Shown here piece after piece: positions 1-64,000 of a stretch of 64,000 nt of DNA; position 1 is the first letter of the stretch; each line of letters starts with the position of its first letter. The stretch is from NCBI GenBank assembly GCA_965112155.1, contig OZ218099.1. One strand, written 5' to 3'. This stretch comes from Podarcis liolepis (taxonomy: Eukaryota). The notes beneath the pieces were generated by a model that did not search any database, was not told where the DNA came from, and was given only the letters and a program-made list of their open reading frames with translations. The position numbers were made by a program, and so were the translations under genes.

Positions 1-650
1 CCACTGGAGCTCTAAATCACATTTTGACTAATAAGCTCCCTGACAAGTTGCTAACACCAACAGAAGATAAATGACATTTTAAGCAGTAACTTTTCCTTGG
101 TGATCTGAGCATGACTTTGTTTTATGAGTGGTGAAGCATTCTTGTGTTTGTTACATCCTTTGTATTCCTGTCTGCCATGTAACTAAAAGTTATTAAGCCA
201 ATGTTGATGCCACTGAATACATTTTTAAATTTAAAAAAATGAATTATATCCTTTAGAAAAAAATATTATAAGGTGGTTTACAATAATATGTAAATTAAAC
301 AAATTTCTGATGATTATGGCTTATCAGTGGCACACCCTGCCCAACCTTTTTCCATCACTTGTAAACTTATCTTTCCCTTCATTCCTCTAAACAGAGCCCT
401 GTAGTAGAAGAGACCTTCAGGTACACAAAAACACTAAAAAATTTAGTCCAGTATGTTTTGAACAGAAGTCTTTCTCAAAGGCACTCTTGAACAACCAGTT
501 TCAATCTGGTGTCTGCATACTGTTGATAAAATTTTAGGTTTTCCTTCCCTCTTTATCCCTAGACTGGCACCCTGTCCATTACACTGTACTAACTAATGTA
601 CTACTCAAAATTCTGTTGCTGAATATAACATTTTATTTTATTCTTTTCAG

Positions 651-721
651 GAATTAAATACTATCTACTACTATCTTCATGGAATGGACATACTGTCTCA
701 TCTCAGGGAGCATCAGTTAAG
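651..721 (+). CDS. RAPGEF6: RAPGEF6 exon 2 (71 nt, ELNTIYYYLHGMDILSHLREHQLR)
   Basis: ttttcag| acceptor and |gtaaga donor; matches recalled human RAPGEF6 DLNTIYSYLHGMEILSNLREHQLR; phase 0 to 2. Confidence 0.95.
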
Positions 722-1193
722 GTAAGAGCAGCTGGGCTAATGCAAAAGTGATTTTGGCTGTGCTGGTGAGAGCATTCTTTGCATTCAGGCTTGCAATACT
801 TGACTGTTTTGAGGTAAGATTAATCTTTCTGATTTTGTAAGTAAGAAAGCATGTATGCTCTGTTTTCTGCATGGAACCTTTTGTATGATGCATTATGAAA
901 TATAGTCTGACATGTTGTTAAAGTAAAAGACTACAAATCGTAATGTGAAAATGATAATCACAATTTGTCCAGGGGTTCTAAATATTGTATTCATTCTTGG
1001 GGGATCTGGGTTTAAATCTCAGCACACCGAATTCTCTTAGCTTTAATTCCTCAATGATAAAGCAGGAATATTAATTTATTACCTTCTTGAGCACTGGTAT
1101 TGCATAGAGGAGAACTGTATACAATTAATAGTGCACAATTATCCAAAATATGATAAGCATGCTTCATAATGATACTGAATTTCTTTTTCTCAG

Positions 1194-1250
1194 AATTATG
1201 ACTTCCAGTGCACGTTACAAAAGGTACGATGGAAATCAAGTTTTGTTTTG
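1194..1250 (+). CDS. RAPGEF6: RAPGEF6 exon 3 (57 nt, IMTSSARYKRYDGNQVLFC)
   Basis: ttctcag| and |gtaagt; similar to human LMSARARYERYSGNQVLFC; phase 2 to 2. Confidence 0.93.
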
Positions 1251-1882
1251 GTAAGTGCACTTCACCATTACCTAAACTGAAAATTTAATACATCTAGGGC
1301 AGTTCAACATTTATTTAATTTCCTTAACACAGCTCATAAAACACATTCTTGTGCAATAGTCCCATATTTTTGCTGTGTACTCTATATGGTTTTGGCGTAA
1401 GTCATATGAAAACATTTCAGTACATCATATGTGCAGACTTAGGGCATGAGATTTCAAGAGATTGCAATTGGCTCGATGGAGCCCTGTCTTTTCCTCTCCA
1501 TTTATCTCTGATCATGGATGTGTACACAGACAAAGCCATTAAAGGAAAAAGGAGGTGTGAGAGCACCTTGTGTTTCCACTCCACTCCTTTCTGCTTCATG
1601 CTTAGATAAAAGCAAGGTTGGTAGAAAGCTGTCTAGGGCTATGCTTCCTAGTAACACATACTTGCTAATAACACATATGTTCCCTTCTGCTGCTGGTGGT
1701 GGGGGGTGGGGGTGGGATGTGGTAGGGAAAAACAGGAGTGTACTGAGATTATGGAATTCTTCACACAGATGCTGTGCCTTCAGTCGACTGGACCATGTCC
1801 TATTTGATAGTCATTTAGTAAATTATAAATAGTAATACTCAACATTTATGTAGCACTTTCAAGTTTACATATAGAGTGGTAC

Positions 1883-2128
1883 AGTTGGCCTTGGTGAAGA
1901 TTTGATGTTTTCATCCCCCAAAAGTTTTTGAGTTGAGTTTCCACTGAAATGAGGCTGCATTTTAATGTTGTACTTTAATCTTGTTTCTAAGTTGTATTTT
2001 AATCAATTGTTTTTATACTTTTTGTTAGCCTCCCTGAGCCCGGTCTTGGCTGGGGAGGGCAGGGTATAAATAAAAATTATTATTATTATTATTATTATTA
2101 CTACTACTACTACTACTATTACTATTAT
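1883..2128 (+). mobile_element. 3' end of an L2-like LINE with (TTA/CTA)n tail
   Basis: gttagcctccctgagccc...ggggagggcagggtataaataaaa followed by a microsatellite tail. Confidence 0.6.
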
Positions 2129-2348
2129 TACCTCAGGTTACAGACACTTCAGGTTACAAACTCTGCTAACCCAGAAATTGTACCTTGAGTTAAGAACTTT
2201 GCTTCAGGATGAGAACAGAAATCGTGTGGCAACGGTGTGGCAGCAGCGGGAGGCCCCATTAGCTAAAGTGGTGCTTCAGGTTAAGAACAGTTTCAGGTTA
2301 AGAACGGACCTCCAGAACGAATTGAGTTCTTAACCTGAGGTACCACTG
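2129..2348 (-). mobile_element. Tc1/mariner-type MITE (CAGTGGTACCTC TIR family), left TIR interrupted
   Basis: Right TIR gaggtaccactg followed by TA; body matches copies at 13597, 41194, 45573 and 54253 (strand given relative to the 13597 copy). Confidence 0.85.
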
Positions 2349-2939
2349 TACTTTCAATGCATTATAATCCTTACAGCAAACCTGTAAGCTAAATCAGAAG
2401 TGTTATCCCCCATATTTCAAATTCTGAGGCCTAGAGGCTTAGAGGGAGTGGCTTGTCTAATGCTGCCTATTGATTTAATAGCAGATACAACATCTGAACC
2501 AGACACTTCTGATTCATACTTGGTTTTGTAGCCACTTTGCTACACCACCTTTCTACCCTTTCTTTAAGAGCTGACCGGAAGACCCAACTGTTACCTTAGC
2601 TCTCACCAGAAGGTTCAGAACCAAATCCTTTTTATTTGTATACTGTTTCTTTGGCTCAAGCAAGTTACAAATTCAAAGGAATTACACTACTCTCAAAATT
2701 ATTTACCTTCTGTGACTTGTCCCCAAAAAGAAACTGACACCTTGGGACAGAGCTCCCATGTTTAAAGAGCTTCACCACTTGTTATATATTTGAGAGGCTC
2801 TCCTTTTCATGTTTGAAATTTGCCCTGATAGGGCAGTAAATGGCGAAAGACATGCTTTTAAAGCTTTGATTATATGTTTTAGATATATAGTGCACTTCAC
2901 ACTGATAGGATGTAGCTAATACTTGTTCCTTTTCTTTAG

Positions 2940-3023
2940 CTCAGACACTATTGCAAGATGCTGGTATATTCTTCTTTCTGGATCTGTGCTTATGAAGGAC
3001 TCCATGTTTTTGCCACCTTGCAG
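2940..3023 (+). CDS. RAPGEF6: RAPGEF6 exon 4 (84 nt, SDTIARCWYILLSGSVLMKDSMFLPPCS)
   Basis: tctttag| and |gtatgt; human SETIARCWYILLSGSVLVKGSMVLPPCS. Confidence 0.96.
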
Positions 3024-3670
3024 GTATGTAAGAAGTTAGCATCTTCTTTAGTACAGGGGGGAAACCCATAAAACTGGATGCCTAGTTAAATACATACTTT
3101 ATAACACTAGATTTTCAAGTATGTAGTACCTAATTTTGATAAGCTATATGGTAAATCTTTCATTCTCCTGTTCAGATATTGTTTCTGAACTTGGATAATT
3201 GGCATAAACTCTTCATTTTCCTCCAGTTTCTCTTCCTGCTTGGTCCATCCATCTTTAAATTTTCCCCAAGGATAACTGCCAAGAGTACTCATTGTTAACT
3301 CCTTTTCTGCCTTTAAAGTCAGACATGGGGAGTCTGAATGGGAGCTAGCATTTGTTACCAGCAAGCTCTGTGCATGGCTCCCTGTTTCCTTTGTGTTAAA
3401 GGTAAGCATAAATCCCTTGCATAGTTTGACATGTTAGCCGCCATTCATGCCTTTTTCTCTTGAGCAGTGTGTATGGCACTTACTCTGCCTGAGTAGAAAA
3501 TGTAAAGCAGGGCTCCTAGTTTATAGCCCACCCACCCACCAGTCCTATAATGTCTTAGACAAGATGAATGAATACACATTCAAAATAATTGATTTAGGTT
3601 TCCTTGATAGCATTAATCTTTGGAAGTGATAATTGTGTTTGCTTATGAACATTGAAGTAAATGATTATTA

Positions 3671-4030
3671 AAGGTAAAGGTAAAGGTACCCCTGCCCGTA
3701 CGGGCCAGTCGTGTCCGACTCTGGGGTTGCGCGCCCATCTCGCTTAAGAGCCCGGGGGCAGCGCTGTCCGAAGACACTTCCGGGTCACGTGGCCAGCGTG
3801 ACAAGGTGCATCTGGCGAGCCAGCGCAGCACACGGAAACGCCGTTTACCTTCCCGCTAGTAAGCGGTCCCTATTTATCTACTTGCACCCGGGGGTGCTTT
3901 CGAACTGCTAGGTTGGCAGGCGCTGGGACCGAGCAACGGGAGCACACCCCGCCGCGGGGATTCGAACCGCCAACCTGACGATCGGCAAGTCCTAGGCACT
4001 GAGGTTTTACCCACAGCGCCACCCGCGTCC
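3671..4030 (-). mobile_element. Full-length young Sauria SINE
   Basis: (ACCTTT)n tail, tRNA-derived head with B box, CpG-rich, perfect 13-bp TSD taaatgattatta (3658-3670 and 4031-4043). Confidence 0.95.
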
Positions 4031-4379
4031 TAAATGATTATTAGCTTCTGCCTATTAGGGAATATGAATTTATCTTGCCTATATAGCATGAATTGCACCA
4101 CATTTTTTATCCTTTATCACAAGGCAGATAGTAGTAGAGCTGTTCTGATGCAGTAGCACCCAGGCTGGGTTGAACTGTCCACAAGAGTTTTTCAGGTAGC
4201 TGCTTTTTGTAGCAATTAAATTATTGCATAAAAATTCATTGAGTCAGCAAACCAGATTGCATCATCTTAAAATTCTAAATAGAGTGAACAAAAACACAGT
4301 ATAGCATGTGCCTCAAACTGGGTTATACCTCCCAGCTGCCTTTTTGCTCCCCAGCTGTTCTAGATGGGGCATTACAAAA

Positions 4380-5010
4380 AGAGGTGCCCCTTCAGCTAAC
4401 AGTTTCTCAAGCTCTTTAAGGCTTTATATTAAACTAACACCTTGAAATTTGGCTCAGTGATGTACTGACAGATCTTTAAAAGCTAGTGGCACATGATTGT
4501 GTGCACAAAAGCCTATCGACACTCTGGTTGCTGCATTTTGTCCCTGGTGCACTTTTTGAACAGTCTTCAAGAGCAGACCCAGGCAGAGTGAATTGCAGTA
4601 GTCTAGCCATGAGATTATTAGAGCACGGATAACCATGACTTGGCTTGGTCCAGGAATGGTGGTAGATAGCAAACCATCTGTTGCTGAAAAAAGGCTCTCC
4701 ACATCATCCATGCCACTTTGGCCTTAAGTGACAGAATACCACATTCTGTATACTTTGACCCACTGTCTCTCAGAAACTAGCCCTGTAGATAGGAGTGAAA
4801 CCACCAAAATCACGCCCTCAACTCCTAAACCACAGGGCCTGCCCATATCATGGCTGATGAAATGAAAAGCTGCCAAGGAAGCAAGGAGAAGCAAAAGGGT
4901 TGCACATAGGTAAATGAAAGCAATTACAGTACTAAAATAAGGCCTGAAGCCCAATTGAAACGGGTCAAGATAATCAGCTTCCACCAAGCACTCTTAATTG
5001 CATGGCCACC
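4380..5010 (-). mobile_element. Degraded L2-clade LINE ORF2 fragment
   Basis: Minus-strand remnants LDPFQxGFRP and LDYCNSL..GL...QNAAxR; boundaries approximate. Confidence 0.75.
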
Positions 5011-5266
5011 ACTCTCTGTAATTATTCTCTGTAATAATTATTCTCTGTGAGGGTTCTCTTACTGGCCAGTCTTCTGGGTCCAGCATGTCCTTCAATGTAG
5101 CTGATACCACTTCCTCCCACAGTGAAGAATTAACTCTCCTTGGACTCACCCAGCCAGTCTTCTGCTAGATGCACAAACCAAGAAGGGCAAGGGGTTGAGA
5201 TCACAGGTGAACGCTTTCAGGCATTTTGTCTACATTTTGGTGCCTCTGCTCACCCAAAAGAGGCCA

Positions 5267-5345
5267 GATAAGAACATAAGAACAGTCTGCTGGATCAGGC
5301 CAGTGGCTCATCCAGTTCAGCATCCTGTTCTCACAGTGGCCAACC
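5267..5345 (-). mobile_element. CR1-type 3' end fragment
   Basis: ataagaacataagaa...ctgctggatcaggcc...catcctgttctcacagtggcca; related to 21290-21437, 35780-36245 and 43075-43340. Confidence 0.65.
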
Positions 5346-6598
5346 CTCCAGACTGAGCAGGATTCAATGCAGCATTCAGAGCTGCGGTTGGAAAGGAAAA
5401 TGAGAAAAACTCACTGTACCGTAAGTTATTTCCAGTTTTATATAGGGCTCTTTGGATCCTGGCATTTGCTTCTGTAGCAGATAATAGATATTGCTGCTCC
5501 TAGACCTAGAGTGAAACTTGCCTTACATTTAATGGGTGACTGTACTGAGGAAGGTTATTCTTTGAAGAAACCCAATAAAGATACCTAACAGATGGTTCTT
5601 GGAATTGCGGTGTGAAAAGGAAGTGGGTCGGTTCATTTTCAACCAGACTGTACTTGAACATAATAGTTTTAAGGAGCTATCGTGGCAAGGGCAGCACTGT
5701 ATACTTGAGCAAAGGTTGTTCATTGATACCTAAAATTCTTAGTATCCTGGATTTGTTGAATTTGTTCTGTGGTGTTTGTATTGTTCTTTCTTTTGACACA
5801 TCTATCTGAACATAAAATAAGTGTGTTCATACAAACCTAGCTTGTGGTGGAATAGTGTTTACTTTTAACACTTCAGTATACTGTGTGGCAAGCATTGAAG
5901 AATTTATTCATAGTATGTTCATGTAAGCACGTTTTCTACTTTATTATGCTAAATAGCCAACACTACTAAATGAGATGCTGCTGTTGCCATTTGTTGCCAG
6001 CATGACAGCTTCACCCATAATTGTGGGAGCATTTCAGATATATCCTATGTATTCTTTTCTGCACTAGTTCTTTTCCTGTAAAGGAGTTGCATAAGTATCT
6101 TCCCACTTTATCTGGAAGCTTTTAGTGAAGCATAATTTCCCCCCACGTGTGTAGGTGTTCACTTTCAGGCAAATGTACCTTAGAGCCTGGATTTTTGCTA
6201 AAGTGGAGGATACCCATTTTCTTGTGTTCTTTTCTTTAATAGCACTTTCCCCCATTTCATTTTGAACATTGTTTACAGACTTTCTAGTTCTGTAAATAAT
6301 GTGATGCTTTTATCTCACTGATTGCCACTAAATGTGGAGAAATAAAAGTTTTTATATTTCACTCCAGGGACACCGCATGTGAAGTATGCCGCTAACCTAT
6401 TGATTACGTGGTTCTGATATCCCTTTATAATTCCACTATCACTATAAAACTTAAATAAAACTTTTCTCTTGGTGTTCTAGTATAGTAGCAGGGCAGGATA
6501 TTGGGCTTCAGGCATTGGATAAACAGGCAGATCCATATTTAAAAGATAAAAAACAAATGTATTAATATTAGATTCGATATATGGCTATGTTCCAACAG

Positions 6599-6733
6599 TT
6601 ACATTAAATGTGTACTGTAACTTTAAGGATGTTAGGTCCATAACTAAGGCTGCAGTCCAAAACCTTTACATTAAATGTGTACTGTAACTTTAAGGATGTT
6701 AGGTCCATAACTAAGGCTGCAGTCCAAAACCTT
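6599..6733. repeat. Perfect 2 x 67-bp tandem duplication
   Basis: acattaaatgtgtactg...gtccaaaacctt starts at 6601 and again at 6668. Confidence 0.95.
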
Positions 6734-9005
6734 GGCCAGCAATGATGGCATTTGCAGCAAACAGGGTGTGGGGTGCAGAGGAAAAAAATTGGTCTTTGCT
6801 GTAGGCAGGGATAGAGTTCTCTGCAATATTCACTGGACAGCTTAGAAAATTTCAGACAGGTTTAGTCCAGTGCCATAGCATGGGGGGCTTGGGGAGCCAT
6901 GGCCCATGGCATGTATTTTTGAGGGGGTGTGATCAGGTGCCCCCACAATGGGCTCACTCATCAGAGCCTGGTCCTGGCGTACAAGAGAGCTGCAGGGACA
7001 ATTTCCTCATGCAACAGTCCAACGCCACCAGCTGCAGCTCCACTCCCAGGTCAAGCCTGACCCAGGGGCAGAGAGAGGCTGCGGAGCACGAGGCACCTGG
7101 CTGTGGCAGGCCCCATCCTTCTCGAGGGTGTGCCCCATGCACCCGCCTTGGGCACCGTTAGCTTACTCCCTGCCACCGGTTCAGACTCGAGGAAGGCTTG
7201 GCAATTCCCTAAGGAGGATTTGGAGCACCTTTCCTCCCCAATGCTGTCCCTAGCTATTTTAGTTAAGGTCACTCGTAAGTGGTGCAACAACCTCCTCCAG
7301 TGGATCAGAGCCTACCCCCGAGTTGGGAGCTCTGTTATTTGATCCTCGGATCTGCACTTTTTTAACCAGGATAAAATAGTGCTTAGAACTGATGCATCAT
7401 TCTTGCTCAAGGTAAACTTGGTTTTTTGCAAAAGGAGGTATGTGTGCACAAATGGAGGGCACTCCATATTTTTATTTGGATAGGGTTGTGTCTGTAAGGA
7501 ATTTGGATGCCTGCTTTATATGATTTTGGGAGAAGATCTTTAGTGAGAAGGTGACAGCATCCACACTGTCTTAGTGGCTGAGGAGGTATGTAGTTCTTGT
7601 GTATCAGTCTCTTGAAAATCTCCTTGGGCCCATTTGGGGGTAGCATTGGTTTTTATATACAAAGGTCTTGGAATGTTCTCTGGGAGACACAGGAAAAAGG
7701 GATGTTCCAATCGGCAGGCGTGAAAAAGCCATTGCACACAGTTGCTTTTCAACTTCAATTTCTCTCTGTCTTATAATGAGTTTCCTTATTGGTCCAAAAA
7801 TTCTGAGGTAGTAATTCTTTCCATGTGTGTTTGTTCTTCAAATAGAACAGAGATGCTTGGTTTTTTTTCTTGTGAATCTCTCAGTAGTAAATTAAATATT
7901 TAGTATTTCATATTTACTATAAATAGTCACGTCTTCTTCTTCTTCTTTTTTTACACACCCAGCCACCTCACAAATGGTAATTGTTGAAATGAGGGAGCAA
8001 GGAATTATTTGTTGGAAATGTCTGGTTTGCTTGAAGAGTGTGTTTTCATTTTTTGAGGAAAGTTATGATATCTAATGTATATCTTGTGGATTTCACATTT
8101 TCATATGGGAATGCAGGCATTAGTCTGGGAGTTAGGAAATCATATGCAGGAATGCTTCCTTGTGGCATTCACAGTCCTACTGAAAATACTGCACCCAGCA
8201 GAATCACATTCATAAGGGAAAGCTGAATGTGGGAAAATGTAGGATTAGCAGTCTGAGACCTGCCAAAGGTGCTTATCAGTTTTATTTCCCAATCCATTAA
8301 TCAGCTAAGTTAGAATGCTGTGTTCTGAATTTATTTGCGTATTCCAGTTTATACGGTTTGTGAAATTGGCTGGGAATCGTTTCTATTGTATATTGTTTTA
8401 CTATTGGAGTAGCAGATTATAAATGAAAAATGATGTGGTTTTATTAAATTATGTGGTTCAGAAGGACTTCCTGATCGTTTTCTATTGTAGCTTGGCATTT
8501 TTTTTAAAAAAAAACCTTGAGTTTTGTAATTCTGGCATGAGTACTTGTATTCTGGGATATACAAATATAGAAGGAATAGCTGTTGCATAACAATGCATGG
8601 CAGGAACTGGAGTTTTAGTGAGAAGATGAATGTAATCTGAGTAATAAACATTTTGTGAATTCCTTCTCAGTGATTTAACTGCATGTAGTGGATTCAATTG
8701 TTCTCTGGTGCTTTTTGGTGCTTTTTTCTTGTTTTTATCTGTTATTTAAAGCAAATTTAATGTTGTTTAATTGAAATAAATTACAGCTTTTATTATTTTG
8801 TTCCAGGCAACCGCTAAGTCAAAAGATAAAACTGTAGTTGTTAATAGAATTGCTGAGCATTACTCTGTGCTCGTAGCTTAGAAGTCCACAGAACTCCCAA
8901 CCTGCTGTTTGAGACATTCTAAGTTCACAAAGATTGTGATGAAGCACATACCAGTTTTTCCCTTTAAAAATGAGTCCTATAGACAAAAGTTTCTTTTTAT
9001 ATACT

Positions 9006-9218
9006 TACAGATAGGTAGCCGTGTTGGTCTGCCATAGTCAAAATAAAAAAATTCCTTCCAGTAGCACCTTAAAGACCAACTAAGTTAGTTCTTGGTATGA
9101 GCTTTTGTGTGCATGCACACTTCTTCAGATACACAGAATATCTGAATATCTGAATATCTGTGTATCTGAAGAAGTGTGCATGCACACAAAAGCTCATACC
9201 AAGAACTAACTTTTTTAA
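9006..9218. mobile_element. Penelope-like element remnant with inverted pseudo-LTR segment
   Basis: Same sequence as the start of the 36710 copy; 12-bp TSD tttttatatact (8994-9005 and 9219-9230); 56-bp perfect inverted repeat 9082-9137 / 9157-9212. Confidence 0.8.
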
Positions 9219-10863
9219 TTTTTATATACTGTACTGGTTTGAATTGTCCGGCCATGCCATTGGATTCAGGTATCTTGTAGTATTTTAAGAGTCCAATATA
9301 ATCCTTCTGTGCTGGTTGTGACAAGAAATATGCTTTTGAAAACCAATCTTGTCAAAAGAACTGGAGTGCCTCTGTTAATATTATTTATACTGTATAGGAA
9401 CAACAAAAAATCGATTGGCTCTCTAAGTCAAAATAAACAAAATTAAAAACATACAAACAACAAAAACTGCCATAAGATGAAATGCATCATTAAAACAGAA
9501 TAATATAATATCAGGAATGAACAGAGAATCTAAAATTAAGAATTGGTGAAACTAAAGCAGTTATGTTTAGCAATATTTTAAAGGCTGCTTCAGACTGTTC
9601 AGTCTCTGTAGAGCCTCACCACATGTTTGATGCTCCACACTCAACTTGTAGTTGCTTGACTTCATGGAGGCTCACTGAGAGTGGAGTGCTTCAGCTAAGT
9701 TCCTTCCCTTGCCTCTTTTACCCTGTCATTGAGATACATTGTCATTTTTTGCCACCATTTACCACACTTCCTAAGACTACGTTCCTGTGAAAGGTAGTTC
9801 AGGCACAGAAAGCTGCCTTATATAGTGAAGACAGATGTAAATAATTCATTTTCTGCAATCTCGCTTTGACTTCCTTGCCATCCAGTGGTCCTGTTGACTC
9901 TCTTAGTTGATTTCCCAAACCTAAATCTACATGGAAATGTAGGATGTGATCTACTAAGTGCTGATTTTATGGAACTTCCTTATGGGCATTACTTGTAGAT
10001 CTCCTATATTTGTCACTTATGTGAAGCCTAAGCCTTTTGAAGGGGTAAATAATGGAATATGGAGGCTTTTGTCTTTTGCTTCTTGTGGGAACAGTAAAAT
10101 GTTTGCGCTATAGATAGATACTGCAGTTTTTCTTCAAGGTCATAAAAATTATAATAACTCTCAGGTATGAAACCTTTTCTGCAATCTAATAATGAAAGGC
10201 CTAAAAAAAGAGAGATTTCTTAAGATCTATGTAGCACCACAGAGACTGGGGATAAGAAACAGATTTCCTCAAGCACAAGAAAAGGAACTTTTAAGTTGGC
10301 AGGGCATGGAGGGCAGCAGGGAAAGAAAAAATGTTTAAGCTTAACAAATACATCCTGCTTAGTGTGTCAGCATGCATGCAATATTTTTTCTTCCACATAC
10401 ATATGCGTGAGCATTTCTCTTGAAGTAGAAGAAAGGTTAAAGCGTCAGGGGAACAGAGCACAATAATGCACTGAAGCAAGAGCATGTACTAATTGAAAAA
10501 GGTTCTATGATAATAGAAAGCTTTGCTCATGTTAGTATAGTAACTTTTTGATGCCTTAGCAGATTGCTCCCAATGATCATTTTTTTAATTGCAAACACCA
10601 GACTGAGCTGTAATATTCAAACAAGAAGGCACTGATTTTTTTTGAAGGTTGAAGTTGTACAGTAGAGCTGAGGATGCTATCTCTGGGTCAGTATTGTCTA
10701 CACTGACTGACAGGGACCTTCAGTGGGTTCAGTTGAGGTTTTTGTCATCCATACTGCAGTTAGATGATTGTTGGAGTATTTCCAATGAAATTAATGGACT
10801 CAAGTTACTTGTCCACTGATGTCATTGGGTCTACTCAGAGTATGACTATCATTGAACATTCTA

Positions 10864-11142
10864 CAGTGGTGCCTCGCAAGATGAAATTAATCCGTTCCGT
10901 GAGTCTCTTCGTCTTGCGGTTTTTTCGTCTTGCGAAGCACGGCTATTAGCGGCTTAGTGGCTATTAGCGGCTTAGTGGCTTTAAGAAAAAGGAAACAAAC
11001 TCACAAGAACTCGCAAGACGTTTCGTCTTGCGAAGCAAGCCCATAGGGAAATTCGTCTTGTGGAACGACTCAAAAAACGGAAAACTCTTTCGTTTTGAGC
11101 GTTTTTTGTCTTGCGAGGCATTCGTCTAGCGAGGTACCGCTG
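10864..11142. mobile_element. Tc1/mariner-type MITE (second family)
   Basis: TA|cagtggtgcctcgc ... gcgaggtaccgctg|TA; CpG-rich; internal 18-bp tandem repeat. Confidence 0.85.
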
Positions 11143-11339
11143 TATATGTACCAGCCCTCGTTGCAACACTTTTAATGCAAACCCCTCACAAGTAGATGAT
11201 AAAATGTTTTAATAACCGTTAATGTCATATATATTACTATTTCTGATAATTTCAGAAAATATGCTTCTAGAATATATATCCTATTATTTGATTCATTAAA
11301 TCTGTACATCATCCAATTTGAAACATATTTCTTGTTTAG

Positions 11340-11590
11340 TCCAGTATGAGACAAAACTTTAACAAGGCTGCCTTTTCAGTGGTAGCCCCTGAGCTATGGC
11401 ACACCCCCCCCCCACAATATTATATAGGTTTTAACAGCAAGTCAAGACTCTTTGCACTAGTTTTTGGTGAGATGGGGCATTTTTACTTATCCCACTTGTT
11501 GCTGCTTATGTGGGCTGCTGCTTTGCTATATTTTACTGTGGTTTTTAAGTATTGCATTTTATATACTGCAAAATTTTTGCAAACCTGAAT
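11340..11590 (+). mobile_element. Old L2 3' fragment
   Basis: AFSVVAPELWH motif of the L2 ORF2 C-terminus. Confidence 0.55.
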
Positions 11591-13218
11591 TGTTCAGTAG
11601 AAGCTTGTTAATGGAAGGTTTGTAATACATGTTTCGTTAGAAGTAAGTTTCAGAGTTCAGAGTAGCTTGATCCCAAGAATTGCCAGGTGGGGGATGCTGA
11701 ACTTTTTCCATTCCTGCCTGCTCCGTTCTGTAGCCCTTGCCTTGGCAACAAGAGTAGTGTATGGTACAGTATAACCTGGGTACTGCCTACTTGCCTCTGT
11801 AATGCACATCCTTGCCACCCAAGCTGGTTTTCTACTTCTATCTCCTAGCCAGACGCCAACAGGAGAAGAAATCTGGAAAAACAGGGTGGAGTTATCCTTC
11901 TGCAGAGATTAATTTGTGTTTGTAAAAAGGATTAAGTACACTACTGCTCCTGCATATGAGTAATCCAGAAGGCATTGAGTTTTGCTAGTATAAAATGTAG
12001 TTCTGTGTCCTGTCACCATTTCAACTTTTGGAGATCCCCACTCTGACCCGCTTATTTCAATATAAATCTCACTTCCTGTGCTTTGTTACAAAGAGGTGCA
12101 TTTAGTCATATTTATAAGTTTCGTACAGTTAACACATTTGAGGGTTCTGTGATAGATTATTAAAAAGAGATTTGACAGTTCTAATTACGATGCTCTTGCC
12201 TCCTACTGATCATGATCATAATTCTTTATCACTATGACTCTTAGTATTAAAACTTATCATTTTGAAAGAACTGAGGCATTCTTAGAATAACTTCAGGAAA
12301 CATCTGTTCTTGATGAATCACATCTGTATTTTCTGGCAATTTTTTTAAATAAAAAATTATTCTGGAGTTTAAACTGTTCCCCTGCATGAAGACTTGATCA
12401 CACCCATTTTCATACTATCTGAGTATATATGTTGTGTGTTGGCTACACAACACTATTTTAAAGAAAAAAGGCCTGAATAAGAGATCTTAGTTGAACTTGA
12501 AATATTTAGGAACTAATAAGATTTTCTTAATAACTCACAAAGTTCTGTAATACGCATAATAATCAAACAATTATGCATTCTCACTACCCTGATATTGAAA
12601 CGTCAAATGATTAATTGGGTATTTTCAATTAAATAAATAATGAAAATTTCAAGAAAAGGAAGGGAATTACAGCAAACAAAATATTTAAATCTTCGCTGTT
12701 TAACTTAGGTCTTTGACGCTTACCTGGTTTCCTTGTGCTGTATTTCACACATTTTTGGAGATGTGGTTAAATTTTTGCTCTCAAATTCATCATCAACAAG
12801 GAGACCAAATCTAGTTCCATGTGATTCAAGCGATCACACAGAGCAAGCTGTTGATTGTGGTATTTTGATTACTGTAGATGAAAGCCAGTTTGACAAATCC
12901 ATGCAAATAATTACTTGTGTTTTATGAGAAGAAAATAAACACTGTATCAGCAGGGATCATAAAGAGAAACATAATATGCCAGGAAACCTTCACACATTCA
13001 AATGTAGCTTTAAGTCTTTCACACCTCCCTCAGCTGGGGGATAATTTACAAAATTTCCTAAGGACACTTCTGTTTTTTCTGTCCAACTAGAGAATTTCCC
13101 CTTTCTCTAAGATGTTCTGCTGTGTTTAGTACTGACCACAGTGCTTATCATACCATATAGGCAGTTATTCCAGTTCTTTGGCTCCTTGCATGCACTGAAG
13201 CTGTACTCCATAAACAGC

Positions 13219-13261
<43 letters not shown>
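13219..13261. repeat. (GTT)n microsatellite
   Basis: about 14 units. Confidence 0.95.
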
Positions 13262-13596
13262 CACAGTCGTGTCGTGTCTTGTGTGGGTGTTAGGTTCTAT
13301 TGGTGGTGATGATGGGGAGCGGTTACTGCATAAAGCCAAAATTGTGTCAAAAACCACTCCAAGGAACAGCTACTGTGCGAACAATCTTACTTTTTGGCAC
13401 AAGAGTTTCCCAGAACAGTAAGCAAGGCAGAGAGCTAAAAAGTGTTTTCCGTTGCAGGAAAACCTGGTGTGCAAAGAACTGTTTAGCTCTCTGCCTTGCA
13501 TTTGTGTGATATCAGCTGGTTTGCCACCAAGCGCAGAAAGTTGTGACCCTACAAGTTAAATGCGCAGCAGCTGCGATCCTACTGTGTTTCCATGTA

Positions 13597-13837
13597 CAGT
13601 GGTACCTCGGGTTAAGTACTTAATTTGTTCCGGAGGTCCGTTCTTAACCTGAGACTGTTCTTAACCCAAAGCACCACTTTAGCTAATGGGGCCCCCTCTG
13701 CTGCTGCGCTGCCGGAGTATGATTTCTGTTCTCATCCTGAAGCAAAGTTCTTAACCCGAGGTACTATTTCTGGGTTAGCGGAGTCTGTAACCTGAAGCGT
13801 ATGTAACCTGAAGTATATGTAACCTGAGGTACCATTG
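13597..13837 (+). mobile_element. Tc1/mariner-type MITE (CAGTGGTACCTC family)
   Basis: TA|cagtggtacctc ... gaggtaccattg|TA. Confidence 0.9.
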
Positions 13838-14515
13838 TATGGACCACTTGATAGCTTTAGCTCTTGAAGTGGGTTACAGTAGCTACACTTGCATAATACA
13901 TACCCACAATAAGAGCAATAAAAACAATGTAAAATTATTTACATTAAAAATACATGAACAGTATCCATAATAACCATATCAGGAAAGTCGCAAAGCATTA
14001 CAAGGCAGAAAAATGTAGACTCCCTAACCAACATAAAACACACTGTTCATGTAGCCACTCATCCAACCACACTCTCACTATCTGTTCCCATAACCACTAT
14101 GATCATTCACTCCTTCATATGGTACCTCTAGCAAGCAGCCACTCATGGGCAAACCACTCACTCTCAACATAATTACAACCCACATACCAAGGATTGCTGC
14201 CATATAAGAGTGTCTTTCCATCACTGAAGAACTAATGGACTTATGCCCCACAGGATCATCAATACTCTTCTCACATCTTTCACTTGGGAGTGGCTCAGTT
14301 CTATGCCACAACAATCTCTGATGGTTGAACAAGCTGCATAATGTGATGGTGCATCAAAAACACATATTGCCCCTTTAATAGGCATGTGAAATACAATCAA
14401 AGGTACTGTTTCACAGTGTGCTGTTACTAGTATTCCTATAATTCATCCCTACTCTGTTTGATTTTGTGGTTTACTATTAATGTGTAATAATACTTTCCTT
14501 CTTTTTTCTTCTCAG

Positions 14516-14585
14516 CTTTGGCAAGCAGTCTGGAGGAAAACGAGGTTGCGAGTGTATTGTATTGGAGCCTTCTGAAATGATTGTG
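14516..14585 (+). CDS. RAPGEF6: RAPGEF6 exon 5 (70 nt, FGKQSGGKRGCECIVLEPSEMIV)
   Basis: long pyrimidine tract ending ctcag|, donor |gtaagg; human FGKQFGGKRGCDCLVLEPSEMIV; phase 2 to 0. Confidence 0.96.
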
Positions 14586-15194
14586 GTAAGGATAGACTTT
14601 TAAAAACCAGTGTGCATAGTCCCCCTTGAAATAGTCATGTTCACTTTGGCTGCAGTTCTAGAGAATTCTATCACAAATCTTACCATGGCTACCATCAATG
14701 AGTGGTGTGCTAGTGCATATTGCTGAAGCACTCCTGTCTTGCTCTGCATTTTCCAGAAACAGGAGCAACAAACCCGGAAACAGGAGCAACAAACCCATGA
14801 GTCTTGACTTACTCTGTGGGGTGTTCCTCTCCTGACTATGGTAATAAACCAAGGTTTGTTCTTGGCTTACTGGGGGCAGCTTGTTTGGCAGAAACAAACT
14901 AGGAGTGCTAGTTTGTTGCTGCCAGCACCAAGAAGGAGAAAGTGAAATGGGGGTAATTTAATAGTGTGCACTTAGCACACTGCTAATTCATGGTAACCCA
15001 AGATTTATGGCTTACTGTGACGTATGATCTGAGTGACTGTTATCTTCTTAATGAATGCTTCCCTATCATTATGGATACCATGCTCAATATGTCTCAGCTA
15101 AACTGTTTGTGTGTTTGCTGCAATATGGCACTACTGGCCCACAATCCTGTTATGTTCTACAGGTATTCTGATATCTTTTCTCTTTTCTCTAAAC

Positions 15195-15439
15195 CATGGG
15201 TAGGCAAACTAAGGCCCAGGGGGCAGATTAGGCCCAATCACCTTCTAAATCCGGCCCGTGGACGGTTCGGGAATCAGCATGTTTTCTTCATTAGAATGTG
15301 TCCTTTTATTTAAAATGCATCTCTGGGTTATTTGTGGGGCCATAGAAATTTGTTCAATCCCCCCCAATATAGTCCGGGCCCCCACAAGGTCTGAAGGACA
15401 GTGGACTGGCCCCCGGCTGAAAACGTTTGCTGACCCCTG
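15195..15439. mobile_element. hAT non-autonomous element
   Basis: catgggtaggcaaac ... gtttgctgacccctg TIRs; approximate 8-bp TSD ntctaaac. Confidence 0.7.
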
Positions 15440-18400
15440 TGAGTCTAAACGGATAACTAATGTTCCTCTGCTTTAGCTAACTTCTGATGTTATTTAATTT
15501 TATTCTGTTTTTGTTATTCATTAGTACATGTATGTTAGCCGCCCCCAAACTGATGCCCTCCAGCCAGAGTCAGCATGGTTAATGGTCAGAGATGACCTCA
15601 AGGTCAAGGGTACCAGGCTGGTGGAGGCTGACACACCTAGCGCTTCATAACTTCTATTTGCTTTGGAACTTGTAAAATGTCATATATCTTTGTGTAGTCT
15701 GAGAGATGTGTGTGCGCATGTATGCATGTGTACACTTAACTTGGGAATTGAAGCAAGACATCTTGACCACTTTGAAATATTTAAAAAGATACTGAAATGG
15801 AATTCTACAGCACATTCACTGAGTGTGGGCAGGAACTTCCCATCTGCAGTACTGTATAGAAAAATGGATTAAGCTGCTAAACTGTAAGAGCAGTTCAGAA
15901 ATAAAATACCCTCATTTCTCTGGATCTTAATCTCTATTTTATAAAGAGCTTTGCTTAAAAAAAAGCCTTTCATTTTTAAAAACCTAAGATATGGCTTATG
16001 GAACCTGAGCTTTTGAAGTTGTTTTAATGCTTACTGCCCAGTGCTGATGCTTTGAGATATACCTATGACCTATTATTTTCTTTTTTTTGCCTCCTTTTGT
16101 GTTTTGCCAGAAAGTTTAGGTTAAAGCTGGATCATGTAAGATGTTACTGAAAATATCAACCGCCTTATTTTTTCTGTGGCTGTATTGTTAGCGACATTTA
16201 CATGGAATATTGCCTTTGTATGGGTCACTTTAAGCCATTTCTTCCTTGAACTCAAATCTGTTACAGCAGTCACCATATTTTTTTGGTCATTTGTGGGGTT
16301 TTTTTGGTATTACTCTTTGATCCAGCCTTTTGATTCTTGGATATATTTCTTGTCTGCATCTGTAACGGAGAGGAATGAGCCCATAAATTTTGATGTTGTC
16401 TCTTGGAAATGTGCTCCTTTTTGTTCTGAAAGTAATTGCGCACAGTGGGAAGATAGGATGCATTTCTTAGATTGGGTTTTTATTTCTATCACTTTTTAAT
16501 ACCAACATATTAAAAGTCATGGTGGCTTTCCTTTGGCAACCTGGCGTTCTGATTACTCCTCACAGATGGCTTCTGCTACCGTCATACGCAAACACTTCTT
16601 TGTTTCTTTTGGGGAGCAACTTGTAGTTGCTCTGTTTGCAGCACTGAAGGATGCAAAATGCAGACTGCTATCCCCCTGACCCCCCAGCCCTCAGAAGGCA
16701 GGGAAAGTAGCACAGAAGGTTGCCATAACTGTTGTGCTGAGGGAACAGTATTAATGTCTTGGTTTAATTGATTGTATTGCAAGCCACTCTGAGAGCCTTT
16801 TTTGGCTGAAGTATGGGGTACAAATGCACTAAACAAATAAAATATTTCTTTTGCTCTCTGTATGCATTCTGACCTTAAAAGTAAGAGGAATGGGAAGTAA
16901 TACTGGGTGACACATTGGGCTCACTATCAGACTGAATGCATGGCTCTTTCAGACTTTGATTCAAGCAGGGTGGGGTTGGAGAGGGGAACTTTTTTCTCTC
17001 AAGGACTGCATTTAGGCTGGGTGGCAGGGTTCCATGCCATCGGTGGGCAGGGCCCAAGCAAAATTGTTTTCTTTTCTCCCTGCCACCTCTCCCCTCCTTT
17101 TTTTTACTTGCTTGTCACCTGCATGAAATTAGACCTAGCACCACAGGTTGCCCACCCTTGGCTTAAACAATGGAGCTTTGCCATCTAGGCTTACAACTTT
17201 GCATAGCACATTTTGCCACCTGGATGCCTATTGAGGCAACTAGTGCAATTGAATACATTTACCCTTGATTTTGGTTGCCATTGCTAATGGCCCATTTTTA
17301 GAATTGTTGCGGCTACTGCTATGTCCTTTGCTGTCTTTGTTTTTAGAAATGTTATACTGTTGCTTTATTCTGCTGTATGATTTCAGCTTTCTTGTATGGA
17401 ATGTTTTATTGGTTAGTTTTTGTTAAATTTGGAAGTTACTCTGCCTAAGAAGCATTGTAGTATAGAAAGCAAGAGAAATTGTCAACAAAAGCTGTTTGTT
17501 ATAGAGATTTCTCAGTTCCTTTGACTGTATTTTTCAACTGCATAGTGCTGGCAATATCTGAAGGAAGCAGGTGGGCGTAGTTACTATAGTTCCTGCTAGC
17601 AGTTCATTGTATTTGCCTTTTGGGTAACAAACACACTTAACCTTTTGCTTTCATAGTATTCAGCCTGTGTTGTGTATAAAAAAAACCTTGTTTCAACTGG
17701 AAAACTGCTTTGCATAGGTCCATAATTTCCTAAAAAACTATGATATATTTCCACTTGTGAACAGAATAATAGTGCTTGATTGTGAAGGTACTGAGAGTCC
17801 ACAGTTCTTACTGAAAAACCTATGAGCTTAAGATATTTTTAGTCTTTCAAAGGGTTTGGGCTACATGGCAATGGCATTTCCTATTCAGATAGTAAAGTAC
17901 TAGAAGTTGTTTTGGGGATTCTAGATTTGGTGAACTACAGAGTGAGCTTGGAGAAAATGTTTTGATATATATTGGTGATTGCCAAGCTTTTTGGCTGTCA
18001 GGGACAAATGCAAATAAGAGATGCTGTCTTGGGTACCCCCGCCCCCAAATAACCCACCATACACCACAGCCTATTTTAGCTACAATAGAATTCTTCTCTC
18101 AAGCCTATTTTCAGCAGGGGATTAAGAACCTGCAGGTGCCATGGAAGGCCTCTGTGGCACCTCTACTATATACAAACAATGAACTCATTTCACAAGTGCC
18201 AGTCTTTGTGCCTTATAACGCATCATAAGCACAAAAAAGGAACATACCAGCAGGCTTGAAGAATAATAGACTTGAAAAAGTGTGTGTGTGTTGTAATGTG
18301 TATGATCCGTGAAGTGTAGTAACCTGTACTTTGTAATCTCTTACATACTTTTTAAAAAACTTTGTACTCAGTCGTCACTACCAGAACAGCTTCTGGCATG

Positions 18401-18451
18401 AGATAATGACATCATCGTACTGTGCAAAATCACAGCTAAAGTATTTGTAAA

Positions 18452-18460
18452 TATAATAAC

Positions 18461-18507
<47 letters not shown>

Positions 18508-18926
18508 TAATAATAATAATTTATTATTTATACCCCGCCCATCTGGCTGGGTTTCCCCAGCCACTCTGGGTGGCTTCCAAAAGAATATTAAAATACTGTG
18601 ATACATCAAACATTAAAAGCTTCCCTAAACAGGGCTGCCTTCAGATGTCTTCTAAAAGTCTGGTAGTCGTTGTTCTCTTTGACATCTGGTGGGAGGGTGT
18701 TCCACAGGGAGGGTGCCACTACCGAGAAGGCCCTCTGCCTGGTTCCCTGTAACTTGGCTTCTCGCAGTGAGGGAACCGCCAGAAGACCCTCGGTGCTGGA
18801 CCTCAGTGTCCGGGTAGAACAATGGTGGTGGAGACGCTCCTTCAGGTATACTGGACCGAGGCCGTTGAGGGCTTTAAAGGTCAGCACCAACACTTTGAAT
18901 TGTGCTCGGAAATGTACTGGGAAACG
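18452..18926 (-). mobile_element. Young L2-clade LINE 3' end with (TTA)n tail
   Basis: ORF 18606-18944: FKVLVLTFKALNGLGP..LRS..RAFSVVAPSLWNTLP..F...LK, typical L2 ORF2 C-terminus; a short 3' copy sits at about 19103-19168. Confidence 0.9.
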
Positions 18927-20288
18927 TAATATGAAGACAGTCAAGTGCCTTTGCTTGCTCGGTGCACAAACAGCTGAAAAAGATAAGAATCAGAAGAAAA
19001 CAAATAAGAATCATGCCAGTGACTAGGAATGAATATAATTTTTGTAATCATTTTCTACATTCCATGTAGAAATATTCTTATAACTACATAAACACATCTA
19101 AAACAACAATAATTTTATTATTTATACCCCACCCATCTGGCTGGGTTTCCCTAGCCACTCTGGGCGGCTACATTTCTTCAGATATATTGTTCCTCAAATA
19201 ACTATTATAAATATTTTTTGGTACAGCCTACCCATACTTTAAGGTCCATTGATTTCAGTGAGAGAAATTTAAGTAGCTGCTTTAATCTCCTTTGAAATCC
19301 ATTGAAATTTATTGTGCACAAGCTTGATAGGCTTCTACCCTTGCTGAATGATCTAATTCTTTCAAATATTGATACCTGTATGAGTTGTGTGTTTTTCAGT
19401 GCAGTGGATCACTTGCATTGGTAGACGAGGATCGTAAGACCTTTTCCAGTTTGAAAATGAACCTTCTATAAGTGTTTTAAGTGCAAATGTTCCTCGCTAA
19501 TTTCTCAGTTCTTTTTACATGCCAGCCAGTTGCAGTGATAAACTAATTCCTTCCCTTGGTACACACTTACATGTAATATACAGTTGAAATACTGAATAGA
19601 CACTGTTGCCACTTGTTTCTTGTATATATGTGTCTGTCTGTGTTGTTTCCTGCTGAGATTTCAAAAGGAAATGTGAAGATAGGACTTGCTTTTTATAGAC
19701 TAAATGATCATGAAGGGCAGTAAGCTTTCAGCCTGAACTACTGTAATATGGTTCAAAATGTTGTTTCAAAAAGTTAGCCTTGTCACATTATAGCTGCAGC
19801 TAAGGTTTTAACAATCTGATCTATGGAGCACCAGGACTTTTTTTAAAAAAAGTGTTTTGCTGCATGATTTTGAGGTATTGGAACATTGGTGAGTGGAAGA
19901 GAGCAAATTGTGTATGTTGAGGTTGTAGTTTAATATGTAACTATCAAACTGACAACTTTTACCCTGTGACTATGCAACTGTTTTAATTTTAAACAGTCTG
20001 AGTTCAATGAATAGTTTTTTTATTGCTGGTAAGGTAGTCTTGCTTAGTTTAGGGGGGGGGGAGCTCTTTCCGGGAAGGAAATTGTGGCCTTCCAGCTCAT
20101 TGTAATAACTCTGCTGAAGACGTGTAGCTCTAGTTTCAGGATCTTGCAATAGGCTGCCTTCAGATAAACTTCCCCAGACGTTACTAGCTCACGTTGAGCT
20201 TTTTCTCATGAGTTTTTTAAGATTACACAGACTTTCAATGATATGGAAGAATTGGATGTTTAATCAGGATCCTGAACATGTGTTCCAG

Positions 20289-20432
20289 GTGGATAACTTG
20301 AAAGAGAATGAAGACAACATCCTGCAAAGGGAAGTGCCCCTCCGACAATCTCGACGGAGGTTTAGGAAGATTAACCAGAGGGGAGAACGTCAGACCATCA
20401 CAGATAACGTGGATGTTAGCAGCTATCTTTCG
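20289..20432 (+). CDS. RAPGEF6: RAPGEF6 exon 6 (144 nt, VDNLKENEDNILQREVPLRQSRRRFRKINQRGERQTITDNVDVSSYLS)
   Basis: ttccag| and |gtgagt; RQSRRRFRKIN motif; C-terminal end (SYLS) is RAPGEF6-like rather than RAPGEF2-like. Confidence 0.96.
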
Positions 20433-21289
20433 GTGAGTGTACTTATTTCCATGTTCCAACCTGTTTGTCTGGGGCTTGCTCTTTCTGTGGGAAATATTGA
20501 TGAAGTCAGAGATGAAGAAGTCGATAAAATTTACAAAGGTGATTTTGTTGGACTTAGAGTTGTAGATGGCTATTTAGGAGTTGACTGTGATGCAGCTGTA
20601 GCCTTTAAAGAATCATGCTAATGTACTATCCGTTGGTGAAGACTACTCCAGACCAAATCACTCTGTGGTCACATTTAGTAAGTTTAGACTGAGACTGATC
20701 AACTGGAGTTGTGTTCAGATGCATTTTCTGGTAGCCCAGCTGCTACCAAAACTCCAGATATTTAGTATGATTAATTATTTGTTGGACTCTATTATGCATC
20801 ATCTCAGTTTTTTCTAGGTGTTTAGCAATCTCCATTACAAAAGGTTTAGGGCTGCTAACCAAAGCACACACATATATAAACTTTGATTTAAAGTATAATT
20901 TGAGTAGGTTCTCATCCACTTTTTGTCAGCCTAACTCTGAATACCAAAAGATTGATCACAGACAACTGTTCAGAATGTTTAAGCTTCAATTTTGGATTTA
21001 TTTATTTTTTAAAAGAAGACATGGACATATTTGCATCCTCTTCCCTATTTCATTCAGGCTGTAAATGAAGGGGATCTGTAGGAAACAAGCCTCAGGCTGC
21101 TGCTTGGTGTGCCTATAGGGTAGAATCAGCCCAAATCAGGAAGAGCTGTCTTGTGCGAGTGGATGCCTCCCTTGGGGATTCCTTGCTTCACACTGTAGCC
21201 TCACTGTTACAGAGCAATCCTAAACTCTGGACAGTGTTTTGGGGCTGAGTACGGGACAGAGAAGGGAGAGAACAATATTGGTTGATACC

Positions 21290-21437
21290 ATTTGCTTGAA
21301 ACCGCAGGAGGGGAGAGTTCTCCTGACCAAGGGACCTGCTTGCAAGCTTACCACAGGCATTGGTTGGCCACTGTGAGAACAGGATGCTGGATTTAGATGG
21401 TCCATTTGCCTGATCCAGCAGGCTCTTCTTATATTCA
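21290..21437 (+). mobile_element. CR1-type 3' fragment
   Basis: ggttggccactgtgagaacaggatgctgga...tgatccagcaggctcttcttat. Confidence 0.65.
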
Positions 21438-24400
21438 TGTGCTGTGTTCTGCTTGGACAACCATGGGAAAAAAGCATGCGCACCCACAATAATTGATCCC
21501 ACCTTTAGGCAGAGTTTTATCTTTATTACAGTTGTGATAACGGTAGGATCAAAAATGTTCTTTGAGTGCAATCCTATTCTTTCTGGGAGTAAGTTCCATG
21601 GAACTCTTTTGAGTAGACATATAGAGATTTACTCCATACTTGCATGCTGACATAAAATTATTTGATATCGGTGGTAAAAATTATTACAATAAGTAATTGT
21701 AATTATTAAAGTAAGTAACTCAGATGATAACATAATAAATTGTGACTGGTAGGGAGAATTTGTTGCTTGTTTTGAGAGTTCTAGGGAAAGACTTTTTTGT
21801 TTAAAATGTATAATCCTTGAAAAAGATTGGTGTAGTGAATACAGTACTGTGGTAATTTTAAATGAATTGAAGTGCATATTTCAGGTATATTTTCACTGAA
21901 AAAGGAAAAAAATGTTTTCATATTTGCCTTTAATATAAAATATATAGTAATTAACTTCAGAATATTGGCCGTATGCTCTTGTACAAGAGTTACTGTAAAA
22001 GCAGGAAAAGATGATAATTGTGATACTAATTAGGAATTGTCTGCGATACTTCCATTATTTTTGATAGTGAATGTATGAATATCCTTAAACACATCCTTCA
22101 ATCAGATTGACATGTTCTTGCACTTGGGACGTATTTAATGTTTACAGGCTGTGTATTCATTTTCCCAGTATGTAAAGTAATAGCTGTTTCAGATCTTTTC
22201 CCTCTTTTATTTATCAGTCAGTCTTGTATTGTATCTTTCTATCAAGGGGCACAGGGTAATTTACCTGTTTGTTTAAAAAAATGTCAGCATAAGAAGTCAG
22301 TGAAGCATAAGCCTATGGGAATTTGAACTTTGGATTAATGTACTCAAGGCAGAAAGATGAGATTTCCCTTTTTGCAGTAATTGAGGGAATCTTACAGTTT
22401 TGGTCAAGTTGAGGCTCTTCTGTATATTCTACCTGAGACTATACCATTTTATGTTGGGCAGTTATTTAGCCCAGTGGTGATGGGGAAGGATTCCCCCTTC
22501 CCGGTAAATAGCTCCCCACTGTTGCAGACATCTGAGAGACCAAACAACCAGCAGATGATTCTTTTCCTGTTACTAAGGAACTAACTCTAGTTTTGTGTGG
22601 GATGCATTTAACCAGGATGTGAATTTTTCTTTTATTAATTTAAAATTGATTTAGCAAGGACTTGCCATTGGAAAATGCTAATCATTCCACAACAAGGACT
22701 TATCTGGTTTCAGTTCCCATATTAAATACATTGCAAATTGTCCTGCTGGGAAACCAGCAAGATGTCCTTTATGCTCAAGTACTGTTTAGACCAGTAGCTT
22801 TTATATACCAGAATTTTAATTTCTCGTAAGTTTACTTTCATCTTTTTAATGCATTCATCTCCTATTAAATTGATATATTATTGTGAGCTTCACCCAACCC
22901 TAACAAAAGATACCCAAGAATAGGATAGGGAATCTCAGACTCAGGGGTCTAATGGCTGGCTCTCAAGCACCAGTCACTGCAATTTTTAGTCTTACATTTC
23001 CCATTGACCCCACTCATCAAATGGTTTGACTTGGCTGGAATGGTACTGTGAAAAAGCCTCTTGCTTGCCTAGATGGTTTCTCTTGCTGAAAGGCAGCCTA
23101 CAATGCAAAACATATTTTGCCTCTGGTTGCACCCACTAGTTGAAAGGTTCCCCATGAGGGAATGCAAACCCAATAAAAAAAAAAGGGGTTTTCCCCACTC
23201 CTACTGTGAACCATACCTTCAAGTAGTTTGTTATGATATCATGAAATACTGTAGTAATTCAGTAACTGCTCTCTGATTTTCCCATCCCTGAAGTTTCGGG
23301 CAGTTTGTTTCAATCTGCCTAGAATGTCTTGCTCTCAGTTTAACCGCTTGAAAAGAGCTGGTATCTCACTTCTCATCTGTGTGAGATGAAGACTTGGGTA
23401 AAGCAAAATAGCTCTTCGTCTCCTTTTTAAAAAAATAACGTTTGCTAGCTCTCCAAAGTCCCTTTCATCCATCTTACTCTTTGTTATCTGATGTTCTTTG
23501 CTCATGAATGTACCTGGGCTCAAACATGTAATCAGAAAGGACTTCAGTGGATACTGGTTAGTTCAGCAGTCAATCTTCTGTTCTTGTTTTGTTTTTTGGT
23601 AGGGGAGCTAAGCAAATATGTCTGACAGTTGTTTGGTCTCTTATTTTGTGGTTTGTATTAATGCTTCAGTCAGATGATTGTTAACCTTGTTAGCAGAAAG
23701 AAGCTGTGACTGCGGTGAATTAATTTCCTGAACAGTCTAGATACAGTAGTAAGCTACTTCTGTATGCCATCTATGAACATGTAATTTACTGCTTCATTTG
23801 CTACCTTGGTACTTGCAGGAAAAAGATGTTTGTCTGGAGCTTATACAGAGAATTGCAATATATTGTACAGGAATGCTGCAAAATTCTGTGATGGGGTTTT
23901 TTGTGTGTGGAGGAATTCCTTGAACTTTAGTCAGGCTCATTTAGCAAGATGTGTGGAAGACTGATAGTCATATCTGTCATAGAGTGCTGTTAAGCGATGT
24001 TGTCAACTGTTACAGGAAGCTGCTTCTCTGGCTGAATGCCTGGTTAGTACCTCAAAGGGAGCATAACAGGCATAAGATGGCATCCAAAAGAACAGCATGA
24101 AGAACCAGGCAAACTAAACTCCCTGGTGAGGTGACAAGGAATTGTCTCTTCTGATTTCTTGTTCTAGTTTTATATCTAAAGGAATATAAAATTATTTTGA
24201 TGCAGCTTTGATTTATTATGACCTAAGCCTTTCATTTCTGTCTCTAAAGTATCGTAGTGCACACCTTTTCCTCTTAGAAACTAACATGATATTTTCAATT
24301 TTAAAATGTGGCTAATGTTACTCAATGTATATTCTTAATTTAGTGGGCCACTTGGCATGAAATGCTAAGCTAGACTATAGTTTAGCATGATCAAACACGT

Positions 24401-26951
24401 GTGGGTTTCTGGAGAGAAGATTGTTGTGTTGCTGCTGCTGTGCTCCTTATTGTTTAGCTCAGTGTTGTCTCTGAACACAGCCTTGTGATTTGTCTTCCCC
24501 AGCTCTTGGTTTCAGCTCATGGAATGAGACAAACCATGATCTGAGCTCTGACTAACACTAAGTCAAACCATGGCTTAGCCCAGGTAGTGTAATGACAACA
24601 GTACTAAGGGAGTTATGCAGTGGCTGAAATTTTAAATAATTGTTCTGTTGTATATAGTGAACAAAACACTGAACTTTGGGGTATTATGCATATATTTATT
24701 GGCTTATCTAAAAATTTGAAAAATATAGCAAGTTGCTCCCAGGAAGAATGTCAGTATATTACACTTTGTACTGTTCTAGCCAGTGCAGTTGAACTTTTAA
24801 TGGTAATTTAGAAAATGTAGGAATGTAGAAAATGGCCCATTCTCATGAATATATGGGTTCCTGAAGAGACTATCTCTGTGTTGTCAATGCTAGTTGGGCT
24901 TCGTAGAGCATTACTAGTGATGCTGTAATAAATATATTAAATAATTAAAATGTCCTGTGAGACTCTGGATGTGCTTCCTTCCAGTCAGCCTCCTACAAGG
25001 GCATCCGATTCTCCTGTGTCTTTTCATTTAGGAGTGACTGATCTCCCATGACAGAGAAGTGTCAGAATTCTGTGGCCTCAGAGAAGGTCATCTGCTGCAT
25101 CTGGGCATAAGTGTTAGAGTGAAATGCTTCTTAATTTTTAATTTAGAAAAAGTATGTGGCTTGGTTATTGGAGACATTGTAAGAGAATGTTAGAATAGGG
25201 AAATTATGGCCCGTCATTTAAAAAAGTATTAAACAGATACTGCTGAAGCCCGTCCATTCTATCAAGTGGCTGTGTCTAGTTTTTGCCATCTCTTTTGTTG
25301 TTTAGTCTCTACACACTGCTTACATTACTTGTGGAGAAAGGAAGATGGAAGGACCAGTCCATGATTGTCTGCTCCTGAAATGTGATCAATAGTTGCAAAT
25401 CATTCAACTTCTTAAGAGCAAGCATGCCAGGACTGCATATTGAGTGCAGAGTACTGCTTCTATAACTAATTGGAACAAAAGATTTATTTGATTCCGGCCA
25501 AAGTATGTATCACAATTGGAATGCAGCCAGAATTCTTGGTTTAATGTTCATCCATTCTCAGCACAGAAAGAGTTAGCAATATATTTGCTTTTAAAAATAT
25601 CTTCTTTGGTGATTGTCTTCACAAGCATCCTAATGCTTATAGCCATTTCGCTACCTATTTTGAAAATATTTGTATTATAAGTTTATATTGTTAACGCTTG
25701 ACTTTGGGAACACTGTGGCGTTCAGTTGCTTTGTAACCCTTATTCAAATCCAGTTGGATCCAAGGTTCCATGAGCACGAGTGGAATATATTGCCATCTGT
25801 ATATGGTGTATGCAAATTTCCCTTTTGGCTGCATTTTTAGCACTTAAAATTTCAGAAGGCAAGTGCAATTAGTAGGAAGAAATGCTCATTTATTGTATGA
25901 CCATTTTGTGCATCTAGCTGCTCCTGGAAACTAGTAGGTTTGTAGCTCTTATAAGTGTTGAGATGAGCCTATAAGAATGGAGTCAATGGAAATTGTGGCT
26001 GGACAGGTAAAGATGCAGGTACTGGCTGATGGATGTCAGCATCATGGCTTTGATTGTATGAGACCCCTGATTAAGAGCCTCAATGTAAGAATCTGCTCTT
26101 AGCATCAGTGTTCAGGGGCCAAGAGCAGGGCTGAACAACTGAAAAAGTAATTCCTTGGTTATTACATAAGGTCCAGGAAGCCAGGTTCTAGTTGTCTCTT
26201 GGTCTATTTTTCTCCGATTGTCTTCTGTCAAGTGTTCCCACTGGGCAATGTTTTTAAATCAACAGTACTTGTATCAACTTACAATCATATCTTGGTTTAA
26301 TAAGTTGAGATAGGAACAAGTGTTTTGGCCATGTGTGCAGCCCCTTTGCTGCTCCTTTCCTGGTAGAAGCAAACAAGCTAGTGTGTCTTCCAATACACTG
26401 TCTTCTTCTGAACTGGGAAATTCTGGTTAGCAGCTTTGGAAAAACCAGAATACAGTATATAAGTCAGCTTCAAACAATGGCTTAGCAGCTTCAGAACATG
26501 CATGAATATTAACTGCTTTCCTGGTTGGGACAAACTGGGAAAGTAATGTTAATAGAAGACTTCCTTGTTTGCTTGCACAAAGGAAAGCATGAGAGGGTTT
26601 TGTGCACACCCAACATCTCCATTCATCTTGGCTTATAAACATGACTGCTGTGAAGTTCCACCAACTGAAATGCTCTTGCCGTAGGTGTTTGAAATGGTAT
26701 GCTGATTGGTTCACTTACTTGAGCCATCTCTAAAATGATTTACTGAATAATTTTATCAAGGCGCTTTTGGTGTAATTTATTTCTGAACCTTTTAAAGAGG
26801 TTTATCACAGGCATGAAATTCAACACAGATTCTTCATGTTAGGAAAAGCTTCCTCTACTCGATTTGTGTCATGAAAGTCTTTCCGTCTCCATAAGATAGA
26901 TCCACTTTTACAAGACAGGCCAGGAAAGCTTTTTGTTCCCTATATAGAATA

Positions 26952-27107
26952 NNNNNNNNNNNNNNNNNNNNNNNNNNNNNNNNNNNNNNNNNNNNNNNNN
27001 NNNNNNNNNNNNNNNNNNNNNNNNNNNNNNNNNNNNNNNNNNNNNNNNNNNNNNNNNNNNNNNNNNNNNNNNNNNNNNNNNNNNNNNNNNNNNNNNNNNN
27101 NNNNNNN
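26952..27107. other. Assembly gap (156 N)
   Basis: run of N. Confidence 1.
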
Positions 27108-27446
27108 GAATAGCTTGCCTCGAATAAACACATCTCAGTTTAACTAGCAGAGATGTAAATGGACCTTTTGCCCACACATGTGAGCTGTTATTAAAGCAGG
27201 AAATATCTAATAAACTATAGTGTTCTGTTTCATCCAAACTGGGAATCCATGGCTATTGGCAATGGAAAAAGTCAGAATCTTAAACCATCTTCAAACTGTA
27301 GCTTAAGATCCTGACTTGTATGCAACCTGGTAATCATAGTTTTCTGGTACTGATGAAATGGAAAACTATGATTAATTGGAGACTGTCTGGTTTAATCACT
27401 GCTTGTATGAAGGGAAAAGTGAAGGCACTGCTTATGCAAGAAATAT

Positions 27447-27757
27447 TTGTTGTTGTTGTTTAGTTGTTTAGTCGTGTCCGACTCTTCGTGACCCCATGGG
27501 CCAGAGCACGCCAGGCACTCCTGTCTTCCACAGCCTTCCGCAGTTTGGTCAAACTCATGCTGGTAGCTTCAAGAACATTGTCCAACCATCTCGTCCTCTG
27601 TTGTCCCCTTCTCCTTGTGCCCTCCATCTTTCCCAACATCAGGGTCTTTTCCAGGGAGTCTTCTCTTCTCAAGAGGTGGCCAAAGTATTGGAGCCTCAGC
27701 TTCACGATCTGTCCTTCCAGTGAGCACTCAGGGCTGATTTCCTTCAGAATGGATAGG
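27447..27757 (-). mobile_element. 5'-truncated BovB (RTE) LINE
   Basis: ILKEISPECSLEG..KLRLQYFGHL.RR.DSLEKTLMLGK.EG.RRRG; (CAA)n tail; 13-bp TSD with 2 mismatches (atgcaagaaatat 27434-27446, atgcaggaaacat 27758-27770). Confidence 0.93.
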
Positions 27758-29620
27758 ATGCAGGAAACATACTTATTAATACTTTGGCTTGTTAAACAAA
27801 GATACGATTGTCCGAAGTTTAAATATCTGTTTTCAAGCTGATATTGTTTTCTGAAGCTGATAGAATTAGATCTGAAAAGTAGGACATGTTCAGACCAGAC
27901 ATCCTGTGATCTCCCTGTGTGTAACAGGTTAAGGTCTTCCATATTGATGCTTTACACACTCCTGGTGTTCAGGGAAGCCAGCATTTCATAGGGACCTGTG
28001 TTTGGTGGAAGTTTAACTCCAATCTCTAATTTTGTGGTGCTCCAGTATGTATGCAGAAGTTAGCATTAGCAAATAAATGTGGTGCAATAAATGTGGACGC
28101 CTATGTTTTTGCAGAGCTCTGTTTGTGTGCATGCCCGGACACCTGCATCATCAGAGTAGCTGTGCTTTGATGGATTGCACTTGGTCATACTAGCCTAGCT
28201 GCTCCAGCATCCTTACAGAATTTCTTAATATAGGTGTACAATCCTTTTAAGAAAAATGAATTGTGTTTCCCTAGCAGTAGTGCTTGGGGAATTATGTTTG
28301 CTATGATTTGAGAAAACTTATTCCTCCTAATAGCAGCAGTTGTAATAACCATGTTTGAAGATAACTATTTATGCAGGCACATGAAGTTTGTGTATGCCAG
28401 TCTAGTCAGTGTGACTGCCTAAGGATGCACCAAAAGGCATTGGCCGATCTATATGTAACCTTTATCATGCAGAGACTGCTTGAATTAACTTCTGCATATG
28501 TCTGCTTCCCATCATCAGTATAACATAATATGGCTGATTATGTCAGTTTTCCATATCACATGGACAGGTAGCTGCCGAAATGGAAAGCAGTACAATAGAA
28601 ACCCTACACTTTAACGTGGTAACAACATCACAAGGAGGCAGTTTGAAATGATTGCCTGTGCATTGCAAAATAATGTGTATGTCTGCCTATAGATTCACTT
28701 GTGGTTTGTTTCCTAAGCCAAACATTTGAGACAGCATCTCTGATTTTGTGAAGGAGATAGAGCTTTGGATTGAGAAAATGTGATTTGGGTCTATGCTATC
28801 AGTCACCCCTCTACCAATTCCCCAAATAATAACTGATTCCCTTTATGCAGTTCACACACCATGCCTAATAGTTCTCTTGCTTGTGTTGCATTCTGTTGAG
28901 GCAGTCCTTCCACACTGAGATTTAATATTTTAACATTAATTAACATATTGATTGTAATCGTCAATGAAACTCTAAATACAAATATGTGTGTGGTCTTTGC
29001 AGAGTTACACAGGGATGGACTTTTCATGTTGATCATGTATACACATGGGTACAGTTAACATTTGAAATAGACATGAAACAACAATTAAGCCATTCATATA
29101 AATTTCTTATTAGTTTTATTAAAAATATAAATGTCAAAGCTCTAAATGGGAGATGACCTTTTCATGTATATCACATTATCTTAGAGGAGAAAAGTAGCTA
29201 CAAAGCCTATAGGGAAATTGAATCTGTGGTGCCTTTTTATTGTTCCCTCTGTATTGCTGATTCTAATTTTAGAAGCTTACATCATTTTAGTTCTAGTGAC
29301 AGCCTCTCTCTTACATTCTCTCCCCCTCCCCTCCCCTCCCCTCTCCTCTGCTCTCCCCCCTCCCTCCTAGGATGGCTTACATTTTCATACCGCTGTTGAA
29401 TCTTTCTGTGCCTTTTGATAGGATTTTAGCTGCAATGAAAACTATTGTACACTTGCTGTTTAATGTCAGAGCATAATGTCACTATGGAAGAGGAAATGAG
29501 GGGAGTTCATAGGGGCTGTTTTTAATGTCTCACCTGTGCAAAGACTGAAGAATAAAATCATATTTAAAAATCAAAGTATAGATCTAACCTTGTTTGAAAA
29601 TATTTATGAAATATATTTAA

Positions 29621-29624
<4 letters not shown>

Positions 29625-29671
<47 letters not shown>
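29625..29671. repeat. (GT)n microsatellite
   Basis: about 23 units. Confidence 0.95.
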
Positions 29672-29674
<3 letters not shown>

Positions 29675-32329
29675 CTGCCAGCAGTATGAAGTCACTCAAG
29701 GCTTGCCAGTGCAGCATGAAGATTCTCTCAGATTCTTTTCCATCTGCCAATATTCATTTCCATCATTGGTCCTTTCTGTTTTGGAATACATTTCAAACAC
29801 TTTTGTATGTAACTTGAAACTCTTCTGTTGAAACACTAAAATGTTAGGAGGACCCATCACTATTCATTCATATTCTCTCCCTCCCTCTTTCTCCATGTAT
29901 AATATACTGCTGATTAACATTGCCTTTTGCTGCCAATTACCAAGGTATTTTCAAGTTATCAACTCCTGAGTACAGTGGGTTACTGAAGCCGCACTACTAC
30001 TTTACACTGCGTTGGAAGTAACCTGCTAGCTACTGTCCTGGCATTTTCCCTATCACTTGCTTTTTCATGTAGTAGTGCACCGGGGAATTAATTCAAACAT
30101 TCATCTTCAGGGCACAAATAATGAATTAGGAGAGTTGACATTTTTTGGACATCTGGAATGAAAAGTAGCTGCTTGGCTAGAAGTCCTGTGATGGGCATAC
30201 ATTCACTTGATGGTGGGTTTGCATAATTATTGATTAAAGTATATATTCTAAAAAAAAAAAAAGAACAGGCCTCTAGTCCTGTTGAAAAAATGTCCAAAAA
30301 TAAAACTCCAAACAGTATTCAGATTACAAAAATACAGTGTTCTTTCCATCATATTCACATCACCCTGTTGGGTTTTCTCTCCTACTTCAGTATGTAGATG
30401 GATTATTTTAAAGTGTTTAATAAAAGAAAAAAGTTACTTTATTTCATTTATAGCCCTTTTTTAAAAAATGAAATAAATAATTTACAGACAAATACATATT
30501 TAATATAGCCTTAGCTCTGATTGCATTCATTTTAAAATCCTACTTGGTTATTTTCCTCTGTTGCAGATAATGAATTTTGATCATTTGACATTTGTCTTCA
30601 ACAGATAATTTATTAAGGAATTTATGTAAGAGTGGCATAAAGACACCTCGTTTTTTAAAAGGGTGCCAGCGTAGAATTAGGTCAGTTTTTCACCCTGCAC
30701 ATAGCTGTTAGGCTGGCAGGATTGCATGTAGGGGCTGAGATACATTCCCCAGGGTGTTGCAGTAGCTGCAGTCTGATTCGTAGGAAAAGGAAAAGGATGA
30801 TGTCATCTTCACTTAAAGGGGAAACTAGAAAGGAAGGAGAGAAAATCCCCTTATTAAGCTTATGTTTACAGTAGTTGTGAAATATGGCATTCACTTAAAA
30901 ATCTTTGGTGGAGTAAATTCATGCACAATGCAGCAATTTCAAAAGGCAGTTCTGAAACTAACACACATAGTTCGACTGAACAACAGAATATGTTTGTTGT
31001 TAATCAGGCATCTTTTCTTAAAATTAAAATAAACTGCATGTCTCTTAATATGATACAGCCTGTTTTAGTATAGTTACATGGCAACACTGAACAATTATTT
31101 TTAAGTTGAACTCTTTGGAAACCTAGTTTTTTACTTGGGGTTTATACATGTTCACTTTTGAGCAGTGTTAACATGAATCATTTAAAAAGATGTAGGTACA
31201 GTAGTGGGGCTGCTCATCTGCTGCCTTATTATGAACAAAAAAATTAGTTTAAATGCTGAATACTTTCTCATTTTTCAAGCAGTACTGAATATATTTTAAA
31301 AATAAATAAACATACGAAAAGGAAAATTATTTAAATAAAGCATACTCTAGGTACACATCAGTTTTATCCAGTGCTGTTCTTCTGTTCATGGAAGGCTCTT
31401 TGAGACCCAGAGGAGGCTTTGGAGAGCAAAAGGAAGGTAATTTCCTCTTTCTCCTCCCGTGCCCTTATTCCACGCTGTGCTGGTGGGTTCCCTAATACTC
31501 TGGATTAAATCTGGAAGCCAGTTAAAGGGGCTACAGAGGGCAAGGTGATTAGTGAAAAATCACCTCCTCCCATATAGGGAAGCCTCCACTGGATCAAACA
31601 GGGTCTCCTGTGAATGGAAGGATGCTGATGGATACAACCCTATGTTTTAAAAGTTATTTTCAAGTTGCTGCCCTTGATTATAGAACCCAGTTTCTACACA
31701 AGATCTCAATTGCATGTATATCTTTCTGTTTCTCCATTTCTGGCCAGTTCAAGCTTTTATGAGTTCTGCTCTTAACTAATATATTTTGGGAAGATACAAA
31801 TCGAATGTAACTTGCAGGTTGATGTAAACTTGTGGGTGAATGACACCCATTTTCAACCACAAAGTGTTTCGCTTTGGTCATAAAAGCAAATTTGGTCTGC
31901 CTTTTGTAGTATACCTACTGTAAGATGGTCACCCTGACTAGTGATTAAAATTATCTTTCAACATGACTGGAGAAAGTTTAGTCTCTTCAATAAAATTCCT
32001 TGCTATGAGAGGGTGTGGATAGGCAGAATCTGTAGGGAGATAATAAGCAGCAGGTCATAATGAAGGAATTGTCAGTGCCAAATTTTATCACAATGATAAG
32101 AAATATGCTTTGTCCATAATGCTACTTAGAAAAAAATGTGAGCTGATACACACATTTCAAGAGTAAGTGCTAAAAAAACAACAACAAAAACACCCAAAGG
32201 AATTGTGTGCACAGTCAGATCAGCAGAGTGATATGAAATGTAACATAGAGTATGTTTTGCTGAATTGTTGTTGTACAGAGGTGTGTTTATACTAGGTCAA
32301 TAAAGATGCTCTGGCTGCATCTGCAGATA

Positions 32330-33347
32330 CAGTAGCCAATTGATCTAATGCAGTTTCTAAAGGCTTTCTATACAGGTGATGTCATCCTTTTAGCTCCATT
32401 CCCCTCCCACTCTCTCCCCTCCTTATTAGATATTTCATCTTGCTGCGGAGCATCCAATCGATGAGAGCTTCTCCTGAGGGAGCTGCTGAGAAACGAGCAA
32501 AGATAGTAGGAATTAGGACTCGAGCGTTCAGTCTTGCTGTGGATGTTGCCTTTTGCAATGTATTAGAAATGTTTTAATTGGTAAATGCTGGGTTTGGATT
32601 AACCATGTATCTGGCTGTGCATTAGAATTCTAAGCTATACTGCAGCATTTTTAAACTCTGCATTGGAGGGGGTTGGGAGGGAAATGGCTTTGATCGCAGA
32701 GGCTTTGAGCAATTCTGTAGTGCAAACCTGTTAAGAGTACTGTGTATATTTATATATCTTGAAGATACTAGCTGAGAATGGATTTACTCTTGTCATGGTG
32801 GGCAAGAGTATAAAGAAGGAACTTTAATATGAAGGATTCCACAGTCATCCAAGATCTGCTTTAACAAGAATCTTTGCAAAACTATACCTGCATTATAAAA
32901 TGTGAAGATGAGGAAATGGGACTCTGAAGACTAACCAGCTTTAACCTGTGCCTTGCAATGGGAAAATACTTAAAAGGAATTCAGCTTTCAGCTTTCCAGA
33001 GACTGTTGCATTTAACTTGTAAACCTTTCTAGAATTTATTCTAGCTGTTTCAGGTATATTTCCTGCCTGGGGAAATCTATTGACCTTTGTATTTGAATAA
33101 GAAGCAGCACTGAAAATTTTGAATGTGCAGTTATGTACTTGTCAAAATTGGACTGTTTTTGCAGTAATTTTTGCAACACTGAAAGCCACTGAGATACAGT
33201 AGGAATTTAATTTTTAATTAATCACTGTGAAATTAAAGTCTACTTGATTTTGTGCCTGAAAATCCATTTCTTTGGCTTATGGTTTCTAAACTTCTAAGGA
33301 TCTTAATTTCTTGTTGGTGAGTGGAAACTTTCCCTTCAACCCAGGAA
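32330..33347 (+). promoter_or_regulatory. Putative internal promoter / long 5' UTR of the short isoform
   Basis: About 1 kb with no recognisable repeat upstream of ATG 33348; CCAAT at 32336, CRE-like TGATGTCA at 32377-32384, C-rich tract, a few retained CpGs; TSS not determinable. Confidence 0.4.
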
Positions 33348-33401
33348 ATGGCTTTTCTTGTTCGTTGTTACGCCAACTGCCTGCAGCCTTGGGCCTCTAA
33401 A
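33348..33401 (+). CDS. RAPGEF6: Putative alternative N-terminal coding exon (MAFLVRCYANCLQPWASK), phase 0 to exon 7
   Basis: ATG in good context (gaaATGg), 18 codons, donor AAA|gtaagt in phase with exon 7 (LPADLTK); resembles an alternative N-terminus I recall for the paralog RAPGEF2 (MAFLVRCYANCLQPWSSK-LPADF), not verified. Confidence 0.8.
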
Positions 33402-35044
33402 GTAAGTAAGAATTCATATGTAGGTTTTTCTCAAGCTGAACATAATTTGAAAATAGCTATTACTTAAGAACTTCTTAAAGTTTAAACATACAATCAGTTT
33501 GTTTTCTAGTTTTGAAACTCTAATACTCTTGTGGTAATCTTAGGATGCTTCAGTTTGGTGTAAGATAAATCTTTAAATCTAACAGGATATATATTAATGC
33601 TTGAGCTCTTTGGCCTCCTTAACAGTCACCTAAATTCGCAGAAAGCTGTGGTTATGGTTTCTTCATTTTGCTTGTAATTAGGAAATGATCGTGTCTTCAA
33701 AGTAACACCATTATGTATGTGAAGATAGTCAGTTTGCAATACAACTGTTTATGGCTGTATTTCTCGCAACATATATGACATTGCAAGAGGAAGCAATTAT
33801 CTTTAAAGCTACATATTTTGGATATCCTTACTCTTGCTTTTTAAACAAAAGTTATACCTCCATGAAAGTTCACTGCTTCTGCACAACAGCAAACTTTAGT
33901 GTCCTAGAAGCTATTTTCTGGTTGTTAAGGCTGAAGTGAAGTAATTGACTTGTGGGTGGAAAGTTCATAGAGCTCCTGAACTTGAAAGTTCTTCTAGTAT
34001 TCTCCCTCTTAATATTATTATGATAATGGAACATAGTAATAATAAATATGTACAGTACACAAAATTTGTTGATGTTTTGAAAATGAAGAACTAAAAATCA
34101 ACTAAAAATTGTGTCACCCCCATTTGTCTCTACAATTTCAACGTGCAGTGTGCTAGGAATAGGTAGCATCCCTCTTTGATATTGTTCTTAGTAAGGATTT
34201 AAGATAGCAAATGTTTGTTTAAAAGTTGGTGGCTGTTTCATGTGACCAGCAGCTTTTATATTCAGTGCATCTTTATTTATCTCTTCATCGTTTTGAGGTC
34301 AAATTTTCGAACCTATTTTTCTTACCAGCCCTGCAAATAAGTGATTTGAAAAGGTGAATATCCACTTTGGTCTTGTATTGTTGTCAGGCTGGAGGCTCTG
34401 TTCTTAGAATTCTTCTGTATCCATCTTCTGTTTCCTGTCTTTCCCCCTACCCTGAATAACTATCACAACACTGTATTTCTTCAGCTAGGAAAGGCAGCTG
34501 TGCTGTGGCAGTGCCCAATATCAGCCTACATGCTCAGGTGTGCACCATCCCCACCCCCAATATGGGACTGAAAAAGGAGAGAAGACATACAGCCAGCATA
34601 GTGAAATTGACACCCATGACGGGAACTAGTTTCTTTTCTAATATGCTTGCTTAGGAAAACATTTCTGCCCCTGCTCTTTGTTTCCTGGGATTCAAAGTTC
34701 AGTGACCCTGTGACACTAGAAGACTTGAGTGCTGCTTTCTTAGCACTATGTGTTTTCTAGCTCAGAGAAGTAATGTAGCATACTAAATCCTGACAAGATG
34801 GAGTCTCTGTGGTTAGGTGGCTATTATGGTGGAGAAGTGGGGATATGACCAGCTCTGGATAGGGTTGTACTGTTTCCGAAGGATCTTGTGGGTGTTTGTT
34901 GATCCATCATTGCCCTGGAGGCCTAGATGGCTGAAGTGGCTAAGTTTCAGGTCCAGCAGATTTGCAAGCTATGGCTTTACCTGGAGTGATCAGTGACTGA
35001 TTTGGGACAACGTTTAAAAAGAGTGTTTCTTTTCACTGGGTATG

Positions 35045-35647
35045 TGTTATGGACTGGCTGGATGCAGAGGAGTGGACCAGCTGGGGTACCCCCAAGGGAA
35101 GAAGACTCAGAGCCCCAGGGGGTTGGTGGTAGGACGATGATGAGTGCTCAAAGGAAGAAGAGGGAGCAGACTGGGAGGAGGAGGTGTTTGTAGCTGAAGG
35201 GTTAACAGAGTTTAGTGAGCAGGAAGAGGCTGTGAGAGGGAAGAGTTCAGAATCAGAGGCAAAAGAGGAGGCTAGTGAGGAGGGGGGCCAAGAAGTAGAG
35301 TGGAAGCAGGCTGCTGAAGAAGCCAGGGAGTCTCCCTGTCTGGCTGTGACCAGCTCCCCTCCTCCCTGGTCTCCCAGAACATGAAGAGGAATGAAGAGGG
35401 GTGGAGCAAAGAGAGACAAGACGAGGGAGCCTCAGTTTGCTGGGAAGGACCAAGGGGAGGAGGAGCCTTAGAGAGCGGTGGGAAGGCAGGAACCTTCAGT
35501 CCTCACAACTGCCTCCTTGGGGCAAGACCTACTGGAAGACTTGCTGTGATCACTAGGCCTGAGCTATCTTGTTTCTTTGAATAAAGAGTTAACTTCACGG
35601 ACACCTTGTGAGTTATTGCTGACTTGCTCCCAACTCCTGCCTTGATA
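35045..35647 (+). mobile_element. Solo LTR (603 bp)
   Basis: TGT...ATA termini (ACA with one change), 5-bp TSD gtatg (35040-35044 and 35648-35652), purine-rich U3-like part, AATAAA at 35580-35585. Confidence 0.75.
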
Positions 35648-35779
35648 GTATGTTGGGGATCACGTGGGCAGTCACATTTCACTATTTTGTTCACAGTTCT
35701 GTCACTTTACTTTAAAAAATGATATTTTAGACTGGGAAAGATGCAAAAAAGAAAAAAGAAGAAAAAGGGCAACCAAAGG

Positions 35780-36245
35780 GAGCCCAAGGGCTGGAACAAC
35801 TCCACAATGAGGAAAGATTACAACTTGGGAATTTTTAATTTAGAAAAAATGTGAACAAGGGGAATGATAGAGCATAGTGTGATGAAAGTGAATAGAGAAG
35901 TCCACCCCCCTTGAAATAATAGAACTTGTGCCTTCCTGTAAAGCTGAATGTTAGAAGACAAAAGGAAGTACTTCTACACACAGCGGACAGTTAGAAATGT
36001 AGAATTTGCTCTTACAAGATGTAGTGGGGGCCACCAATATGGCTTTAAAAGAGAATTAGATGGATTCAGGGCTGTGTTTTACCTTTACTGTCAGAGACAA
36101 AATGTGACAGTGAATACCAGTTGCTGGGAATCACAGGTGGAGTGGGTGTTCTTGCATTCTGGTCCTGCTTGGCCACTGTAAGGAGATAATGCTGGACTAG
36201 GTGGACCATTGGCCTGATCCAATAGGATCTTCCTTATGTTCTTAC
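35780..36245 (+). mobile_element. Degraded CR1 LINE 3' region
   Basis: EDKRKYFYTQR / GFKRELD remnants plus CR1-type 3' UTR. Confidence 0.7.
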
Positions 36246-36436
36246 ATAATGATGATGTGAATGAGTCAGAATGGCGGCAATACATCCTGTCCTCACTCTT
36301 GAGTGGACAGATACTTTTGCCACATTTGTACAGCACTCCATCACCAAAATGTTTTACAGAGTGGTCAAAGATTTTTGTGAAACACTTCAACCGTATTCCC
36401 ATTTTTGCCCCAGGCCTACTAGATGCTGCTTTATCC

Positions 36437-36537
36437 AAGGGAAAGGGAACGGTAAAGGGACCCCTGACAGTTAAGTCCAGTCGCGAACAACTCTGGGGTT
36501 GTGGCGCTCATTTTGCTTTACAGGCCGAGGGAGCCAG
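36437..36537 (-). mobile_element. 5'-truncated Sauria SINE
   Basis: ggtaaagggacccctgacagttaagtccagtcgc..actctggggttgtggcgctcat matches the 3' end of the 3671 copy (different subfamily). Confidence 0.85.
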
Positions 36538-36709
36538 GTAAACATACCTTATTGCCTGAAACCAAGAATAAAGTTTGTGTTAATTAGGAATCTTAAACTA
36601 TGTGTTGTAGGTCGTTACTTTTCTTTGGTTGTGCTGTTTTCTCCTTTCTTCTCTTAGTCAAGCTTTTCATGTAGTAAATATGTAAGTATCATGTAGTAAA
36701 TATGAGTTT

Positions 36710-37009
36710 AGTTACAGATAGGTAGCCGTGTTGGTCTGCCATAGTCAAAATAAAAAAAATCCTTTCAGTAGCACCTTTAAGACCAACTAAGTTAGTTCTT
36801 GGTATGAGCTTTCGTGTGCATGCACACTTCTTCAGATACACTGAAACAGAAGTTGCCAGATCCTTCTATATAGTGAGAAGGTGGGGAGGGGTATTACTCA
36901 GAAGGGTGGTGGGAATGGGAGATTGGCAGATAGCTGAGATGAGCCTGTTGACGACTCTTAACGACTACAATAGGTCTTACAGGAAAAGGCAAGGGGTGAG
37001 AAGGTGAAA
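36710..37009 (-). mobile_element. Penelope-like element pseudo-LTR / 3' fragment
   Basis: 12-bp TSD aaatatgagttt (36698-36709 and 37010-37021); same family as 9006-9218; contains a hammerhead motif. Confidence 0.8.
36802..36839 (-). ncRNA. Minimal type I hammerhead ribozyme motif (Penelope type), core intact
   Basis: Minus strand reads GTAT-CTGAAGA-A-GTGTGCATGCACAC-GAA-AGCT-C-ATAC: stem I, CUGANGA, stem II, GAAA, palindromic stem III, UC cleavage site. Confidence 0.7.
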
Positions 37010-38544
37010 AAATATGAGTTTGACTGTATACCTCTGGCCATTTCCCATCATACATTCTAAAATACTTCCAGGGTCATTCTTGGGTTGTTTGTGTATGGCA
37101 TTCAAAATTCCTTATCACCTCTTATCAATGTACCACTGTTAAGAAATATTACTGCTTACATGACCACTTTTTTATTGGCATGTAGGATTTTATTTAATTT
37201 AAGAAATTTTGCTTTTCAGACGGACCTCACAAAGCAGTTTACATAAGTTGTGACTGATGGACCACCAAAGATTTTTTTTTACCTATATTTCAAGCCATTT
37301 AATGTCTGTTTCATCCCTGGAATGTTAAACCCCACCCCATAAGTTTGAAATAGGAATGGGTTGTCCCAACTTAAATAATCTATTTAACTATACATTACCT
37401 TCCAAAGCCTTGACTGTATGAAGCAAATTAAAGTATAGTATAGTATATAATGTTTAAATATTCAATTGTGCTTCTTACTTGGAAACTGTATATTTTCTAA
37501 GGGCTTAGACCTAATTGAGATAATGTAAATACAACTTGTAAGGGTATCTTGATCTCTGCAGAAGTGTTGATGGAATGAATAGTGCAGGTATTATAATAAT
37601 GTAAGTACAGTGAGTACAGCACTGCTTTTATGTTTTTAATCTGTTAAAATCAAATGTTTCACGTGTTACTGAAGTATCACTGTGAGACATTGAAGGGATT
37701 TGGTCTGTCTGAAACAATTTATCCTAAGAGTTTCCCAGGATAAAACTCTTTAAGTCATAAAACATTTTGGGTCCATGAGCACATTTGCAAACTGAGAAAC
37801 TGCCGTGTGTGTACAAGGAACTCTGGTGGCATGAAGGTAGCACTCTATAGGCACGTGTGACCCTGTGGATGTCATATTGGAAACCCCTGAATTATGTCAA
37901 CTAGTCCATCCTTGCAAGGGTGTAATTTCTTGACCTGGTCGTGATGGGATCCACTTTCCCATACATTTTAAGAATACTAATAAGAAATAGCATTGATGTG
38001 GGAACATAAATCTACATAAATAAAAGTTTAATAATAAAAATAAAATCTCTTTGTTTTTTATAATACCATTTGTAGTAAGTCTCTTTTTAGAAAGAACTTA
38101 CTTGAAGACGAACCTTTAATTTAATGCAGAGATCTTAATAATGTAATCATGATATCCTAACAAGCTGATTGAGTTAAAAGATCTACTTCTTGTACATGGG
38201 AAAGCAATTGTGAAGTAAGATATTTTACTCTTGAGGTTAAACATTATAAATAATACAGTAGGCCTGACTCATACCTAATAGTCAATCTGTTGTTGGTTTT
38301 CTATTGGACAAGTGTACTCTCTTTTCCTGATCTCCTCCTCCTTCCATCCCTCTTAGGGACAAACTGTAGTTTTCCTTTCTGATCAAAATGGGCAAAAAGC
38401 AACTTGCCTCCAAACTTAAATGAAAAATCCATTTCAAGCTCTAATTTCTAGGCAAATTGTGGTTTGTGCAAATCAACGGCAGCCAAGATGGTGCTCTCCA
38501 GATGTTGTTGGATTCGAACTGATTCAATTTGAATCAAATTAGGT

Positions 38545-38727
38545 GGAGCCATTGTTCAGTGGTAAAATCCATGTTTTACACACAGGAGGTCCCAGCTTCA
38601 ACCCCTGGCGCCTCCGGGTAGAAAAGGCTCTTGACTCAGATCCTGGAGAGCCACTTCCAGTCAGTGTAGACAATATTGTTCTAAATGGACCAATGGTCTG
38701 ACTTGTGTGTAAAGCATGTTGTCCTAT
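38545..38727 (+). mobile_element. tRNA-derived SINE (Squam3-like), degraded
   Basis: A/B-box remnants (tcagtggta; gcttcaacccc) and CR1-like tail; related copies at about 44790-44960 and 55488-55680. Confidence 0.7.
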
Positions 38728-40032
38728 GGTTAAAAAGCAGCCTCTGTCATAAAAATTACATTTAGAATGCTTACATTCAGAATTGTTACTAATTAATAGT
38801 ATTTGACATTGACTTCTTGTGATAATACTACGTTAAAATATTATTTGACCACATAGATAATGTACAAGTTGCCTATTTAAATCTGACTCCTATAGATGAA
38901 AGTGCAATCCTGTGCATGTCTACCTGGGAAAAGGTTGTATTAATTTCAGGGGACCATATTCCGTGGTGAGTTTAATGGTGGTTGCAAAACTCCCACCCTC
39001 CTGGACCACTTGAACATAGCTGAAGATCTTGGTAAACCACTTCATGATTTTTCCAGACTGTTATAGCAGTTTTAATGTACTGTGCTAGATGCTGTATGAT
39101 TTTTAATTGTATTCTTATTGCTGCTTTTATTTCTTACGTATTATTGTATCACAATCTGAATTCCATAAAATTCAAATTTGTAATACAATAAGATACAATG
39201 TAAGAAATAGAATATAAGAAGCAGAAATATTACAATTAAAAATAAATGTATATTTTTAATACGATGGGTGTGCTGTCTTCACCCATAAATCCACAGACAT
39301 AACAGAGACCGCCTGAATGGTTTGCAGACCACAGTTTGGGAATCCCTTGGGTATAGGATTACAATCTTAATCTATACTGCTTCAGTTGGTTCCTTGTTGG
39401 GATTTTTAATGGAAGCACCCCACCTTCCTAGACAACCATGTACCTTCTACTTTTGCTTTCCGTCTGTTCAACACACTGTATAACATTCAGAAAGATGATT
39501 TGGTTCCCACAGACCATTGATGTCACCAGTTTTAGTTGAATACAAATTTCATTTCCTTGTTTAAAACAAGAGTTCCTAGTAACTTGAAATAAATCACTCT
39601 GTTTTTATTGCTTTTGATTTTCTTTGCATTGTTTAAAGTGGTTTAAAATAGGTAAAAATACTTGGGCACTTACTGGAACAAATTTTCACAGCTCTTACCG
39701 TAAGGTTGCTATAATCAAAGACAGATGTAGAAAATTATGTAGCATAAATGCTTTTATATTCTCTGGCATTTTCGCTCTTCTTAATTCTGAAATGGTACAT
39801 TGCATTTTTGTCCTTCAAAGCTTAATAATAGGAACTTAGCCAGCTTGATCAGATAACTAATTTTATCCTTCTGTAGTTTTTAAGGAAAAAATATTGGTAA
39901 TGTTTTTATTGCTTGTGAATGTTTAACTTCTGTTTTCTTTTATATGTTGCTCATTGTCAGACGTGTGTGTTGATTTATATAAAATGCTTTGTACCATGAA
40001 AGACTTTGAAGGCTTCTTTGTGACAGGGGATA

Positions 40033-40275
40033 CAGTCGTACCTTGGTTTTCAAACAGCTTAGTTCTCGAACGTTTTGACTCCCGAACGCCGCAAACCTGG
40101 AAGTGACTGTTCTGGTTTGCAAACTATTTTTGGGATCCGAACATCTGACTGGACTTCCATGGCTTCTGATTGGCTGCAAGAGCTTCCTGCAGCCAATCAG
40201 AAGCTGTGCTTTGTTTCCGAACATTTTGGAACGAACTTCCAGAACGGATTCTGTTCAGCTTCTAAGGTACGACTG
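40033..40275. mobile_element. Tc1/mariner-type MITE (CAGTCGTACCTT TIR)
   Basis: TA|cagtcgtacctt ... aaggtacgactg|TA; internal hairpin cttctgattggctgca...tgcagccaatcagaag. Confidence 0.88.
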
Positions 40276-41193
40276 TACTAAGGAATAAAACAATGAAAAC
40301 AATCACTTGGTAAATCTCTAACTTTGTGTTTACACATATGACTAGATTGATAGTTTGGACACTTGGACATTGGACAATCACTGATTATTGTCACATTAAG
40401 ACTTGCATAACTTGAAAGAGACCTGAAAGATCATCTCACCCCTTATACACCTCCTGCAAATACGATGTAAAATTTTCAGGTCAGATTTGTTTAAAAATTT
40501 GTTGTTGACATAAATCATTGTTGTCAATGTAGTCTGCAATAAACCTTTGTTGCTAATTTTTAAAAGAAAAGTATTTTCACACAGTTTGAGAGTGATGGTT
40601 GGGAGTGTGAGCCACAAGCCTTCAATTGATATTCCATCTCAGCTGTGAATTCCCTAGGTGATAATAGGCTATCCACTAATATGACAGCCAACCTATTGGA
40701 AATTAACAAAGATAAGGTTGTGCTTATGATGTTAACTTCATGAATGAATTATTTCAGTGCTGCTTATGTGGAGGTGTCTTTAAGTTGGGACCAGAAACCA
40801 CAGCTAGACTTGTGTGTGAAGCAGACCTAAGGAATTGTACTGGTTACCAGTATGCTACTTAGCCACGCTCAAGGTTTTAAAGTTGGTACATAAGGCCCTA
40901 TATAGCTCAGAACTAGGCTACCTGCAAGAACATCTCTGCCCTCTACAACCCTGTCCAACCACTATGGTGTGCTGAAGAGACTCTGTTGACAGTACCTTGT
41001 GTTTCGGTTGCTTGGATTGTCTGTACATGAAACAGGTCCTTCAATTTGGTGGCACTGGTTCATTGGGACTCCATCCCTCTTTAAGTACACCAAGCATCTA
41101 TGATCTTGGGCTTTCACTTATTCTTTACAAATTTGTAGAGGTATTATTAGTTTGTGTGCAACAAGCTCTACAATAATGCTGACACTTTTAATA

Positions 41194-41419
41194 CAGTGGT
41201 ACCTTGGGTTACATACGCTTCAAGTTACAGACTCCGCTAACCCAGAAATAGTACCTCGGGTTAAGAACTTTGCTTCAGGATGAGAACAGAAATTGTGCTC
41301 TGGCGGCATGGCAGCAGTGGGAGGTCTCATTAGCTAAAGTGGTGCTTCAGGTTAAGAACAGTTTCAGGTTAAGAACAGACCTTCGGAATGAATTAAGTAC
41401 TTAACCCAAGTTACCACTG
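41194..41419 (-). mobile_element. Tc1/mariner-type MITE (CAGTGGTACCTC family), reverse orientation
   Basis: TA-flanked TIRs; reverse complement of the 13597, 45573 and 54253 copies. Confidence 0.9.
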
Positions 41420-43074
41420 TATTAGGAGTAATGATTATAGCGTCAAAATAGTTATTTTGTGGCTGTTACATTGAAGAAATTCAAATTTCAGGTTGCAGTT
41501 CACTACCAACAATAACATTAGATAAACACATATATTTAATAATATTAGTTGTCCTCTTCTTTTTAAATTGTATGAAATGTGCCTTTTAAATCATGCAGTT
41601 CAACATACTAAATATTGAAATTTTAGAAAGGAGAAACTGCCTGTTTAAATATCTCCCGAAGACTAATTTAGTAAAGCTAATCATGAAAGTTAGGCAACCG
41701 ATATATAACAATCTGTCAAAACTAATAAGCATTCAGTGTATGCACAATTTATTTTTTTAAAAAGGCAAGTTTACTTCATGAGTGTAATCTCAATATTAAA
41801 ATTTATTGCTCATTTGAAAACAACGAAAGCCATTCTATACATATATGTATAATTTGTCCCTCTTTCATCAGTAGGTAACAAGGAACATTGCAGTTACATT
41901 TCCTTTCAAAAAATGAAAGCTGACTTAATTAGCAGTCAGCTACTTAATGTTCATTTCCCAACTGAATGGGTGTACACTCAAGGGTGTAGCTTCTTATTCA
42001 TGATCAGGGATATTTATGTAAATAAGTTTACAGTGCCCATATTAAGAAACATCTTTCATATAAATAAATAGTACAATACTGTTTCTAGCTACTGAAATAC
42101 AAATGCTAAGCAAGTGGACCCGTACACAAAATTCATTTATTAATAGTGATCATAAAGATACAGAACTAATAAGCAACATAGAAAAATAATAATAAACATG
42201 TAATTCTTTGATACTCTCAGAAAGGTTAAAAAAATCTATATACAAAATGGAATTTATTGAAAACTTTATAACTGAACCTTTTTTTTAAATGGATGCTAAC
42301 TACTGGCCAGAGTGCTGAAAAGAAAGGAGCAAACCCATATGGCTGCTGCCCCCATTGCTTTTGCTGCTTCCCAGGGAAAGAGTGAGGGTGTTTTGGAGAG
42401 GTGATGGCAGCAGGAGGACTGGTGGTGAGGTGGGCTTTCATGAGCCTCCCAAGTTCTTAAGTATAAGCTCCAATAGGTTTGTGGAATCCCTAGTTTTATG
42501 TCAGCAACCTATGAGAGCGAACTTTTGGAATATACTTGCATTTGTAGCAACTTTGAAAAATCATGACATTTTGGATTTACATACACTGGTGATTTGTGAT
42601 AGATAAATACAGAGAAGTAATTGAATGAATGAAGCTAGTTTGCTACCAAGTTATAGATAAACATGAGCCTGCCCTTACTATTTTTATAGCCAATTGGCAG
42701 CTGCTCTCTAGCAATTTGGGAGAAGAGGGGGATGTACCCATACAAGCACCTAACAAGAGGGGATCGGACAAGTCTATTACCACGAGGGGGTGGAGTTTAG
42801 TTGTGCCTGTTTCTTGCTTTAGTTTTTGTCTCTGGAGTAGAATGGTACCCAGAAAAAGCTTTGATTGGCTCAGAGGTCCTGATACTGAAAAAGAGTTCAT
42901 GTGTCTTTTCTGTAAATGGTGTTATATCCTGAGCACCCATTCAGAATGCTAGGCTTTTGACTCACAAAATGTACACATTAGGACTGCTGCCCAATTAAAG
43001 ATATCTTAATTGATTAATGCAAGTGGGTAAAATATAAAGCAAGAATCATACTTGCTTGGTTTTTATGTTGAAAA

Positions 43075-43340
43075 CGTAAGATGAGCTCCGCTGGGCCAGG
43101 CCAAAGACCCACCTAGAGCAGCATCATGATTTCATAGTTGCCAGTGTGAAGCCCACAAGCAGGGGCAGAGTGCAACAGCACTGTCCTCTCCTTGGCACTT
43201 GTGAGCAACTGGTATTCAGAGGGATACTGCCTCAGACACTGAAGGTAGAGCATAGCTATTGTGACCAGCAGCAATGGATAGCCTTATTCACCATGAATTG
43301 GTCTAATTGTCTTGTAAGCCATCAAAATTAGTGGCCGTTA
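43075..43340 (-). mobile_element. CR1-type 3' fragment, degraded
   Basis: gtaagatgagctccgctgggccaggccaaagacccacctag. Confidence 0.55.
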
Positions 43341-44608
43341 TTTCATCTTGTGCGAGTAAATTTCATAGTTTATTTTGAAGAAGTATATGTGCATGTCATG
43401 TAGCAGGCAGCTTGGAAAGAGGTATTTCCTTCTTTCAAAGAGAAAAGGGAAAATGTCTCTTTTAAGATGGTGTTGTTGATATGCTGTCAAAAATATGGAA
43501 TTTGTCACTATATTCTGCATCTGCATCTTTACTGAACATTTGTCAATGTAGTAGCAAGATAGATAGATAGATGGAGTTGGAAAGAGGACCCAGGAAATTA
43601 CAGACTCATCAGTTTTAAATTCTGTCCTACATAAAGTGGTGGGAAACTGCTATGGAGAGTTTTCTGACCCTCTTGAGCCAGTGGGGCGGCAGAAGTTATG
43701 GTAATGTGCCATTTTTACTGCATGTTAAAGGCACTTTTTCAGAAGTCCACACTGAAGAATGCTATCCAATATGCAATACAAATTCTTCTGCAAAGTATGC
43801 AGCTTTAGTCTTTGAAAGCGCAATGCATCTGTTTCGGGATTATGACCCCATATCAGAAAACTAACTGCTTGAGTTATTGAAAGTTTCATTTAATCAGTTA
43901 TTCACTGATTTGTTCAAATGAGGGGTAGCGAAATTGTGGCCTCCAGATGTTTCTGACCTATAGTACTCATCATTCCTGATAACTGGAAATGTTGACTGGG
44001 GTTGATGGTAGTTGGAGTACAACAACTTATGGAGAGCCATAGGTTAGCTGCTCTAGCGGAGAAGTTTTGTTGTTTTTGTTATTAATATCTGATGTTAAGA
44101 TATTTTAGAATTGTATATTAAGAGCAGCCTACGTTAGTAACAATTCTGTAGCAGATAGTTTTGAAAAAGTAAATTTGTATAGAGGAAAGAGCTAGGTGAA
44201 AATATATCCCATAAGCTTGAATTGTTTGCGTTTTGTATATAAGGGAAACTAGTTTTAAATTGTAATTTTGGGGTAGAATATAAACATTTAAGCTACTGAA
44301 AACATGTCTTGAAAAGAGTTATTCTCATAACAAATCCTCAGTATGAAGTAGTTTACTTGTGGGTCTTCAAAAAGGCCTCCTTGTTCTTGGTCACATAGGT
44401 GGCATAATGCATTCAGTGTATTAAATGTTAAGAAAAACATGCTGAAAACATGGAACAAAGCAATACAACATAAATTATAACGATAGGTATATTTTAAATG
44501 GTCGTGTTTTGTCATGTTTCTTGGCTAATAAAAAATAAAGAAGCTTCAAAATGGTGAAAGATAGAAAATCAAGTGGGGATTACAGTCTCTCCAATCAATT
44601 CCTTAAAG

Positions 44609-44744
44609 CAGGCTTCCTCAAACTTGGCCCTCTAGATGTTTTTGGCCTACAACTCCGATGATCCCTAGCTAGCGGGACCAGTGGTCAGGAATGATGGGAA
44701 CTGTAGTCTCAAAACATCTGGAGGGCCGAGTTTGAGGAACCCTG
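44609..44744. mobile_element. Palindromic hAT MITE (136 bp)
   Basis: Perfect 8-bp TSD ccttaaag (44601-44608 and 44745-44752); long TIRs. Confidence 0.92.
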
Positions 44745-45179
44745 CCTTAAAGAGAGATTGGTGAAGCAGCCCATGTTTTGTGGGGGAAGGGGCACAGTCC
44801 AGTGGTAAAAGAAATTGGTTTGCATGCAGTAGGTCCCAGTTTCAATCCCAGTGTCTCTTGGTAGGCCCAGGATAGATTCCTGTCTGAAACCCTAGAGAGT
44901 AGTTGCAGAGACAGTACTGAGCTAGATGGTACCAGTGGTTAAACAATATAATTATTTCAACTCCCGTATGTCCTAGCCAGCCCGGCCCAGTAGTCAGGGA
45001 TGATGGGAATCGTACATCAATAAAATCTGGAAGATCACGGATTCCTTATATCTGATCTAAATATTACATTCAACTACCTGAGTATATAATCCTCACCACC
45101 ACCATCATCATCCAGGTTGAATTATTGAAATATGTTTTACAAGGGACTGTGTTTGAAAACAGCCCAGAAGCTTCAATTG

Positions 45180-45397
45180 CAGTGGCACCTCTGGTTAAGA
45201 ACTTAATTCATTCTGGAGGTCCGTTCTTAACCTGAAACTGTTCTTAACCTGAGACACCACTTTAGCTAATGGGGCCTCCCGTTGCCACCACCACACGATT
45301 TCTGTTCTCATCCTGAAGCAAAGTTCTTAACCTGAGGTACTATTTCTGGGTTAGCAGAGTCTGTAACCTGAAGCGTCTGTAACCCGAGGTAGCACTG
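45180..45397 (+). mobile_element. Tc1/mariner-type MITE (CAGTGGTACCTC family)
   Basis: Degenerate TIRs, body matches family. Confidence 0.85.
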
Positions 45398-45572
45398 TAG
45401 TGCAGAATGTGATTGCCAGACTGTTGACTGTTGAAGGTTGAAGGCAAACTGATCTTGTAACACCAGTTCTGTTCCATCTGCACTGGCTTCTGAGGTCACT
45501 TCAAGGGACTGATTTTCACCCTTAGATATTTATTCCCTTGTTGAAACTTTTCATAAGTTAAATCAGTCTATA

Positions 45573-45814
45573 CAGTGGTACCTCAGGTTAAGAACTTAAT
45601 TCATTTTGAAGGTCCGTTCTTAACCTGAAACCTTTCTTAACCTGAGGTATCACTTTAGCTAATGGGGCCTCCTGCTGCTGCCACGCCGCCGGAGCACAAT
45701 TTCTGTTCTTATCCTAAAGCAAAGTTCTTAACCTGAAGCACTATTTCTAGGTTAGCGGAGTCTGTAACCTGAAGTGTATGTAACCTGAAGCGTATGTAAC
45801 CTGAGGTACCAATG
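45573..45814 (+). mobile_element. Tc1/mariner-type MITE (CAGTGGTACCTC family)
   Basis: TA|cagtggtacctc ... gaggtaccaatg|TA. Confidence 0.9.
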
Positions 45815-46740
45815 TACAATTTTATCATTTGAATCACATATGTTTGCTTTTTTATCATTCTGAAATGAATTATAATTCATGTTCTCTGCTTGTCTCTTTT
45901 CCTAGTTTCCCTACCCCATGCCTCAGCTGTCAACCTAGAACACGGGCTACAATGACAGCTTTCCTATCCTAAGGGCCATGTGTGCCACCCTTAGAAAAAC
46001 AAATTTCCAGACTGCTGTCAGACAGCTAATATTCTAGGTCTGGGTCACAAACCAAAGGTCCTGTGCCATCAGGACAGACTTTCTAAGAATAGATGTATTT
46101 TTAGCTAGCACATATGGATAAATAGCTTGCACATATAGCTTGCTGGTATTCTATCATAGGTTAGTTAATGAAGTATTTGTGTGTGATAGGAAACGCTATC
46201 TAGGCTAGAGAATATAATTAGGTGGCTGTGGGAGCAACGTCATTGAATGCCTTGACTCTTAATGCATTCAGGCACTCAGCACATTAGCACACTTTCATGG
46301 TCTCTTGCATTTTAATTTCCTCTTGTTAAAAAGGTCAGTAGTGGTGATTCAAGGCTGAAATGAAATGAAAGAATGTGGTTTTTGTATGTGAAACCTGTCA
46401 CCTTAACACTGTCAGTTGTCTGATTCTAATCTGCCTTTTCATTAAATAAACAGTCCATATTTTTGTATGACTATTTTATTAGTTACATGGATATAAGCCT
46501 GCCATCAGATCATTTCACACAGTTGACAAAGTAGGATAGTCAGTGAATGTCCATGTGCAATAAGAACGGTTATTTATTAATCATCTTCCACATATGCCCC
46601 AAAGAATGCACAAAATATAACAAAAACAGTTGCAAAACAACACAAAAAACAGCAGAAGATTAGTTATGAACAATACCTGTGTCAGCGATCTATTCACCCA
46701 GATGAGAAGGCTTAAATGTAAATAGCTAGATGGGAGAATA

Positions 46741-47207
46741 CTGTGTTTTTCCATGTATAAGATGATGCTTTTTGCTAAAGAAAATTAGGAAAAATTTGAG
46801 TGTCATCTTATACATGGATAGTGAATGCAGAGGGGGGATGTACAATTAATGGCAGCAACAAGCAGGAGATTGGCAGCGGCGATTGGGTGGGTGATTGTGG
46901 CTGCGGCAAGGCCTGCTAGCAATTGGCTGTGGCTGCAGCAATTGGGCAGGTGTTTGGCGGCTATGGCAAGGCAGGCAGGCGATTGGCGGCTGCGGCAAGT
47001 GGGCGGGTGGGCTGTTGGTGGCTGTGAGCAGGTAGACAATTGGTGGCTGTGGCAAGTTGTGCGAGCAGCAGTGACAGGCAGGTGGGTAAGTGATTGGTGG
47101 AAGTGACCTCCCCCCCCCAATCTAAACAGCTTAGTTTCTTAATTTTGGATTAAAAGAAATAGAGGCCATCTTATACATGGGGGCATCTTATACATGGAAA
47201 AATATGG
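46741..47207. mobile_element. pogo/Tc2-like MITE with internal degenerate minisatellite
   Basis: TA|ctgtgtttttccatgtataagatg ... catcttatacatggaaaaatatgg|TA; internal attggcggctgcggca-type repeats. Confidence 0.8.
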
Positions 47208-47235
47208 TATCTAGGAAACATATGCATTACAGAAT

Positions 47236-49185
47236 TTGTTGTTGTTTAGTTGTGTCCGACTCTTCATGACCCTGTGGACCAGAGCACGCCAGGCACTCCT
47301 GTCTTCCACAGCCTCCCACAGTTTGGTCAACACATGTTGGTAGATTCGAGAACACTATCCAACCATCTCGTCCTCTGTCGTCCCCTTCTCCTTGTGCCCT
47401 CCATCTTTCCCAACATCAGGGTCTTTTCCAGGGAGTCTTCTCTTCTCATGAGGTGGCCAAAGTATTGGAGCCTCAGCTTCGGGATCTATCCTTCCAGTAA
47501 GCACTCAGGGCTGATTTCCTTCAGAATGGATAGGTTTGATCTTCTTGCAGTCCATGGGACTCTCAAGAGTCTCCTCCAGCACCACAATTCAAAAGCATCT
47601 ATTCTTCAGCAATCAGCCTTCTTTATGGTCCAGCTCTCACTTCCATACATCACTATTGGGAAAACCATAGCTTTAACTTGACGGACCTTTGTTGGCAAGG
47701 TGATGTCTCTGCTTTTTAAGATGCAGTCTAGGTTTGTCATTGCTTTTCTCTCAAGAAGCAGGCATCTTTTAATTTCATGACTGCTATCACCATCTGCAGT
47801 GATGATGGAGCTCAAGAAGGTAAAATCTCTCACTGCCTCCATTTCTTCCCCTTCTGTTTGCCAGGAGGTGATGGGACCAGTGGCCATGATCTTAATTTTT
47901 TTGATGTTGAGCTTCAGACCATATTTTGCACTCTCTACTTTCACCCTCATTAAAAGGTTCTTTAATTCCTCCTCACTTTCTGCCATCAAGGTTGTGTCAT
48001 CTGCGTATCTGAGGTTGTTGATATTTCTTCCGGCAATCTTAATTCCGGCTTGGGATTCATCCAGCCCAGCCTTTCGCATGATGAATTCTGCATAAAAGTT
48101 AAATAAACAGGGAGACAATATACAGCCTTGTCGTACTCTTGTTCCATACCCAGTTCTAGCTGTAGCTTCTTGTCCCACATAGAGATTTCTCAGGAGACAG
48201 ATGAGGTGATCAGGCACTCCCATTTCTTTAAGAACTTGCCATAGTTTGCTGTGGTCGACACAGTCAAAGGCTTTTGCATAGTCAATGAAGCAGAAGTAGA
48301 AGGTTTTTTGGAACTCTAGCTTTCTCCATAATCCAGCGCATGTTTGCAATTTGGTCTCTGGTTCCTTTGCCCCTTTGAAATCCAGCTTGCACTTCTGGGA
48401 GTTTTGGTCAACATACTGCTTAAGCCTGCCTTGCAGAATTTTAAGCATAACCTTGCTAGCGTGTGAAATGAGTGCAAATGTGCGGTAGTTGGAGCATTCT
48501 TTGGCACTGCCCTTCTTTGGGATTGGGATGTAGACTGATCTTCTCCAGTCCTCTGGCCACTGCTGAGTTTTCCAAACTTGCTGGCATATTGAGTGTAGCA
48601 CCTTAACAGCATCATCTTTTAAAATTTTAAATAGTTCAGCTGGAATATCATCACTTCCACTGGCCTTGTTATTAGTAGTGCTTTCTAAGGCCCATTTGAC
48701 TTCACTCTCCAGGATGTCTGGCTCAAGGTCAGCAACCACTCTACCTGGGGTGTACGAGACATCCATATCTTTCTGGTATAATTCCTCTGTGTATTCTTGC
48801 CACCTCTTCTTGATGTCTTCTGCTTCTGTTAGGTCCTTATCACTTTTGTCCTTTATTATGGTAATCTTTGTACGAAATGTTCCTTTCATATCTCCAATTT
48901 TCTTGAACAGATCTCTGGTTTTTCCCATTCTATTGTTTTCCTATATTTCTTTGCATTGCTCATTTAAGAAGGCCCTCTTGTCTCTCCTTGCTATTTTTTT
49001 GGAAATCTGCATCCAATTTCCTGGCTTGAATAACTCAAGAGAAGCTATGAGCTATGCCATGCAGGGCCACCCAAGACAGACAGGTCATAGTGGAGAGTTT
49101 TGACCAAACGTGATCCACCTGGAGTAGGAACCGGCAAGCCACTCCAGTATCCATGCCAAGAAAACTCCATGGACAAAGACAACAG
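47236..49185 (-). mobile_element. BovB (RTE) LINE, non-functional, with RT domain and an inverted 5' segment
   Basis: ORF 47606-48928 with FIDYAKAFD, VRQGCILSP and LRYADD; frameshifts; (CAA)n tail; 12-bp TSD gcattacagaat (47224-47235 and 49186-49197). Confidence 0.95.
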
Positions 49186-49212
49186 GCATTACAGAATAGT
49201 GAAAACTTAATA

Positions 49213-49810
49213 CAGTGGTACCTCGGTTTACGGGACGCGGGTGGCGCTGTGGGTAAAACCTCAGCGCCTAGGACTTGCTGATCGCATGGTCGGCGGTTCG
49301 AATCCCCGCGGCGTGGTGCGCTCCCGTTGCTCGGTCCCAGCGCCTGCCAACCTAGCAGTTCGAAAGCACCCTCGGGTGCAAGTAGATAAATAGGGACCGC
49401 TTACTAGCGGGAAGGTAAACGGTGTTTCCGTGTGCTGCGCTGCCTCGCCAGAGCAGCTTCGTCACGCTGGCCACGTGACCCGGAAGTGTCTGCGGACAGC
49501 ACTGGCTCCCGGCCTCTAGAGTGAGATGAGCGCACAACCCTAGAGTCTGGCAAGACTGGCCCGTACGGGCAGGGGTACCTTTACCTTTTTTTACCTCGGT
49601 TTACGAACTTAATCCATTCCAAAAGTCCATTCTTAAACCAAAACCACTCTTAAACTGAGGCATGCTTTCTTTAATGAGGCCTCCTGCCACCGGTGCCCTT
49701 CCACCATTTGGATTTCATTCTTAGACCAAGGTAATGTTCAGAAACCGGGACACTACTTCCAGTTTTACCGAGTTCGTAAACAGGACTGTTCTTAAATCGA
49801 GATACCACTG
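49213..49810. mobile_element. Tc1/mariner-type MITE interrupted by a Sauria SINE
   Basis: TA|cagtggtacctcggttt ... aaatcgagataccactg|TA. Confidence 0.85.
49232..49591 (+). mobile_element. Full-length young Sauria SINE nested in a MITE TIR
   Basis: gggacgcgggtggcgc head, ggttcgaatcc B box, ACCTTT tail, 13-bp TSD tacctcggtttac (49219-49231 and 49592-49604). Confidence 0.95.
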
Positions 49811-50879
49811 TAGTTTTATTTTAGTATTTTTTCATTTCCATTAGTGCATAATAGTATTAGGCAATATGTATCAACTTTATTTGCATGATGAGCGTGTGAG
49901 CTAGGGCAGTTATACAGTAGGGCGCAAAGGCTGAAGTAGGGGTTGCCCAGCATCACCTGGTGAGTTAATGGGACTTGAACTGTCACTGAATGCAGCTCTA
50001 TCACTGTTCACTGGGCTACATTGACATTGGCAGCAAGATGTGTGGGAAGTACCTATTTGTGTTTTAGTCCTGTCCCCTGTTAAGTATACTTGGTGTCTAT
50101 GGAGCAATTGTCCCCATGCAAACCCACAGTTATAAGGTGCAAATAAATATTCTTGAAAAGATTAGTCTGTTTGATGCAGGAAGTCTGGAGCCTATAAAAC
50201 AAAAAGTGACTGTATTCCAAAGAAATGTGGTTGGCAGGTAGCCCAGTGCAGAGCTAATTTAGTGATCTAAGAGTTGGCTTGGTATTCTTGAGTAATTTCA
50301 GGATTTGTTTCTTATACTGATTAGGGCAGGAAAGCTAGAGGAAAATAGGTAGGGGAGACAGTCTTTCAGACTGAGCAACAAGTAGTAGAGATATAGGCAA
50401 CATGAGAAGTTGTTTGAATGAGGTCCATTTGGATGTGCCATAGAACCAAGAAGAGTAGAGTAGCCAGAATGAGTACAATAGCCAGAATATATATAGAAAA
50501 TCACTAATCCTCGAGTTGTAACTTTCTTCTATGCATGCAGTATTAGGAAAAAGAAGTACTTTTCCTGCAATAAATACAGCTTTAGGGAAGGTAATGGACA
50601 GTAGGATCTGCAAGGTTTCTAGTGGTAGGAATGGCAGTAGAACAATATTTCATTGTTCAGGCAGCTGAACAAATAATTGTATGTTTGCAGCATTATTATA
50701 AGAATTGTTGATGCAGGTAATGATCTGGCTGGAGAGGGCAAATTGCTCCTGGAAAACATGTCTTTGGTTTACACAATCTCTCATTTGAAACATTCACAGT
50801 TGAATAAATATGTTATATTATACTGAGTAAACATGGCTCAAACCTTATCCTACATTTCATTTTCACAACTGCTACCATC

Positions 50880-50921
50880 ATGTTACAAATTCATCATATC
50901 AGTGCGGTTCAACATAGTGAG
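50880..50921 (+). CDS. Second candidate alternative first coding exon (MLQIHHISAVQHSE)
   Basis: ATG with A at -3 (accatcATG), 14 codons, strong donor GAG|gtatgt in phase 0 with exon 7; no homology recognised. Confidence 0.35.
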
Positions 50922-51853
50922 GTATGTAAGGCAGCTCAATACGTGTGGATAATAAATGTGATGGATATAAAATAGAGGCAGAGATTTATGTTAAAAATGG
51001 CAGGCAGCACAAAGGTTGCTTGTCTCAAATAGGTATTTTGTGCATTCATGCACCTCATTTCAGCTTTGTAGATTTATTAGTCTGTTTTCTTAAAAATAAT
51101 TCACATTAGCTCATTCAGTCTCTTTCACCCACTATACAAATTCTGGTTGGTACCACACGGTTCAGCATAGATGTTGCCAACTACTGATTTATAAAGAGGA
51201 GGGACCAATATGCTTCTAGCAGAATCTATTACAATCTGAATTCTTTTAGTTTATATAGAGAAGAGGAGTAATTTTGGATTCACTTGTCAACTGAACATAA
51301 AATACTGATTCTATCTTGAGGGAAATGTAGCTCTGCTTACAGTGATAACTACTTATTCGCTCAGTCAGAAATATAAAGCCAACTTTTAAAAATGATATCC
51401 AATAAATGTAGACTGCATCTGAATTTTATTTTCTTTAAAATAGCAAATATTTCTAGATTTCACTGTAATAGCACCCAGAGAGATGGTGCTGGTGTTAGTA
51501 TGTGGTACAGTTGACCATGCAAATGAGATTCAGCCACTTCTTAAATGAATTTACAGTCCACTGAAGAATCCAGTCCACTATTTTAACTTTTAACTTTTAA
51601 TAAAGGCTTGCTAATGGATGCCCAAATAACACCCATGGCAATTTTCACCAACTTCAATAGGTACTGCAGCTTTAGCCCTTCTCGAAGAAACATGATCTTG
51701 CTTTGGTGAATCATGCCATGATAACATTTTACATGGGGTTGTCTTTGGAAACTGGCAGCTGGTTGAAAATATAGTTGCTACTATATTTATCTGGTGATTT
51801 AAGCATCTGTACTGGTTTTAGGTTTGTTTATGGGCATAATTAAATCCCTAAAT

Positions 51854-51989
51854 CAGGGATGAGAAACCAGCTCTCCAAACGTTGCTGAACTCCCAACTCT
51901 CATCAGTCCCAGCCAGCGTGGACAGTGGTCAGGGATGATAGGAGTTGTAGTCCAACAGTATCTGGAAGACCACAGGTTTCTCACTGCTG
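51854..51989. mobile_element. hAT MITE (136 bp) nested in an old L2 fragment (about 51720-52330)
   Basis: 8-bp TSD ccctaaat (51846-51853 and 51990-51997); the flank continues as L2 ALNGLG. Confidence 0.85.
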
Positions 51990-53299
51990 CCCTAAATGGT
52001 CTGGGATATTGGTATTGTCTGCTTCCAATGAACCTCCAAACAGTTAGGATCTTTGGAGCCTCTGCTTTGAACATCACTGCCTTCAAAGATAAAGGGCCTG
52101 GCTATCTAGGACAATGCTTTCTCTGGGTGGTGCCCTAACTGTGAAACCCCCTCCCCAAAATTATTGGCCATGTATTCATGCACTAGATTAAAAGTTTGTG
52201 TCCCCCCCTTAATAACTTAAGTTTTTTGCATCTCGGTTAATGGCTAGTGCATAATTGTTGACGTGATATTTGATTTAATGTTTTATTTTGTAACTTGTTA
52301 TGGAAATCTTACAGGCAGAATATAAGATAAAATATAGGCAGATATGTCATGGATATATTAATTTACATATAAGTTGACTATGTGATGATGTTGGCTAATG
52401 GGCATTTATGTCTGCTCACCTTCAGTGTTCTAGAATGGCAGACATGCAGGTGCTACTGAATTTAGTATTTCCCCTCCACACACACACACCAAATAGAATA
52501 CCTAGGACTTAGTAAATGTAGGTTGTCTTGCTTCAGAGCTGCCTTTGTGATTACATAAAGAGGTCATGCAAGTATATGCCAGGATCTCATCTAATGTGCT
52601 GACAGAAAGCCAATTAATTCTCAGCCAGGGGATTTATCCCCCCCCCCCTTGCTTTCTTTCTTTAATATAAGCAGCCTGACATTCGGGCCAATCTGTTAGC
52701 TGGCTTTTGAAACTACTATTCAAATCTGGAAACTTCCTAATGTCCTTGGAACATGTTCACTATTTCGCATCTGCTGTTCTTTAGCAGGTGTTCAGAAAAA
52801 TACAACTTGCAGATTCTCAATCTGAGCACATTGCTTCTGTTCACAGTTATGATTTTCTCTTTTAAAAAAGAAATACAGTTTTAAGCAGGTTGTTTTGAAA
52901 TATGCTAAAATTGAGTTAACTCAAGGTGTGCTTTAAATCTTTCCACTTATTCTTTCTATTTTTAGGAACAGTATTACAACATTTGGAGCACAGGCTCAAA
53001 TGAACACGATGTCTTAATAGCTGTCATTCTGCTTCTGAACTAAATATTTTATTATTGTAATTAAATTACAGATAATCATTTCAGGTAGTGAAATTATATT
53101 TATTGTGTTAACACTTTTGTATTATGCCAAACACACTGTACTAATAATTGTTGCATAATGTGATAGTAACAGATGTTTGCAGAATGCATTTGCAAAGAAG
53201 CATGTGGCAGCAGAGGCTACTGAAGTATTATTGTTTCCCAGCACTGGAAAATGGAGGTGCTTAGGTTAGAATGTGGAACCACTTGCATACAAAGCATTT

Positions 53300-53750
53300 A
53301 TTATTATTTGGTCCAATTTATGAAACACTTCCCATAAAACATCTTAAAGCAATTTCACAGTAAAAACATAACCAATGAAAACAATTCCATTATATAAAAA
53401 CAATGAAACAATTTCATATGTAAAATTCATTTCCTATTCAATACAGGTATAGCCTAGGATATTGATCTCCTTTTGAAAGGCTTGTTTTAAAAAAGAAGGT
53501 CTTTAATTGGCACCAAAAAGGCAATAGAGACTGTGCCTGTTTGATGTATAACAGGAACGAGTTTCAAAGGTTAGGTGCCACCACACTGAAGAACAGATCT
53601 CTATATCTTATGGAACAGATCTCTTGATCTGCAGGAAACCCTCATCTGTAGAAAGAGTGACCAGTTGGGTACGCAGAGGGTAGGATGCTCTTTTAGCTTT
53701 TGTGGTCCCAAGAGGTGTACTTTGTACACCAGAACCAACACCTTGAACTT
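53300..53750 (-). mobile_element. Old L2 3' fragment
   Basis: accaacaccttgaact (FKVLV on the minus strand), ggtgccaccacactgaag, AT-rich 3' UTR. Confidence 0.55.
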
Positions 53751-53983
53751 AGCAAAGTGCAATTTTTACATGCACAAGTTTTCACTGTAAGTTGTTTTCC
53801 TAAACTCAACGAGGCTTAATATGTAGTTGGTAACTGACAATATTTCAACCAAATTTAAAAAAAATAATGCAATGTATATTGCATTTTCTCAGTCAGCATT
53901 AAATTATATCAAGTTAAACATAGCATGAATTGCTTGAAATTGAAAGCCTATTTAACTTCCCTTACATTGCACTTTGCTTCCAG

Positions 53984-54115
53984 CTTCCTGCAGACCTGAC
54001 CAAGATGCATCTCACAGATGGTCAACATCCACAGGTGACACATGTCCCTTCAAGTCAGTCTGGTTGCAGCATTGCTAGTGATTCTGGGAGTAGCAGTTTA
54101 TCTGACATCTACCAA
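53984..54115 (+). CDS. RAPGEF6: RAPGEF6 exon 7 (132 nt, [44 protein letters not shown])
   Basis: cttccag| and |gtaagt; [10 protein letters not shown] and GCSIASD match RAPGEF6 (RAPGEF2 has LPADFTKLHL and GCSITSD); includes the DSGxxS degron-like motif. Confidence 0.97.
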
Positions 54116-54252
54116 GTAAGTCCAAAATTTGTTTTAACATTCTGTTTTCATAAAAAGAGGGAGGACCTAAATGGTTGAATCCCTGTATGCTAGCAGAAGC
54201 ATAAGATTGCTATCATATACTTTTAAAGTTTGACAGCACAATGAACAAAATA

Positions 54253-54477
54253 CAGTGGTACCTCAGGTTAAGTACTTAATTTGTTCCGGAGGTCCGTACT
54301 AAACCTGAAACTGTTCTTAACCTGAAGCACCACTTTAGCTAATGGGGCCTCCTGCTGCCGCCGCACCACTGGAGCACAATTTCTGTTCTCATCCTGAAGC
54401 AAAGTTCTTAACCCGAGGTAATATTTCTGGGTTAGCGGAGTCTGTAACTGAAGTGTATGTAACCCGAGGTACCACTG
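54253..54477 (+). mobile_element. Tc1/mariner-type MITE (CAGTGGTACCTC family)
   Basis: TA|cagtggtacctc ... gaggtaccactg|TA, 138 nt downstream of exon 7. Confidence 0.92.
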
Positions 54478-54840
54478 TAATATGTTGGGTTCAGTAAGAC
54501 CAGAGGAATATTAAGTTTTGATTTGGAAGATAATGATGTTATTTGTTTCAGGTTAAAATCTTACTGAAATAATAATAAAATCAGTGTTTGTGATAATAGG
54601 TAGTTATTCAAGTGATACCTGGCTATTGTAACCAATGGAGGTTTTCCCCCCATGATGCCTAAAGAAGCAATGTATCAACTGAGATTTAGGATACAATCAG
54701 AGGTGTTTTGGTGTCCTGAGTCCCAAGCCACTGAACAATCACTAGGCTCAGCAGCAACTGAAAAGGAGGGCAGTGCTCTTAATGATATGTGTGTGTGTTG
54801 AAGTCAACTTAAGCAAATGGCAGATTAGAGTGAGTTTGGC

Positions 54841-54866
54841 TTAATTAATTAATTAATTAATTAATT
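54841..54866. repeat. (TTAA)n microsatellite
   Basis: about 6 units, self-complementary. Confidence 0.9.
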
Positions 54867-57800
54867 ATTGTCAACTGTTTGACAATAATAGATTGGGTAA
54901 AAGCTGGGTTGCTTCCAACATTAGGCCTATTCAGAGTAGACTCACTGGAATAAATTAATATGGGTAACTTAAATGATCTAGGTTCAATTCTTCTACACTA
55001 ACTTTGTTGGATACAACCCTTTATATTTTACATTAGTCTCATTAAATGTGCATATAGAGCTGTTTGCGAAATAGGAAGGAAACAGTGCTTAAACAATATA
55101 AATAGACTTAAGTATGTGTTTCTAGTTTGATGTAGGCACACTTTGTATCATTGGGTTATTGAGAGTTTTTTATACAGAGCTTCAGGCTTCTGCACTGCTA
55201 GGGGAACAAATGACATGAACCCTGCTAAACTCTTCAGCCTCCTTTTCTTCTTCTTTCGGTTGGCCGGGGGGGCGTGGCTTTTGGCTATTTGAACCCATGT
55301 GTCTTTATTCAACTTAGGGGGGAGGCCTTGGGGGTCTTGACACGCAACTTAAGGCTGCCTTATAATGAAACTTGTGTCTCACTAAAGAGCTTGTAGTACA
55401 AAAAAAAATTGTGAAAGATTTGGATCAAAATTCCTATGACTACAGGGAAGATTATTTGAATTCAAGAGTCAGACAACAATATATAGTAGGACAGCTATAT
55501 CTCAGTGGTAGAGCAATTGCTTTGTATGACAAAAGCCCCATATTCAACCTGCCGCATCTCCAAGTTCATCTGGAAAACACCCCTGTTTTAAACCCTGGAA
55601 AGGTTTAAAACAGTGCTGAGACAGTGCTGAGCTGGATAGACTAGCGGTTTTACTCTTTGTAAGGCAGATTCCTATTTTCCTATATCTGTTCCTGCTTAAT
55701 TCTCTCTGTGGATTCAGACAACTGCTTAAAAGTGAACTATGTGGTGGCTCCAAATGTATAGAAAGCCAGGCATCTATACCTTACGGCCATGCAGTAAGCC
55801 CAGAATAATTAGTCTCCTGCCCGGACCATCAGCTTCTAGACATTCATGGTGGGAAAGACTGTAGAAGAGTCTATGTATGTGAGCTTTAAAAAAAAAAAGA
55901 CAAAAGGGGAAAAAAAAGATTGCACAGCTGGGTTAAACATGTCAGATTCATGCATTCCTAAGTCATGGAATAGCTTGGGATATGTCCTGGAATATTTCCA
56001 GCCCCATGTTTCAGGCCCCATTCATGTAGTGGTGGATAGAAAATGGCCAGAGTTTCCAACCAGAGTTTTCACAAGGCCAGCTGATGAGCAACAAATTGCT
56101 TTCCATTTGTGTTTCCCCTGAGGCCTTTTGGATGTGCTGTATTATTATTATTTTTATATAATAAAGTAGTTGTCAAAGTTAAGAGGCCTGATTAAGGCTG
56201 AAGTCCTATGCATACTTATCTAGCAGCAAGTCTACTATAATTGGTTAGATTTAAACAAGCATAGAACTAGGTGGTAAGGCAATATTCAGCAGATCACGAT
56301 TCTTTCATAAATTACAGGGTAATTTCTCTATTAGTCTGAACACAATCCATCCAAGGTTTAAGGAAAAGTGGTGGGCAGGAAAAGCAATAGATGTGGGAAA
56401 GATATGTTATTCCTCCTTGCTACTTCTTGCTCATAATTACTTCTTCCTGTTTGGTTCTTGTTACGCACATGTGCATTTAACATTTAGCTCCACCCTTCTT
56501 CCAAATTAATATTGTGGAGTAAGTCACACAACTTCTTTGATATATGCTGGATTCTATAAAAAGCAACTTAATTATTTCACTTCTGTTTAGTCTGTATCTA
56601 AATACATCTTGGAGGTTATATTCATCATTGATCCACTATAGGTTAATAATTAATGTTCCCTAAAGTACATTAAGTGACAGTGGATGACCTTGGCATAATT
56701 GATATGCTTTAATTGTTTTGTTGTCATCTACTACTTCTACTGTAGATTTTTCTTAAGCAGTGCACAATGATAGACTGAGTTTTAAAAAGTAATGTTAAAT
56801 GAGGCTTATTCCATCCAAAGGTACATAAAATCAATTAACAGAGTGTTTCAGAATATCAAGAAGTCGATCTGTAGTCTCTAAAGATTGTGTGCTAACATTC
56901 CAAAGTCTACATATGCAGGATGAATATATTCACATCGATTATTATAACTTTTATCTGATATCCTTGATAATGTATGTATTGAAGCTGACACTTTATGTAA
57001 TCTCTGTGTGGTTGGGGGATCAGCTGTTAAAGTAGTGGTTCTGTCACCTTACATGAGCTGCTGTTAAGGCTGACTGTGAAAGAAGTCCGTGAATGTAACC
57101 ACATATCTCTCTTTTGAATAGATCCAGGACCTCAGTTTTAAACTCCAAGGTGTAACATCTCTTGGGTCTATGATTTACTTACAGATGTGAAAACACTGAC
57201 CTATGCGCTGCTTACTTGAACTGAATGTGGCACAGAGTGAATGTTTTTACATACACAATAAATTATGTGTAGGGTTGAGATCTTTTACAAATGTTAATTT
57301 GACAGCATAATCCTTGCAGCAAACATTTTAAATAAATATTATCAGTACTGTTCCAGAAAACGTTCTTACTTTCTTAGCTCATAATCAATGTGTCTTCCTT
57401 CTATTTCATATTTACAACAGCAGAACTGGAATGTTTTTATTGCTTTCCATCTGCTGTATAGGTTGATAATCATGTAACTGAATCTCTTCCTGTTGTCATG
57501 TAGTAAGCACATTTGTTTCCATATTTATTTGCCCTCTTTAAATTGCTTAGGGCATTTGCCCTATAACCATATGTTAACAAAATTGATCTGCAACTGGATT
57601 TCATCATAGCTAATGGGACAAATACAGTATTTTTTCTGTCCATGCTGATCATTGCAGCTACTGCTTTGTGTGAATTTGAGACTCTGATCCTTTGATCATT
57701 TTTTCTGCATCAAAATTATCTATCATGAAATTACTAGACGAAAATATGTAAGTTTCGTGGAACACTGAAAGAGGATGTGGTGTAAATAGGTGTAAATAGA

Positions 57801-60284
57801 TTCCTTTGTGTATCTTCTCCCACAGATATTAAAATAAATATTGTACTTGGGACTCCAAGTGATCTCTCAGTTGCCTCCATCTTCTTTGGTTCAATACTAC
57901 TGATGCTCTAAGACTGGATCCCTGAATATCCATTTATATTTTCTGAATGTTTCTTCTTTCCCTGAAGAAGAGACTATTCCTTTAATATATAGATCAGGGA
58001 TGGGGAATTAGATCCAGCTGTACAGTTGAATCCAGAAGTAGCCAACCTGCTGTAGACCACTTTGACAGGTGGGCGGAGGGCACCTTTCAATCACCTGAGA
58101 ACATATAACATCAGATTACTTAAACTTTAAACTATATCTGTAGAGAAATTTGAAGTTCAGTGTGCTTAGTCAGCAGCTTTTGAAGGTGGTCAGATACACA
58201 TGAGAGCAAACAGGAGCTCCCAAGGGTATTTTGTTCTATCACTCCTGAAAGTGGTGTGGCAGGGTAATATTCCTTTGCAGTTGTGGCTTGAATTCAGCAC
58301 AGTTTGAAATTATGTCTTTACCTGTCTTGTTCCTGATGTCATATGATGGACTGGTGGGCATGGCTTGGAATAAGCAGCCAAGTGGGCCAAATGGGGGAGC
58401 CTAATGGGGCCAAATTGGAGAAGAGCTCTTTGTTCAAGAGGTTAATAAACTACCTAAGTAATTAAAATAAATTCTGTGGGTCTTATTCATTGTGGGTCTG
58501 CTAGAAGCCAGTATAAGAAATTATCACTAGCATAACACAACTTCCTCCCTCTCTTCCCCCTACCCAGTGTTTTCCTGCACCATCCCCAAATCTGCTTTGG
58601 AGAGTCAGGACATCATGCAGAGGAGAGGAGTGATGGTTTCCTTGGGCAAGCAGAAATATTTGTGCTGACAGAGCTATCTCTGCAGATATATTGAATACAG
58701 CTTTAAATAATTAGGCCCATGGGCCAGAAGTTCGCTACAACTGATCTAGATATACAGAAATCATGAGTTGAGTTCCTTCTCCCAGAAATGTTGACTGTCC
58801 TTCACGAAGGCCATGCTTGGCAGTGAACTAAACCCTTTCCCCCACGCAACCCACACGGTTTGTTCATCTAGACCTTGAGTAGCTCCCCGCACCCTCAGCG
58901 GATGAGCATGCTGAAAATTGGCCAACCTCCTGGGGGCTGCATATTGGTGATGGCTGTGGTCAAAGTGGCAAACACATGTTTTGCTGTGTAAACATACATA
59001 CATACTCTCCAGAACACACATACAGACCTTCACACGCACTATACATTCTGACAGATGCAGAAACAGACACTGAGAAACACCAAAAATGCAAGTTCATATT
59101 CAGCAGTGCTCTCTCACTGTGTGTGTGTCTCCATGGAGTTGGAAAAAGCCCTCTTCTTACCCTACCAATCCACTCTTCTTCTTCTGGTGTGGTGCCATCA
59201 GAAGGAGGTCCTTTTCTTGAGGCTTTTTGCAAGACCATCTTGCAATAGTTCCAGAGGGAAAATAGAGGCTTTTCCAAAGTAAGAAGAGATGCCAAGTTTT
59301 GAAGAGGGGCTAGTGGGCTGACAGAGACCTTATTCAGATGATCTTTAATGTTACCTGAATTTACCTTTCAACTTTTGGTTGATTTAACTGTTTCTGATTT
59401 AGTGTTCCATAAGTTAAATTGTACCTTTATTACAATATTATTTTAAAAATACAAGCTATAAACGGTGATTCTGCTTGACAAAACCATTTGTCAAAGGAAA
59501 TGCTGCTGCATCGTACAAAGTGCTAGATTGTACAAATGCTAAATCTTTCTATTTTTAAACTGCCACTTGACCTTACTTGCCAGGAGTTTTCTATATATGT
59601 TAGCCATATAGGAATCAAATGAGCTGCTGCTTTGATAGACTGTTGAGAGTCTCTTGAAGGGCTGAGTTTTATGTTCCCCACATATTCAAAGAAACTCTGA
59701 ACCTTTTAGAGAACAAGCTGGATCTGCTGAGGTTAGCTGACCTTGCCTAGCTTGAGTTTAAATCTACCGGCATCATATGATATGGCCTAGTTGCAGATAA
59801 TAAATGCTTAAATCATTCTGTTTAAATGTACAATCACTCTTTTAGCCATCTTAACAATTTTTCCCTTTAGGATATAATATTATTGTTTATGTTAAATTGG
59901 TTATAGGGTAGAACTTGTCAGTTTTGTTCTGACTTACTTTCTGCTGCAGACAGCACCAGCTTTATGGTCCTGAAAATCTGTTAATTTCTGTGTTCGTTAT
60001 TGATGGAATTTAACATTTGGATTTCACAAATACCTATGCAAGTGGAATATTCTAGTCCTGCTCTACTGATTATCACCAATCCCATTCCCCCCAAAAATCA
60101 CAAGGGTCCATTAGTGACGAGTATAACTTGTTTGCCCACAGGGCAGCTGGAGGCTATCCACAGAGCTCTTCCAGGCTGTTCATTTGGCTGGTAGTTGATA
60201 TTACCAGAACAAAGTGGATTTGTGTCAAAATTTATGTGCTTAATTTTCAGCAACTTAAAGAACTTGCATTGATTTTATGTACAG

Positions 60285-60465
60285 GCTACCGAAAGTGAGA
60301 TGGGAGATGTAGATCTAACTGGTCTCCCAGAAGCACCAGTTGATTCTGAAGACGATGAAGAAGAAGATGAAGACATTGACAGAACTTCAGATCCACTGCT
60401 GGGGAGAGATGTTGTACGGGAATGCCTTGAAAAGGAACCGGCTGACAAAACAGATGATGACATTG
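60285..60465 (+). CDS. RAPGEF6: RAPGEF6 exon 8 (181 nt, [60 protein letters not shown])
   Basis: gtacag| and |gtgaga; acidic stretch and [14 protein letters not shown] as in human RAPGEF6; phase 0 to 1. Confidence 0.97.
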
Positions 60466-60847
60466 GTGAGATGTAAAAAGAAAGAAAGTACTTCTACATA
60501 GTTTCAACAGATTATCCCTAATAATCTAGTAATTTGAAAGTTAATGACAAACTGATATAGTAGCGTATTTTACAGACACATGCCAATCCTTATGTAGCCA
60601 AAGTGGCACCATTGACGTATATGAGAGAGATAGTAGCAGGCTTGGGAGAACCCTAAGGTTTGCAGAGGTACATTTCAAAACAAAACAAAAGAATGACCCC
60701 CTCCCACAAAAGAGCCCCAGCCGTTTTGGTTGACATTTGGAGAGGGAGAGAATGGAACTGAGAATCCTTGAAGAGAGCGTGTCTGTCTGGCTAAAACTCT
60801 GAACTGAAGCAGTTCACAATGCAACATTTTGTTGCAGGTCTCACTTA

Positions 60848-61333
60848 CCGTATTTTTCGCCTCATAGGATGCACCGGCCCATAGGACGCACCTAGTTTTT
60901 TCAGGGGGAAATAAAAACTTTTTTATTTCCTCCCCAGGTGCGGGGCTGGGGCGGGGGAAGCCCGAGCTTCCCCCGACCCCAGCCCCCAGAACAGGCTGCT
61001 ATCCGCAAGCCATGGGAGAGCTGCGTGACTTCGCGCGGCTCTCCCACGGCTAGCGGAGCGCTGTGCGAAGCCCGAAGCTTGGGGCGTGCTGAGCTCAGCA
61101 CGCCCCAAGCTTCTGGGTGCAGGCAAGCTCTCCGCTAGCCGTCGGAGAGCTGCGTCTCCCACGGCTAGCGGATAGCTTCCTGAAGCCTGGAGAGCGAGAG
61201 GGGTCGGTGCGCACTGACCCCCCTCGCTCTCCAGGCTTCAGCGAAAGCCTGCATTCGCCCCATAGGACGCACACAACATTTCCCCTTCATTTTTGGAGGG
61301 GGGAAAGTGCGTCCTATAGGAAGAAAAATGCAG
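60848..61333. mobile_element. Young CpG-rich pogo/Tc2-like MITE with internal palindromes
   Basis: TA|ccgtatttttcgc ... gaaaaatgcag|TA; subterminal cataggacgcac repeats. Confidence 0.85.
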
Positions 61334-61940
61334 TATCTATTTACACACATTCCCTTTGTCTTTATCTATAGCTAACCTCATATATCGCATAAAATATATA
61401 GATTGTGTGTGAATGTATAGGCAGGGGAAGCAACCACCCACTAAATGTTATCAATTCCTATGCATATAGGACCCAAGCATCTTGCTGCACTTCCAAGTGT
61501 GCAGATTGGGCCATTCTAACACTGGACTGGTATTTCTTACTTTCCTCCTTGTGTACTATTAACATGGGGTTGGATCCAAATAACTATGAGTAATAGAACA
61601 ATAGTTGCTGGCATAGTTTTGCAAAGTCTTTCACAAGAGTTTGCATAATGCTAAAATAGCTCTATAGCAGTTCTCATGCTTCTTCTTTCATAATAAGTTT
61701 CACTTTTTCTCATTCAAAAGTCCCATTTTTGAGTAGAAGATGCCTTTGCATGCTGAAGGTCCTCTTTGATTCCAACTCATTGTAACCATTCTTATTAACT
61801 AACATAAATTGATGCGTGACACAAATACAGATTGAAATCCATTTTTGATATATTAAATACTACCAACCTGCATGGTAGTGAAACCTAAGTAAATGTTGCC
61901 TTGCTTTGTTTCTAACATATATTTATTTTTGTTCTTATAG

Positions 61941-62077
61941 AACAATTACTGGAATTCATGCACCAGCTTCCAGCATTTGCAAACATGACTATGTCTGTAA
62001 GGAGAGAACTCTGCTCAGTGATGATATTTGAAGTTGTAGAACAAGCAGGAGCCATCATTCTTAATGATGGGCAAGAA
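61941..62077 (+). CDS. RAPGEF6: RAPGEF6 exon 9 (137 nt, [45 protein letters not shown]), cNMP-binding-like domain
   Basis: cttatag| and |gtaagt; near-identical to the recalled human sequence. Confidence 0.97.
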
Positions 62078-62852
62078 GTAAGTACTGAATAATGCATGCC
62101 GTGATCATGTTGCTATGTGATCATCAAACACCTATAATATATATATTTTTACCATGCAGATAAGGGTGAAATGTTTTCAGTTTTACAGCATATGTAGCAG
62201 TGCATAACTCCCCAGTGTCAGTGCATATTATCAAAAGCTCCAAAAACATTTCACAGGGGTTTTTTATGACCTACTGCTAGCTTATTTCAAATGTCAAACC
62301 ATGTTTCTATCCCTTAGATATAGGCCTGGTTTGTACAACATGGTAACACAAACTATGGCTTAGTGAAACTTTGCAAACGTGGGCTCCCAGAGAGGTGATT
62401 GCAGCTGTTTTGTTCCTCCCTGGACTTTTTTATTCCTGGATCACAATGATTTGGATCTGGGCTCATGGTTAAGTTTTTTTCTCACTGGCCATGAGTTTGT
62501 AACTAAGATGTGCCATGCGAACCAAGCCATAGTTTCTCAAATGCACCTGATGAATGTTTTGAACTCAAGCAACAATACCACATCCTGAATCTTGCATTAG
62601 AATGACAATCCTAATTAAGGATTTCTGTCCGAATATCTCATTCATCTCTGTGTTTCTTCCTGATCTGGTCATGGAAGATGGGTACCGGTTGTTAACATTA
62701 CTACTAAATTAATCATTTTTATTGTTACCCCAATGGTTATATTGCTGTTGCAGAGGCATACTAAGCATCCAGTGAGCCTTCTGTTTAGCTTATTGTTGAT
62801 ACAGTTGGATGCTTAAGATAATTGAAATGCTTTTATTGGGTTTTCTTTCTAG

Positions 62853-63011
62853 CTTGATTCTTGGTATGTTATTTTAAATGGCACTGTGGAAATCAGCCAT
62901 CGAGATGGGAAAACGGAAAGTCTCTGTATGGGAAATAGTTTTGGAATTACTCCCTCTCTGGAAAAGCAATATATGAATGGTGTAGTTCGGACCAAAGTAG
63001 ATGACTGCCAG
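62853..63011 (+). CDS. RAPGEF6: RAPGEF6 exon 10 (159 nt, [53 protein letters not shown])
   Basis: tttctag| and |gtaaga; core of the cNMP-binding-like domain. Confidence 0.97.
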
Positions 63012-63451
63012 GTAAGATAACTTCATAGTAAAACATTCTTCCATTTTCTCATTAAAAATTCTATTTAATTAATCATCCCAGAAATAAAATAGTGCAATTT
63101 TGGCTAATGGTAACCACTTACAGCTTTCTTGCTCACAGCATAGGTTATTCAGCAAACAAGAACTACTGCTTTCCCTGCTTATATATCAAAGTCTGCCGAA
63201 ACGGGCTCAGGACAATTTTACTTTTTGAATTCAAGTTCTCATCTAGACTTCTTATCTATATGTATCAGTTGTAGTAATCTCTGAAGGTATTACAAAAATA
63301 AATAAATTATGAGGTTGAACAAGATGGAAACAGATTGATTTCTAATTACATTTTGCCATGATTATGTTATATGTGTCTAGGCTTGACTGATGCATTTAAA
63401 AAACAACAACTGTTTGCTTGTGTATTTATACCCCTCTGTTATTTTGGATAG

Positions 63452-63604
63452 TTTGTATGTATAGCCCAGCAGGATTATTGGAGAATTCTGAACCATGTTG
63501 AAAAAAATACACACAAGGTTGAAGAAGAAGGAGAAATTGTTATGGTGAAAGAGCACAGAGAGCTGGACCGCAGTGGAACCAGGAAAGGACACATTGTCAT
63601 TAAG
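63452..63604 (+). CDS. RAPGEF6: RAPGEF6 exon 11 (153 nt, [51 protein letters not shown])
   Basis: ggatag| and |gtgatc; [15 protein letters not shown] is RAPGEF6-type (RAPGEF2 has DYCRILNQVEKNMQK). Confidence 0.97.
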
Positions 63605-63964
63605 GTGATCAAAAACATAATCTTACAAAGAAGTTGTTTTATTATATAGCATTTTTCAGTTTCATAACAAAGTGATCTAGTTTCTCATCTTCATCGAAGT
63701 TCTCTTGTTATGCAGTCAAATGGCTATATATTGTGGAAATAATATGCCTCTGGGCAATTAGACATCACTCAACAATATAGTCTTTACAGACATAGATCCA
63801 AGTTGTAATGCTGTATTGGTATGCAGGAAGTATTATGAAAATAAATGTGTGTCTAGGATGAAAGTTAGGAATTGGATTTATGAGTATGTCTGGGTGGTGA
63901 TATTACAAAATGGTATGTTGTTTTTGTGGAATTATTTTATTAACTGCCATCTCTTGTTTTTAAG

Positions 63965-64000
63965 GCAACACCTGAACGCCTGATTACACATTTAATAGAA
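63965..64000 (+). CDS. RAPGEF6: RAPGEF6 exon 12, 5' part (ATPERLITHLIE), start of REM domain, cut by window end
   Basis: ttttaag| acceptor; human ATPERLIMHLIE. Confidence 0.93.

Follow-up and report, generated by a model that had tools for sequence, protein, structure and literature searches.

A conserved alternative first exon of RAPGEF6 in Podarcis liolepis and its predicted membrane-steering leader

Judged by its relatives in the protein databases, an 18-codon reading frame in intron 6 of RAPGEF6 in Podarcis liolepis is a true, ancient and already catalogued alternative first exon of this gene. In the explanation that we favor, an internal and probably neuronal promoter would transcribe this leader exon, which would then be spliced to exon 7. 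The resulting protein (the MAF form) would have its first 165 residues exchanged for an 18-residue leader, and the leader would form an amphipathic helix, be S-acylated at C7/C11 and steer the Rap-GEF to membranes. Taken as a whole, from ancient first exon through internal, probably neuronal promoter to S-acylated membrane-steering leader, we regard this account as evenly poised between right and wrong, with its individual steps differing in how well they can be argued.

The leader exon and its host gene

The window, by which we mean the whole 64,000-nucleotide stretch of contig OZ218099.1, contains RAPGEF6 exons 2-12 in order on the + strand. Exon numbering was derived from tblastn searches with tortoise and tuatara proteins, and exon 1 lies 5′ of the window. 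In the same searches exons 7-11 are 87-100% identical to tortoise RAPGEF6 versus 65-89% to frog RAPGEF2, and by this closer match the host gene is RAPGEF6 (PDZ-GEF2) rather than RAPGEF2. Table 1 lists the features discussed below.

Table 1. Coordinates of the leader exon and of the RAPGEF6 exons around it, numbered from the first letter of the window
Feature	Position	Strand	Basis or comment
Exons 2-5	645..14588 (tblastn spans about 645-722, 1189-1248, 2929-3027, 14514-14588)	+	With exons 1 and 6, encode the 165 residues that the leader would replace
Exon 6, which the long isoform uses as its alternative partner 5′ of exon 7; ends in phase 0	20289..20432	+	
In-frame stop 5′ of the leader ATG	33318..33320	+	Window sequence
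CAG GAA ATG G: strong start context (G at -3 and +4); CAG is the proposed cassette acceptor-like site (candidate)	33342..33351	+	Window sequence
Alternative first exon, coding part: 18-residue ‘MAF’ leader with C7 and C11	33348..33401	+	Window reading; leader identical or near-identical in 59 spliced protein records
Splice donor GTAAGT, phase 0	33402..33407	+	Orthologous leaders stop at K18, followed by an LPAD-type exon
Exon 7 (LPAD exon); common acceptor of long and MAF forms; phase-0 start, LPAD...	53984..54115	+	
Exons 8-12, common to both forms: acidic linker, main cNMP-like domain, REM start	60285..64000	+	

Read directly in the window, an acceptor-like sequence ...cccttcaacccag ends at 33344 and is followed by GAA (33345-33347) and the leader ATG. 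The leader ORF reads MAFLVRCYANCLQPWASK and runs into the donor AAA/GTAAGT, 20.6 kb upstream of exon 7. A first-pass annotation of this DNA had described an 18-codon ORF from ATG to a GTAAGT donor in phase with exon 7, and its coordinates all hold. Because of the in-frame stop at 33318-33320, the ATG at 33348 is the first usable one for an unspliced 5′ end. Since exon 6 ends and exon 7 starts in phase 0, a first-exon splice and a 57-nt cassette would both preserve the frame.

The sequence pattern running from ATG to donor is by itself not beyond chance. Intron 6 contains 16 GTRAGT sites and 3 of them have an in-frame upstream ATG; among these three ATG-donor patterns, the leader ATG is the only one with G at both -3 and +4. 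It is therefore conservation of the peptide, and not the ATG-donor pattern, that settles whether the exon is real. The leader could be an intronic ORF that arose by chance, or a relic now dead in the Podarcis lineage, as the ease with which the pattern arises in intron 6 (3/16) would allow. However, tortoise, chicken, frog and mammal all have exactly this peptide, and in the window its ATG, frame, donor and start context are all intact, which leaves that reading hardly credible.

Several minor features surround the exon. ORFs in the other frames and on the minus strand nearby are short. A donor-like TTG/GTGAGT at 33314-33322, 85 nt 5′ of the MAF donor, would if used give a first exon without the leader ATG, and its AG falls after the likely branch point and before the proposed cassette acceptor. 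Seven ATGs opening short frames of 1-24 codons lie ahead of the leader ATG at 32900-33347 and would be relevant only with a far-upstream transcript start. A non-coding RNA at 32600-34000 was considered and rejected, the sole Rfam match being sub-threshold (E 0.59), and RNA structure over 33270-33410 gave no signal (z -0.21). Further away, stop-interrupted minus-strand frames at 27464-27838 and 47250-49100 are retroelement-like and may be of RTE/BovB type. Near 26950-27110 the assembly has a gap of 156 N.

Conservation of the leader and its place in the transcript

The leader matches at 18 of 18 positions in annotated RAPGEF6 isoforms of frogs, tortoise, chicken and mammals, at 17 of 18 in sharks, teleosts and RAPGEF2, and at 15 of 18 in a hagfish (V5M, Q13R, A16S). 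RAPGEF2 of mammals and Xenopus is one residue off the window leader, the mammalian change being A16S; the near-identical RAPGEF2 leader at the same junction that the first-pass annotation had named is thus borne out. These relatives were gathered in steps. With the open frame around the exon as query, 19 proteins were obtained from 20 candidates, comprising 15 spliced proteins with the identical leader at their start and 4 unspliced read-throughs. Residues 1-40 of the tortoise isoform found at least 47 proteins with the leader among the best 120 of 142 matches. Cluster members added sharks and chicken, a third search added lungfish, and a HMMER scan of 1.84 billion representatives added the hagfish protein (Eptatretus), whose Myxine cluster mate also carries the leader. 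Altogether 64 of 375 stored proteins contain it, as 59 spliced records and 5 read-throughs, one of which is the window’s own. The spliced records cover RAPGEF6 of sharks, teleosts, lungfish, frogs, tortoise, birds and mammals, RAPGEF2 of frogs and mammals, and two hagfish genera; they are mostly pipeline models, include no squamate, and in one case (P0006) derive from a sequencing-assembly record rather than an annotated model.

Across the 8 distinct leaders, 13 of 18 positions are invariant, including both cysteines, F3, R6, Y8, N10, P14 and W15. Compared with narwhal RAPGEF2, identity is 94% in the leader, 85% in the GEF domain and 66% over the whole protein. Against hagfish the corresponding values are 83%, 66% and 45%, and just 81 of 1489 18-residue windows match the leader’s value. 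In both the paralogue and the hagfish comparison, the leader is conserved above the catalytic domain and indeed above any folded domain. Carriage of the leader by both paralogues and by cyclostomes would place its origin at or before the vertebrate ancestor. The proposal that the exon predates the RAPGEF2/RAPGEF6 duplication is accordingly upheld and now extends to hagfish, and retention in mammalian RAPGEF6, which had been posed as a question, is seen in mammalian RAPGEF6 records. A leader profile run against 149 other 50%-cluster representatives (including amphioxus and spider, with one isoform per cluster) matched the hagfish protein only, so that absence from invertebrates is weakly indicated at most. 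In a quick tree the hagfish protein groups with RAPGEF6 (SH-aLRT 95) on a long branch, a placement that we do not rely on.

The exon had also been called hidden. It is real, but it is not hidden, as RefSeq/UniRef models of many vertebrates contain the leader. RAPGEF6 short isoforms of Chelonoidis abingdonii (X8, XP_074924233.1), Gallus gallus (X13, XP_040503192.1) and Xenopus tropicalis (X5) have the identical 18-residue leader joined to the LPAD exon, as here, although these annotated isoforms are database models only. By analogy with such relatives, the leader exon very probably splices to exon 7 in Podarcis. Among the open-access papers searched, we found no study of the RAPGEF6 leader or of leader function. 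Other joins appear among shark RAPGEF6 models. P0143 (model X7) skips exon 7 in frame and carries the leader directly before the exon that follows LPAD. In P0055, P0056, P0057, P0148 and P0167 exon 6 is skipped and exon 5 is joined to the LPAD exon, which would mean that exon 7 accepts at least three upstream partners.

Whether 33345-33401 also serves to an appreciable extent as a 57-nt cassette, included between exons 6 and 7, as the first-pass annotation had suggested in calling it a possible hybrid exon, can be judged from the same records. The proposal can draw on the in-frame CAG, whose 11 of 16 pyrimidines equal those of the exon 7 acceptor, and on hybrid exons being common (80,000 in human), with starts frequently located at the 3′ splice site, according to the accessible sections of PMC11797052. 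Yet 166 of 1170 intron YAG sites (14%) match that acceptor score. The leader Met is the record start in 57 of the 59 spliced records, and the remaining two are frog RAPGEF2 models that extend further upstream with sequence unrelated to exon 6. Among 118 proteins containing exon 6 and the LPAD exon, not one has the leader (a count over cluster representatives and 85 listed members only). In six other records that read upstream of the Met, the preceding residues are Q-E in four, frog RAPGEF2 among them, which would suit a cassette, but T-E in two (P0004 and P0005), where T-E-M makes an in-frame AG impossible. Conservation of the GAA is accounted for by the start context. The absence of the leader from exon-6 proteins and the two relatives that lack an in-frame AG count against hybrid use, which we consider very unlikely.

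The leader as a predicted membrane anchor

On a helical wheel, F3, L4, C7, Y8, C11, L12 and W15 fall on one face of the leader and R6, N10 and Q13 on the opposite one. C7 and C11 are 40 degrees apart on the hydrophobic face of the predicted amphipathic helix, and the hydrophobic moment is 0.44-0.61 at 100 degrees versus 0.20-0.46 at 170. The invariant cysteines lie near the N-terminus amid hydrophobic residues, with no signal and no membrane span. The peptide had been described as hydrophobic and basic; with a net charge of +2 and one Arg and one Lys it is only weakly basic. Myristoylation requires Gly at position 2 and was rejected, the leader having Ala there.

Short alternative N-termini of comparable anatomy are known to be palmitoylated. 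In GRIP1b (19 aa), GRIP2b (18 aa), PSD-95-alpha and SAP97-alpha, a Cys-bearing N-terminus of 10-19 residues replaces a longer one in a PDZ protein, as here, and its palmitoylation sets localization, according to the accessible part of PMC6365469. The likeness is one of anatomy; palmitoylation is demonstrated for the GRIP1b-type tips and predicted for the leader of RAPGEF6, which is an enzyme. On the wheel anatomy and these precedents we favor an acylated amphipathic leader, and for helix, acylation and targeting, all of them predictions, we would put the chances at about even.

The sources searched gave no direct evidence of acylation. Rapgef2 is listed in a synaptosome acyl-RAC sheet at the protein level, without site or isoform (PMC9004782 supplement). 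The leader tryptic peptide is absent from the supplements of four brain S-acylation studies, files that are incomplete and whose search databases may lack the MAF isoform; the supplement of PMC5498535 may lack site tables, and those of PMC5468251 have no Rapgef entry. By title and abstract, none of the open-access papers listed has Rapgef2 or Rapgef6 palmitoylation as its subject. Neither hydroxylamine (ratio 0.78) nor DTT (1.38, p 0.52) released Rapgef2 from brain membranes in PMC12874130, where the cysteines given for Rapgef2 are C377 and C1251, both outside the leader. As described in the accessible sections of PMC7325102, RA-GEF-1 is cytoplasmic at rest and its membrane recruitment needs phosphatidic acid. 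Mouse Rapgef2 was cloned there with a primer reading into the MAF leader (by eye, 18 of its 20 bases match the window); this MAF-primer construct was FLAG-tagged, and the imaged construct may differ. Some of these data suggest that the leader is not a constitutive anchor. Acylation would probably act as a regulated second signal beside PDZ and phosphatidic-acid binding.

The leader could instead be an unlipidated helix that docks on a conserved neuronal partner or on the GEF itself, with the cysteines making hydrophobic, redox or metal contacts. The failure of hydroxylamine to release Rapgef2 would agree with this, and phosphatidic acid already accounts for membrane recruitment. The invariant positions, held from hagfish to mammals, and conservation above the GEF domain point the same way: the near-invariance of non-Cys residues suggests more than a lipid anchor alone would need, and hence a protein partner, alone or together with acylation. 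Against docking without lipid, no partner is known, searches of Pfam, PDB sequences and the ESM Atlas with the leader gave no match (a blank that is weak for so short a query), and the spacing and position of the cysteines fit known palmitoylated alternative tips. We consider it somewhat unlikely as the full explanation; docking and acylation are compatible and not exclusive.

Expression, domain loss and disease

Mouse Rapgef2 offers the closest parallel for expression. The accessible text of PMC5611689 distinguishes two clusters among its first exons, one ubiquitous and one neuronal (exon 1′, NCS-Rapgef2), names Rapgef2-MAF in the neuronal one, and reports RT-PCR amplification of Rapgef2-MAF from brain alone among six mouse tissues. 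This is a paralogous first exon, spliced to the LPAD exon as here, but it belongs to the other paralogue, and the text available gives the name ‘MAF’ and expression, not leader function. ‘Rapgef2-MAF’ occurs in one open-access main text among those searched, and the leader peptide words in none. By analogy with the mouse paralogue, whose brain-only data are those of Rapgef2, a neuronal bias of the MAF form in Podarcis is likely. RAPGEF2 differs in having the further leaders MKP and MLP; no MKP-type counterpart was found in the 64-kb RAPGEF6 window, where eight other annotated leaders had no convincing match.

The exchange of N-termini also removes a domain. In the long form of tortoise RAPGEF6, 165 residues come from exons 1-6. 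By Pfam the long form has two cNMP stretches, of which the MAF form keeps one. Searched with a profile of the main domain, whale RAPGEF2 and shark RAPGEF6 score weakly in their N-terminal part (E about 1e-4 among five sequences), and chicken and tortoise barely do, which suggests that the N-terminal cNMP-like domain is degenerate. Analogous to this, use of an internal promoter in Epac2A/Epac2B (RAPGEF4) deprives a Rap-GEF of its first cyclic-nucleotide-binding domain, a weak one. In the accessible sections of PMC3701594, loss of the domain abolishes membrane targeting of Epac2, whereas RAPGEF6 gains a conserved new leader.

The effect of the MAF form could accordingly lie in removal of the N-terminal cNMP-like domain, or in stability or translation from an internal first exon, with the leader serving as a stability or initiation signal rather than in targeting. 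Epac2B, which lacks the first cAMP-binding domain through promoter choice, does shift its localization, as far as the available part of PMC3701594 goes. Rapgef2 protein occurs only in tissues with exon 1′ transcripts, and degradation of the long form or a translational block has been proposed, as given in the accessible portion of PMC5611689. However, the unrelated exon 1′ leaders MKP and MLP would do the same, and a near-invariant peptide in two paralogues would be left unexplained. We judge this reading distinctly unlikely, and retain the acylated leader as the preferred one.

RAPGEF2 and RAPGEF6 are both linked to neuropsychiatric disease. The leader exon is known to databases, and its function appears unstudied despite conservation above the catalytic domain. 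If acylated, the leader would allow isoform-specific placing of Rap signaling in neurons by RAPGEF2 and RAPGEF6. A bolder proposal, in which we place somewhat less than even confidence, is that a leader kept for over 500 million years in both paralogues is a vertebrate-invented reversible S-acylation switch read by a dedicated partner. The neuronal internal promoter would then yield a lipid-targeted Rap-GEF overlooked by standard proteomics databases and spared by truncating variants in RAPGEF6 exons 1-6. A de novo human RAPGEF6 frameshift, p.Pro92Serfs*6, is on record (PMC13260025, whose accessible text does not contain the word ‘isoform’). By homology it maps to exon 4, 5′ of the MAF exon, and the proteins retrieved here include no named human RAPGEF6 record; a form initiated at the MAF leader, should humans make it, would be spared by this frameshift.
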